DNA of 64,000 nt from the NCBI GenBank assembly GCA_008690995.1, contig VRMN01000019.1:1-64000 (forward strand), read 5' to 3'. This document shows positions 1 to 64,000 of this stretch, piece by piece. The stretch comes from Porphyridium purpureum. Lineage: Eukaryota. The notes under the pieces were generated by a model, which saw nothing but the letters and a program-made list of their open reading frames with translations, was not told the origin of the DNA and did not search any database. The position numbers and the translations under genes are program-made. The stretch's first letter is position 1. Every line of letters starts with the position of its first letter.

Positions 1-3000
1 CCATGGGCCCGGTCAGGAACGTGCGCACGGCCACGCAGCAGCGTGATTGCGCATACGCGCCCGTGCGCATCGTGCGTGGCCGCCCGGAGGCGCGCCTGCG
101 CTCGGGTGGCAGAATGCCCGGCGGCGTTCCCGGCCGCAGAGCCCCTGTTGTTACACATGAACCAACATGCTTCTGCCGCACGGGACGCGGTGGACCCCAG
201 CACATGGACGAGCCTGGGCCTGTGGCGATGGCCGTGCGGCAAGCTTGCGTTGCTTCGGAGCCTGCAAACGGGGTCAAATGCAGCCACCATGCACTTGACC
301 CGGTGCACTGACGACCGGGAGGCCTGCAGGCTTGCTGCTGAGCGCCTGCGGCACGCGTCCGAGCAGGTCGAAGTCACGCCGCTGGAGTGGGACCTGCGAC
401 CCGGTGTGCATGCACCCGCTCTGCTTCATGCCGAGCAAGATGCTGCACCTACTCCACCCGCCCCTCTTGGTGACGAAGATGCAGCGGACGACGCAGAACG
501 CATTTTTGCCGGGCTGCCGGTGTCCACAGTGCACGCGTACCTGGACAGGATACTTGCACTGCGGGTCCACCTGTGGAAGCGGATGGCGCCGGCTCTGGCG
601 ACGCACGTGGCCCTGGAGTTGGCTGGTCTTCTGGCCGGCGTGCAGGAGGCCGAGACCGAGGAGGACCAGGTGCGCGCCATTGCACGCCTGTGGGCGTTTC
701 CGACGCTTCTCGTGCTGTGCCTGCTGGTGCCCAGCAGCCGTCCCGCGAGCGTGTCCGGTTCACGACGGCGGCTCAAGCAGTGGCGGGTGGGAGCTGCCCG
801 CGCTGCTGGCGCGCGTCCGTGCCAGCTGACTGGAAGTGGCAGCTTCCACCGATTCGCCGGCAGATCAGCAGCAGGAGTCAAGACGTGCGCGCCTGACACC
901 CGGTGCGGCGGCACGGCTGGCGGAGTCTGCCGGTGTCCACGACACCACGGACGCGTGCCTGCACGGTTCCCGGAATTGCAATCTGCCAGCGACCGACGCG
1001 GTTGCCCCGCCATATCTCCCCGTCGCAATAAGCCTTCCAGGCGCGCGATGCGCAGCCACCGCTGGCCGAACGTGCAGTGGTGAAGAATGCAGTGATGGGT
1101 ATCCCGCACACCAGTGCAGCGGGACCCTCACGGTGGTCTCCGAGCCTCCTGCACCAGGCGCTCAGCTTGCCAGCTGCGGGTGCTGAAGTGCTGACGGCCA
1201 TGTGTGGGCTGTTCGACCGCGTGGTGCATCGAGGCCTGGAGCCGCAGGCTGGCGCGCTTTGGGCGCACGCCAGGCTCATTCCTCTGCGCAAGCCAGATGG
1301 GGGCGTGCGGCCCATTGCCATCGGCGAGATCTTCCGCCGCGTGCTGGGCCGCCTGGCCGTGACGAGCCTCGCACATGACGCAGTGGAGACGCTCGCCCCG
1401 GACCAGTATGGCGTGGGCCGCATGGCCGGGCTCGAGGCTATGGTGATGCGCACCCGCCTCGCCGTGCTGGAGAACCCCGGGTGGGGCGTGCTCAAGGTGG
1501 ACATTTCGAACGCCTTTAATACGGTGCGCCGCCCCGCCTTTATGCGACTCGTGCAGGCCCAGTTTCCGCACCTGTGGCCGCTGGTCCGCACGTGCTACGC
1601 GAGTCCTGCGCCGCTGCGAGCAGGCAAACACGTCCTGAAGAGCGAGTCTGGGGTGCAGCAAGGCGACCCGCTGGCCCCACTCCTCTTCTCGCTGGCGCTG
1701 CACCGTCAGACCAGGGACATCACGCACGCACCCGGGCAGGCGCTGGTGCAATGCTGGTACCTGGATGACGGCGCCATTGCAGGTCCAGTCCACTCCCTGG
1801 TGGCGTTCCTGGAGGTGCTCGACCACTGTGCGCGCGAAATCGACTTGTCGATTAATCGGCGCAAGTCGGAGCTAGTCCTGCCGCCGGGTAGATGTGAGAC
1901 AGACATTACGGCGCTGTCGAGCCTGCATGGCTTACCTGTGGTGCCGTGGTGCAGTGCCACTCTGCTTGGCACTGTCCTGGACACCAGCGGCGACATGGGC
2001 TGCGTGGACAGGACGCTGGCTGCGACTCTCGAGCTGGCCGACAAGGTGGCCGGCATTCACGAGCCCGAGGAGGCATACCACCTGCTCCGGGCAAGCGTGG
2101 GGCCCGCGCGAGTCGTGCATCTGGCCCGCACGCTCCCGCCAGAGGCGGTGCTGGACCGGTTCGCCGCGTTTGATGACGCGTGGCGGCACATTGTGGCGCG
2201 TACGCTCGGCGTAACGGCAGCCGACGGCCAGAACGCAGATGGCTCCTGGCGCGCAGAATGGCGCCTGCCGCTGCGGTGTGGCGGCCTGGGCCTGACCAGC
2301 CTGCGCGACATGAGCCTGCCAGGCTTCGTTGCCGGCAGCCGCGCTGCTGCTCGCACACTGGACGAGGGTGAGGTGCTACGCGCTCAGCGGGAAGCCGTGC
2401 CTCCGATGGCGCCTCTGTCGCGGCAACCGCCGGAGCCCCCGCCGCCGCCGCGCGCTCGTCCGTCGCATTTGGCGAGGTGGCGACAGTTCCACGACCTCGA
2501 AGAGGCGTGGCTGCAACAGGTGCCGGGCGTCCCGGACGCCGAAGTCGAAGATCTGCTGGATTCCCAGGCCCGAGGCCTCAGTCGCTTTTATTCACTGCTG
2601 AAGAAAGACTGGGTCTCGGCGCCTGGCTCCACGCCGTCTGAACGCTTCCGCCGCCAGAGCCTGTCGTCGCCGCATGCAGCGGCTTGGCTGGGCATGCCGT
2701 CCGGCACAGTGCTCGGTGGCATCCCGTGGTCACCCGCCCTGGGCCGCGACACCTGGTTCACCGCAGTGCGCCACTTCCTGGGCCTGCCTGTAGCTGGCGT
2801 GGCGAGCTCTGCGGGCCTCCGCTGCCCGGCCATTGTCCGCGGGACAACGGCCACGTGCGATGCACTCCTGGACGCGCTCGGTCACCATGCACAAAACTGC
2901 GCACTGGGGCCGACCCGGTACGGCCGCCATGCCGCGGTCATTGACGTGCTCGTCCGCTTTGCGACCTCAGCGGGACACACGGTCCGCCGCGAGGTGCGCC

Positions 3001-3510
3001 TCGAGGACGTGCCCGGCATAACGAGCGCACGACCCGGCGACTTTTCCTTCGACAACAATGTCGTCGACGTTGCCGTGGTCGCGCCCGACGGGGTTGCCTC
3101 TCGCTGAAGCGCGGTTCCTTTGCCGTCGTTCAGCAGCGGCGCCAGTCGGCTCCTCGGGCCAGCGCCAACATGGTGGTCTTTCATCGTCACCACGTATGGT
3201 AACGTGGACGCGCCTGCATCGCGCTTTTCCGGCCTGCGCGCGACTTTGCACGCGTGCGCCAGGTCCGCCCCGCTTGGCGCTGACCGTGCTCTCGGTGTAA
3301 TACGTGTCCTGGCAGTGTACCGCATGGTCTTCAGGTACCAGTTTATGAGTGCTGGCTGTTCTATGGCGCGCGGAACGCCGGTTCTCCTGAAGAGAAGACG
3401 CCACGCCAGGCCGGCGCCTTCCACCAGCCTCCCGTGATGATCCAACCAGCTCCGGACCACGATGAGTCCTCACCTCGCTGAATTGGTTAACTTTTAAGAA
3501 TAAACTCAAT
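1..3510 (+). mobile_element. Non-LTR retrotransposon, CRE-clade-like (RT plus C-terminal restriction-like endonuclease), frameshifted; 5' end may extend beyond the window
   Basis: ORF 1077-3107 has RPIAIGEIFRR, QYGVG..GLEA, DISNAFNTV, GVQQGDPLAPLLFSL, YLDD, LPLRCGGLG, a C..LDALGHHAQNC knuckle and RPGD...VDVAVV. The C-terminus continues after a stop at 3120-3437 (FIVTTYG). The N-terminus lies in other frames (43-1083, 836-1186). An AT-rich 3' tail runs to about 3510. Confidence 0.88.
1077..3437 (+). pseudogene. Reverse transcriptase / RLE endonuclease of the CRE-like element (disrupted)
   Basis: RT motifs as above. The reading frame is broken near 1077 and by TGA at 3105-3107. Confidence 0.85.
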
Positions 3511-3534
3511 TGGTAACCTCTAGAGTATTAAAAT

Positions 3535-3727
3535 AGAAATCTCGCGCAAAACGGTCGTTCCTCAGACAAGCGCGCCAGCTTCCGCTACCACATTTAGCAT
3601 GCATTGCAAAAGCATGCGGTATTTCCGAGCTTATTTGATAGAGTACGAGATGTACACCCATTTTAAAGGTACAGTCACACGGCGAGGAACCCCAAGGTGA
3701 GCCCAAAATCCACCACTAAACTTAGAG
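3535..3727 (+). repeat. About 190-bp dispersed repeat module, second copy at about 16419-16622
   Basis: AAATCTCGCGCAAA..CGGTCGTT...AGACAAGCGCGCCAGCTTCCGCTACC...AAATCCACCACTAA is shared by both copies. Confidence 0.9.
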
Positions 3728-3739
3728 CACTGTTACTCA

Positions 3740-3844
3740 CAGGCTATGCCTTCCAACTTAGCCCTGCAGCTGATCCAACTACAGTCTGACCAATGATGAG
3801 TCCCCAGCCCCTCTGAATTAGTTAAATTTTTAATAACTCGATTC
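3740..3844 (+). mobile_element. Isolated 3' tail of a related CRE-like element
   Basis: TGATCCAAC...GATGAGTCC...CTGAATTAGTTAA...AATAACTC at 3771-3840 parallels the tail of copy 1 at 3438-3508. Confidence 0.6.
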
Positions 3845-3870
3845 AGAGTAACCCCAGAGTAACCCTAGAG
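3845..3870 (+). repeat. Short tandem of a telomere-like 11-mer (AGAGTAACCCT; G-strand TTACTCTAGGG)
   Basis: AGAGTAACCCCAGAGTAACCCTAGAG. Single or variant copies also occur at about 3513, 4150, 4546, 6253, 9137, 16367, 16611 and 20958, and inverted at about 39491. Confidence 0.55.
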
Positions 3871-4164
3871 CAACTCAGAACACTACCAGGAGTATACAGA
3901 GATCGTGGTGGTCGAGCCCGCCACAGTCACAGGCAATATACAATGGCCCGGCCATGTGATACTGGCGCAGAAAGTACGCATTTCACTATACTGTAGTACG
4001 CTGACTGCACTGCGAACTGCACTGTGGACCACACATCCTTCCCAAAACGCACTAACCCAATACTACAGTCTGAAGCAGCTGTACTAGAGTCCGAAGCAAC
4101 TGTACTATGGTATGGCCGAACCGCAGGGCCCACCCTACCTGAAAAACGCCTCTAACCCTCTAGA

Positions 4165-4545
4165 TAATCCAGCACTGGCGACGCTGCTGGCGTGTCGTTC
4201 CAGGCGGTCATTCTGGACACGTACGGCCGGCGCGAACAGTGTGGAGCCGCGTTTCTGGAGACTCTGGTGGCGGCGTACATGCGGCACCGTGGAGTAAGCC
4301 AGATGCTGGCAAGCACGGCGCTCCACCGGTCGCTGTCGCTCGCGGTATACCGCTCGGTGGCGGCGGCGGTGCTTCTACGGCACCCGGGCCCGACTCTGTC
4401 AGTTGCCTCGCAGCACTGGCTGGAGACGGGCAGGCGCCTCTTTGTAGGCGAGGTACTCTCGGAATCGGAAGCAGAGTCGCACTGACTTTGCTGATACATA
4501 GGTAAAGTACTTAGGCCCTCTAGATTTATAATGTAAAACGATTTC
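4165..4545 (+). mobile_element. 5'-truncated 3' fragment of a CRE-like element (RLE C-terminus)
   Basis: ORF 4192-4485 FQAVILDTYG...FLETL...LSLAVYRSVAAAVL matches the typical end of RLE non-LTR ORFs and parallels copy 1 (FIVTTYG...LAVYR). Confidence 0.6.
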
Positions 4546-4558
4546 AGAGTAACCCTAG

Positions 4559-6250
4559 ATGACGCGCAGCGATGTGCCGGACGGCCTGCAAGACTTGCTC
4601 GTCACTTCGTGGTCCGAGGCGGAGCTTCTCGGCGTGCCCCTGGACGCGACCGGTGCAGGCCGTGCACTGGCGCCCATCGCGCGTCTCTCTCGCAAGGTCC
4701 TCGACCTGGCTCGCACCGTGTCCGAGTTGCCGTGCTCCGAAGAGGCGTTTCACCTCCTCCGCGGCAGCGTGGGCCCGCGCCGCCTCGCGCACCTGACGCG
4801 CACCATGCCGGCCGATGTGATCCGTGCGGAGCTCGCTTCCTTTGACGAAGGCTGGCGGCACTGCGTCGCACGCACAGTCGGGACTGCGCCGGCGGACTGC
4901 CTCGACGGCACCGACGTCCGACCCGAGTGGCGCTTGCCCTTGTCAATGGGGGGCCTCGGCCTGACCGCGCTCACCGACGTTGCTCCGTTCGCGTTCGCGG
5001 CAGGCAGCCGTGCAGCCGCGCGTGCCTTGGACCAGGTACCCGATGATGTGGTGCCACCCACTTTGGTGCGCTGGGATGCTCGGTTCCACAGCGACCAGGC
5101 GGCTCTGGCTTGTCTCCCAGCGCCGGTCGCCGCTGACGATGCGCCTCCCGGAACACTCCTGTCGTCCCAGACGCAGAGTTGCCGTCGCTTTTTCCGCAAA
5201 ATGCAGACAGACTGGCTCTCTGACCAAGGCACCACGACGTGGGAGTTCCACCGCAGGCACGGCATTTCCGCTCCGTTTGCGCTGGCTTGGCTGAGCATGC
5301 CGAGCGCTACACCTCTGGCAGGTCACGCGACTCGGATGCGGCCGCACGTGTGGCAAGCAGCGGTGCGCCACATGCTCGGGCTCCCGACGCGCTTGGCCCA
5401 GTTTGCTTCGCAGACTCGGTGCCCGGCCATTTCGGCCACGACCGGTGCCATTTGTGGCGAGCGCCTGGACGCTCTGGGCCGGCACGCGCTCGCTTGTGTG
5501 TTCGGGCCCTCGCGCTACGGGCGCCACGAACGCGTGGCAGAAGCGCTCCGGGACTTTGCCCACGCGGCGGGTCTGGTGACCGTGCGCGAGCCCGCGGTGT
5601 GCGACACCAGCACGGCTCGGCGGCCGTACGACGTACTGATTGGCACGACCGGCGTCGACGTCTCGGTCGTCCTGCCGGACAAGGCAGGTGCGCGGCGCAC
5701 GCCCGGCTCCGCGACCCGCATCAAGACTGCGCTGTTGTTACCACTCTGCTCGTGTCGTACCGGCTCGTCCGCCCGCCGGTCAGCGCCACGGCTCACTCTG
5801 CCGCGGCGGCTCCGACTCACCGCCTTGCTGGTGCTGGACATCTTTGGCGCCTGCATGATGATGCCTGACCTTCCTGGCCTGCCTGCGGGGTCATTCTGTA
5901 CGGCTACAGCTCGCGGCGCGGCTGCCTCGATGATTCCCTCCATCGGCCCTTTCCTTGGCCGTCTTCCGGTCGGCAGCCGAGGCCGTGCTTCTGCGGTATC
6001 TGGCACCCGCCATCCCCGTGGCGGGACTGCAATGGCTCTTCGGGCCTCCGCTCCTGGCGCCCACACCATGTCTCTTCATGACAATAACGCCCGACAGCGT
6101 AAGACGGTGGTTTCATTCCTAGGTTAAGATCCGATAGTAAACCCGTAACTAAGGGTACGGTGGAAGAAATGTGTCGGTACAGTGGATTAAATTTAGAGTG
6201 GTATGGTAATTGACCACCGTAGACCACATACCCTTCCCTTCCCAAATTCA
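4559..6250 (+). mobile_element. 5'-truncated CRE-like non-LTR retrotransposon copy (post-RT region, Zn knuckle, RLE), degenerate
   Basis: ORF 4559-6127 is a clear paralog of copy 1: HLLRGSVGP, EWRLPLSMGGLG, CGERLDALGRHALAC, RYGRH, RPYD..GVDVSVV. It lacks the YLDD core and begins right after AGAGTAACCCTAG. Confidence 0.85.
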
Positions 6251-6531
6251 CCCTCTAACCCTAGGGGTTTAAACGTACCTTCCATCACCCTTCACTTGTC
6301 AAGACCGGTCCACTCCCTCTCGTAGTCCCCTATAAGTTGAATTTTCTGTCCTCTCTTCCTTTCTAGCCACTTTTCTCTGATTGTCCTGCTTGTCCTTCCG
6401 TTCGTTTCGGTGTGTCGGTTCGTCATCGGTTTGTCAGTTTCCGGGGTGTGGCGGTTTCCAGTTCCTGTTATCGGTGAAGCGGTCCGGTTTTGTTGATTCG
6501 GTTACAAAGCGGAGAGGGAGAAATTCGCTGC

Positions 6532-6936
6532 GTTCTGTGGTCTCCAGTAGTGTCCAGCGGCTTTTCGTAGTGTTCTGTGGTCTCCTGTAGTGTTCTGTGG
6601 TCTCCTGTAGTGTTCTGTGGTCTCCAGTAGTGTCCAGCGGCTTTTCGTAGTGTTCTGTGGTCTTCTGTAGTGTTCTGTGGTCTCCTGTAGTGTTCTGTGG
6701 TCTCCAGTAGTGTCCAGCGGCTTTTCGTAGTGTTCTGTGGTCTTCTGTAGTGTTCTGTGGTCTCCTGTAGTGTTCTGTGGTCTCCTGTAGTGTTCTGTGG
6801 TCTCCAGTAGTGTCCAGCGGCTTTTCGTAGTGTTCTGTGGTCTCCTATAGTGTTCTGTGGTCTTCGGTAGTGTCCAGCGGCTTTTCGTAGTGTTCTGTGG
6901 TCTCCTATAGTGTTCTGTGGTCTTCGGTAGTGTTCA
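6532..6936. repeat. 20-bp minisatellite, about 20 units, two unit types
   Basis: TAGTGTTCTGTGGTCTCCTG units interspersed with TAGTGTCCAGCGGCTTTTCG units. Confidence 0.95.
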
Positions 6937-7948
6937 GTACATTCCCCGCGCTCACAATTCTCACACTTTGCCTTCGAAAAGTTGTGCATGACACATGGCA
7001 AGTCCGTGTCTTTCAAGGGTATGTCTTGAGTCTGCTGCAAAGCGCTGGCTCAAGTTTTCTTGGCTACGTTGTATTTTATTTTCGTAACATGCTTTCAGCA
7101 GTAGCTCGAAGTTTCGCGAGAAGCGGCGCCAGAGCTGATCGCACACATATAACAGTGTGGCATGCGCGTAGCGACGCGATCGCCGCAGCCATGATCTTTT
7201 CACCAGCCCGTCACCGCCACGATTTCCGCACCACCCCATCGGCGCCCCATTTTTCGCGCCAGCCCTCGGCTGCCGTTTGTCTGCGCAACTCCAGAGCCGA
7301 CGTCCCATCAACAATCGCGGCAGCCCATTCACGAGCGCACACGTGCAAGATCGCGCCAGCGCCATTGCGATCTGGCAAGACACAGCATAACGAAACTGGC
7401 ACTGTTGCACCGGTCACGCCGAGATGCGGATTCAGGCTACGTCGCCTACGTTCTCCGGCTGCGCGCGGTCTTAGTGCGCAGGCTTGGCGTCGACGCGCAT
7501 CGCGACATTCAACCACTGCCCACGTTCTTTGCGTCGTGTGCGCCCCGCGGACAACGAACGAGCAAGATCGACGCACAACGCCGCCTCTTTTTCACCAATG
7601 CACTCACGCTAAAGCTTGGCGCTTAACGGCACGCAAGCCACAGTGCACAGCGAGCCCATATCTCGCGAAAAGGAAAGGTGTTGCCACAGTTTGCTGGTCC
7701 ACAACGCGCACAGGGCGTAGCGAGCCCGTACCGCGCAGCCATCAAAAGTGTCGCCCAGCCCGGCGGCCAAAAATGCAATCCATCTCTTTCTGCCTTGAAA
7801 GGTGCGCGCACCGCAACATCCAACGTTAGCCCACGCTCTTTGCAAGCCGCGCACCGCGCCCGATGAACGCACCAGCTTGTTGTGCGCAGCCGCCTCGTGT
7901 GCAACAGTACGCGTGCCCTGAAGCTCACTGCCTGACGGGACGCAACGA

Positions 7949-8060
7949 ACAGCGAGCCCACACAGCGAGCCCACACAGCGAGCCCAGCACAGCGAGCTCA
8001 GTACAGCGAGCCCAGCACAGCGAGCCCAGCACAGCGAGCCCAGCACAGCGAGCCCAGCAT
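7949..8060. repeat. Tandem repeat of CACAGCGAGCCCA(G), 13-15 bp units
   Basis: About 7-8 imperfect copies are visible. Confidence 0.9.
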
Positions 8061-10500
8061 CGTTCGATCATCAAAGGTGTTGTCATAGCCCGGCCGCCCA
8101 AAACGCAACCCACCTCTGTCGCTTGAGAATCGCGCAAGCGAGCAGTCGCTCGTAACGAGACGGCAGCAATGAAAACATCATCCATGGCACGCTTCGTGGC
8201 ATTCAATCACGCACTCCATTCTCACGCCAGCGCATGCATACTGCGCCCTCACGCAACACATCCATGCCCAAACCAGTGCCCGGCTTACCACTCAAAAGCA
8301 TCCCGCTCACATTCGCCAGCATCCTTGCCTTGACGCATTCGAGCATGTTGGTTAGGTTCAGCTCGCAAGTGCACAATGCACACAGCTGTTGAAACGGATC
8401 GCGCGCCTGTGCGCCGTCCTCGTGCCGCTCGTGTGAAGCACTGCCCAGTGCCTATCCAACATTCTCACGCACGCCGCGCCACTTCTGCCCGGCTACCACC
8501 GCCGCGCCACTCGCGCACTGCCGCCCGCCCGTGCCTGCACTTTACCGCGCCTGCGCTGAACAGCGCCGTGCTGCTGCGCTGCCGCGCCCACTGCGCCCGC
8601 CTGCGCTCAGCGCCTGCCTTCCACTGCGCCTGGCGCTCGCCCGCGCCCGCCCGCGCTCGACAACCATCCGGATCCAACCTTCTTCCCCTTCGCGTCGACC
8701 TCCCCTCCTTCGCCGCCGGCATGATCATAATTATAGCCTATCCTTCTATGCTTATTTAAATCATCAAACAGTGTCATTCTCATATAGTCCCGTGTCCTTC
8801 ACATGGGATGACGCTGCAATGCATTACAATTTGTGATGTCTATGCAATACAAATTACTTTGCTGAGGATGACATTGAAATGGGCACAAAGCCTCTAAATA
8901 CGTGCGTTTGAATAGTAAAATCAGCTCTAGTAAAGTAATTTTTTTTCATAGTAACCGAATTTCATTTAGCAAAACGCACCTGTTTTGCGGACGCGCTTAC
9001 ATTAACTTTAGGGTTCCGCAGCGTACCCCCACAACAGCGGCATTCCATAGTAAAGTAACCTTGTTTTATGATTTTAAGTCACGTTACCCTACCGTTCAAG
9101 GCTAAAATTTCTCGCTGCAGGTATTTTTCGCCTATATAACCCTAAACCCTACAGTAACACCGCCCCCACCGCGCCCCACCGCGCCCCACCGCGCCCCACC
9201 GCGCCCCACCGCCCGACTGCGCCCGCGCCCGCGCCCGCCCAACCTCGCCCCATCATTCGCGCCCCTCGTCTCTCGCCCCACGCCGGCGCCACTCTTCGCT
9301 CCCTCGCCGGCCGCACAACCCGCCAATCGCTCAATGCGCACGGCGTCCTCAGGTCGACTTGAGCCCGCACTTCATCATATTTCAATGCCAATTTTCTATG
9401 CTCATGCATACTAACAAAATGCTACTGTTTTACTATGCTTCTTCACAACCAACATGGGATGCCCATGTAATGCATGACCATCAATTATTTTGGGTTCGTT
9501 CTTCTATGCTCGATTTCTCATACTAACACACTGGCATTTACCTATGAAAAAGCCAACTTTGGACACCAACCTCCAAGTATTTTCATATGACAACGATATC
9601 TTTTTACTATACACATCGTAATTTTGGACTTTGGACGATCTGGTCTACTTGTTTTTACACATGTATAACCATGGATTAAAAGTGTTCCGGTCCGAGAGAC
9701 GCCCTGGGTGTACACCCGGAGGTACGGCGTCTCGGAATTGTTTGAGGTACAGGGGCTTTTTCGCCCGCGTGGTTTTTTACCCTGTACCTCTGGTTTTGTG
9801 TATTGTTGTCTTTCGCCCCGAGGAGCCGGAGTCGCGTGTCCGAGGGAAGCAGGAGCCGCTTGGCGGCCGGCCAGCACCCATTGAGCCGCTTGCTGACGTG
9901 GCTGGCTGTGGCTTCGTTCCGTGGAACGAACGGAGGAAAGCCCAGCCTTTTGGGAGAAATAATTTCTCCCTTCCGCGTCAAGGACAGCAAGGACGGCGGG
10001 GTATATAATGGGCGCGGGCCCCTGCGGTTCCCCGGATTTCTAGAGAGCGGAAGAAGTAGAGGCAAGGGAGAAGGACACAGAGAATAAAAGGAAGAGTTGT
10101 TCTTTGGTGTCGGGTGCCTGGGCGTGGTCGTCGGAAGGCGTGGGGCCTTTTGCTGAGCCTGTGTAGCAGAGCCAGCAGCACATCGTGTCTGGGGGGTTTC
10201 GGTGCTCTTAGAGCACTGAAGGCAGACGGCGGCTTTGTCCGTTACGACACCCTGCCCCTGTCGAGACCGGTGCTGTCTGTGCCGACGCGAAAGGCAATAG
10301 TAGAGGCCCTATACGCTGGATTTTCCACGCCCCGGGTATTCGTCGTCTGTGTTGTGTGCGTCGTGTGGTTGTGTTCTCTGTGCTGTGTGCGTCGTGTTGC
10401 TGGGGTTCGGTCATCTGAGAAGGGTTGTGTCATCCGGGTTCGTGCGCTTGTCATCATCAAGCGTGCGAGAATTTAAAGTGGTATCATCGCATCGGCGAAG

Positions 10501-11457
10501 ATGGATTCTGAGGGAATGGACGTGCAGGGCCTGCAGGGCGGCGCGTCGTGGATTGAAGCTTTCAACCAGCTTCATGCTCGTATCGGAGGACAAGAAATGA
10601 TGATTGTGCAGCTGCAGGAGGGAAACCGCCTCTTGCAGGAGATGCTGCAGAATGTGATGCATCAGGCATCTGTGTCAGCTGGTCCCGGCGAAACGGAAAG
10701 GACCGTTGCATCGCTGATTGGACGCAGCTTGAGGAAATACGACGGACAGCGCGACAAACTCGTTGTGAACGAGTGGTTGTCGAGGATGAAGCAAGACTTG
10801 GACATGTGCATGCCAGCTGGAGCGCTGGAGTCGCAGAAGGTGATCGTAGCGTCGCGCTTCTTTGAGAAGGATGCCGCGCTTCTGTGGGCAGCTCGCCCTG
10901 AGGAACAGAGGATGGCATTGGCCGAGTCCGGTTGGAATGCGTTCGCGAGCTTCGTGAGGACGGCATTTGAGCCGCCGCAGGCATACCTGACTGCTCGAAC
11001 GAACTTGTATCAGCTGAAGCAGGGCAAGATGACTGTTGCTGAGTTTGAGCAGCGCCTGAGGATGGTGGCTCTGTCCGTGGATAATGTGACAGATGCCGAG
11101 CTCAACACCATCTTCACTCTCGGCCTGAAGGAGAGGCTTCGCCTTGAGGTGGCGCGTCAGGACACGAAGACGCTGGAAGAGTCGCTGAGGGCGGCGTTGG
11201 CTGCGGAGCAGGTTGGTAGGTTTGGAGGAGACATGAGGGAGGCTTTTCATGGCGCCTCGAGTCCAGACTACCGGAACAGCTCGTCGTATGCCGGGACGGC
11301 GCCAATGGATTTGGGCGTCGTGGAGAAACGCCAGCCGGAGAAGCGCAAGCGTGCGGACATGGGCAAAGTCAGATGCTACCATTGTGGGCAGCGCGGCCAC
11401 ATCAAACCCAATTGCCCAAAGCGGAACGGGCACTTGGCGGGAGGCCCGGAAAACTAA
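10501..11457 (+). CDS. gag: Gag (retrotrans_gag/Ty3-type capsid, PMDLG motif, CCHC knuckle)
   Basis: LYQLKQGKMTVAEFEQRL, FTLGLK, APMDLG, CYHCGQRGHIKPNC. Confidence 0.92.
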   Translation: MDSEGMDVQGLQGGASWIEAFNQLHARIGGQEMMIVQLQEGNRLLQEMLQNVMHQASVSAGPGETERTVASLIGRSLRKYDGQRDKLVVNEWLSRMKQDLDMCMPAGALESQKVIVASRFFEKDAALLWAARPEEQRMALAESGWNAFASFVRTAFEPPQAYLTARTNLYQLKQGKMTVAEFEQRLRMVALSVDNVTDAELNTIFTLGLKERLRLEVARQDTKTLEESLRAALAAEQVGRFGGDMREAFHGASSPDYRNSSSYAGTAPMDLGVVEKRQPEKRKRADMGKVRCYHCGQRGHIKPNCPKRNGHLAGGPEN

Positions 11458-14400
11458 AACCTCGAGGGAGAAGTTGGGAGGTGCACTCGAGGGGAACGGA
11501 ACCTCCCGGGATGGGCTTTGTAGGTGAGGTCTGGCGCGCTGATGCGGCGTCGAGGTTGCTCTACAAGCGTGGAACTTTAGATGGCGAGTCTGTCCAATTT
11601 CTGGTGGACAGCGGAGCATCGCACAATTTTCTTGGATCTCGCTTTGTCGGCAGATTTGAAGGGCGCGAGAACGGAATGGTCAAGCTTGCGGGTGGGCAAA
11701 GTGTCTCAGTGCATGGCCCGGTGTCGCAGCATGTTGATCTTGGGTTCTGGAAAGGGCCGGTCAAGTTTTATGTCGGACCGCTGCAAATGGATGCAATCCT
11801 CGGGTGGGACTGGCTGAGTCGCGTGAACCCGAGGATTGATTGGCAGAGGGGTTCGATGGACTTGGAACTTAAAAATGTGGAAGATTGTGCGATGGTGAAT
11901 GTCGTGGACGCTCTTTCCGAGTCAAGCGGAAATCAAGCGTACGATGGAGAAGAGGAGAGTGCCAGTGAAGAGGTCGAAGGAAAGATGGCCGGGATGGAAC
12001 ATGCGTTGACTCACATGCCGATGCGGGATGATTGTGAGACGTGTGTTGTGGCCAAGATCAAGAGCCGACCAGCAAGAAGGCTGGAGAAGGACTTGTCCAC
12101 TTTGTCGTTCAATGACGAAGTTGGGATCGACCTGGTGGAGCCCGGACGTAACGTGGAAGCCATCGATGGAGCGAAGTACATACTGACGCACATCGATAGA
12201 GCGACGAGGTGGGCCACACTGGCAGGATTGAGAGCCAAAACGCATACGGCGGTTGCTGAAGCTTGGACAAGCGTGCAAGCCGGGCGAGGATGGCCAAAGG
12301 TACTGAGGACAGATGATGGAAACGAGTTCAGGGGAAATGTGAGCAATTTGGTACGGGAGAATCTCGTGAAGCATGAGATTGGCGTCCCACATAGACCGAA
12401 TAGCCACGCTGAACAGGAACGTTTCCATCATACTTTGAATCAGGGGGTACGAGCAAATCTCCTGCAGTCTGGGCTGGGAAAGCGGTGGTTTTTGCATGCC
12501 GCTCAGCATTTCGTCTTCATGTTCAATCGGCTGCACCCAGACAAGAGGTCTGGGAAGTCTCCGTATGAAATGAGGTACGGTGAGAGATGGAAGCGGGGGA
12601 AGGTAGCAGTACCATTTGGGTGCAAGGTGGTTTTCAAGAATGATCAACCTGAGAACAAGTATGCACCCAGAGGAAAGATTGGAGTCCTTGTTGGGGTTGC
12701 GGAGCATCCGCTGGCAATCTGGGTCCTTCCTCAGGAGGAGTGGACGAGTGCGGCACCGAAGCTGACTCGCACTCAGGACTTCAAGGCGTTCCCTGAAGTG
12801 TTTCCAATGCGGACTTTGGAAACAAGGGATGACGAGGAGGTCTCGGCACGTGAGGGTGAAATCGACTTTCACCCTAGGCAGGAAGAACCGGATAGTCAAG
12901 AGACTATGGTGTTGCCTACGAATACGGCCGAGGCGCGTGTATCCGGGAACTTGGAGGAGGACGTTCCCCTACCTATTGGAAGAAGGGGGAAACGAAAACC
13001 CAGTGTAGCTTGGAGCCGGGAAGAGGATCAGGCCATCATGGATGGCTTACGGCTCTTTGGCTGGGGGAAGTGGGAAAGAACTCTGCAAGAATACAAGGCA
13101 GTGTTCCGCAATTCAAGAAACGGAAAGGATGTGCGAGCCCGGGCCCATAATATGGGCCTCTCGGAGGAAAATTGGAAGCAACGCGCAGGAGTTGCTCCAG
13201 AAACACCGCAATTGAACTTGACAACTTTGTTGCAGACGAGCCAAGCTCTGGCTTCTTCGGCTGGAAGAGAAGCCATGCAAAAAGAAGTGGACTTGATGAT
13301 CCGATTCAAGGTATGGGATGAGCAACCTATTTCAAGGGAAGAAGCTCTCAAGGTCCCAGGCGCACGATTTGTGCGGACACACTTTATATTCGGATTGAAG
13401 TTCGCTGAGCTTCCGGAGGAGTTTCGCAAGGTCAAGTGTCGGCTTGTTGCTGGTGGAAATAGGATTTGGGATGCCTCAGGGAAGGTCACTCAGGATGTGT
13501 TTGACTATGAGGTGCCCGCGGGCCTGTCTGCAATCAGAATGCTGATAGCTTTGGCCGCGATCCTGGGATTGAAAATCGTGTCGTTCGATGTGACGTCGGC
13601 GTACTTACACGCTGACTTGTCAGGACCACCGACGTTTGCCATGTTGCCCCGTCACGTTCCAGGAGGAGGTGATGGACTTGTCGTTCGCTTAAGGAGGGCG
13701 CTTTATGGCTTGCCAAGAAGCGGGTCTGACTTTTCCATCGATGCCCGCAGAAGACTTCAGAAGTTCGGGTGGGATTTGATTCACGGCGAGAAGAATGTAT
13801 ACGTAAAAAAGATGGCGGGAAGTGCATCTGTTGCACTCTTGGCCTTGTATGTCGATGATGGCCTGCTCGCGTGTGCCGAGAAGGATCGGGGTGAGATATT
13901 TCGAGAGTTGAGGTCAGAGTTCCTCATTGAGAAGGAGCCAGAAGTCCTCTCGGAAGGTACCCCGTTGAGGTTCCTAGGTCTCACGATCTCGGAGTCGGCG
14001 GCACGGCTTTCGTTGGATCATGATCACTACCAAGCTTTGGTGGTGAAGGAATTCGAAGAAGAACTTGGGCAGGTGCTGCGAGCAGTGAAGTCACCAGGCG
14101 AGAAGATGAATGCTGACGCTGTATTGGATGTTCAAGTCGAACATGGGCATCTGAAAATACGCGAGCATTTTGGGAGGCTGCTGTGGTTGGCCAGGACGGT
14201 CAGACCGGATATCTCCTACGCAGTTGGAGTGGTGGCTCGGTATGTGGATAGCTGGAACGTCGCAGCTGAGAGACTCCTGGTTCGCGTCATGCAATACTTG
14301 AAGGTGCCTCGTGAGCCACTTGAGTATTTGCGGATGACGTCATTGAAGATCAGCGACGTAAGCGTCTTGGGTTATGCTGATGCCGACTTCGCTGGGTGTC

Positions 14401-14873
14401 CGGAAACGCGCAAGTCGACGTCTGGACGAGTGACGTACTTGGTCGCGGGTGGAAACAAGTATCTGGTCGATTGGAGCTCCAGAAGGCAACGCTTTGTGAG
14501 CTCTTCGACCTCTGAGTCGGAAATGGCCGCTCTGGAAGAGGCGGTGCAGTTATCCTTGTTTCCGGCATTGTCGTTTCTTCGAAGCGTGCAAGAGGGGGAT
14601 TATGCGTTGACCCTGCTTTGTGATAGTCAAGTTGTTCTCCGTGCGGTCGAGATGGGCTACTCGCCAAAGTTGCATCACATGGCAGTGACCAGAGCCACGG
14701 ACTTGGCGTGGATACACCAAGTTTGCGAGAAGCAAAAGCTGGTGAGATTGGAATATGTGAGGACGGGGGAAAACGTGTCCGACTTGATGACAAAACCTTT
14801 GTTTCCGGAAGGTCATATCAGGTGTTGGACTATGTTACGCGTCCCTCAGATCGGAAGGAGGAGCATGGATTAA
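11448..14873 (+). CDS. pol: Pol (PR-IN-Myb-RT-RNase H), in the -1 frame relative to gag
   Basis: PR: LVDSGASHNF...ILGWDWL. IN: HALTHMP..CETC, GIDLV/TDDGNEF/EQER. RT: KCRLVAGG, DVTSAYLHA, RALYGL, LYVDD. RH: YADADFAG, RKSTSG, SDLMTK. Uninterrupted. Confidence 0.93.
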   Translation, partial: GKLKPRGRSWEVHSRGTEPPGMGFVGEVWRADAASRLLYKRGTLDGESVQFLVDSGASHNFLGSRFVGRFEGRENGMVKLAGGQSVSVHGPVSQHVDLGFWKGPVKFYVGPLQMDAILGWDWLSRVNPRIDWQRGSMDLELKNVEDCAMVNVVDALSESSGNQAYDGEEESASEEVEGKMAGMEHALTHMPMRDDCETCVVAKIKSRPARRLEKDLSTLSFNDEVGIDLVEPGRNVEAIDGAKYILTHIDRATRWATLAGLRAKTHTAVAEAWTSVQAGRGWPKVLRTDDGNEFRGNVSNLVRENLVKHEIGVPHRPNSHAEQERFHHTLNQGVRANLLQSGLGKRWFLHAAQHFVFMFNRLHPDKRSGKSPYEMRYGERWKRGKVAVPFGCKVVFKNDQPENKYAPRGKIGVLVGVAEHPLAIWVLPQEEWTSAAPKLTRTQDFKAFPEVFPMRTLETRDDEEVSAREGEIDFHPRQEEPDSQETMVLPTNTAEARVSGNLEEDVPLPIGRRGKRKPSVAWSREEDQAIMDGLRLFGWGKWERTLQEYKAVFRNSRNGKDVRARAHNMGLSEENWKQRAGVAPETPQLNLTTLLQTSQALASSAGREAMQKEVDLMIRFKVWDEQPISREEALKVPGARFVRTHFIFGLKFAELPEEFRKVKCRLVAGGNRIWDASGKVTQDVFDYEVPAGLSAIRMLIALAAILGLKIVSFDVTSAYLHADLSGPPTFAMLPRHVPGGGDGLVVRLRRALYGLPRSGSDFSIDARRRLQKFGWDLIHGEKNVYVKKMAGSASVALLALYVDDGLLACAEKDRGEIFRELRSEFLIEKEPEVLSEGTPLRFLGLTISESAARLSLDHDHYQALVVKEFEEELGQVLRAVKSPGEKMNADAVLDVQVEHGHLKIREHFGRLLWLARTVRPDISYAVGVVARYVDSWNVAAERLLVRVMQYLKVPREPLEYLRMTSLKISDVSVLGYADADFAGCPETRKSTSGRVTYLVAGGNKYLVDWSSRRQRFVSSSTSESEMAALEEAVQLSLFPALSFLRSVQEGDYALTLLCDSQVVLRAVEMGYSPKLHHMAVTRATDLAWIHQVCEKQKLVRLEYVRTGENVSDLMTKPLFPEGHIRCWTMLRVPQIGRRSMD

Positions 14874-16625
14874 AAGTGTTCCGGTCCGAGAGACGCCCTG
14901 GGTGTACACCCGGAGGTACGGCGTCTCGGAATTGTTTGAGGTACAGGGGCTTTTTCGCCCGCGTGGTTTTTTACCCTGTACCTCTGGTTTTGTGCATTGT
15001 TGTCTTTCGCCCCGAGGAGCCGGAGTCGCGTGTCCGAGGGAAGCAGGAGCCGCTTGGCGGCCGGCCAGCACCCATTGAGCCGCTTGCTGACGTGGCTGGC
15101 TGTGGCTTCGTTCCGTGGAACGAACGGAGGAAAGCCCAGCCTTTTGGGAGAAATAATTTCTCCCTTCCGCGTCAAGGACAGCAAGGACGGCGGGGTATAT
15201 AATGGGCGCGGGCCCGTGCGGTTCCCCGGATTTCTAGAGAGCGGAAGAAGTAGAGGCAAGGGAGAAGGACACAGAGAATAAAAGGAAGAGTTGTTCTTTG
15301 GTGTCGGGTGCCTGGGCGTGGTCGTCGGAAGGCGTGGGGCCTTTTGCTGAGCCTGTGTAGCAGAGCCAGCAGCACATCGTGTCTGGGGGGTTTCGGTGCT
15401 CTTAGAGCACTGAAGGCAGACGGCGGCTTTGTCCGTTACGACACCCTGCCCCTGTCGAGACCGGTGCTGTCTGTGCCGACGCGAAAGGCAATAGTAGAGG
15501 CCCTATACGCTGGATTTTCCACGCCCCGGGTATTCGTCGTCTGTGTTGTGTGCGTCGTGTGGTTGTGTTCTCTGTGCTGTGTGCGTCGTGTTGCTGGGGT
15601 TCGGTCATCTGAGAAGGGTTGTGTCATCCGGGTTCGTGCGCTTGTCATCATCAAGCGTGCGAGAATTTAAAGATAACCATGTACTATAGTCCAACGCAAC
15701 TGTACTGTAGCCCGAAGCAACTGTACTATGGTATGGCCGAACCGCAGGGCCCACCCTACCTGAAAAACGCCTCTAACCCCACCGCGCCCCACCGCGCCCC
15801 ACCGCGCCCCACCGCGCCGACTGCGCCTGCGCCCGCGCCCGCCCAACCTCGCCCCATCATTCGCGCCCCTCGTCTCTCGCCCCACGCCGGCGCCACTCTT
15901 CGCTCCCTCGCCGGCCGCACAACCCGCCAATCGCTCAATGCGCACGGCGTCCTCAGGTCGACTTGAGCCCGCACTTCATCATATTTCAATGCCAATTTTC
16001 TATGCTCATGCATACTAACAAAATGCTACTGTTTTACTATGCTTCTTCACAACCAACATGGGATGCCCATGTAATGCATGACCATCAATTATTTTGGGTT
16101 CGTTCTTCTATGCTCGATTTCTCATACTAACACACTGGCATTTACCTATGAAAAAGCCAACTTTGGACACCAACCTCCAAGTATTTTCATATGACAACGA
16201 TATCTTTTTACTATACACATCGTAATTTTGGACTTTGGACGATCTGGTCTACTTGTTTTTACACATGTATAACCATGTACTATAGTCCAACGCAACTGTA
16301 CTGTAGCCCGAAGCAACTGTACTATGGTATGGCCGAACCGCAGGGCCCACCCTACCTGAAAAACGCCTCTAACCCTAGAGTTCACTTTAAACTTCCTCAT
16401 TACAGTCTCACTTTGTTACAAATCTCGCGCAAACGGTCGTTCCCTCAGACAAGCGCGCCAGCTTCCGCTACCATTACATTTAGCATGCATTGCAAAAGCA
16501 TGCGGCATTTCCGAGCTTATTTGATAGAGTACGTGAGATGTACACCTACATTTTAAAGGTACAGTCACACGGCGAGGAACCCTGGGGCGGGTGAGCCCAA
16601 AATCCACCACTAACCCTAGAGTCCT

Positions 16626-19600
16626 GTGGTTGGCGCCCTTCAAAGCATTTTGAACTGTGCACTTGAGCAACCTACAACATCCACCGGAAACACACGGCCA
16701 GCTGCACGCGAATTTTTGCGCTCGCACGCGCTCCAGCAAGTGAGTGACCGAAACGGAGAGCCATCAAGTATCCACGACGAAATGTCTGGATCGCAGTCCG
16801 GCACGTGTTTGACCAGTCGCAGTGCCTTAACGATAAGTGAGTTGTCAGCCACGCAGCTCTGGGTTTTGAGAGCTGCGTGGGTTGTGAGGCTAATTGTGAA
16901 AGAGAAAGACCGGGAAATACAAACCTCAAACGACACGATTCTTTCCGACGTTCCCTGTGCGCAAGTACTGTACATGATGCACTCCGTCTTCAGAAGCGCG
17001 CAAGAGCCATCCACGTACGTGGCATGGAAAGCTATGGGCAATGGTTCCTGGATGCACTTAAAGACGGAAGTGCTGGTGCAAGCAAAGGTCTTTGGTAATT
17101 TGTACAATGGCTCCAGAGCGGCCGCTCGAGCTTTGGTTGCCCGAGTTCTTGGAGCGCGCGATAACTTTTCGGTCCGGGTGTTGTCGCAGCATAATACAAC
17201 GGCGCCAATGCTCGGTGAAATTATACTCGATGGCAGTGAACGACATGCAGCTCAGCCTGCGGAACTGCTCGCGAGCGCCAGACGCCAGAACATCGATTTC
17301 AACGCACTGAGCAATTTTGCATTACTTGCGTTCTCTGCCGCGTGTGCCCCGCCGCGAAAGTCAAGTATGGAAACTTTTGTTCTCGCTAGCCGAAGTGTTG
17401 GAAATTCACTTAGACCTGTTTTAAATACTCGTGTAGTGAGAGTTGTCGAGGTTGTTGAGAAGAAATTGGGTCGCGCGCTTGCAACTGAAACTGTTGAGCA
17501 TCTTCCAACTGAGGAAGTCGCAGAAGTGCTGCTTATCATGCATTGGATTGCGAGTGCATATATTGACGAGATACTTGGCCAGCAAAATCAGGGGCAAAAT
17601 GTACCTGAGAGCATTGACTTTCGAAACTTTGGGGCCTGCGCCAGCAGAACGACTTGTGCAGCACTTAATCCGGAGGAGTGGATTGCACAAGTAGAATGTG
17701 CTGTTGGGCAGTTCTGCGCCGTACCCATGACCTTACGGGACTTGCGCAATCTTTACTTGCATTGCGTACGAGACAACGCTGACGCTTTCCGAGGAATTGC
17801 CGCCCCGCAAGGGATACAGCCCGTAGACACACCTGCGCAAAAGTACAAGATCCGCGGCGCAGGTCACTCGCTTGCGACAGACGCCGCATTCTACCTGGCT
17901 TCAGTAAAAGACGAAGACTGGTTTGCATTCACAGTGGAATGTCGCGACGCATGGCTTGCACTGATTGGCGCGGAAACTCACGCTTCGTCACGGATGGGCT
18001 CCGTGCATCCGAGAGAGCGTTCGCTCGGAGAATGGGCCTCACTGGCGGGTTTGACGCCAGACACATTGCTCCGTGATGTATATGGTAGCGCTTCCGTCGC
18101 CAGCCCGCAAGCAAGGAAGCAGCTTGAAATGCTGAACGAAATTCTGATGGACAAGAACGTTTGCGTACAGTATCCTTGCGGAAGTGGTAAGTCAGCATCA
18201 TACTTGTGCATGGAGAAAGTCGTTCGCTTGCAAGGTGCCTTTGTTCTGCTTTTGGTACCGCTTCGCGTTTCCATGTTTGCTGCATTGCAGGAGGCAAGAA
18301 GTAGAAGGATTGAAGCCGTTGACTTGTACTCATGTACCGAGCGTTCGCATGGCGGCCTCGTCGTCACCAGCATGGATGCACTTGCATCACAACGTGCAGC
18401 TCTTAGACGCATTGCAGAACGCATCGCACTCGTTGTCGTGGACGAGAGTCACGTCGTACTAGAACATAGCTCGTTCCGCGAGTCAATGTCCGTCAAGCTG
18501 AGCGCGTCGCTTTTGACGAAATCCTGCTTTGTATTTCTCAGTGCGACGATAAGTGAAGATGCTGCTGCGTTCGTTGCCAAAGAGTTTGGTGTGACCATCG
18601 ACTCCTTTTTGCGTGCACGACCACTTCGAGAATCATTGAACATCAGCGTGACAGAGTTTGGCACGAGCGCAATCTGCACTCAACAGATTACGGCCGCCAT
18701 CCAGGAAAATGCGCTTGCTCGTCGTGGGCGTGCACTGATAATGTGTGCTACTCATGCAGAAGCCGACACATGGTTTGACGAAATGAGAAAGTCTTACTCA
18801 GATGCATGTTACAAACTGACAGCACGTGAAGCTCTCGACGCTGAGGCATTGCAGCAAGCGCGGGTAATCGTTGGCACATCCGCTGTGAGCTCATCGCTGA
18901 ATTGCAAATCTGTTTTGTACTGCGCCGTGATGCGCGGAGCACATTCACTCAGCCAAGTGGTCCAAGCATGGGGCAGAGTTGGTCGCGACGGTGAGCACGC
19001 CCGCTGCGAATTTTTCTTCGACAGAAATTTCCAGAACGCATTGGACCAGCGTGACAGCCCGAGCATTCGCCAGGTTCCAGGTTTTGAGCGCGACCCTTGG
19101 CATAGTAAAGCCGGTCTACGGCGCTTCGTTGAGAGTGCACTTGACTTATCCTCTCACGAAGTTCACAGCGTGCTCAACCTTTTAACCACTCGCTCCATGG
19201 TGACTCAGACAGCCAACCCAGTGACGGTGCCGCAGCCAAGCTTGCACGAGATGGTGCGGCCAAGTACGCACGTGGTTGCAGAACCAAGTTCGGGCATGAT
19301 AGCGCAACCGACGTCGTACATGCTGGCCCAGCCAAGCTCGCACACGGTCGCAGCGCCAAGCTCGCACGTGATGGCGCAGCCCACTTCGCACGTGCCGGAG
19401 CAACCAACTTTGCACTTGCTCGCGCAGGCCAGCTCGCAGCAGCACGAGGCGACGCCACTGGCTAGCTCTGCACCAGCGCGCGCGCTGGGCGAGCAATTAC
19501 AGACGATCAGACAAGCAAGAGCGACATGGAATACTGCAATGTACAAATGCATCTGGTGCAGTGGTGTCACATGTCTTGGCACATGCCAGAATCCGAACAG

Positions 19601-19982
19601 GTTTCCCAACACCTGCCCATACTGTGGGTTTCGATACTCACGGTCATCTGCAGCGGCCCACGTCTCCTGCAGCAAACGGTCGGCCGGAAATATCATCAGA
19701 CCAAGACTCGCGCCAACCTTGGGCATGTGTTTCCGTTGTCTGGCCCCCACCGAAGTGTGCGAAAAGAAATGCGAAAAGGCTCCGAGCGCCTTAAAGCACA
19801 GAATGGAAGCCGTGTATCGGAAAGCTTTCTCCTTGATGGGCACTCCCGGATCTGGTGGAGCAGAAGAGTTGACCATCTTCTACACACACAAGCTGTGCGA
19901 ACTCGTGAGCTGGGAAGGCTTCGAGTTGTACAAGCGAGCGACAAAGCTCATGGCGAATGAATGGAGCCTTCAGAAAGTATAA
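16626..19982 (+). CDS. RecQ-like SF2 DExH helicase (telomere-linked-helicase-like) with an 8-aa repeat tract and Cys-rich C-terminus
   Basis: PCGSGKS, LLVPLR, VVVDESH, FR, LSAT, QAWGRVGRDG. Nine QPSSHxxA-like repeats at about 19230-19450. Multiple CxxC at the C-terminus. The start is uncertain (first ATG about 16782). Confidence 0.8.
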   Translation: MVGALQSILNCALEQPTTSTGNTRPAAREFLRSHALQQVSDRNGEPSSIHDEMSGSQSGTCLTSRSALTISELSATQLWVLRAAWVVRLIVKEKDREIQTSNDTILSDVPCAQVLYMMHSVFRSAQEPSTYVAWKAMGNGSWMHLKTEVLVQAKVFGNLYNGSRAAARALVARVLGARDNFSVRVLSQHNTTAPMLGEIILDGSERHAAQPAELLASARRQNIDFNALSNFALLAFSAACAPPRKSSMETFVLASRSVGNSLRPVLNTRVVRVVEVVEKKLGRALATETVEHLPTEEVAEVLLIMHWIASAYIDEILGQQNQGQNVPESIDFRNFGACASRTTCAALNPEEWIAQVECAVGQFCAVPMTLRDLRNLYLHCVRDNADAFRGIAAPQGIQPVDTPAQKYKIRGAGHSLATDAAFYLASVKDEDWFAFTVECRDAWLALIGAETHASSRMGSVHPRERSLGEWASLAGLTPDTLLRDVYGSASVASPQARKQLEMLNEILMDKNVCVQYPCGSGKSASYLCMEKVVRLQGAFVLLLVPLRVSMFAALQEARSRRIEAVDLYSCTERSHGGLVVTSMDALASQRAALRRIAERIALVVVDESHVVLEHSSFRESMSVKLSASLLTKSCFVFLSATISEDAAAFVAKEFGVTIDSFLRARPLRESLNISVTEFGTSAICTQQITAAIQENALARRGRALIMCATHAEADTWFDEMRKSYSDACYKLTAREALDAEALQQARVIVGTSAVSSSLNCKSVLYCAVMRGAHSLSQVVQAWGRVGRDGEHARCEFFFDRNFQNALDQRDSPSIRQVPGFERDPWHSKAGLRRFVESALDLSSHEVHSVLNLLTTRSMVTQTANPVTVPQPSLHEMVRPSTHVVAEPSSGMIAQPTSYMLAQPSSHTVAAPSSHVMAQPTSHVPEQPTLHLLAQASSQQHEATPLASSAPARALGEQLQTIRQARATWNTAMYKCIWCSGVTCLGTCQNPNRFPNTCPYCGFRYSRSSAAAHVSCSKRSAGNIIRPRLAPTLGMCFRCLAPTEVCEKKCEKAPSALKHRMEAVYRKAFSLMGTPGSGGAEELTIFYTHKLCELVSWEGFELYKRATKLMANEWSLQKV

Positions 19983-20463
19983 AACCGACACTAGCTCCAC
20001 TCTGCATGTGTGATTGCCTCATGAGTAAAAACACTGTGGTACGCTGCTGCCCATTGCCCACAACCCGCCGCCCCGTCCTCAAACTTCTCTAGACCACTCC
20101 TCGACCGCCTCGACCCCGACGACCACCCTCGCTCACACTCCACGGCTAAAGGCTTGCCCACGAACACTGTAGGGATGACATTGAAATGAACATCGACCCG
20201 TCAAATGCGATCGTTTTAGTACGATAATTACTCTTACTAAAATAATTCCCCCACATAGAAACCAGAGGCTTCTGTACCAAAACGCTCATTTTGACCAGGA
20301 AAAATCGTAAACATGGGGGTTCCGCATATGCGCTTGCCATGGCGAGTTTTCGTGGCAAAGTGGCCTCGCTGTATGATTTGACTTTGGAAAGCTAGATTTC
20401 ACTAGTAAAATCCATGCGCTCATGTAGTTGCCGCCTGTTTAACTAAAGACACGCTTCCTTTTG

Positions 20464-20810
20464 ATGACCACCCCCTCAGATTGATGCCATTTAAGTACAG
20501 AATGTGTATGAGTAACTGGAGCATTTTTATACACTTGCATATGGTGACTACCCCCTCAGGAAACAATCATTTAGATACAACACGTCTCTATGAAAATGAG
20601 ATACTTTCATACGCTTTCACACGGTGACTACCCCCTTACGTTTGGTGACTACCCCCTCAAACAAGACGATTTTACCACGAAATTTCCTTCTGAAAAAAGC
20701 TAAATTTGTACTGAGTTTTGCATAAGCATTTCAATGCAATTTTTGTAGCAGATGGTGACCACCCCGTAGCATTTGAAAACCACTAATATAGCAGATAGTG
20801 ACTACCCCTC
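20464..20810. repeat. Six spaced copies of (G/A)TGAC(T/C)ACCCC in AT-rich DNA
   Basis: Copies at about 20464, 20544, 20624, 20645, 20755 and 20798. Confidence 0.85.
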
Positions 20811-20972
20811 AAAACCATTAAATCGAAGGACTGGCTCGAAGTAGGAGGCGTTTGAGAAAGGCGAAAACGTCTGCGGGTAGCTCTTCTCTGGCTCCACATT
20901 TGCCTGTGAAGACACTGGGCAATGCACTTTCCATTAATGAGCTACACTAGGAAAAGGAAACCCTAACGCGAA

Positions 20973-23900
20973 TTGCTATTAGGGGGCCCCGTCTCCATCG
21001 CGGCGTGGGTCAACTTTTGCCGTGAGCGAGGCATCCCAAACTTTGAGCCGGGCGTTAGCGTCCGCGCCTCATTTCAGCGTTTCACAGTGCATTCCGTTGA
21101 CGACGTAGTGCATGACAGTAACGCCTCGCCAGTGACACCATCTGTAGAGCGCTTTGTAGATCGCGGGGTGCCTATGCACTTAATCGCTCCTGTGAATCGA
21201 TCCGAGGCAGCATCTCATTCTCCTCCGGCGTCGCGCGCTGAACAAACAAGCCCCGAGGCGCCTGCAGTACAAGCCCCCGCAAGCGTGCCTGGTGCGCGCG
21301 ATTTTATTCGCTACATGTCAGAAGTACGCTTCTCGGGTAGCCCGAACACAATTCCATTCCGAAGGTGGCGCAACCGCCTCGAGTCGGCACGGGAAATGTT
21401 CGGCGTGAACGATGCGCAGGTCGCGCGCGCCTTGCCACTCATCACGAGTGGTCAAGCTGAATCTCTCTTGTACGCCAAAGCGAGAGAGCTACCGAGACTC
21501 AGCCAGAAGCTTTCGTTGTTAGAGAAGTCGTTCGCAAGTGCCGCTGCCATGACCGCACAAAAGCAGGCCTTAAAAAGCGCGAATTTCGCCGTCTTCGTGA
21601 GTAAGGAGTCGACGCGTGTTCTCGCGTTTGACGCGCTTGTTAGGCACGTGGAAGACGTTTGCTCATTCCTTGGATACCCGTACGATGAGCCTGGCCAGGT
21701 GGCCGACCACGTAATTCAAGCGATGTACGCGTCGGATTATGCACCAACGCTCTCTCTTGCACTCATTGGGACGCGCGATGGAGCGGATGTCATTGCGGAA
21801 CTCCGTGTATTCCTGCACGAGCTGGACGCGCGTAATGGACGCTTGCTACCGGCAGCAACAGGCATCTACTACTCACGCCCTTCCGCTTCGTTTCAACACG
21901 CTCCACAGCCAAGCGCTCGTCCTCCTCAAGGCCTCCCTTATCGTCCACCCACATCGTCATATCGACCTCCTGTACGGAACCGTTCAGGAAACGAACGAGG
22001 AGCGCAAGTTTGTCAGCATTGTGGAAGGATGGGACATTCCCGAGAAATATGTTGGTCGCGAAACCCCCCTGCCGTTGGTCTTGTGCTCGATGAAGTACAG
22101 GAGGTACACGACACGACAACAAGTGGACACCGAGTCGCCTTTGAAGTTGAACCCGAAGGGGACGTGCAGCAGATTGGCGTTGAAGGGCCAGATCCGCGGG
22201 AGCCTGAGCAAGATTTTGGCGGGAATCTCGTCGCTTTCGCGTATGACGTCTACAGAACGCAGCATGTTTTGCCCACGGTGCCGCGCTGGCGCGTCTTCGT
22301 AGATTCCGGAGCTGGGCGTTCGGTGGCTGGCTGGCGCGCATACACGGAATACTGTCGGGCTCAAGGGAAAAGTTCGAAGTTGGCTCCGGCGGGCGGAGAA
22401 CAACCCGTAAACTGGGGTGGCCCATTGTCGCCCGTGGGCGTCGGTCGAGTCCGCATTCCGGTCGGGAAGGATCACTTCGTCGAGTTTAATCCCGTTGTCG
22501 TCGACAATGATGACCTGCCAATTCTATTTGGTGGACAAGATCAAGACCAGCATCATTTTGATCTCATCCGCACTACTGATCCACCGCGCTTGAGCTCTCC
22601 GTCCTTTTCTGTGCCGCTGCGTCGGCTCCATTCTGGCCACCTAGAAGTCGTTTTTCCGTCTCAAGGCGGCGCACCAAGTCTGTTGGATACTGCGCTTTAC
22701 ACTTCTGATGAGTTGATGACTTTACACAAACGATTTGGTCATGCATCAGCACACAAGGTTCGAAAGATTATCAACCTCGCAGGCGAGCGCATCGAACCCA
22801 GCGAGTTCAGGAAGTTTGAAGACGACGCCAGAAACTGCACTGTGTGTCAGTGGTATCAAGGTCGTCGGACAACGTACAAGGTTGCAGCGGAAATTAACGT
22901 CGAATTCAATCATGTGGTTCAGATGGATTTTGTCTTTATCGTGCACAATGGCCGGAATATTAAGGTCCTGCACGCTGTTTGTGCGGGCACTAAATGGAAC
23001 GCCGCCATCGAGTCCACCGATGGGACAGCGCCGGGTGTATTCAGCGATTTTTTTCGTATGTGGGTCTCGATATTTGGTGCGCCGCATCGCCTGGTAGTCG
23101 ACCGGGAGAAAGTTCTTGACTCGAATGACTTGGAAGTCATGTTCCTGAACGAGGGGTGTATCCTTGATCCAGTGGCCATCGAGTCCCATTGGAGCGTCGG
23201 GTACGTGGAACGACATCACGAGCCCCTGCGCAAGGTCTGCTCCCGGATTATGTTGGAAGATCCTAGCGCACAGTTCGCGGATGTGCTGTCTTTTGCCTTG
23301 CGTGCAATCAATACAACCACAGGTCCAGAAAACATCATCCCCTCCTTGTTGGTATTCGGTACTATCCCGAGGATTCATGTACGCTCGGAGGCGGCGATTC
23401 ACGATTCGCGAGAAAGCCAGGAGAGGCGCATTACGGCGATGCTGGTAGCACGCAACGAGTACGAAGTTTTAGTCTCGAAAATGAAACTCGCAGCGGCGCG
23501 CAGAACACGAACGCCGCAGTATCCGGGCGACAACGACGCGTTGGTACCGGGTGCAGCCGTTCTCGTGCGTCGTGAAAACGACCGTGCTTGGACCGGTCCA
23601 TATGTCTGCCACGGGGTTGATGGCACGCGCGCGCAGGTGTCGGTCTTAATGCCCTCACAAGTCAGCAGCGACCGGGCACGTGTGGCTGCGTTTAGTGTGA
23701 ACAATGTCAAGTTATACCGGGCACCCACGTCGCCAGCATTGATTTGCCTCTGGGCACAAACGTGCACGAGCGCGGAGGACGTGTTGTGGGAAAACGCGGA
23801 TCGGAAAGAAATGCAAGGAATTCTCGCGAGAGATGTCATCCGGCCGGTAGACCGGGTGCCGAAGGGTGCAACCATACTAGGCAGTCGTTTTGAACGTGTC

Positions 23901-25241
23901 GTTAAGGTTGACGGCACCCGCAAGTCTCGGTTCGTGGTCCAAGGTTTTCGCGACGTTGGAGCGGCCAACGTCAATGTGCATTCTCCCGTTCTCTCAAAAT
24001 ACTCACTGCGCCTGCTCATTTCGGTGGCCCGTATCCGCAACAACACTGTCGAATATCGAGACTACGCGCAAGCGTATCTACAGAGTGACTTCCCCCTCGC
24101 GCGTGCAGTCTACTTGCGCTTGAAACCTGAAGTTCGCCAACTTTTATCTACCCTCACTGATCTTCCGGACTATCCAGAATATGTGCACGTTGTGCGACCG
24201 CTTTATGGCTTAACAGAATCGGGAACGTATTGGTATGCAACGCTGCGCAAGGCGTTTGAGCGGGAAGGCTTCAAGGTTGCGGCGTTGGACGCATGCGTAA
24301 TGTATCTGCACGGCCACGGTGCCGTGGGTATCTTGGTCGACGACACAATTCTCGTCGGGGATGACTTTGCCAGGCGGGCAGAGTCTCGAGTTTCGGCTCG
24401 TTATGACAACAAGGGCTTGTCCGCACCTCCGTTTTCGTTCAATGGTTTCCGGGTCCTGCGACATGGGGACAATTACACGCTTGATCATCACAAATATGTT
24501 CGCGACAATTTATCAACCAGAGTCGTACGAGACTACAAAGAATTCCAGCAAGTTCGCGGCCAGTTGGCCTATGTGGCTACAGGTACGCGGCCTGACATTC
24601 TGTGCGCCGTGGCCCAGCTATCCCAAGTGACGACGACAACGTTTACGCATGAGCATGCGCGTCTGCTTCGAGCAGCTTGTCGCCAAGTGACAGATTTCCC
24701 GCGCTGCTTGTTCTTCAATGATTTGCGCAGCCCATTTCGGCTCAGAGTCTACGCAGACGCAAGTTACGCGTCCAACCCAGACCACACTTCACAAATTGGC
24801 TTCGCAATCTTTCTCGGCGACGATTCTGAAAATGCGCACTTGATACACGCGCAGTCAAACAAAAGCAGGCAAGTGGCGCATTCAGTTTTGAGTGCCGAAC
24901 TCTTGGCGCTTTGCATCGCTTTTGACTTTGCCGAAGCCGTGCAGCTCGAGCTGCTGGCGCACGGACTCAGTGTGCCCATTGTCCTTGCTACAGATAGCAA
25001 GCAGATATTCGACTCAATAACGAAAAGCTCGGTGCTTGCCGAAAAGAGACTGATGGTCCGCATGCTTGTTTTGCGCCAGGGCCTCGAAGACTTGCGCATC
25101 TCTCAAGTGCTCCATGTGCCTGGCGCTTCAAATATCGCAGACGCGCTTACGAAGAACCGTGCCTGTGCACTGTGGGATCGCTTCTTGCGAGAAGGCAAAC
25201 TTGCGCACGTCCATTCTGCGTCAGTATATCTTGTCGAATGA
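20973..25241 (+). CDS. Single-ORF Gag-Pol polyprotein (GalEa-like Copia), N-terminally truncated
   Basis: CQHCGRMGHSREIC, VDSGA, LHKRFGH..CTVC, MDF/VDRE/VERHH, KSRFVVQG, RPLYGLTESGTYWY, LVDD, YADASY, TDSKQIF, EKRLM, ADALTK. Confidence 0.9.
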   Translation: MLLGGPVSIAAWVNFCRERGIPNFEPGVSVRASFQRFTVHSVDDVVHDSNASPVTPSVERFVDRGVPMHLIAPVNRSEAASHSPPASRAEQTSPEAPAVQAPASVPGARDFIRYMSEVRFSGSPNTIPFRRWRNRLESAREMFGVNDAQVARALPLITSGQAESLLYAKARELPRLSQKLSLLEKSFASAAAMTAQKQALKSANFAVFVSKESTRVLAFDALVRHVEDVCSFLGYPYDEPGQVADHVIQAMYASDYAPTLSLALIGTRDGADVIAELRVFLHELDARNGRLLPAATGIYYSRPSASFQHAPQPSARPPQGLPYRPPTSSYRPPVRNRSGNERGAQVCQHCGRMGHSREICWSRNPPAVGLVLDEVQEVHDTTTSGHRVAFEVEPEGDVQQIGVEGPDPREPEQDFGGNLVAFAYDVYRTQHVLPTVPRWRVFVDSGAGRSVAGWRAYTEYCRAQGKSSKLAPAGGEQPVNWGGPLSPVGVGRVRIPVGKDHFVEFNPVVVDNDDLPILFGGQDQDQHHFDLIRTTDPPRLSSPSFSVPLRRLHSGHLEVVFPSQGGAPSLLDTALYTSDELMTLHKRFGHASAHKVRKIINLAGERIEPSEFRKFEDDARNCTVCQWYQGRRTTYKVAAEINVEFNHVVQMDFVFIVHNGRNIKVLHAVCAGTKWNAAIESTDGTAPGVFSDFFRMWVSIFGAPHRLVVDREKVLDSNDLEVMFLNEGCILDPVAIESHWSVGYVERHHEPLRKVCSRIMLEDPSAQFADVLSFALRAINTTTGPENIIPSLLVFGTIPRIHVRSEAAIHDSRESQERRITAMLVARNEYEVLVSKMKLAAARRTRTPQYPGDNDALVPGAAVLVRRENDRAWTGPYVCHGVDGTRAQVSVLMPSQVSSDRARVAAFSVNNVKLYRAPTSPALICLWAQTCTSAEDVLWENADRKEMQGILARDVIRPVDRVPKGATILGSRFERVVKVDGTRKSRFVVQGFRDVGAANVNVHSPVLSKYSLRLLISVARIRNNTVEYRDYAQAYLQSDFPLARAVYLRLKPEVRQLLSTLTDLPDYPEYVHVVRPLYGLTESGTYWYATLRKAFEREGFKVAALDACVMYLHGHGAVGILVDDTILVGDDFARRAESRVSARYDNKGLSAPPFSFNGFRVLRHGDNYTLDHHKYVRDNLSTRVVRDYKEFQQVRGQLAYVATGTRPDILCAVAQLSQVTTTTFTHEHARLLRAACRQVTDFPRCLFFNDLRSPFRLRVYADASYASNPDHTSQIGFAIFLGDDSENAHLIHAQSNKSRQVAHSVLSAELLALCIAFDFAEAVQLELLAHGLSVPIVLATDSKQIFDSITKSSVLAEKRLMVRMLVLRQGLEDLRISQVLHVPGASNIADALTKNRACALWDRFLREGKLAHVHSASVYLVE

Positions 25242-25631
25242 GAATAAGGATGAATGGAACATCCGTTTGGTGCAGCAAGGAGAGAACAGAAAAAGAAAAG
25301 AAAAGGGCGAGTGTCAGAAATCTTCCTACGGCTCTTGAGAACCCTGAAAATAACTCAGCACCAAACGTCTAGTGATGGGTATTTAATCGTGCGCGCTTCA
25401 CGCCTCGCGGCGTCAAGTCCAGGTCTTAGAGCAAGATAAAAGGAAAAGGGTTATAGCTTAAACGCGTGCGAGCGAAACTAGATTAGGTTCGGTCAAAAGG
25501 GTGACAGAGGGCTATAGCCACTCCTCATCAGACCACCGCGGCGCCCATGACCAGACGGTCGTCGGCTCGTTGGTTCCCTCGTGCGCTTCAAGGAGATATC
25601 TTCCGGGTCGCAACCCGACATCATTGCGACA
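20980..25631 (+). mobile_element. 5'-truncated Copia LTR retrotransposon, GalEa-like; 3' LTR at 25312-25631
   Basis: A purine tract precedes TGTCAGAAAT at 25312. The LTR end TTGCGACA is inferred from similarity to the LTR end of the 54784 element. The 5' LTR and the first about 95 codons are missing. Confidence 0.88.
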
Positions 25632-26778
25632 GCCGCACGTTGTTTCGCGTGCCGCGCACCGCGGTCCTGGACCTGCGTGTTCGCAAGATGGAGCGTGGAC
25701 CCAGATTCGCGAACATGAGCCCGAGTTGCCGGTCGAACACATCCTTGGCGCAAGTTGGATGCACCTGCTGCTTGTCGCGCTGCGATTTGTGCCGCACAAG
25801 CAGGCGCCTGCGAGCGTGGAGCAATTCCGCGTGTACGTTCAGAGCCTTCCAGACACATTCGATGACCCGACGCACTGGCACGGCGCGGCGCGCGCAGATG
25901 CACAGTTCGCCGCGCGACTGATTGCGGGCACAAACCTGCACGCGTCGCTTCCATCGTATCTGGCTGAAGTCGATACTCAGCGAGAAGCCGTGCTGCAAGT
26001 ACTACGAGCCGCGCGCTGCGACGCGCTCCTGATCGAGTCTGCGACGTCGGACAGGTGGAGATGGGCACGGTCAGCGCACTCAAGCCGGTGCTTTCCTCCG
26101 TCGTGGGTCGCTGCTTGTGAGCCTCCAACGTTACACCAGCACCAGACCGCGCCAATTTGTTTACCGTTCATGTCGACTGGCGCACTTGTGCCGGTTTTGG
26201 ATCTACTATATCACGCCCCACGGACGCAGGTGGCGTGGGATGCTGAGCTCCAAACCACCAGCATCAGCCTGCGCATCGAGCAGAATGTCGAACAGGGCGC
26301 GCAAGTGTTCAATAATTATGGAGCCAAGGCAAACGAGCAGTTGCTCCTTGCATACGGCTTTGCTGAGCATGACAACCCCGCTGACCTTGTGCGTCTCCGT
26401 TTCGCGCCCAGTCTCAGCGAGCAGCAGCGAGAGATGGTCGCCAAGCTGGGCGTTCGCGCCTCGGATGATGTCTACCACATCACTGCGGATGGAGGCGTGC
26501 CGCATAATCTTGTCCGCTTATTGCGAGTGGTCATGCTTGACGATTCGGACACGGGCGTGCTTGAAGAAGCTGCGCATGACCCAGAGCTGGAAGATGACGT
26601 GCGCCAAACCTTGAGGGACATGCTGGCTCGCAAGGTGGCCAAGATTGAAGATAATGAGGCGCTTGCTGAAAGCGAGCCGCTTTCATGCGCCTCGCGCTAT
26701 GCGCGCATATACGTCGAAGGGCAGTTGCGCCTTCTGAAAACCGCAATTGCGAGACTTGAGGCCGAAAGTGAGACGTGA
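25632..26778 (+). pseudogene. SET-domain lysine methyltransferase (Rubisco-LSMT/SETD3-like), 5'-truncated by the LTR
   Basis: TLFRVPRTAVL directly after the LTR (other frame), YVQSLP, LVPVLDLLYH, QVFNNYGAKANEQLLLAYGF, then a C-terminal substrate-binding-like region. Frameshift near 25680. Confidence 0.8.
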
Positions 26779-27685
26779 AATTCATGTATCATTCCGGTGT
26801 CGTGCATTTCGCTCGTACCATGATGGGCGCGGCTTTCATCGGCCAGCGCCGGCGCGCGGAATACGAAACCGTCGACGTGCGAAATTGTGGAAATGTCTGG
26901 GTCTTTGCATTCGTTGCGAGTGAGCAGAACAAGTAGTCAGGGAGAAAAAGGTGCGCTTGGCTGCGGCTCAACAGAATGCATTCAACTACTTGACCACGCG
27001 CATCTTGGCCTTGGGCTTGAACCCGGACGTTTCCGAGGTGCAAGAACACGACGCGGATGCCATGTCGCACTCACCTTGCCCAAGCACATCTACGTGCGAG
27101 GCACGCCGTCTACCTGCCGCCACTACCGGATGTTTTGCGGGTTGAAGATTCACGCGTGCCGTTTCCGCGCGAATTATTTTTCAAGCAGGGCGTCTACTGC
27201 AAGTGTGACTCGGATCCCTTTTCTCCACCTCTCAGTGTCGATGGCGCCGTCAGCTCGACATGGCACCACACGGGTTCCATCTGAAGCCCACAGCTTTTCT
27301 CCAGAGCCGCCGTCGATTTACGCCCATCCTGGAGCCATATCGGCGTTCAGACTCGGGCCTGCCGCACACGCGTCCTTCCACCTTTACTTGCCGCACCACC
27401 TGCACCTATGCACGCTGCTGCTCAGGCCGGCGGCCTGTCGCCGACTCGGACACGAACACGGGTGACCAGGCTCGCGCCACCTGTGCCCCATCCGGGCGGC
27501 AGCTGTTCAAAACCGTTGGCGCACGCGATGTCCAAGCAGCCGCGCAAACTCTCGCACGTTGGAAAATCCGTTTGTTGGTACCGCAAACTGCTGGTGCGTC
27601 TGAGTGGATTGGACCCGTGCGTGTGTGTGCGTGTGCCAGTGTGAATGAGGAGAGTGACGGCTCGCCGAACGCCGCGCAACGGGTG

Positions 27686-30427
27686 ATGGGACGGCCCAGT
27701 GAGCCTGGCGGCAGCGGCGTTTTGGACCCCTCGCGGAGGGATGTGCCTGAGACTGACGGACGCGATGGCGGCAACATCATACCCGACGCGTTCTCACTGC
27801 AAACCTCAGGTAGCTTGCAAAGCACACAAAGCCTGCCGCGTCAGAGCGGACTGTTGGACAGTCTAAGCTCGCTCATGGGCAAAAGCACCCGGGAACGGAA
27901 TGCAATGCGCGCGTCGCAGCGCGCCTCCCGGCACGCCTCGATGCGGTCGTCCTCAGGGTTGCCGGAGCGGAGTCTCGATACCAAGCTGGTGACTGACGTG
28001 TTCGAGGTGCACTCGCGCGGCGCGCCGCATAAACTGCTCATGGAATCGTTCAGCGGAAGCCAAGTAACTTGGTTGCTCTCCGCATGGGCGGTCGGTATCG
28101 TGCTTGCCATTGCGGTAGTCATTGTTCTGCTGACGGTCGGCGGGGGAAGCACTGGCACCGTTTCTATTGCAACGGGTCCAAATGGGGAGTCGAAGGAGTT
28201 CAACACTGTTTTGCGGTCGCTGATTCGGAGTTTGCGTTTCGAGATTATCATGGGCTGGGTCATGGGCGGTATGTATATAGCTCTTTGGTTGGACCTGTTG
28301 TACAATTGGCTCAAAGCGCCGTCAGGCATGCGCGTGGTGTATCAGCGCATGCTCGTCTTCGTGCTGCCGTTTTTCGTTGTGGGTGTTATTCCGTTTCCGG
28401 CCTATGGGTACTGGGAGTTTTTTGGTGATGTTGACGTGGACGTTTCGTTCGCATCTCTCAGCAGTGTGCTGAGCCTGCAGCAGGATCATCTCCGACCGCT
28501 GGTCATTGTTGGGGAAGCATGGTACTCTCTTCTGCAGGGTATCTTTCTGTTCTATGTACTGTGCAAGCCACGGTTGCTGCGCTCGGTTGAACGGCCGCGC
28601 GTAAGGACCTACGTGATGATTGGTGGAGCGTGCGCTTTTTACTCTGCTGCACTCTGCCTCGCATTGCTAGGCTTTGCGCTGGGTACGAACGCACCGGTCT
28701 TTTGCGGCTGGATCCGCATTATCCGCTGTGTCCAATTAGGAGTCGGTTCGGGGCCGACCCAGGTACCAAGCTTCATCTTCTCGTGGATCCTCTTTGTTGC
28801 CCTCTGCGACTTGGCATTTCTGATTGTGGTGTTTGTCGAGATTCGCAGGTCGGAGCGCGCACTGCGTGAAGTTGTATACCACCTGTTCCGTCCAGATATT
28901 CTCACTCTTTCTTTTTTCAAATTGGGTTTCATCCTCGTTGTGGCTTTCTCCTGGATCTTCACCGTCATCCAGCTCACGACACTGGACGTGAATACGAGCC
29001 GAGCTCTGATTCAGGCCACTGGCCGCCTGTTTGCCGATGATACTCGTTGGCAGGCTGCGATGTTTATCTTCCTTGCGTTTATGGTGGTCGAAGTGATCCT
29101 TTCGTATCCGGCGTCTGCCAAGAGATTCATGTTCATCATTCCGATTCAAAGGCTGGTGCGATCTGGCGAAGATCTTGAATGGAAGGCACTTATGAGCCAT
29201 GACCTGCAGACAAAGAATGTTATTCTCAGCTCGTCCGAACTCGTTCTCGAAATGCAAATTCTTTTAATGAATTTTTCGGCCTTCGCGTACGACTTTGGCG
29301 TGCCCGACCGTACGCCGCGTGACGTGAACGTGCTGTCCAAGGGTAAGTACAAGCTGGTGGCGCACATCACCAGCGAAACTACAGACACACACTGTATTGT
29401 CTGCGAGGCAGAGGACAGCATTGTCATCTCATTCCGTGGCACCAAGTCGACGCAAAACATCAAGTCGGACATTCAGGCGAGTACTCTTCACCTGCGGCAT
29501 GTTTTAGACTTTGACTCCGTGGAAATGTGCGACGAACTAGAAGATGTCAAGTTGCCGGAGAACACGAGCGGAATCTATGTAAGTCGCCCTGTTTCCGGGG
29601 CGTTAAATTTCGCGTTGCTGCGCCGACCCAACCTTGTTCAGAACAAAAATAACAATGTGCGTCTGTTGAGTAAGGCTTATGACCCTGCTCAGGAGCGCTA
29701 TTGTCGCGTTCACTCTGGCTTTGGCGAGGCGTACATCTCCGTTCGGCGCAGTGTGATTGTCTCGGTATTGACCCTACTAGCGGCGAAAAGGCGCCCGGTC
29801 TTCGTGACAGGTCACTCACTGGGCGGCGCGCTCGCAACGCTATGTGCTTACCATCTCAGCAAAGTTTCCAGCGAAAGCACACGCACTGAGATTGTACTGG
29901 TGACTTGCGGCTCTCCGCGTGTCGGTAATTTGTTTTTCCGTCGGCACTTCCATGATTATGTCAAACACGCGTGGCGTATTCACGTGGAGGGCGATCCCGT
30001 ACCACGCGTGCCCCATTTGCCTTACGTGCACGTGGGCAAGCAGATCATTCTGCGCATTGACGGCGAGATCGTGGCAGATCCAGCGATTGTCGAGATACTG
30101 CACGCCAAACGGCAGCCCATCAAGGTGGCGCATCACCGCATGTGGGTGTATCGAGGTATCGCGCAGACATTCTGCGAGCTGTACACGGCGCCGGACTACA
30201 TCCCTCATATGTGGGACCTGGGAGAGTTCCCCGAAGATCTTCGTCACGCCGTAAAGCCTTCTGCTCAGAAAATGCAGAGTGCGCAGTTTCTGCGACTGAA
30301 TCACATCATCCGGGAGCAGTTTGAATTCGAAAGTGCTTTTGATGCATTCAAGGCACAAGTCACGGAGAAGGTTGGCAGCCAATGGAAGGCGCTTGTTCAG
30401 AGACTGCTTGCTGAGACGTCAAGTTAG
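27686..30427 (+). CDS. Multi-pass membrane protein with C-terminal class 3 lipase
   Basis: About 8 hydrophobic segments, then ISFRGT, VHSGF, VTGHSLGGALA, GSPRVGN, DPVPRVP, HHRM. The start was chosen by comparison with the paralog (the ORF is open from 27260). Confidence 0.88.
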   Translation: MGRPSEPGGSGVLDPSRRDVPETDGRDGGNIIPDAFSLQTSGSLQSTQSLPRQSGLLDSLSSLMGKSTRERNAMRASQRASRHASMRSSSGLPERSLDTKLVTDVFEVHSRGAPHKLLMESFSGSQVTWLLSAWAVGIVLAIAVVIVLLTVGGGSTGTVSIATGPNGESKEFNTVLRSLIRSLRFEIIMGWVMGGMYIALWLDLLYNWLKAPSGMRVVYQRMLVFVLPFFVVGVIPFPAYGYWEFFGDVDVDVSFASLSSVLSLQQDHLRPLVIVGEAWYSLLQGIFLFYVLCKPRLLRSVERPRVRTYVMIGGACAFYSAALCLALLGFALGTNAPVFCGWIRIIRCVQLGVGSGPTQVPSFIFSWILFVALCDLAFLIVVFVEIRRSERALREVVYHLFRPDILTLSFFKLGFILVVAFSWIFTVIQLTTLDVNTSRALIQATGRLFADDTRWQAAMFIFLAFMVVEVILSYPASAKRFMFIIPIQRLVRSGEDLEWKALMSHDLQTKNVILSSSELVLEMQILLMNFSAFAYDFGVPDRTPRDVNVLSKGKYKLVAHITSETTDTHCIVCEAEDSIVISFRGTKSTQNIKSDIQASTLHLRHVLDFDSVEMCDELEDVKLPENTSGIYVSRPVSGALNFALLRRPNLVQNKNNNVRLLSKAYDPAQERYCRVHSGFGEAYISVRRSVIVSVLTLLAAKRRPVFVTGHSLGGALATLCAYHLSKVSSESTRTEIVLVTCGSPRVGNLFFRRHFHDYVKHAWRIHVEGDPVPRVPHLPYVHVGKQIILRIDGEIVADPAIVEILHAKRQPIKVAHHRMWVYRGIAQTFCELYTAPDYIPHMWDLGEFPEDLRHAVKPSAQKMQSAQFLRLNHIIREQFEFESAFDAFKAQVTEKVGSQWKALVQRLLAETSS

Positions 30428-32150
30428 TGCGGACATGTCTCGGCTTTGTCCCCACGTTGGGACCACTCCCGTAGGATTACCTTATGAACGTGAGCGTGAC
30501 AGAAGATGTCAGACGCGAGCTGTTGCTTGCTGGACCTCGAGAACGCGCTGATCAATGGAATGCGTGATCATAAATTTGTGCCCCACGCATCTGGCGTGTG
30601 ACACAAGACACGTTGCGGCCTGTTCGGCCCCGTTGGACTGCACAGTCGCGGGTGCCACCCCAAGAGTGCCACCCTAGCGTGGCAAATCCGCCACCAATGT
30701 TTTTGGGATCCCTTGGCTTGTCTTGCTTCCGAGCGTCAGGCAAGAGAGTCGTACTCCGAGGCAGCCTGCTCGGCATCAGTGCTGGAAATGCAATGGTCTC
30801 AATGCCATGTCGTCGGCCTGACCATCTCCATAGCTTGGATTGGGGATGTGCCTTGAAACTTGAATATACGTGCACGTCATTCTCTTTCCTTTCTTCCCAA
30901 GGGGCCGAAAGCGCCGAGCCGTCGTCGCACGTCTGACAGGTCGTCTACGCTCGCCTATGCAAGCCTTTTCGTATGGTGTGGCATGAGCACATGTAAGAGA
31001 GCGCGAGACGCCGGTGTAGGCTCCACGGCATCAAGTCGTGCTTTCATGGCCCCGCTCGTACAAGTCCTCCATCTCAGTCCTGCTACTCCATTTATGTTTT
31101 GACGGCGTCTGCACTTGGACATCAAATGTCGACCGGTTGGTCTTCGTGGGCGCCTTAGCTTTCCCGAGCTGCTTTGCGGATCCTTGTGACGTCTTCCGCA
31201 AGTACCGGTGTAAAGAGGGATGGACAATGACGAGTCATCTCGTCCCCTGTTTCTCGTCGGTGCGTTCGCCCCAACACACTAACGGTCAAAGTCCAGAATC
31301 ACCTGCAGGAGAGCCGCGTCGCCATTCTTTGACGTGATATAGCCAATATGCACATCTGCCGACTTGTCCTCGCAAATTGCCATGCGGTGGCATGTGGCGT
31401 GCGTCTCTCGGACGAGCACCACCATGTCGTCGGCGTGCAAGACACAGCGTTAGAACCGCAGTCCCGTGACGATTGTGAGATGCGTACAGACGTGCATGGC
31501 GTGGGCTTCCATGCCATCCGCCTCGTTCAGCTTTCTAATAACTGGTTCTCGCAGTCATTCCTATCTTCCCAAGTGCTATCTTTGTAAAGACAGAGGCAAA
31601 GGTAATAATCGAAGTGGATAATGCGTAATCAACGTGCAAACTTGTGCTACTTGGCCAGCTTGATCTTCGGTACGTCTAGGATATCCTCACGGCCATTTGC
31701 AAGACCAGCATGGATAGTACAGGCGATCAGCGCGACGCGCATGAAAACGATGGCGAGATCTCGTCGCAGCGGCGCTGCTAGAAAGCAGCGAATGATGCTG
31801 TCCCGTACAACTGCGCTTAAAGGCGCGAACATGCGCAACCATACGAGAGATTTTCCGTGTACGGTATATGCTTTTGAGAGTTGCAGTGCAAAGCTATACT
31901 CCACTGGCATGCGTATCGGCCCGTGTAGCCGTCTCATCGCCGAGATTTCCCCATCGAATCGTGCACGTCGTTGCACTGCGGCTCCGTTTGCGTTTGCGAC
32001 CAATATAGAGCAGTGTCTGTGTCATTCCTTCAAATCATTTACACATTGGAATCATGCTGGTGCCGAACGCCGGCCTTTGAGCAATCCAATGGGGCTTTCA
32101 GACCATCCCTAGCGTAAGCAGTGTCTAGAGCAATACGGTTACACAAAGCA

Positions 32151-34919
32151 TTAGGCCGCTGGGACTTTACTCAGCGCATCGACCAACGCCGTCCACGTAG
32201 TTGCAACATGCTCCGGCATATTAACCTCAAACTGCTCAAAGAGGTCGTCGAACTCGACCTTCTCGCGAATAAGCGTTTCGACCTTCATCAACTGCGCATT
32301 GCGGTACTTGTCTGGTGGGGCGCATACGATGCGGCGCAGCTCCTCCGGGCATACACCAAGGTCCCATATATCTGGACAGTATGCCGGGCTCGTGTACAAC
32401 TGACAAAAGGTCTCCATGATGCCTCGGTACACCCACATCCGATGATGCGCCATCCTTATGGATTGTCGTTTGTAGTGGACCGACTCGACGATGGCCGGGT
32501 CCGCCACGATTTCGCCGTCAATGCGCAGAATGATCTGCGTACCTACATGCATGAATGGCAGCTTGGGGATTCGCGGCACCGGGTCGCCTTCGACGTGTAT
32601 GCGCCACGCGATCCGCACGCGCTCGTTGAAGCACCTACGAAAAAAGTAGTTTCCCACGCGTGGTGAACCGCAAGTTACAAGCACAATTCTGTCGGCGCCA
32701 CACAACTTGCTGAGATGGTAAGCACAAAGCGTCGCTATTGCACCGCCCAGCGAGTGGCCTGTCACAAGCACGGGCCGTTCCTTGATCGAAAGAAGCAACT
32801 GGACCAGCAGAACCACCTCGTCGCGCACGGAAATATATGCCTCGGCAAAGCCAGCATGAACACGGCAGTGTCTTTCTGAAACGTGATCGTACACACTCTG
32901 CAGCTCGGCAAGCCCATGCTGTAGGCCAGCAAGCTTGACCAAGTTTTCAAACTTGCCGAGCGCCTGCCCTTGTTCCGGATTGTCTCGCTCAGTCTGGTCG
33001 TTGGACCCGGGCTTCTTGGTCGCGTTGATGTCCAGCACACGCCGCAGAGGCACCAGGCTCGCGCGAAGATCTGACTTTATGTTTTGTGCAGACTTTGTCC
33101 CCCGGAACGCGACAACCACACAATCATCGGCCTCGCAAACAATGCCATGCGTGTCTGACTCGGCGTGCTCAAGGTGGTGCACAAGCCGAAACTTGCCTTC
33201 GCTCATCATGCGCAAGTCACACGAGGGCGGCTCGGCACATACCTGTGGCGAAGGCTCCGTCGCGAGCCTATCGTCCTCCTCGGTCTGGATCTGCTGCCCG
33301 AATTTGTAGGCAAACATCGAAAAGTTGATGCACAGAATGAGCATCTCGAGCACGAGCTCATGCGTCGCGCAAATAATATTACCGGCAAGGTCGCGGCTCA
33401 TGCGTGGTTTCCAGATCAGTGTCTTCCTCGTGTCGACGACCCGACCGAGCGGAACGAACAGAATGCGCTTGGCGGTCGCAGGATACGCCAGCACGGCCTC
33501 AACGATGAAGAAGGTCAGAGTCACAAACAGAACACAAGATACGCGCGTGTCATCGGAAAAGAGGCGTCCCGTGGCAAGGTAAAAGGCGTGTATGGCATCA
33601 TCGCCAAGAGACGAAAATTGAATAGCGGCACATACCCACGACGCGACCGCGAGCTGCAAGACGCTCGCCTTGAACATGGAGAGCACCAGCGCCTGCGATC
33701 GAAAGAGCTGGTACACGCAGCCGCGCAAGTTGCGCTCGGCACGCCGTATTTCGAGCAAAATGGCGATCAAAAAGCCGAAATCTGCTATGGCGACGAACAA
33801 GACGACCACAAATGTGAAAGCTGGCACGCCCGGACCGCCGCCACCGCTGCTGATACCTAGCTGCAGGCAACGGATGACGCGAAGCCAGGCACAGAACACG
33901 GGAACGTCTGTGACCACGTGAAGTAAAATCAGCGCGATCATGAGAAACGCCGTGTAAAGCACACATGCACTGGCCATGAGCAGTAAAGACCAGGGTGACA
34001 CGGGCGCTATGCTCCCGAGAAGTCGGGCCTTCATGAGCGCATACAGAAAAAAGCTGCCTTGATACAGCGCATACAAGATGATGTCAACCACCTGGAGGCC
34101 GCGAAGCGAGTGCTGCTGTTCAATGAGCAATGGGACTAACGAGCCTGGCGTTCCGTCAAAGTCAGTGATGAAGTCGAGCACTCTCTGCTCCTCAAAGATG
34201 CGAAGTGGTAATGTGCTGATCACGATGATCGGCAAGATCACGAGGATAAGAATCTGCTGGGACACACGGATCGAGCGCGGAGCGTGCCAATACACCCACG
34301 CGAGGTCGACGCCGAGCACCAAAAACAAGCCGGCAAACAGAAACCCGAAGACAATCTGCACCGTGGTATTGGCCGATCCAATACTGAAGAAGATAGTAAC
34401 CGTCTCAACATCACCGGGACCCGTGGCTACGGTAAGCTCCTCGTCCGGGTCACCGCTGGCCGCCATGCCAATGGCCACACCCAAGCTAATTGCCATGCCT
34501 ACCACCCAGATCATTGTCATGCTTGTCATTTGTTTCCCATTAAATGTCTCCATGAGCAGTTTGTGGCGCGCACCCTGCGAGTGCAACTCGAACACGTCCG
34601 TCACGAGCTTGACGTGGCTCTGCGCAACATCATCCGGCTCCGTGCCGAATGTCGAATGAGCGCTGTGTGAGGGCGGCGGTGCATCTGCAGCGCGCGTCGA
34701 TTTTCTGAGCAGTGCGTCGACACGGTACCGCAGCGCTTGCCTTGTTGACGAGCGCCAAATGTTTCTCCCCTGCGCCTGCGCTTGCTCATCACCGTTCTCC
34801 TCGCTTCCCGCCGAACTAAAATTTAGCTCGCTGACCTGCGTGTCGCGCGACAACTTCCGACTCGGCTGCGGGACCAGCATGTCCGCCAGCGTAGCAGCCG
34901 CCGTTCTGTCTGCCGCCAT
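32151..34919 (-). CDS. Multi-pass membrane protein with C-terminal class 3 lipase (convergent paralog of 27686-30427)
   Basis: KLVTDVFE, VAFRGT, VHAGF, VTGHSLGGAIA, GSPRVGN and HHRMWVYRG are shared with the paralog. Confidence 0.9.
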   Translation of the reverse strand: MAADRTAAATLADMLVPQPSRKLSRDTQVSELNFSSAGSEENGDEQAQAQGRNIWRSSTRQALRYRVDALLRKSTRAADAPPPSHSAHSTFGTEPDDVAQSHVKLVTDVFELHSQGARHKLLMETFNGKQMTSMTMIWVVGMAISLGVAIGMAASGDPDEELTVATGPGDVETVTIFFSIGSANTTVQIVFGFLFAGLFLVLGVDLAWVYWHAPRSIRVSQQILILVILPIIVISTLPLRIFEEQRVLDFITDFDGTPGSLVPLLIEQQHSLRGLQVVDIILYALYQGSFFLYALMKARLLGSIAPVSPWSLLLMASACVLYTAFLMIALILLHVVTDVPVFCAWLRVIRCLQLGISSGGGGPGVPAFTFVVVLFVAIADFGFLIAILLEIRRAERNLRGCVYQLFRSQALVLSMFKASVLQLAVASWVCAAIQFSSLGDDAIHAFYLATGRLFSDDTRVSCVLFVTLTFFIVEAVLAYPATAKRILFVPLGRVVDTRKTLIWKPRMSRDLAGNIICATHELVLEMLILCINFSMFAYKFGQQIQTEEDDRLATEPSPQVCAEPPSCDLRMMSEGKFRLVHHLEHAESDTHGIVCEADDCVVVAFRGTKSAQNIKSDLRASLVPLRRVLDINATKKPGSNDQTERDNPEQGQALGKFENLVKLAGLQHGLAELQSVYDHVSERHCRVHAGFAEAYISVRDEVVLLVQLLLSIKERPVLVTGHSLGGAIATLCAYHLSKLCGADRIVLVTCGSPRVGNYFFRRCFNERVRIAWRIHVEGDPVPRIPKLPFMHVGTQIILRIDGEIVADPAIVESVHYKRQSIRMAHHRMWVYRGIMETFCQLYTSPAYCPDIWDLGVCPEELRRIVCAPPDKYRNAQLMKVETLIREKVEFDDLFEQFEVNMPEHVATTWTALVDALSKVPAA

Positions 34920-35953
34920 GACGAGCAGCTCCGCGACTGTTCCACACGGCTACGAGCAGCATATGCCGTTGCCCGGCCGGCCTGCCGGCTGCGGTCGCCT
35001 CCACGTTCGTGCGGAGCGAGCGAGCGAGGACACGAAACAGCTTCGCTCAGGCTTGAAACCAGCCCAGAAAGACTTGTCGCGACACTGAACGAATGACAGG
35101 AATCGGCACCCGCCTCACCACGCACACCAGCAGTCCGACGCGCGCGGACGCGCGAGACAATGGGGCAAATTGAGAAGCGTGCGAGACAGGCACGTTACCG
35201 GACGCTGTACTTCGGCGAATTGCACCCGGCACATCGGGCAATTGAGAAAAGAGCAGCGGAAGGAGAAATCAAGAGGGTGGTGGTGAAGCGGGGGCGACAG
35301 GACGGACGTGCACCACCGTCGGAACTGCAAGCAGGAGGGCCGCAGTGGGTTAATCCCTTGGCCGTGTACCATAGGTATACCGTCGCACACTTGAACAAGT
35401 CAGGACGCCGATTCGGCGCAAACTCAATTGTACGTCGTGAAGAGATCGTGAACATGCAGTCTGGAGCCGCCGCTGCCAGCGTGACAGCATGTGCAGGAGA
35501 ACGGTATAAAACGTAGAGCCACACCTGAGGACCACTTTCCTGTGCAGCAAGAGAGAAGGGGAACCAAGAAGAGATTGTTGAAAGGAACAACAGCTTGACA
35601 GCGAAAAGACTCAAGCAGGTTAGCCTTGGACGCGTCAAGCTCCATTAAAACGGCAAGGAAAGCCCACCTGGTGTGGACTCAACCGCGGTTCCAAACTGTC
35701 CCCCAGCAATAATCCCAAAACGGTGAGCCTGGGGGTTGTCAACTCGACAAACTCTTCAGTCTCAAGTCTCGAAAAGGAAAACTTTCGACACAGTGAGGCA
35801 GAGCAACCCGCCGCGGAATGAGCCGCTTTCGGAGAGCCGCCGGGTAGTCGAGCTAAAGGGCAGCCGGCACTGCCTGGCAGCCGGCGCATGGGTATAGAAG
35901 AGCCCCTGGGTATCCCACTCGGGCGAGAGAAAGAAAGGAAAAAAAGGAAAAAA

Positions 35954-37587
35954 CGTGGAAGAATCAAGGTCGTCCTGTCACTCCCCAAGCTGTACTTAAT
36001 ATCGGTTCGGGGTACAGCGAAAGGAGGCATGTTTTCGAAACCACTCCGGGCGGCCATTAGCCGTTTCGGCCGCACTTCGAATACGTGCCGGGTTCGAACG
36101 CCAACACCGTCCGAAACCCGCACGCGAGCAGAAGTCCGAGGCTCGGGAGAAGGTACTTAAGCCGGACCGAGCAGGCAGCTCTGTGGGATGTAGCGTAGAG
36201 TTTTAGTTAGAGGCTCTGACACATAGGCGTATGGTAAAAGGTGCTTTACTAGTAGCACTGGACCCTCTCAGTCTTCTTGGGCGTTTGGTGGTGAAAACGC
36301 TGTTGGCTGCGCTCGATCTCATATTCCCTTCTAGGGTTATGAGCCCAGACCTAGTGTCTGCGACGGCGGTGATCATTGCGGGAATTGCGATCCGAGCGAG
36401 CACGCTGAGCAGCCCGGAAACAGCTTGAACATCGAAGGCCGGAATTGCGAGAGGAAATGGAGCACCAGGAAGGTGGAATGGAACACTCGCACGCGAATGG
36501 CCGCGGAATGGAAGACGGACCTTCCGCAGAGGAGCATTTCATTCAGCAGATGCGGGCGGAAATGGAGGCCCAGCTGCATGCCACGCTAGCTGCAGAACGA
36601 GCGCGGATCGAACAGGAGTTCGCGCATCGGCTAGGCCAGCTGGAGCAACAGTATGCTCGGAGCGTGAGCGTCAATGCGGTGGCACCAGGAGCATCGGACA
36701 GCCCTCGCGCAGCCAGCCGCGCCGTGCGAGTCGCCAAGATGATGCCTTATGAAGGGCGACGCGACGTGCCGACAATACTCGTCTGGCAGAATGCGGCGCG
36801 TACTCGAGTATACAACCCTCTCACGCAGGAGGTTGCGGTTGCGAGACGCGCTTGGACCAGCGCAGATGAAAGGCACGCTATAGAGGTGGCGTCTACCTAC
36901 CTGGCTGGTAACGCGATGCTTTGGTGGATAAGCTTAGAGGTGAGGCCGGTGCAGTTCGACGAATTCCTCGGCGCAGTGCATTCCAACTTCGCACCAGCAA
37001 ACGCAGCGAAGCAAGCGCGTGACGAGCTTGCTGCGTGCGTGCAAGGCACGCGCGACGTGCGCGAATACGAGACGGCATTTTCGCAGATCTGTCTGCGCAT
37101 CGCCGGGCTCTCAGAGGAAGAGAAGCTCGACCGTTTCTTGCGCGGGCTGAGCAAGCGCGTCCGAGTCTTCGTGGAAATGTCGGAACCGTCCACCTTCAAT
37201 GGAGCTGTAGAAAAGGCCACGAACGTGGACGAGGTGCTGAATCGTGACGGGCGCCAGCAAGCGTACCGTGCCCCGGCGACGAGCCAGAGCGGGCCTGCCC
37301 CCATGGAGCTCGGGTCGGCGGAGTGGGCGGAGGAACAGCCTGTAACTGAACGCCGTCCCAGCCGTGCGGCAGGCAAAGGCCGCGGGCGCCAAATGAGAAA
37401 GCATGGTCGCGGAAAGGGTGGAGGCAAACGCGCTACGCGCGGCGAGCAAGACAAGACTGCCAGCAAGGAGAGCGGCGGCCCGCGATGCTACCGGTGCAAG
37501 CGTCGAGGCCACATTGCCCGTGAGTGCCGAAACTCCACGGCCGCCTACGTCACGGTGGATGTTATCCGTTCGACCCCAGTCACCTAG
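35954..37587 (+). mobile_element. 3'-truncated LTR retrotransposon C: 381-bp 5' LTR (35954-36334), half-tRNA-iMet PBS, gag only
   Basis: The LTR is defined by an inverted near-identical copy at 62481-62861. GGTTATGAGCCCAG at 36335-36348 immediately follows the LTR. Confidence 0.85.
36457..37587 (+). CDS. gag: Gag (Ty3-type capsid, PMELG, CCHC knuckle); C-terminus probably runs into unrelated sequence
   Basis: STYLAGNAMLWW, ARDELAACVQG, EEKLDRFLRGL, PAPMELG, CYRCKRRGHIAREC. Homologous to the gag at 49917. Confidence 0.88.
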   Translation: MEHQEGGMEHSHANGRGMEDGPSAEEHFIQQMRAEMEAQLHATLAAERARIEQEFAHRLGQLEQQYARSVSVNAVAPGASDSPRAASRAVRVAKMMPYEGRRDVPTILVWQNAARTRVYNPLTQEVAVARRAWTSADERHAIEVASTYLAGNAMLWWISLEVRPVQFDEFLGAVHSNFAPANAAKQARDELAACVQGTRDVREYETAFSQICLRIAGLSEEEKLDRFLRGLSKRVRVFVEMSEPSTFNGAVEKATNVDEVLNRDGRQQAYRAPATSQSGPAPMELGSAEWAEEQPVTERRPSRAAGKGRGRQMRKHGRGKGGGKRATRGEQDKTASKESGGPRCYRCKRRGHIARECRNSTAAYVTVDVIRSTPVT

Positions 37588-39000
37588 AACGGTTCGGTTA
37601 ATCCGAAACCGGTAAGCCGTTAAACCGGCAGACCGTTTAACCGTTTCTAGAAGCTTCTAGAGGTTCCAGAACCTTCTAGACGCGCGCAGAAATGTCAATG
37701 ATTTGCATTGTCATTTCTCTTGGCGCCTTGCTGTCCCTGGTGGAAGTAAGAGTAAAAAAAGGCGACGCGCCTGCCCGGACTAGCCGGTCAGGTCTTGCTC
37801 GGAGACAGAAGAGGTAAGAAGAGAGAGAGTAAAAAGGCACAGCATCGGTAACACGACCCAATCCGACGGTTTGCGTCCGGGTTAACAACGTCGTCGGCAT
37901 TGCGTGTGAATCTGTGCGCATCTTCGAACGTTGGAGGTTCCCATAAATAAAGATGCATACGCACCCGTGTCTTCAGTCCCTGCAGAGTGAAGAGCAAACA
38001 ATTGGCGTTGGCTAGGCGCGGTGCGAAAAGACACAAAGCTACGAACAACTGCGCATAGACGCCGACCAATCTAGTGTTCTGCTTGAGAGAACTCAAATCT
38101 TTTTGTGCCCTGCCTTCCACGTTGTGCGGCTAGAACGACTTGGTCACTGCGGTCGTAAATTCAGCATACGTATGCGGCTTGTGTTCCGCACGTACTGTCC
38201 GGTACTAATCGGCCACCCGCTCCCACCAAGAAAGTGCTACGCGTTTACACAGCAATACCTTCTCCCGCAGAAATCCATGTCTGACTCTAATTACACCATT
38301 CACGGATCGCTGGGCTTTAGACATGATCCTTTGCATTTACCCTTCATGAATGCAACGCCTGTACCAACCGCTAACCGTCACCGTACGACACCGGCGACGG
38401 GTTGAGAGTCTCGGGCAGTTTTCCTGGCCTAGCAGTGGATGCGCCCTACTTGAATAGCAGCGTCCAGGGTACAGCCAAAGTTGCAGACCCTGTGTCCAGA
38501 GCAAGTCTAAATATAGCAACACGCAAGTTTCCTTGCTCGTGCCACGGAAGTCACAGGCGTTTCGAGCAAATCGGGGGTCTCTGCTTATGATGCACTGGAG
38601 ACACGCATGAACGGGTCTCGTCCGCACACAGGATGCAAAAGGACATGCTCGTCAGCGACACCAAGATTGCTTGAGTAGCCTAACGAGATGGTTGAGATGT
38701 TAAAGAGTACAAAACAAGAAATTGTATTGTTCCAGGACAGGGTTCCTTGCACCAGTCGATTAAGTTCAACTGTACAAACCCAGCACAATTGGGATATCAT
38801 TTTTCATTTTTTACGTAACCTGTGATTGACAGCACTTCTGCAACTCTGCTTTTTGCGCTTTTAGCGATAGGATTTCGGCGGCAAAAGCAGCGCAGCTTTT
38901 CCCCAGCGATAAGGTGAGAGCTTTTCAAAGTTTAGCGTGCTGCTCGTCGAAGCCGGCTTGCACCCACGGCCTTAACTGATCACACATATCAAGCACCATC
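37550..39000 (+). mobile_element. Possible decayed hAT-like DNA transposon
   Basis: Clustered AACCG/CCGTT subterminal-like motifs at 37586-37646. Scattered fragments resemble hAT motifs (C-A..LN..VQ at about 38437, LTRW at about 38680). No intact ORF or TIR pair was found. Confidence 0.25.
37644..37682. promoter_or_regulatory. Heat-shock-element-like cluster (alternating nTTCn/nGAAn)
   Basis: TTCtaGAAgcTTCtaGAg gTTCcaGAAccTTCtaGAc; includes the perfect palindrome TCTAGAAGCTTCTAGA. Confidence 0.5.
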
Positions 39001-40670
39001 ATCTCTCAAGACGCGGTAATATCAGCGCGAAGTCGTGACTTTGATGCAGGTGCCTGGAATCCCGAGATCCGACCGACATCCATCTCGGATAGCTTGACCT
39101 TAGGCGGGGCGCGATTTAATCGTTTAAAATGCTCCTATTCATCGCCAAACGCGACCTCCCTTTCTTCACGGCGCAACGAAATGTCACCCCAACCGCGGAT
39201 CCTTGTTCCACCCTTCCTCGTCACTATCCGCTTGCCCGTTTTTTCTCGAAGCGATCTTGCTCTTAACACTGTCTAAGAGTGAACGCAGACAAACTGCTGG
39301 CTAGAATAGAGAAAGTGCTTTGTTTTAAATGAGTCCACAGACGCGAAGACTTCTGGACTCACAGCCCCTAGTACAAAGATGACAGTGGGAAGGCCGCTAG
39401 GCCGCAAGACACCCGTGCAAAGGCGCCGGGTCCCCAAGTGTATTCAGGCACAGCACACACACACGCACACACACACACGCGCGCGCGACAGTACTCTAGG
39501 GTTTACAAAAAATGCCTAAGAAGATTCCGTACATCCAGCTAGGTGATCGGTGTCGAAAGTGCCAGCAACCGACGGCGATACAAAACTTTCGCAAGGGCGA
39601 TGAAGTCAGTGCCCAAACGAGGGCGATATCACAAATTCATTTACGAGTTAACACATAGAAAAGAGCCACCAAGCTGTGGCACTGCTAGACAGGGAGCTAC
39701 ACTCAAGAAATCCAATGCTTTTGATGACTCAACACCTCGCTTTACTCCAAGCCAAAACGATAGCGGTCAGAACAGCAGCACCACTCCTTGCCGGGTAAGC
39801 CAGTGTGCTGCGTGCGACGCCCGCCCACGAGACTGCTTATCTCTCATCGCCACGGAGCTGCATGTTCCTCGGCCTATACTCCACGCGACGCCCGGTCCAC
39901 GCGCCCGCAATAATGTTTGCCACGAGCTCACGCACGTCGCGCCATTCAAGCAGCCGACGCAACTTGCAAAACACAAGCTGTTGGCAGTAGAATCAGTGGG
40001 TGCTGTACTCTCGGCAGAGTGTGCACGAAACGTCCCGCGAAGCATTGTTGACACGCGTGACAAGGTGGAAGAAATGGGCGATTCGGTCGACCGAGGGATA
40101 CTTTAGCATCAGGGCAGACGAAGCAGCCGGCGTGAGGTAGGGACGAGGAGGTAGCTTCGTATGTTTTTGCCGCCAGGGGGTGCCAAGGGACTCGTTTTGG
40201 TGTTTGAGGAATAAAAGTGGCTGCTCCTGTGCGCGGAGTTTCAACTCAAGCCGTACGGTACAGTGAGGTACAGTACGGTGTGGCTGCGCTGATGTGCAGC
40301 CGGGCGTGTCGCGCTGAAGCAACGAGGTGCGCGTTGTTCGACGCTTCGATCCACGCAGCGGTCCGCGCCTCGGATCGCTCGGTTTGTGGCCAGCTCGAGC
40401 CGCGCTCGCCTTACGGTTTGGACCCCTAGACACACCGAGGGCTGGGCGGACTAGGCTCAGTGCGGAAGCAAGCACTCAAATCAACAGATGTTGCTTTCCG
40501 CTCGCAGCTGGGGCGCGTCGAATACTGCACACACTGCCGCTTCGGAAGAAAGAGGCACGGTTGCTAAAGAAGCCGCTGTGGGTCATGTGCACAGCAAGGA
40601 GAAACTTTCAGAGAAGACAGCTTCGTACCTTTTTTCTCGATGCTTTCGGATATGCAGCCACGGATCTGCA

Positions 40671-43162
40671 CTACTGATGCCGAATGGGATGACGCCCAAT
40701 CTCGTATTCACGATACAGGTCAGCAATAAAATTTGCGGCGTACAGAGATCCAGCCAGGTTGACGTGCCGATCGTCACGCATCAGTGACATACCATCCACG
40801 CTCCACACAAAGTAGTCCTGGTTCGATCCCGGCGACACACGAAACGCATCGGCAAAATCCTTGTATGGCAACTGCAACGTGTCCTCTACGTAGGTGCGCA
40901 CATTCTTGTAGCTATTGTAGGCTTCCTTGCCAGAAAACTCTAAACAATCGTGCGCCGGCGGCTTGAGAGTGGGCAAGCACTTGCCCATCCGCTTCGCTGG
41001 CAAAATTCCGATGAATACGGCGCGTAGGCCGCGGCTCTTGATATATTCCACTTCTGGTTTGATCACGACGGCTTTTGGATTATCGGCCATATATTTCGGC
41101 CATGAAATGGCCTCATAGTGCAAGAATACCACACTACCTGGCGGCAGTGCGTCGATGGCCTTGCGCGCGGCGAGCCCGGCAAGAGCACATGCCTGTTTGT
41201 GCAACGGTGCCGATGCATCGTACTTTTCTGGAGCAATCTCTGTCCACCTATGTACGAATTCCAGCCAGCACGCCACATTGTTTATGGACCAAATCGACGC
41301 TCCGAGCTCCTTTCCAACAAATGAAAGCACGGGCTTGAGAGATCCCACTTCGCTATCGCCAATGATAAGAGCACTGGGCTCCTTGGATGCGTCGCCAAGC
41401 ACGCACGGATACATCCCGCCGAGCGCAACTTCCGACGCCTTCCCTCCTCTCTTTTCGCACCACCAAAAGTCGTGCAAGCCGTACATGCGAATCAGGTTCC
41501 ACTGCTTTGCAATGTCCACTGCGTCTTCAATTGAGAGCTTGCGCTTGAGCGGCACGGGCGAAGCGCGCTCAATATGCTCAAACAGCGCATTCCAGTCTGC
41601 TCTGTCCTGCGAAAGGACGGATGCGTTGATCCACCGCGCAGGGGGGAAGGTGGCAGTAATCTGACCTTTCGGCCATTGCTCGACTACCAGCCGAGACGCA
41701 TTCGCCAAGGCGCGTGGCACATATACCTTGTGCCCATCCTTCAGCTCTGGTTCCACGATCGATTCGTACAGCAGGCTGTTCGAGCCAGCCGGTGCCGGGT
41801 CCTGACTCAACGGAATGCTGTTGCCAGCAGCGCTCTCCGTCAGGCCGGGTATGGTGGGAGCGCCGTTCCCATACAGCACGTACAGAGCCGTGCCCAGTGC
41901 AGATACCATCACCAGCCCGATGCTTATCCAATACTCAAAGGGCACGCTGTCACGTATCCGCAAGCGCTTTTCGACGAGTGTGTATTGTACTATGCCCACC
42001 ACCGCCGTCAGCACCACCATCAGCGCCCAATGGTCAAACCAGCCTTGCGCAAAGGGCATTGTGTTGGCCACGAAGCCCAGGAACACGCGAATGGGCCAGT
42101 GCACAAGATACAGCGTGTATGACACGCGCCCGATGCTTGTCATTGCGCTGTTTCCCAGCACGTGTCGGCTCACAATCGACTGCGGGAGCAGGATCAGCAG
42201 CATCGTGCCGAACAGCGTCGGCATCGCCTTTATGCCCGACGGCAGTCTGCCGAGAAGGCCAGACCATCCGCCGTCCAGGCCGGCGCGCTCCTGTCCAAGC
42301 AAGAAAAAGGACGCCACACAGGTGGTCAGCCCGACTACGCTTGCGGCGTCCACCACGATGCCTTGGTGCTCCTGCAGGTGCTCTGACAGGCCGAGCAGGG
42401 CGGCGCCCGCGGAAAACTGGTACACGCGCGATGGAAGCAGGAAGAACGCACCGGACGGATCGTTCGTCTCAAAATGCCACGTCCACGCAAAGCCTACCAC
42501 AGCGAGCAGCCCGAACGCTGCGCCCCACGCCGCCGTCGTGCGTCGCCGAGCACGCGCGCCAGCAGGAGCAGCAGCGCTGGCCACAGCAAGTAGAACTGCT
42601 CCTCCACGGACAGAGACCAAGTGTGCAGGAGCGGCTTGAGCTCGGCGCCGCTGTCCCAATATCCGGCCTCGGAGTAGAACAGCATGTTGGACACTGACAC
42701 CATGCTTGCGACGACGGAGCGGAGCGCCTGCTCGAGCAGCTCACCAGAGTACAGGCTCAGCGCCGCCACGAGCACGCACACGCACGTGCAGAGCGAACTT
42801 GGATACAGGCGCCAGAACCGCTTGCGGTAAAACGCGCGCAGCGAGAAGCTGCCTCTGACGGCGTCGTCGAGGATGTTTCGGGTGACCAGAAACCCGGAGA
42901 GGAGGAAGAACATATCGACGCCGATAAACCCGCCGGCGCCAAACCCGTCTCTGCCAAAGTGGAACATGAGCACCGCGCCGAGCGCGAGCGCGCGCAGCCG
43001 TCCAGGTGCGTCAAGTAGCCCGGGTGCGCGTGCGCGCGCTCGGCGGCGGCGCATCTCCGCCGCGTGCGCGGGCTTCTGCGGCTGTGCGTCAGCTACGACG
43101 TGCGCGGCGTGCGCGCCGTCCTCCACAATTAACACAGACTCGACGACCGGCGTGACGGCCAT
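40671..43162 (-). CDS. Acyltransferase-3 plus SGNH-domain O-acyltransferase (OafA/OatA-like), with frameshifts
   Basis: HLDG/LRALA..FH, GFIGVDMFFLLSGFL, FYRKRFWRLYP, LLHTWSLSVEEQFY, GRVSYTLYLVHWP, then IIGDS and DDRH. Frame breaks near 42995-43040 and about 42545 (errors or decay). Confidence 0.85.
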
Positions 43163-43280
43163 GGCGTCTTCCCACCTCCACCGCCACCACCACCGCCACC
43201 ACCACCACCACACACCCCGCGCGTCCCCCAATGCGGCGCACCTGCACGCCCATCGCACATTCTTTCCGCTCAACTGAATC

Positions 43281-43348
43281 ACTGTACCTTGCGCTGTACC
43301 TACACTGTACCTACACTGTACCTACACTGTACCTACACTGTACCTACA
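43281..43348. repeat. 11-bp tandem repeat CTGTACCTACA, about 5-6 copies
   Basis: Seen directly, upstream of the acyltransferase gene. Confidence 0.9.
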
Positions 43349-44204
43349 TTCACCCACTGTACCGCAGATCGAGCGCGCGCGCGCCGGAAATCACGCCGCG
43401 GCGCCGCGCGATCACAAAGCGCCAGTCGGCGGGTGTTCACTGCTGCTGTACACCCCGCGCTCGGTGCGCGTGCGTTGCGCGCGCGCAGCGTGGAAGCAGA
43501 GCAGAACAAGGAGTGGCAAACGCATGAACGTAGTCCTGTGTGGCACAATTGAGCACGCACGCGAGAGGATCCTGGGAACCGGCTCTGCCTGCTGCGTGGC
43601 GTCTACCGCGGCATCCAACCGCGCTGCACCAAACACGCAGATGCGCCAAGCAGGCGTGGCAAAAATGGCCGTTTGAGGCGCACGGAGTGAATAGTGAATC
43701 GGGGTTGTTTTTGTTGTGGCACACCCGGACGTTCGGTCCGCTCGCAGCGGGACTGCGCCATCTTGCGCAGGCCTCCGTTGCGTAACGCGCTCCTTTTCGT
43801 AGCCCGCGTTGCGAATGTTTTCGGGCATGCGCGCACGTGTACTTGAGCAGACATCACCAATCTCTGCGTGCAAAAGTTTGGCTGCGCATCTCGGCTCACC
43901 AGCAGCTGCAGACAAGGACTCGCAGAGATTTACGCACCCTCGCGCGCGGCTCATGATCGGGGCTGAGCCAAGCTCGCTTCCTTCAAGCCTTGCCTGACGC
44001 GGACTTTCAGCCACTTTGGCGCGAGTCAACGACGCATGTCACCGCGCCCGGTGCCTTTCCGTTCTATCGGTAGGCGGTGAGAATGGGATGCGCCATGCTC
44101 ACTATCCGCAAAAACATGCAACATGCCCACTTGCCATAGCCAAGAATCAATCCTTGTCGCAAGTCCCTGCAAGAAAAATGACATCCATCGCCTGCAAGGC
44201 CCAG

Positions 44205-45191
44205 CTATGCGTGCTTGCGCGCGTTCAGGCTTTCCAGTAAGAGACAGGCCTTGCATGTACTTTGACTCGACAGATACCCACAGACGCTACAAGCACGGCG
44301 GGTTTGCCCCGTAAGCGCTGAGGACCGCGACGGGTCGACGCGCGCGGATGGAAGCAGACCCGCAGAGACGATTGTGTCTGCAATCGTGCTGGGCCGCACG
44401 GCCTCCAGGTCCTTGATGAGCGCACGCACATGGCCGCGGTATGCCTCGGGCGAGTAGATGCACTCGGTCGCAAAGTAGTCGAGCTTCTTGAAATACGCGT
44501 ACAGAACGATTTCCTTTTCGTAGCACCACTTGAGCGGCTTGACCCGTGGCAGGCTGGGTAGTGCCGCCGCACCTGCTTCCTTGCCCGACTGGCCGCAGTC
44601 TTCGTCCATCGTCACGCCATGAATGCACCGCGTAAGACGCGGAAAGTCGCCGCGCAAGAGGTTAAGCAACACAGTTTCCGCCAGATCGTCCGCGTTGTGC
44701 CCCGTGGCAATCTTATCGGCGTTCATCTTGATTGCGCCGCGGTCGAGCGCTTGCCGACGAAACACACCGCAGTAGGTGCAGTTCGCGCGCCGCCCTTCCT
44801 GTTCGACGACCTGGTCCATGCTCCATCCAAACAGCTCTGAGTAGGGGAGGATATAAAGCGGCAGCTCATACTGCACCTGGTGCTGCTGCACGGCACGCAA
44901 CGAATCGTCGCGGTATCCAGCAATGCCTTCATCAATCGACAGCAGAAACAAGTCGAGGCCGTAGCCATAACGCGCGTTCAGCGCCTGCAAGACATACGCC
45001 AAGACCGTCGAGTCCTTCCCGCCAGACGCGCCAATGGCCACCTTCTCACCATGCACAAACATGCGCTCGCGCACAATCGTCTCGTGCACCTCGCGTTCGA
45101 ACGCGCGGAAGAAGCACTCGACGCACACCGCGTCCGCGGTCTTTGGGCGCTTCACGCGCGCGCGCGCGTCGCCGCAGTACACGCACTTCAT
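44205..45191 (-). CDS. CTU1: Cytoplasmic tRNA 2-thiolation protein 1
   Basis: [82 protein letters not shown]. Confidence 0.96.
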
Positions 45192-45596
45192 CCCTAATCC
45201 GTCGGAAGCGCGATGCCCGTTCTGTATGACCAGCGGCCGACGTGCATGCGACCCGGAAAAGTCGCGATGACTGTGGCGCACGCTCGTCCTCAGGGGCGCG
45301 GTCTCCGTGTTCGACTGCGGAGCGCGCGCGGAAACTCGTCGCATGCGCATGAGTGCGTACGGGCCAGCTGTTGCTCCTCGGGCTGCTGTAGCTCGGCTGC
45401 CGCATCAGCTCCACCGCAAACTCGCGCAGCATGCGCGTCGGTCGCGCGTGCGCACGTGGCGACCGCCTGTCACTCGACGCGCAATGGAGAAGGCCGGCGC
45501 CGGGCACCACTTACGCAGCGGGCGCAATAATGCGCTGGCGTCCGGGTTCGCCCGCACACGTTGTGCGTTGCACGCGTGCGGGCGCCGTGATGGGCT

Positions 45597-47635
45597 ATGC
45601 GCAGCGAACCCAAGATGTGGGATCAAGAACCGCCGCCGCGAGATAGATACAGAGGCCCGTCGGCGAATACGAGGGGCGACAAGACGACGTACGGGAACAA
45701 GTCAGTGAAGAATACGAACAGAACCGCGGATCCGCAGACGATATCGCTCAACAGGACACTGCGTGCTGCGTTAAGAACGGCACGGGCGGCGGCTGGTGGT
45801 CTTGAGCAGATACCAGATTTGTTGGAAACGACTGCGGCACCCTTTAACCACCTGACGGTCAAGTATGCGTTGAGACTGACTAGAAAGATGTCGGACAAAA
45901 CACCGCGGGCCAAGCTGGCGTTTGCCGTACGTGTGGTGCAGCGCGCGCGTCGCGACAATGCCCGACTCGATTCATACAGTTTGCTTCACACTCTGGCGCT
46001 CGCGAAGCCTTTCCGCAAGGTAAACTTGATCCGCGCACTCAAGCGAGTCGTTGAACAGCATCACATGGAGCAAGAGCATCAACAGAACAATCGCAGACAC
46101 AGCCAGGCAGCTCTGCTGATGGAAACTTACTTCAGACTTGTGTCCCATTGGGCGCTTTGCGGGCGCCCGGCGCTCCGAGACGCGTCTGTGCTTGAGATGA
46201 TGCGCGCCTACCAAACTCAGGACGCAGACGTCTTTGAGCGTCTGCTGAGCTACCTGATTTATCGCCAGCAAACCGATGCCGCCGTGGCGATATGGAAACT
46301 GATGGGCGCACCGGCGCTGCCAGCGGGCCAGCCCATCGACGTTGGTCTGCTCAATGCTGGCACGTTGCTCTGCAGCGTCACTCATGATGCGGCTCAAGCT
46401 CAGCGAATTGTGCGCAAATATAAGGAGATGTGTTTTACGCCAAAGACGGACGTATTTTTCGTCCTTATGTCGATTTTCATCAAGGCGAAGCGGCTAGACA
46501 GGGCGCGCAAGCTCATGCGCTGGATGAGTGGCCTGGTGGGATACAAGTACGTCTTGCACGAGCGCGAGCTGCATGAGTATGTCCGAATATGCCTAGAGTC
46601 GGGTACGGAAGCTGAGGACCTTTTGCCGCTGGCTGACCTGCTGGTTTGCACGGAGCGGCTGTGTGGGAATGCTGTAGATCGCCTGGGATTCTTCCGGGCA
46701 TACTTCAAAGCGCTGCAATCGGGTGTATCGGAAGGACGACTGTCGTCACGTGTGCGTGAAGTGGCCGATTGCGCGGGCGCGTGTTTAAGCATTGGGAAAT
46801 CGAGGACAATGTGATCTCGAGCCGCATGGCTTATCTCGCGTCACACGGAGAGCGACTAGACATGGCGCTGCGTGTTGCACGAGACAACTTTCAGCGACAG
46901 CGCAACCTGCCCTTGTCGGCAAGTCGCGTCATAGCTGGGGTGCACGGTTTATTGCGCACTTTTGCATACGAGGCGATTGCAGAGCAGAGTGTCTTGTCTG
47001 GGCGTGTGCCTGATGCCATTTCACTCTTATTCGGCACCAACGGCACTGAGCCGCAGTATCCGCATGGGACCGCGTACATACTGGTCGCATGCTACATTCG
47101 CGCCTTTGGCAAGCTTGGCCGACTAGACCTTTCCGCCGACGTGTTCGACACATATTCGCGACTCCACGAAGGCAATGCGTTTGTGTCCAATTCATACCTG
47201 TTCGCCCTTGGGCATGCTGGACACCGCATGGATGCGGTAGCTCTCGTACGAAGGCTTGAGAATGCTCAGAAGGTCGGAGCGCCTGTCATCGACGGCGTGA
47301 CCTACTCCGCGCTCGGTAAGATCTTACTGGAGGGCCTCTCGAGCAGCGCGACCAACGACCTGTGCGACCCTGCGCAGGCTGTTCCCGTGGATACAGTCGT
47401 TGAGATGCTTGGCCACATGGAAGCCTATCTCGACGGCGTCGGCGAGCAACTGCCAAAATGCTTTGTTTCGGATAAAGCGCCAAGGGCAGTTGATGTGCAG
47501 AACCAGGCTTATCAGAATCGTTCCTTATCTCGCAAATCAAACAGAGAAATGGAAGGGGCTAGCTCGAAAGACACGATTCCAGGCATAATCGCGCAGATCA
47601 GAAAAAAACTAAGCGTGAGACAGAATGGGCAATAA
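45597..47635 (+). CDS. PPR-like helical repeat protein, split by a frameshift near 46790; the N-terminus may extend upstream
   Basis: PPR-like units: DVFFVLMSIFIKAKRLDRARKLMRWM, CYIRAFGKLGRLDLSADVF, VSNSYLFALGHAGHRMDAVALV, DGVTYSAL. Confidence 0.6.
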
Positions 47636-49916
47636 GCTTGTCATCCACAAGGGCTTCGGTAGATTCCAGCAGCTACGCCGGCTAATCCGCAACGAGACAG
47701 CGCGCACGTGCGCGGTCTGTTACTTCAAAGTAAGGAGCCATGGGCGCAGTAGCGGGCCTCATGTTGCGACCATGTGCGCCGATTGTACCAATCAAGCTGA
47801 TCTTTCTGCCGTCGGAAATCTGAACCGCAGCCGGCAAAGGCTGATGCCTTTCGAATTTTCTCGTCCACGCCCTCTGCAAGAATGGGCGCAGTGCTCAAAT
47901 CAAGGCGATGGAAAGCATCCAGATCTAAAGGAAAGCACTCACAGTGGTCGACAGAAAAGTCAACAAGTTTTCTCGCCCGCTTACATGTGTACTCCATGAG
48001 CACATCGGGCTCAACAATGTGCTCATTTAACAGCACGAACATGACTTGGTGTCAGAGTCGTCGCTGACATTAACACCCGGATCGCTTTCTTGAGGTGACC
48101 CGACACATTCTCATTTTCGCGGGACGCGCAAAGCGGTCAGAGTTTGAGCAGGAGCGTACGGGATCTACTGTCTTGTACCGCAAAACAGCAATCAAGCTCG
48201 ACTTACCTCTCGGCATCCTCCGCCTGCAGAATCGTGCTTCTTCGCCTAACATGCATGTCTCAAAGTCGGCGGCTCGAGCAAGATCAGCGAAAGAATCTTC
48301 TAACAGGTGCTTCGGAAGAAAAAAAAGCGTTGATGAACGCACGCTGCGATTCAGCGTCATCTCCAAAAGCCCCACTCGAAAATTAGCCATGGATCGCTTG
48401 CTTACGGCCGCAGAAAAATTGCTTGCTCCGGGTGTACCGAGAATGGGCGACACATCTGCCACAATGTAAAATGCCACTTCGGATGCAGCATAGCACAACT
48501 ACCAAAGCTGCGCGTTGACTCAAGGTTCTGAAGATGACCGCGTGGGATGCCATCTGGCGCACATTTAGACCGACTGTGGGGTCAAGGTGACTTTAAAGTC
48601 GGCAGCATGTCCAACCCATACACAGATGCTGTAAAGTGATGCTTGACATGCGTGTTGCACATCAATTTCAAGCAAGCGAAAAGTGACGTCAATAACAACC
48701 GGGTGTCAGCCTTGATGTATGATAGCGAGTGTGAGCATCATATGACCGCACACCACAGAAGTCAACCACGTTCGCGTTTTTCCACATCTAACTCGCCGCC
48801 CTTGAAACCATGGCGTGTCGTGTCTGACGGGCGAGCTCGGTGCACAGTCGAACAAGAACGGGGAGCTAAACACAATGGGTAAGGTTGCGAGACTCGGGCA
48901 TAATTCCTGAACCCGTATGAGCGGGCATGCGTCAAGCACTTCCTCCATAAATCGAGCGTATCCTTGTTCCTTGTGAAGATACGAGCAGCAAAATGCCGCT
49001 GGTGTCGTCTTGTACAGAGCCTCCGCCTGCCAGCCTTCTTCCTTTCCCGAGCGCTCGGCCGTGACGCTTGAAATGATAGTGTCCTTCGATACCCAGGGTA
49101 CGGATTTCCAGGACAGACGTCCGCGTCCACAAGCGGCACAACAAGCGCTTCATTCTGTCGATGCGCCACGCCGCGCAGCACTGACGCCGCGATCATTCGA
49201 GGTGCCGCTGGATGTCTTCACGCTTGCGATTTAATATGATTTGCTCGTCCAGCTGCACACGTCCCAGTGACGGTCGCCGGGCCACACCCCGTCCAGCGCG
49301 CGAGCTGCGTGACGGTTGTTCGCTGCACGACACGGGACTGCACGCAACAAGGCAAATTCGCTGATTACATGGACGTGCTTTTGCATTGCCCTAATGGCGG
49401 TTGGATTCATCCGTCGTTTGCCGGACGAAACTACATTTCGAAGTCGCGGCACCCGACAACGGTACATGAGCAACTCATCACTGTCTATCTCACGTTGTAA
49501 CTCCTGACTTTTCTCCTTACTGCCTGTAAAACCCATAAATCAAAGACACAGCTTGTATTTCACGATGTTTATAACCTTCGGAGGTTTCAATTCTTGTCAG
49601 TAAAGGGACGGTTTAGCGTAACGGCTAGGATCCGTTTGCTGTAACGGTTAGTGACCGTTCTAAGCAAGACTTTGGCGCCCACCTCGGTATGGTGCGGCAG
49701 CTTTCGGTGACCGTTGCAGACGACATTGGTCCGTGCGTGTCCTGCCGGAGTGCGGGTATAAATTGCAGTCGCGGACGAAGTTTTCGGGTCCAAGACGCAG
49801 CAGTCAAGCAAAAAAGGACTATCATCCTTCAGTGCAAGCAAGACGAGAGTAAAGTTGCGTTATACTTGAAGCTAACACTTCTACAGTGGTATCATCGCTT
49901 TGGGTTTCGATAGAGG

Positions 49917-50735
49917 ATGGAGGCACTTTCGCGTGCAATGGCGAGGCCGGGGCCCGCTGACTTGGTGCAGGTGTCGCGCCTTGACGTTTATGATGGGGCG
50001 CGTGACGCGCTGGCCATTAAAACGTGGTTGTTCAGTGCGCGCGAGGTTATCTACATTCCGCTGCGCGATGCGGCGGTGGCCGCGGTGGCAGCTGCTCGGG
50101 CGGCGCCTGGAACCGCTGGGCCTGGACGCACAGCAGACGAACTTCGTCGCGACGCCGAGTTAAAGGCGATCAGGGCGGCCGCGACGTACTTCCGCGGTCC
50201 GGCCCTGGTGTGGTGGATGGCAACAACAACCCAAGGATCCTCGCCTGGGACGTGGGATGAATTCTCTGCGACGATTGAGGCAACGTTTACGCCACCACAT
50301 GCAGCGCGCGCCGCACGTGATGTGCTTGCAACCCTGAGGCAGTCACGTTCCGTGGAGGAATACGTGAACGAATTCGCGCGTGTTACGCTGATGATTCCTC
50401 GTTTGACAGAGGAGGAAAGGCTTGACCGTTTTGTCCGCGGGCTGAAACCGAAAATCAAGGTTGAAGTCCTGAAAGCGGACGTTGCTTCGGTAACGCATGC
50501 AGCCCGGGTTGCATCGGCAGCAGAGTCTGCATATGGAGGCTCGCTCTCCCTCTACGGGAGCTCTGCAGGACACGATGGGCCTGCACCAATGGACCTGGGG
50601 GCGGTCAGCGCGGGTGCGCTTCCGTCGCGCCGTCGCCGGAAAAAGAATAGGGACGGCTGTTGGAATTGCGGGAAGGAGGATCACGTGCGAGCAACGTGCC
50701 CTGATTTAAAAGGTTTGGCCCCCAGCCGGGCCTAG
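49917..50735 (+). CDS. gag: Gag (Ty3-type capsid, PMDLG, CCHC knuckle)
   Basis: TYFRGPALVWW, LATLRQSRSVEEYVNEF, DRFVRGLKP, PAPMDLG, CWNCGKEDHVRATC. Confidence 0.92.
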   Translation: MEALSRAMARPGPADLVQVSRLDVYDGARDALAIKTWLFSAREVIYIPLRDAAVAAVAAARAAPGTAGPGRTADELRRDAELKAIRAAATYFRGPALVWWMATTTQGSSPGTWDEFSATIEATFTPPHAARAARDVLATLRQSRSVEEYVNEFARVTLMIPRLTEEERLDRFVRGLKPKIKVEVLKADVASVTHAARVASAAESAYGGSLSLYGSSAGHDGPAPMDLGAVSAGALPSRRRRKKNRDGCWNCGKEDHVRATCPDLKGLAPSRA

Positions 50736-53700
50736 GCGGCCTGGGCATGGGGGCGCCGGATCCTGTACCGGAAGCAGTGACGATCCGGCAAGTGGTGCCG
50801 TTGTTCACGAAACCATGTTTTGAAGACGTGACTGTGAATGGCACGAAGGTACCCGCCATGCTGGACAACGGAGCTACCGCATGTTTTGCCAGGCGCAGTT
50901 TTGTTGAAAGAATCCCCGGTTGCGTGGTCGAGTCTGTGCCAGACGTTGTCGCCAGCGCGAGAGTGGCGAATGGGCACACGCTGGACGTTATAGGGGTTGC
51001 GCAAGTCGTCGTTGACTCGCCGCATATACCCGTCCTTAAGGCAGCCAAGGCAAGCTGTGTAGCGCGGCTAATCGTCGTACGTGAGCTTTCGTACGACCTA
51101 ATCCTTGGAATTCCATGGTTTACGGTCGTTAGTCCACTTTGGGCAGAATGGGCGCGGATAGCTGCGGTGTCGTGCGGCGAAGAGCATTACTTAGCGCACC
51201 GGCCAAAAGATTCTGGCTGCGGCGCGTGCGCGCTCGGAAAAATGCGCCGCCGTCCAGCCAGGCGCACGGGCGAGCAGGCGGGTGTTCGAGACGCGCTCGA
51301 TGTGGACCTCATTGACGCGGGCCGGGACGATGGGGGTGTTGGACGCGGGGGCGAGCGTTACGCTCTGGTTGGTGCGGACAGGCGGGATGGTTGGCTTTTC
51401 GTAGAGCCAGTAGAGGATAAGACTGCCGCCTCTTGCGCGAAGGCCATGGACGTTGCTCTTGCTGGCACACATTGGCCACGAGTTGTCAAGTCCGACGGCG
51501 GCAAAGAGTTTCGCGGCGTTTTTGAAGATCTCGTGAGGCTGAAAGGTTCGCTTTCCGAGTTTGGTCTTCCGAATAGGCCGAATTCCCATGCTCTAATCGA
51601 GTCCAGAAACCGGGATGTCGTAGAGCCCACAAAAGCGGCGCTGGTAGAAGCAGGGCTCCCGGCGCGCTTTTGGCCCGATGCCATAAAGCATCAAACGTTT
51701 GTGTATAACAGGCACAGTTCCTGTCATCCCGGGCGGGAGACGCCGTACGAGAAAAGGTACGGAACCGCGTATGCACAAGACAAGTTGGCTCCGTTTGGCT
51801 GTGCGGTCTTGTTTTTGAGTGACGAGACGGGAAAGTTTGAAGCAAGGGCGAAGCTTGGCGTTCTGCTAAGATTTCATGGCGAAGTTGGCTTTGTCGTAGC
51901 CCCTGTGGATGACTTGGCGAACGGTGTTGTACGCGAGATTGCCACGCGCGACGTGGAATTTCGGAGGACGGAGTTTCCCGCACGTCGACTGGGGCTCAGA
52001 CCGCTTGGGGAGCGATTGTGGCTTGATGATGACGTCGACCGGGTTCCCGAAGACGCAGAGGAGTGCATTCGATGCAGAAAAACTCGAATTGCAGTCGTCC
52101 TTTGTTACAAGTGCCTGGGCAAGCGCGCGAAAAGGCATCGGCGGGACGGTACGTGCACTATCGGAGCATGTAAGTGCACCGTCGAAGACCTGCTGGAATA
52201 TAGCAGACGTGAGGCGCGCCATAAAAACGCTCGAGACGAGCGGGAGAGCGCAAGAGCCGAGAAGGACCGCGTTCGCGAAGAACGAGCTTCGGAGGCGATG
52301 CGCAAGCGTGCGCAGAATGCGGCAGACCAAGCTGCGAGAGAACTGGTTCTGCGGGCGAAGAGTGCTCGGGCACTCGCCAAGAAGCGCAGAAGGGAGGAAA
52401 CTGTGGCGGCGCGCGACGCGCAGGGTGCCAAGCCAGACGCCACATTCTCTGGCGTGCGAACGCGTGCGGGTCGAGCAACGAAAGCTCCCCGGCGCTTCGA
52501 GCTAAACGTGACGGAGGTCGTGCCGCGGAGCGTGGCAGTGAAGAATGAAGCATTCACTCGTGCACGCAATGACGAGCTGGAAAAGCTTGCTCGGTTCAAC
52601 GCCTGGGATTCCTCACCCGTGCAGTGGACGGCTGCTCGTACGGTTCCAAGAGCAATCTTCGTGCGTGGGCACTTCATTTACACGCTGAAGCACAAAGAGA
52701 GAGGCGCGGAGGCGCAAAGGTACAAAGTCCGTTTTGTTGCGGCTGGGAATAATTTAAAGTCGCATGATGGCGAGCGGGCTGAGCAGCCTGTGCCTTACGC
52801 AGCGCCAAGCAGCTTGGCCGCGCTTCGGTTAGTACTCGCCTGGGCCGCGGCTTGCAATCACGCCGTGATGGGCATGGACATGACGTCGGCCTACCTTCAG
52901 TCGGACTTGCGCGGTGATCCGGTGTTTATTTGTCTACCCGAGGAGGCGCCCGGGGCGCGCAAGGGAGTTTACAGGCTGCGAAAGGCACTGTATGGTCTCC
53001 CGCGCGCCGGCGCGGATTTTGTGCACGAGACAGCCGACAAATTGCGAAAGGCCGGCTGGACGGAACGCGTGGCCTCGGTCTTCTGGCGCGATGGAGTGTA
53101 TATTGTTGCCTATGTCGACGACTTCCTCATCGTTGGGCCGCAGGCTAAAATTCTACAGGTGAAGGAGGAGCTTCGAAAAATGTTCGTGTTCGATTCCCCC
53201 TGCCTGCTATCGGACGCGCAGCAGATTAGGTTTCTCGGAATCACCGTGCGGCGAGTTGGCGACCAGATCGAACTGGATCATACAGACTACGCGAGGCATC
53301 TCATTAAGTCGTATGCGTGGAGGTTGCAGAACATTGTGGGGGCGCCCAGGACGCCAGATGTGGCTGTCGAAGCGGAAGATTTCGAGAACGGCGCTCCGGA
53401 TGCTCCGCGCTCGGAGCTTGGCGCACTTCTTTGGTTAGCCCGAACCACGAGGCCAGATTTGGCACGGGCCGTCGCACGAGTAGCACGTTTAGTTGATAGG
53501 TGGAGCTTGGGAGGCGAGCGCCTGCTGAAGCGCATCTTTGAATACTTGCGCGCGAACCCGGTTTCGACTATTGTGTTTAAGATTCAGCAGCTCGCGCAGG
53601 ATGAGCTCTTCGCGCTGACCTCATTTGCAGACTCTGATTTTTCGGGCGACTGCAGCGGCGCCGCGAAGTCAACTTCGGGGATGGCGATGTTCCTATCGGC

Positions 53701-54103
53701 GGGGACCGAGCGCTATTTGGTCGACTGGGGCTCGCGGTTGCAGAGGTCAGTGGCTACCTCGTCCGCGGAAGCAGAAATAGTCGCGCTCGAAGCCGCCACC
53801 AAGGTCCTTCTGCTGAACGCGGACGTTATGGGTCATCCCGAAGCATCTCTGCATTTGGTTTCTGATAGCCAGGCAGCGATTCGAGCCGTTGAAAAGGGAT
53901 TTTCGGCAAAACTTGGGCATGCGAGGAGAACGCAGCGCATATCCATCGCGTGGCTGCATGAGCTAGCCGAGAAACGGGTGCTGAATTTGTCCTGGATAAG
54001 CGGCAAGGACAATCCCGCCGACCTGTTTACAAAACAGTTTTCAAAGTTCAAGTTTGAGAGGAAGCTTTCACTCCTTGGTATCGAACCGCAGCGAAGAGGT
54101 TGA
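50705..54103 (+). CDS. pol: Pol (PR-IN-Cys/His cluster-RT-RNase H), in the -1 frame relative to gag
   Basis: MLDNGAT..DLILGIPWF; HYLAHRP..CGAC; DVDLID/SDGGKEF/LIES; KVRFVAAG, KALYGL, AYVDD; FADSDF, ADLFTK. Confidence 0.93.
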   Translation, partial: FKRFGPQPGLGGLGMGAPDPVPEAVTIRQVVPLFTKPCFEDVTVNGTKVPAMLDNGATACFARRSFVERIPGCVVESVPDVVASARVANGHTLDVIGVAQVVVDSPHIPVLKAAKASCVARLIVVRELSYDLILGIPWFTVVSPLWAEWARIAAVSCGEEHYLAHRPKDSGCGACALGKMRRRPARRTGEQAGVRDALDVDLIDAGRDDGGVGRGGERYALVGADRRDGWLFVEPVEDKTAASCAKAMDVALAGTHWPRVVKSDGGKEFRGVFEDLVRLKGSLSEFGLPNRPNSHALIESRNRDVVEPTKAALVEAGLPARFWPDAIKHQTFVYNRHSSCHPGRETPYEKRYGTAYAQDKLAPFGCAVLFLSDETGKFEARAKLGVLLRFHGEVGFVVAPVDDLANGVVREIATRDVEFRRTEFPARRLGLRPLGERLWLDDDVDRVPEDAEECIRCRKTRIAVVLCYKCLGKRAKRHRRDGTCTIGACKCTVEDLLEYSRREARHKNARDERESARAEKDRVREERASEAMRKRAQNAADQAARELVLRAKSARALAKKRRREETVAARDAQGAKPDATFSGVRTRAGRATKAPRRFELNVTEVVPRSVAVKNEAFTRARNDELEKLARFNAWDSSPVQWTAARTVPRAIFVRGHFIYTLKHKERGAEAQRYKVRFVAAGNNLKSHDGERAEQPVPYAAPSSLAALRLVLAWAAACNHAVMGMDMTSAYLQSDLRGDPVFICLPEEAPGARKGVYRLRKALYGLPRAGADFVHETADKLRKAGWTERVASVFWRDGVYIVAYVDDFLIVGPQAKILQVKEELRKMFVFDSPCLLSDAQQIRFLGITVRRVGDQIELDHTDYARHLIKSYAWRLQNIVGAPRTPDVAVEAEDFENGAPDAPRSELGALLWLARTTRPDLARAVARVARLVDRWSLGGERLLKRIFEYLRANPVSTIVFKIQQLAQDELFALTSFADSDFSGDCSGAAKSTSGMAMFLSAGTERYLVDWGSRLQRSVATSSAEAEIVALEAATKVLLLNADVMGHPEASLHLVSDSQAAIRAVEKGFSAKLGHARRTQRISIAWLHELAEKRVLNLSWISGKDNPADLFTKQFSKFKFERKLSLLGIEPQRRG

Positions 54104-54783
54104 GGTCGGTGAGCAAAAATTTGCTTAGAAGGGGGCGCAGTAAAGGGACGGTTTAGCGTAACGGCTAGGATCCGTTTGCTGTAACGGTTAGTGACCGTTC
54201 TAAGCAAGACTTTGGCGCCCACCTCGGTACGGTGCGGCAGCTTTCGGTGACCGTTGCAGACGACGTTGGTCCGTGCGTGTCCTGCCGGAGTGCGGGTATA
54301 AATTGCAGTCGCGGACGAAGTTTTCGGGTCCAAGACGCAGCAGTCAAGTAGAAAGGAGTATCATCCTTCAGTGCAAGCAAGACAAGAGTAAAGTTGCGTT
54401 ATACTTGAAGCTAACACTTCTACAGCTTGTGCAAGAAGTTTTGTGACGCACATCATCGACCGCTTGGTTGTGTGCTGAGTTCGTGATTTTGACAAGGGTT
54501 TAGTTGTTTCCATATCGTAGAATCCAGATGCTTGTTCTTTGCCAACTCGATCTGTTTCTCTTTATTGTGACTCCCCTTAAGGGGAAAGAGGACTAAAAGA
54601 GCGAAAAAGAGAAGATTTCTGTCACGAGGCGCTCTTATATAGGCAAGTGCATACGCGTAGCGAACGGAATGAGCCGTACAAGGCTGACCTACAGTCTAAA
54701 CAGTGAGCCGTATTTCAGAAGTGGTGCATCCTGATTGAGCGTATACCCAGCACCCATGGCTGTTGGTTTCTCAGTCGGGTAAC

Positions 54784-57700
54784 TGTCGTCGTGATCACTG
54801 TACTCATGTATTTTCAGAGGCGTCTCACATGTCGGTTGGTTCAAGTTCCTGAATAATATAAATAGCGCGGCCCTTATCTTGGCGGTCACGCGCAGGGAAG
54901 AAAAGTAAGATAAGAATTTAGTAAAGTGTGCGAGAGAAATCTTACGGTAGAGTTCAAAGTGCGAAAGAGGGGACTACCCGGAACGCGCAGGAACACCACG
55001 GAGCCCATGACCAGACGGTCCTCGGCTCCGTAGTTTCACTCCCACGCTCTTGAAGATATCTTCCGGGACGCAATCCCGAGTATTGCGACATTTGCAAATT
55101 CGCTGAAGAAGTGTGGCTGAACAATTTCGCGTGAGAAAAGGTTCGGGGTCAAGCGAAAATGAGTGATCAACACACACCACGCAGCTCGAGTGGACGGGCA
55201 ACCCCGACACGGGCTGCGGAAGTCGCGCGCGCCAGCGGAGTATCCCGACCGCCGGTACGCGAGTCGAGCAACAGTGGCGATTCGCGTAGCCTTTTGGACA
55301 CGGGCGTAGTGGCGCCTGCATGGTGGCCGAGTTCACTACGCATTAATGACGAAGTGGGCGACCTCCTCCAAATGGCCGTAGCCGCTCCCAACGACTTCAT
55401 TGAAATGCTCATGGTTGAGCAGGTCGTCACGGTCGACTGGCTCATGGCGCGTGGCGGCCCTGTGTCTGTTCAGGCGTGGATCGAATTCTGCCGGGAGAGA
55501 GGGATTCCGAATTTTGAACCAGGCACGAGCGTTCGCACGTCGTTCCAACGATTTTCTATATTTTCCATTCAAGATGAGCTGCATCATACGGGACCCCACG
55601 TGGCAATGGCCAATGGTCTGAATGAACTTCCCGGAGCAAATGCATCGAGCACTCCTGGTGCTAGAGCAGCGTCGCAACAACCTGCGACGAGGCCCGAGTT
55701 ACAGCAGCCCATTGGAACCATAGGCTCGAACGAGCTTGGCACCATGACCGAATCGTCTGGATCAGCACCTCCTGGTGCTTCGTACAACTTCATAAGATTC
55801 ATGGCAGAATCGCGATTCACAGGAGAGCCTGGTTCTGTTCCTTTCAGTAAGTGGGTTAATCGTCTGAAATCTGCACGCGAGATCTTTGGCGTGACTGACG
55901 CGCAAGTTTCCAACGCATTACCGCTTATTACCGCTGGACAAGCCGAGTCACTGCTTCATTCTCGGGCTGATCAATGCCGCAGACTTGGACAAAAACTATC
56001 CTTGCTGGAAAAGACCTTTTCGTCCGAGAGTGCGAGAAGCGCTTACAAACAAATGCTTAAAAGTGCAAATTTTGCCACTTTCGAGCGGGAGGGAACGACA
56101 CGTGAGCGTGCCTTCGACGTCTTGGTCAAACACGTAGAGAACATCTGTTCATTTCTTGGGCAACCATATGATAGCCCAGACCAAGTTGCAGACTATGTGA
56201 TTCAAGCGATGTATGCGTCCAATTACGCACCAGCGCTTTCACTCGTCAAAACACGTGATAGTGTGGACACGCTCGCTGAACTTCGCGTTTTCCTGAGTCA
56301 ATTGGACGCCCGTAAAGGCCGATTACTGCCGGGCAACGAAACATCAGGGGTCTATTTAGGGCATGAGAAATACAATGGCCCTAGCGGTCCACGCAAAAGG
56401 GACGACAACAAACACAAGACCGTACAAACATGCTCGTTCTGTGGCCTTCGCGGCCACGAGGAGCCGCGGTGCTGGAAGAAATATGGACGACCCCTCGCCA
56501 AAGTGGCCTTGGTCGATGGAGTTGACGGCCAAGACGAACATGAACAAGCCAGCAGTGAGCGCACAGAGGAGACCGACGTACTAGACAACGACGGAGCATT
56601 TCTTGTATCAGACGCAATCTATAGCAGCCGGGATGTGTATCAGTGTACGGGATCCGTTTTCTCCGTTGGTGCATTTCGTGGATTTTGTATCGACACAGGC
56701 GCGCCATCGTGTTGCGGACTCGAACAATGGAAAGCATATTGCGACGCAACAGGCCAGCCCAATACCCTGCTCCCTTGCGACCGCACGCTCGTTTGGGGTG
56801 TTGCGCAGAAAGCAATCGGCTGTGGCAGCGTGCGCATACCAGTCACCAACGCCAAATTCCTGTCTTGGAATGTCCCTGTTGTGCAACATGATTTACCAAT
56901 GCTTGTCGGGCTGGACCTTATGCAAGCACATAACATCAAGGTGGACACTGCATCTGCCAAACTAGAAATTCCTGGCCACGACCCAGTTCATCTTTTTCAC
57001 GCACAAGGAAAGCTCTGGATACGCGCAAGCGACTGCGACGTAATTTGTTACACAACCCCAGAATTATCTACGTTGCACCGGCGATTTGGCCACGCGCACC
57101 ATGAACAGTTGCGCGCAGTATTGTCCAGAGCGGGCGAGCCACTGACAAATGAGGAAGCCAAGGAATTGAAGCGATTGTGTGCAGAATGCCCAGTTTGTCA
57201 ATGGTACGCAGGCCGCCGTTCTCGATATCGTGCAAGCGCAGACATTTCGGTCGAGTTTAATGATCACATCGTCGCCGACTTCTTCTGGCTTGAGCATGGA
57301 GAGCCAGTCCGCAAGGAAAAGGTTTTGCACATCATCTGCGCCGGTACGCGTCTGCAAGTTGCTTTCTTTGTTCCCACCACTGATACAGCACTAGACACGT
57401 TTCGCCGCATCTTGTCCTGTTGGTTTGTTCCATTCGGTCTCCCGCGCAAGCTACACTGCGATCAAGACAATCTGATGAGCAGTCAAGAATTCATACGAGC
57501 CTGCGCAAACTTAGGGACTCAAGTTGAGCCCGTCGCTATAGAAGCGCATTGGTCCGTCGGACTGATTGAGCGACAGCATGGCCCCTTAAGGAAAGTATTT
57601 TCTCGAGTGCTACGAGATGCTCCCAACTTGGAACGAGACGCTGCATCTCGAGCAGAAGCTCTCTCACTGTCCGTGTTTGCCGTCAATTCCATTCAAGGAA

Positions 57701-59680
57701 TTGATGGGCTCGTGCCATATCTGTTGGCGTTCGGAACAATCCCACGAGTCCCTTTACATCCAGGGACAGTTCCACCCACTCAGGCAGACCTGAAAGAACT
57801 GCAAGGATTAGCAAGGCGAGGTCTTTTCGACACAAAGACACTCGCGTCAAATGGTGCAAACGTTCTCTCAACCAGAATGATACGAACCCGAAAAGCAGAC
57901 GGAACAATGAAATCCAGACTGGTTGTACAAGGCGACCAACGCGATCGTCAGCGCGGCGAGATCTCTCTTGAATCTCCTACCGTTTCACGCGTGAGTCAGC
58001 GTGTCCTGGCAAGCTTGGCCGTGACGTTCAAGGTACCAATCGCCTACCGAGACTACTCACAGGCATACGTACAATCCACGTACAAGTTATCCCGCGACGT
58101 CTTCGTGCGGTTCCGTCCGCAAGACCAACGCGATCTGGAGGACATTCTCGGTCCGATGCCAAATCCGTGCCGATTGGTCTACCCATTATACGGTCTGCAA
58201 GAGAGCGGGACTTACTGGTATTCGTCGCTCAAGGCCCAGCTACAGAACAATGGATTCCGCCCGACCGCGCTCGACAGTGCATTTCTTCGACATGAAACCA
58301 ATGAAGGAGCCGCAGGTACGGTGGTCGACGACGTGATCGTCTGCGGATCGCCGTTGGTCATGGAGGCAGAAGCTCAGTGTGCCAAAAACTTCGACAACAA
58401 GGGGCGAACTGGACCGCCGTTTACTTTCTCAGGCATCGAATACTCCCGGCGCGGAGAATGTATCCTGTTTTCTCAAGCCAACTACATAACTGGCATGTCC
58501 GCTCGTCGGAAAGGAGCCAGCTTTCGAGACTTCTGAAGCCTCCGCGGCCAACTATCTTACGTCGCGCATGCTGTCCGCCCTGATTGCCTTGCAACTGCAG
58601 CCATCTCGTCTCAAGTTACGGAGGAACAATTCCACCCTTGCCACATGACTCCTCTGAATAGGAAAGTCCGCGAACTTCTGGAGTCTCCAGATAGAGGGCT
58701 GGTATTCGTTCCGCTGCAAGGGACAGACTTTTGTATTCGCGCTTTTGGAGATGCTAGTTATGCTACAAATGCCGACAAGTCATCGCAAATGGGCGTCGCC
58801 GTATTTTTGGGAACGCGAAGTGGTGACCGGGTCCATCCGCTGGTCATGAATAGCAACAAAACCAACCGCGTCACGTACAGCGTCCTGGGTGCCGAATTGT
58901 TAGCCCTGTGTGTAGCGTTTGACTGGGCGGAGTCACTACAAGTGGAGCTTCAACATTTACTGGGAGCTGACATCCCAATTAGCTTGGCAACAGACTCACA
59001 AAGCCTGTTCAGTTGCATCGCGAGCAAGACCACGTTGGACGAAAAGAGGCTAATGATTCGTTTGCTCGTGCTCCGCGAGGGCTTTGACCAACGACACATC
59101 GACGAGCTAGCATTGGTTCCTGGGCGCCTCAATGTTGCTGATCCTTTAACCAAACTCATGCGGAGCGACATCTGGACAGCAATTATGACCGACGGAATCT
59201 TGCCCAGGTACAAAACGTCACGAGTTTATTTCTGCAACGATCAAGAAATCCCACACCATCATATCCACTCTGCATCCCATGGAACCCTCTGAAGAACGTA
59301 CATGATCACACCTCCAAATTTCCGGAAGAGGTTGCACCTTGGTGCACAAGGTGCAAAAACAAAAAGACCCCAGTGTCGTCGTGATCACTGTACTCATGTA
59401 TTTTCAGAGGCGTCTCACATGTCGGTTGGTTCAAGTTCCTGAATAATATAAATAGCGCGGCCCTTATCTTGGCGGTCACGCGCAGGGAAGAAAAGTAAGA
59501 TAAGAATTTAGTAAAGTGTGCGAGAGAAATCTTACGGTAGAGTTCAAAGTGCGAAAGAGGGGACTACCCGGAACGCGCAGGAACACCACGGAGCCCATGA
59601 CCAGACGGTCCTCGGCTCCGTAGTTTCACTCCCACGCTCTTGAAGATATCTTCCGGGACGCAATCCCGAGTATTGCGACA
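54784..59680 (+). mobile_element. GalEa-like Copia LTR retrotransposon, 307-bp TG...CA LTRs, TSD GTAAC
   Basis: LTRs at 54784-55090 and 59374-59680 appear identical. GTAAC at 54779-54783 and 59681-59685. Confidence 0.96.
55159..59292 (+). pseudogene. Gag-Pol with one in-frame stop (58534-58536) and a short IN-RT linker
   Basis: ORFs 55159-58536 and 58645-59292 are in the same frame. Motifs CSFCGLRGHEEPRC, IDTGA, LHRRFGH, YGLQESGTYWY, VVDD, DASY, EKRLMI, ADPLTK. Paralog of the 20973 ORF. Confidence 0.9.
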
Positions 59681-61619
59681 GTAACCAGCAACAAGGGGGC
59701 TATTTTCAGGCTCTTCAGAACACTGGGTCAAATACTACACTGCGCGTGCAAGAGAAAGGACACGCACCTGTCTGGCGGTATGAGTACAAAAGGAGCGCCG
59801 CCTGTTCACGCGTGTCTGGTGCTTGGAAAAGAAAAAGACAAGAGACAAGGAAAACAAAACAAAAAAAAAAAAAACCCAGAACAAAAGAACAAAACAAAAG
59901 TAAAAGCTTGAGCATTTGGCGTGCACACATCGTGATCTGCGCACATCATAAATGGGAGACGTCCCGGCATCAGAGCTACGGCTCGATCCGCGGGACGCTC
60001 AAACGTTATTTTTCCTACAAGTTTGGCTCGCTCACGAAGGGGAACATCGCTCGTGAAAATGCGAGGGAGGCGAGTTCCGTCTTAGGATGCGCGCATGAGC
60101 GCGCGCACGCACGCGGGCGGCGAGCAACGCGGCACAGGTACGAGAAGCGTGGCAGGGGAGGAGAGCGGAGCGACGGGCGTGTCGCAGAGCGAAGCAGCGC
60201 CGATGCCAGAGCGTCCTTCGGCACGACGACGGCGAGCGAGTACGGCGGGTGACCGGGAAGAAGTGATGCCCTTCTGGTCCGAGTCGATGGCGGCCATATC
60301 AGCCTTGATGTGGTCGCCAACCGTAGCCACGTAGAAAGAGTTCGCGGATGGCGTATTCTGCTCGCGCGCAAAATCAACGTGGTTTCGCGAACGTGGCAAG
60401 GAAGCAGTCCCCGGTCGGCACGTACCGGTCACCTCGTCAGCTCTATTCGCGGCCTGGCCACGGACATCGGTAGGCGAGCAACTCCTGGAGCTGCGAGTAA
60501 GCGCGAAAGGGCTTTTGCAGCTGCCGTCTGGAAAGGAAATCGAGGCGGTTGAAAAGCAGCTGGGCGCAGCTGTAGCCGCCTCAAAAGACAAGGTGACTTC
60601 CGTCCTCCGGGTGGACCAGCAGCTTATACTTGAGCTGTTCCGTGCTGCTCGGTGGACGTACAACCACTGCGTCGCGCTTCTAAACAGCCCAGAGGCGGAA
60701 GCAGACCGGCGAAGTAGTGGAAACACCGTGAATGTGGTGCAGTATCTGCGGTCTCGGGTGGTGAACAATGGCAGTAATCACGTCGCTGCGAACCCGTGGC
60801 TCAGGTCCATTCCACATGATATTCGGGATGGCGCGTGTGCGGATGCGATTGCAGCGTTTCAGGCTTGTCGAAGCAATGTGGCAGCCGGGAATACATTGCA
60901 TTTCAGGCTCGGTTTTCGGTCGCGAAAGGCTCACAAGAGTCAATTTATATTCGCAAACAATGGGCTGAGCAGTATGTGGACTTCATTATCCTCTCGGTGC
61001 CGTGGGCCGCACCCATGCGGTTGTGGTCAGGTCGAGGTGTCGGTGTAACGCGCGGGCCTATCAACATAGATTATCGCCTGCAGCGAACACCGACGAACAA
61101 GTTGTATTTGTGCATACCACACAGGTTCACACAGTGCAGCCTGACGAGTGAACCACCACCGTAGCAGCAGCCATAAGAGCAACAGCAGCAACAGCAGCAG
61201 CAGCACACGGCCGAAAACCAAGGCCGATGTGATTCGCAATTGCGTGTCGTTGCAGTAGACCCGGGCGTCCGAACATTTCAAACGCTTTTCGACCCGGGTC
61301 CGAGCTGTGCAATTTCTGTGGGAGCCGGCGACATCGGTCGCATTTCCCGACTCTGCAAGAGCTTGGACGATTTAATGTCCAAGATTGCGTCTGCGGAGAT
61401 CGCGCGCCGGCGCCATGCGCTGCGCCGAGCCGCACGCTGCGCACGCGATTGTATGCGCAACCAAGTGGATAAGGTCCACAAGCAGCTCGCCGCATTCCTT
61501 GTGCGCGAGTATGACCTGATCCTGTTGCCCACGTTAGCAGTGTCCAATATGGTCCGCCGTCGTGACCGCAAGATTCGTTCCACGGCAGCGCGTCAAATGA
61601 TCTCCTGGGGTCATTTTCT

Positions 61620-62908
61620 GTTGAAATACACGTGTTCTTGTTTTGGTTGTTTACACCTCCAAGCAAGGGGTCTTCCCGAACGGGAGGTGTGCTACTGCTT
61701 GGTTCGGCTCCAGGCGCGAGGTCTGCTCGAACGGGAGCCTGTTTTTCCAAGGGTCGCACAGAGATGTTGCACTACCGAGTAGCTCTACTCCAGGCAATGC
61801 TGCGAATTACCACACCTCTTCTTGTTTTTACAAACTTCTTCCTTGTTGTTCTTTTTTATTCTCTTTTCACAGTTGCGCTGTTCCACAAGTGGTCCTTGTT
61901 TTATACCCGACGGCACTGCCGCACACATATGTGTAGATTGCGCTATCTTCCTGGAGGACACGCATGCACGCGAATCAGCCCTGTTCTGATATGCGATCTT
62001 GCCCTGCTGATACTTTGGGTCATGCTCAAGTTAGTCTGAGAAGTGCGGGCGCGACTGCTTCTATGGATTTGGCTCAAAGGTACAGTCTGGCTATGACGTG
62101 CGTTCTGACAAAGTGTTGTGAGTATTTTCGACATTTTCGCTTCCAAAGACGAATTGCATTTGTCGCAAAAATCACGGGTTGCGTCCCGGAAGGAGTTCTT
62201 CAGATTGCACGGAGACAAATCGGTACCACGTCCGCCAGCCGTCTAGCCACGGGCGTGCGCAAGCACGAGCACGGAGCGGTATGCTATTACCCTCAGGCGC
62301 TCACCTTGTGCTTTGCAAAAGGTGTTTATCTCCACGCAATAAAAGTCTTATCTATCTCCTTGCCTCGTCCGACACTTTGACCTCCGAAGGCAAGTACGAC
62401 GGCTATGCTATACAGGCGAGAATGCACTATTCAAACTGATCCTGTCGGGTAGACAAGATTATGACTGGAAAATCATGACACTAGAAGGGAATATGAGATC
62501 GAGCGCAGCCAACAGCGTTTTCACCACCAAACGCCCAAGAAGACTGAGAGGGTCCAGTGCTACTAGTAAAGCACCTTTTACCATACGCCTATGTGTCAGA
62601 GCCTCTAACTAAAACTCTACGCTACATCCCACAGAGCTGCCTGCTCGGTCCGGCTTAAGTACCTTCTCCCGAGCCTCGGACTTCTGCTCGCGTGCGGGTT
62701 TCGGATGGTGTTGGCGTTCGAACCCGGCACGTATGCGAAGTGCGGCCGTATCGGCTAATGGCCGCCCGGAGTGGTTTCGAAAACATACCTCCTTTCGCTG
62801 TACCCCGAACCGATATTAAGTACAGCTTGGGGAGTGACAGGACGACCTGGTTTCTTCCACGTAACAGCATTTAAAAAAAAAAAAAAAACAAAAAAAAAAA
62901 AAAAAAAA
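61620..62908. mobile_element. Unclassified insertion ending in an about 36-nt poly(A), containing a nested solo LTR
   Basis: It separates the two halves of the Fanzor ORF. A-tract at 62873-62908. Confidence 0.55.
62481..62861 (-). mobile_element. Solo LTR of element C
   Basis: Reverse complement of 35954-36334, same 381-bp length. Flanks TGACA/TAACA form a 4/5-matching TSD. Confidence 0.88.
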
Positions 62909-63371
62909 CCGGTTCGAAATTGGTGCTTGTCAATGAGGCCTATACCTCGAAAACGTGCAGCGCGTGTGGAACCGTAAACGCGAACCTGGGCGGCGCCAAG
63001 ACTTTTAAATGTCGCTCCAGCGCGTGCGGAGCGGTCATGGACCGCGACATCAGCGGCGCAAAGAACATTTTATTGCGCAATCACAAAGCGCTGGGGATTT
63101 CGGTCCCCAGCATTGGAGCCTGACCCTACTGGGCAAACCCGGTGCACAGTGTCTCGGGACACCGCCAAACTTGATGTTCGGATCAGGCGTCGGCTTCCGG
63201 CAAAATTGTTTAACCCTGACAGAGAGCTGCAGCATGCTACAAAATGAAGGAGGATTGTCTGGGGAATTGAAATATCATAGACGTGATTTTTTGATTTGCG
63301 TGTACATACGATTGACGAAAATGTGGAGCGGTTCGAGTCACTTGAAAATTTCAGAGGAGCCAGCCCCTATT

Positions 63372-64000
63372 CTAGTTCTGGTCACCGCCGACCGAGTACC
63401 GCAGTAGACTGTATGTCATGGCAAGCGTCAGCGAGATGAGTGTGACTAGCGGACCGACCTTCAGCCATCTGATGAAGGAAATGGCGTGGCCCGAGCGGTT
63501 TGCAATACCGACAACGACCAGGTTGGCACTCGCACCGATGAGTGTCATGTTGCCGCCCAAGCACGCACCCAGCGCAAGTGACCAGATCAGTGGGTTGATG
63601 GGCAGCAGAAGTTCCGGGTCACGCGAGAGCTGCACGACCACGGGCACCATGGCGAGTGTGTAAGGAATGTTGTCCAGGATGCCCGAAATGATACCAGAAA
63701 CCCAGATAAAGATCACGATCGCCACGGTAAGCTGCTGGCTTTGATCGACGCTCTTGATCCAACCGGCGATCACGTCACCGATCCACGCGATAAGGCCCAT
63801 CTCTGCGAGCGACTCGATGGTGATGAACAAGACAATAAAGAAAAGCAGCAAGTCCCACTCGACCGACTCCATCGTGTGATGCAAGTCATGCGGTTCGCTC
63901 AGCAGCATCAGCCCCACGGCTCCTGCCAACGCAACCCACGGCGCATGCACGTGGTGCACGGGCTCTGTGAAGAACAGGATGATGACTGATGTAAAGACGA
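63372..64000 (-). CDS. P-protein/ArsB-NhaD (IT superfamily) permease, C-terminal part; runs off the window
   Basis: VEWDLLLFF, ISGILDNIPY, WSLALGACLGGNMTLIGASANLVV. Confidence 0.9.
   Translation of the reverse strand, partial: VFTSVIILFFTEPVHHVHAPWVALAGAVGLMLLSEPHDLHHTMESVEWDLLLFFIVLFITIESLAEMGLIAWIGDVIAGWIKSVDQSQQLTVAIVIFIWVSGIISGILDNIPYTLAMVPVVVQLSRDPELLLPINPLIWSLALGACLGGNMTLIGASANLVVVGIANRSGHAISFIRWLKVGPLVTLISLTLAMTYSLLRYSVGGDQN

Follow-up and report, generated by a model that had tools for sequence, protein, structure and literature searches.

LTR retrotransposons of Porphyridium purpureum that join a Ty3/Gypsy-type Gag and protease to Copia-type enzymes

The window analysed here (the whole stretch of 64,000 nucleotides; Porphyridium purpureum assembly GCA_008690995.1, contig VRMN01000019.1, positions 1 to 64,000) contains two intact LTR retrotransposons (A and B), a stand-alone gag (C), and two Copia elements (D and E). 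It is rich in repeats, some of which are nested.

9670-15672: element A, intact LTR retrotransposon
9665..9669, + strand: left target-site duplication of A, ATAAC (second copy at 15673-15677)
9670..10478, + strand: 5' LTR of A, 809 bp, 5'-CA...AG-3' ends (edges backed by contig junctions in other runs)
10479..10490, + strand: primer-binding site of A, TGGTATCATCGC (identical 12 nt in B)
10501..11457, + strand: gag of A, 318 aa, predicted Ty3/Gypsy-type capsid and single CCHC knuckle (PF03732 E 1.4e-10, PF19259 E 3.3e-7)
11448..11454, + strand: candidate -1 slippery heptamer of A, G GAA AAC, adjoining the gag stop
11550..11870, + strand: predicted aspartic protease (PR) of A, DSGA...ILG type (PF13650 E 4e-7, PF13975 E 6e-7, PF08284 E 1.4e-5)
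12000..12810, + strand: predicted integrase (IN) of A; short finger (H-x3-H-x6-C-x2-C), DDE core, C-terminal region of Copia type
13008..13154, + strand: Myb-like domain at the integrase C-terminus of A (PF00249 E 1.9e-6)
13365..14057, + strand: predicted reverse transcriptase (RT) of A, Copia type (PF07727 RVT_2 E 2.9e-16)
14340..14873, + strand: predicted RNase H (RH) of A, Copia type by alignment to canonical Copia RNase H
14853..14863, + strand: polypurine tract of A, adjoining the CA of the 3' LTR
14864..15672, + strand: 3' LTR of A, 809 bp
36457..37587, + strand: stand-alone gag C, predicted Ty3/Gypsy type (PF03732 E 2e-15)
49598-54425: element B, intact LTR retrotransposon
49593-49597 and 54426-54430: target duplication of B, CTTGT
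49598..49886, + strand: 5' LTR of B, 289 bp, 5'-CA...AG-3' ends
49887..49898, + strand: primer-binding site of B, TGGTATCATCGC
49917..50735, + strand: gag of B, 272 aa, predicted Ty3/Gypsy type (PF03732 E 2.2e-16, PF19259 E 4.9e-11)
50705..50754, + strand: candidate frameshift signal of B, T TTA AAA and, downstream of it, a 15-bp stem
50705..54103, + strand: pol of B, 1132 aa, which includes the next five features
50810-51145, + strand: predicted PR of B
51185-52000, + strand: predicted IN of B
52058-52177, + strand: Cys/His domain of B, with a long helix
52670-53317, + strand: predicted RT of B
53585-54100, + strand: predicted RH of B
54138..54425, + strand: 3' LTR of B, 288 bp, with a purine tract just upstream

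Both elements have CA...AG ends and 5-bp target duplications, and these are new here. The ends and the duplication of A were confirmed at independent junctions in other runs, where CA was kept at all three other left junctions, and an empty site with a single ATAAC lies in an adjacent tandem unit (16269-16273); the ends of B come from a single insertion. A 7- or 9-bp duplication with a TG start, suggested for A by the CATG that follows ATAAC in the target, was rejected because the 3' LTR also starts with CATG and the other left junctions keep CA. Inverted terminal dinucleotides, TG...CA, are a general trait of LTR retrotransposons (PMC3601003) that A and B fail to show; the control from the same window, element D, has TG...CA ends. 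The pol stop codon of A lies 10 nt into the 3' LTR. We take the primer-binding site of A and B to resemble the initiator Met tRNA type, and no tRNA gene that could be the source of the A primer was found within the 64-kb window.

The two LTRs of A differ at 2 positions over 809 bp and those of B at 7 (97.6% identity), which makes B the older element. The closest named proteins to A and B are from P. purpureum. Family A comprises 17 gene models, and 12 of the 15 listed, on 11 scaffolds, extend from the capsid through RH. The preliminary description had proposed recent activity from near-identical LTRs, and this is borne out by the LTR pair of A, the gene models and the independent junctions; the near-identity is weaker for B. 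It had also noted the same Gag type in C. The Gag type is indeed the same, but neither a pol ORF nor an LTR pair was detected around C within the window, so C is at most a candidate member of the lineage. Contigs of the RNA-Seq run X19 cover A and hardly its flanks, which is not proof of transcription.

In both A and B pol lies in the -1 frame relative to a separate gag, and all ORFs are open, as first described. The pol frame of B starts exactly at the heptamer T TTA AAA, with fold z values of -1.41 (45 nt) and -2.57 (85 nt). In A the heptamer is one of four loose candidates within the gag/pol overlap, and the fold downstream of it is no better than those of shuffled sequences. From the offset we infer that -1 ribosomal frameshifting probably makes the Gag-Pol of A and B; the frameshift of Ty1 is +1.

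Pfam assigned the Gag proteins of A, B and C to Retrotrans_gag, Ty3_capsid and zf-CCHC. The PF03732 cut-off was passed by each of five Gags (A, B, C, and P0072 and P0073 from two more families), none of which matched the Copia Gag family PF14223, a family that the control P0004 does match. The Copia elements D and E from the same window gave no PF03732 or PF19259 match. A profile of the three Gags from A, B and C matched the capsids of dArc1 (E 2e-4) and Ty3 (E 5e-4) over their whole width, whereas its match to the Gag of Drosophila Copia (E 0.53) was confined to the zinc knuckle. The best Foldseek matches of the Gag model were the Ty3 capsid, Arc and PEG10, and its ESM neighbours fell in Retrotrans_gag/Ty3_capsid/PNMA clusters (0.92-0.97). 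With a model of mean pLDDT 57.5, the capsid C-terminal fold gave Z scores of 13.2 for PEG10, 11.3 for Copia, 10.2 for Ty1 and 9.2 for Ty3; as modelled, this fold is common to all groups and alone does not discriminate the Gag type. On the Pfam, profile, Foldseek and ESM results taken together, the Gag of A and B is of Ty3/Gypsy type. The sole match of the Gag alignment among longer proteins was a P. purpureum record, which is weak evidence; no relatives of the Gag, pol and PR alignments were found among viral contigs, nor any in one metagenome scan, and neither a Gypsy donor of the Gag-PR block nor a carrier of this Gag from outside P. purpureum was found.

The protease of A and B was assigned by Pfam to Asp_protease_2/gag-asp_proteas, families of retroviral type, and carries a DSGA/DNGA active-site motif and ILG; the best PDB matches of its profile were ASPRV1 and DDI1. 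It did not match PF22936 in the Pfam scan, and Pol_BBD was matched by four of the six database Copia proteins that served as controls. None of 31 Copia rows taken from the table of PMC2774666 has ILG (25 have LLS and 6 have lost the motif). The protease of A and B is not of the LLS type of Copia, and its motifs identify it as Ty3/Gypsy-type, so that the earlier view of Gag and protease as Gypsy-like, with the motifs quoted for it, was confirmed for both elements. Since ILG is the general clan-AA state, common to retroviruses and host proteases (PMC2642776), the protease alone names no donor.

In pol of A and B the Pfam domains follow the order Asp_protease_2/gag-asp_proteas, rve, RVT_2, that is PR-IN-RT-RH, and the Copia-type RT and RH motifs quoted in the preliminary description are present. 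A domain-wise Pfam check, which it had recommended, returned Gypsy-type gag families together with Copia RVT_2 and rve. The integrase of A matched rve (E 3e-5) and SH3_retrovirus (E 0.006), the SH3_retrovirus matches of the hybrid integrases being weak. Hybrid integrases scored higher against Copia integrases than against the single Gypsy integrase compared and grouped with the former (88/94). Gypsy integrase families (H2C2, Tf2 SH3) and a chromodomain were undetected by Pfam in A and B pol, and RVT_1 had no match to either at E 0.1. RVT_2 bit scores were 60-74 for the hybrids versus 122-205 in five of the six canonical controls, the sixth scoring 57. The RNase H of A had no Pfam RNase H match; in alignments, its identity to the RNase H regions of canonical Copia was 25-34%. 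An ESM search with a fused gene model gave RVT_2 clusters only (at most 0.89). IN, RT and RNase H of A and B are of Copia type.

The integrase tail differs between the two elements, with Myb in A and Cys/His in B, the predicted fold of the latter being of low confidence (pLDDT about 50). The Myb-like domain scores above the curated cut-off of PF00249, and its best PDB matches were TRF1 (E 1e-3) and B-Myb (4e-3). Telomere targeting, raised by the TRF1 match and by AACCCTA motifs around A, gains no further support: B-Myb scores nearly equal and family A is spread over its 11 scaffolds. Myb-based targeting in LTR elements was not found in a narrow literature search.

In an RT-RH tree whose rows are unnamed database proteins, eight P. 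purpureum families form one clade (15 rows, 98/96), nested within a short-finger Copia branch (100/99). With A and B pol at 31% identity, the lineage is as diversified as had been claimed. Neither the hybrid Gag profile nor the PR profile matched any of the 32 other short-finger rows, and PF03732/PF19259 matched none of the 16 that were testable (N-termini of at least 400 aa). The short-finger relatives P0076, P0084 and P0088 have an LLS-type protease, and P0076 and P0088 carry a Cys/His tail like that of B. Because relatives around the hybrid clade are without the Gypsy-type module, we favour a recombinant origin: within Copia, on a branch of which little is known, an ancestor probably swapped its gag-protease for a Gypsy block, and A and B are young, multi-copy members of the resulting lineage. 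The old recombinant lineage proposed earlier is therefore favoured but unproven, since AU tests did not reject a placement of the hybrids as the sister group of the remaining Copia (p-AU 0.358 when rooted with non-LTR RT, 0.203 for IN).

These AU tests also bear on an alternative that we consider improbable, namely that there was no swap and that the Gag and ILG protease of an early Copia offshoot date back to the Copia/Gypsy ancestor. The root could fall on the branch that has the hybrid clade on one side, and with the non-LTR RT outgroup, a long branch that roots unreliably, it does fall near the hybrids; ILG as the general protease state (according to PMC2642776) and a capsid fold common to all groups (our fold comparison and, in the same sense, PMC6525542) would also agree with retention. 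On the other hand, midpoint rooting makes the deepest split that of the short-finger branch from canonical Copia. A Gypsy-IN-rooted tree, in which the hybrids are not a single clade, sets them among Copia integrases, the constrained tree being 15 log-likelihood units worse. Retention would further require extra losses, since relatives with an LLS protease also have the short finger and the Cys/His tail, features that canonical Copia lacks.

Somewhat less probable still is that the lineage is an already catalogued Copia clade (e.g. in Repbase, CoPorcru1/2 or PyRE-type red-algal elements) whose Gag type went unremarked. GalEa-like elements are reported from Porphyridium in PMC3587641, and NCBI names proteins of these families 'Copia protein' and one Gag 'PEG10'. 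However, GalEa has a DTGC-type protease, an HX4HX30CX2C finger and an LLS motif, none of which occurs in A or B, and D and E, which fit GalEa more closely, are distant in the tree from A and B. No published description of such a lineage was found in the literature, Repbase, GyDB and REXdb lying outside the comparison.

A rapidly evolving Copia Gag, made to look Gypsy-like by biased Pfam models and a shared fold, is a very unlikely explanation. The structure does not discriminate, and solved Gypsy-type capsids are matched at modest E-values (2e-4 to 1e-2), but the uniform PF03732 result, the failure to match PF14223 and the negative result for D and E all stand against it, and the protease type switches on the same branch. 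An assembly chimera or a nested pair of Gypsy and Copia insertions, conceivable in so repeat-rich a window, can be dismissed with near certainty: each element is bounded by a single LTR pair and a single target duplication and has PR and IN in the same ORF, the gag/pol junction is crossed with 0 gaps by contigs from four runs, P0072 and P0073 each hold Gag, PR and RVT_2 within one record, and many independent gene models of the same build, including those of family A, agree.

RNA from the 5' LTR would be translated as Gag or, after a -1 frameshift where gag ends, as Gag-Pol. A Gypsy-type particle would be matured by the protease, itself of Gypsy type, and inside this particle the Copia RT would copy the RNA from a tRNA primer. 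A crossover between PR and IN would have left capsid, frameshift site and protease as one co-adapted block. Because the left end of A (CA|TG) and the right end of B (CA|G) resemble untrimmed canonical ends, our guess is that 3' processing of LTR ends was lost. The hybrid integrase would join ends in AG-3' and TG-3' that lack the usual CA. Its Myb or Cys/His tail is predicted to tether it to DNA or chromatin. The wider picture, an active, undescribed group that arose from a cross of the two oldest LTR superfamilies, dropped the CA-end rule and chooses its sites via exchangeable tails including a captured Myb, is tentative, and we lean slightly against it holding in full.

Copia and Gypsy are usually held to be separate lines, each with its own particle, protease and enzymes. 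A Gypsy particle with Copia enzymes in a thriving lineage would mean that the gag-protease and IN-RT-RH blocks can be exchanged, an exchange that classification by RT only conceals; a basal relic would instead bear directly on the common Copia/Gypsy ancestor. Finders based on TG...CA would likely overlook elements of this kind, and the CA...AG ends offer a natural test of LTR-end recognition by integrases. As the host is a small alga that grows in culture, experiments on its frameshifting, on end processing and on targeting through Myb are within reach.

With Ty1/Copia (Pseudoviridae), A and B share PR-IN-RT-RH, the RVT_2 RT, an RNase H and an IN C-terminal region of Copia type, the 5-bp target duplication, a tRNA-type primer-binding site and a polypurine tract. 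They differ in Gag (PF03732/PF19259 versus PF14223) and protease (ILG versus LLS/Pol_BBD), and are peculiar in their short IN finger, CA...AG ends and -1 gag/pol offset. With Ty3/Gypsy (Metaviridae; Ty3 and PEG10/Arc-type capsids) they have in common the capsid family, a single CCHC knuckle, an ILG protease near ASPRV1/DDI1 and a separate gag with -1 pol; their RVT_2 RT, and IN ahead of RT, contrast with the RVT_1-type RT of Gypsy and its IN after RH. Gmr1-clade Gypsy elements, as presented in PMC2774666, likewise have an ILG protease with IN directly behind PR, but represent a rearrangement within Gypsy, with a Gypsy RT and a GPY/F integrase, whereas the enzymes of A and B are Copia. GalEa, CoPorcru and PyRE10G, Copia elements of aquatic species and red algae (PMC3587641), resemble A and B in host group, Copia order, CCHC Gag and Met-type primer-binding site; GalEa has a DTGC/LLS protease, long IN finger and TG...CA ends, unlike A and B. 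The diatom Copia group CoDi-A, which in the account of PMC2774666 is without CCHC and has ILG lost or replaced by LLS, also has an integrase whose C-terminal end carries a captured module, a chromodomain where A and B have Myb or Cys/His.

Three LTR pairs were found inside the window, at 9670/14864 (element A, 9670-15672), 49598/54138 (element B, 49598-54425) and 54784/59374 (element D, a Copia element). The LTRs of A (809 bp) exhibit 2 differences and those of B (289/288 bp) exhibit 7. In both A and B pol lies downstream of gag in the -1 frame, as the preliminary description had stated. Pfam assigned Retrotrans_gag, Ty3_capsid and zf-CCHC to Gag and, from N- to C-terminus, protease, rve and RVT_2 to pol, in line with the proposed joining of a Ty3-type Gag and protease to a Copia IN-RT-RH.

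A and B are not artefacts. Each is bounded by a single LTR pair and a single 5-bp duplication, and A is inserted within one unit of a ~600-bp tandem duplication, with the empty site visible in the other unit. Contigs from four public runs spanned the gag/pol junction of family A with 0 gaps, and the three listed indels in them were all located inside the LTRs. The closest database proteins to A and B are named Porphyridium purpureum (96-99% identity). Family A comprises 17 gene models and, across 11 scaffolds, 12 of the 15 listed carry capsid through RNase H; the earlier impression of recent activity, with near-identical LTRs and intact ORFs, was upheld. When 35 of the 40 listed substitutions in family A contigs (79 further beyond these) were scored, omitting two LTR changes and three adjacent ones, 23 were synonymous and 12 nonsynonymous, a ratio that fits selection on both the gag and pol ORFs.

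In B, the pol frame starts precisely at T TTA AAA, 30 nt ahead of the gag stop, and downstream of this heptamer lies a 15-bp stem (fold z over 45 nt -1.41, over 85 nt -2.57). The candidate slippery site of A, G GAA AAC, directly adjoins the gag stop, and the fold downstream of it was not better than that of shuffled sequences. The database protein P0072 is a single 1530-aa record in three copies, either a gene model or a true single ORF.

A joint Gag profile of A, B and C (a stand-alone Gypsy-type gag, 36457-37587) matched dArc1 and Ty3 over the capsid (E 2e-4 to 6e-4), whereas its match to Copia Gag was limited to the knuckle (E 0.53). The ESM neighbours of Gag were Gypsy-type Gag clusters, and in Foldseek the predicted Gag ranked Ty3, Arc and PEG10 at the top, with every E at least 0.001. 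Structure comparison of the Gag model gave Z 13.2 for PEG10 (rmsd 2.3, 84 aligned), 11.3 for Copia (1.8, 83) and 10.2 for Ty1 (2.3, 82); the capsid fold by itself does not discriminate Gypsy from Copia origin. C had been described as sharing this Gag type and does have the same Pfam type (23-35% identity to A and B), but neither pol nor an LTR pair was found in its surroundings. Downstream of C, a decayed Gag is encoded in antisense orientation (37836-38264; tblastn E 8e-13), and a 390-bp stretch upstream of C is repeated inverted at 62473-62862 (97.7% identical), beside a poly-T run.

The hybrid protease is of the ILG type (PF13650/PF13975/PF08284), with ASPRV1 and DDI1 as top PDB matches, and Pfam did not detect Pol_BBD in it (present in 4/6 control database Copia proteins). 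According to PMC2774666, LLS is the Copia protease marker, and ILG is found in 0/31 Copia rows in two of its seven table parts; ILG is also the general clan-AA state according to PMC2642776. By sequence, the IN, RT and RH of A and B are Copia-type.

Relatives were collected by a profile search over 1.84 billion proteins, with the best 150 listed, including a band of closer relatives. In the RT-RH tree (151 rows; 8 discarded as too short, including D and E) 61 rows formed a branch separate from canonical Copia, with an H-x3-H-x5-9-C-x2-C integrase finger (short finger) as hallmark. In a hand-picked 40-row subset this branch had support 100/99 and contained a 15-row hybrid clade at 98/96. The clade includes eight P. 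purpureum families (A, P0002/3, B, P0014, P0015, P0072, P0073 and P0075), in agreement with the claim of a diversified lineage. Gypsy-type Gag was seen in 4/8 and Gypsy-type protease in 5/8 of these, the remaining records starting at IN; the other seven rows, one from MMETSP and one from Logan, have no N-terminal part. A Gypsy-type protease, the short finger and the Cys/His tail occur together in P0147, a protein without RT. For the large short-finger branch (P0076-P0205) no match to any named clade was obtained; extra domains in some of its members are CCCH fingers ahead of the protease (P0114, P0120, P0131), a CW finger after IN (P0111) and AAA_28 after RNase H (P0084).

The hybrid Gag and protease profiles gave 0 matches in 32 other short-finger rows (best 3 bits). 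PF03732/PF19259 were absent from the 16 of these with at least 400 aa ahead of the finger, two of which (P0120, P0131) exhibited weak, sub-cut-off PF13650 matches. An LLS-type protease was present in short-finger rows P0076, P0084 and P0088. These N-termini of the relatives point to a replacement of gag and protease. The opposing topology, with the hybrids as sister group of all other Copia, was not rejected by the AU test, either on RT (p-AU 0.358, the outgroup being long-branch non-LTR) or on IN (p-AU 0.203, one Gypsy outgroup), and in the IN tree the hybrid INs do not group as a single clade. We nevertheless consider an old Gypsy-to-Copia gag-protease replacement the probable origin of this real, young and diversified mosaic lineage. 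In a literature search covering few subscription papers, no earlier account turned up of Copia elements that carry a Gypsy-type gag-protease, of CA...AG termini or of an LTR integrase with a Myb tail.

D (54784-59680) and E (20967-25241) are Copia elements with a single ORF each; their motifs resemble those of GalEa, and trees place both far away from A and B. The two 307-bp LTRs of D are identical and its duplication is GTAAC, yet D has an in-frame stop at 58534-58536; its IN-RT linker is much shorter than that of E, and a TGG-type PBS was not found after its 5' LTR. The region of 1032-6127 and 16620-19982 holds a non-LTR RT (RVT_1), presumably CRE-like, a second similar ORF without RT, and a 1120-aa DEAD/Helicase_C ORF of putative RecQ-like, telomere-linked type. 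The region may be subtelomere-like, and a repeat motif recurs at the following positions:

3861, 4551, 6257, 16371, 16612: AACCCTAG repeats
36331, 39496, minus strand: AACCCTAG repeats

Two neighbouring ORFs with a DPG motif (60335-61782) resemble a split TnpB/Fanzor-type nuclease. A tandem array at 6444-6983 has a periodicity of 10/20/80 bp. At 27209-30427 (plus) and 32151-34949 (minus), two convergent ORFs encode paralogous membrane proteins that carry a lipase-like motif, GHSLGG; their DNA is 72% alike across 451 bp.

A and B share the PBS TGGTATCATCGC, for which we assume initiator Met as primer, and a purine tract immediately 5' of the CA. Their termini are 5'-CA...AG-3', between the duplications ATAAC (A) and CTTGT (B), unlike the conventional TG...CA ends of D. 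The termini of B are known from the single window copy. For family A, 7/14 loose-end contig rows fall at an LTR edge, those on the left at 9670, 9667 and 14862, each retaining CA, and those on the right at 10478 (two runs, identical flank), 10479 and 15672. Such ends are unusual among LTR elements: PMC3601003 describes TG...CA as the conserved integrase signal, with Zam as exception, and CT...AA ends are noted for one Gypsy consensus in PMC3587641.

The integrase tail is variable across the hybrid lineage. That of A contains a Myb-like domain (PF00249, E 1.9e-6; PDB matches TRF1, E 1e-3, and B-Myb, 4e-3), whereas the tail domain of B is marked by seven invariant Cys plus one His; P0003 (65% identical) has neither. 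Myb matches were found in P0075, P0096 and P0097 and a Myb-like motif in P0072 and P0073, the latter combining both modules. In most family A gene models the Myb region (12990-13180) has ~94% identity, as compared with 97-100% for IN/RT. Myb domains direct site choice in the R2/R4 non-LTR elements, according to PMC7998251, and by analogy the tail of the hybrid integrases may target their insertion sites.
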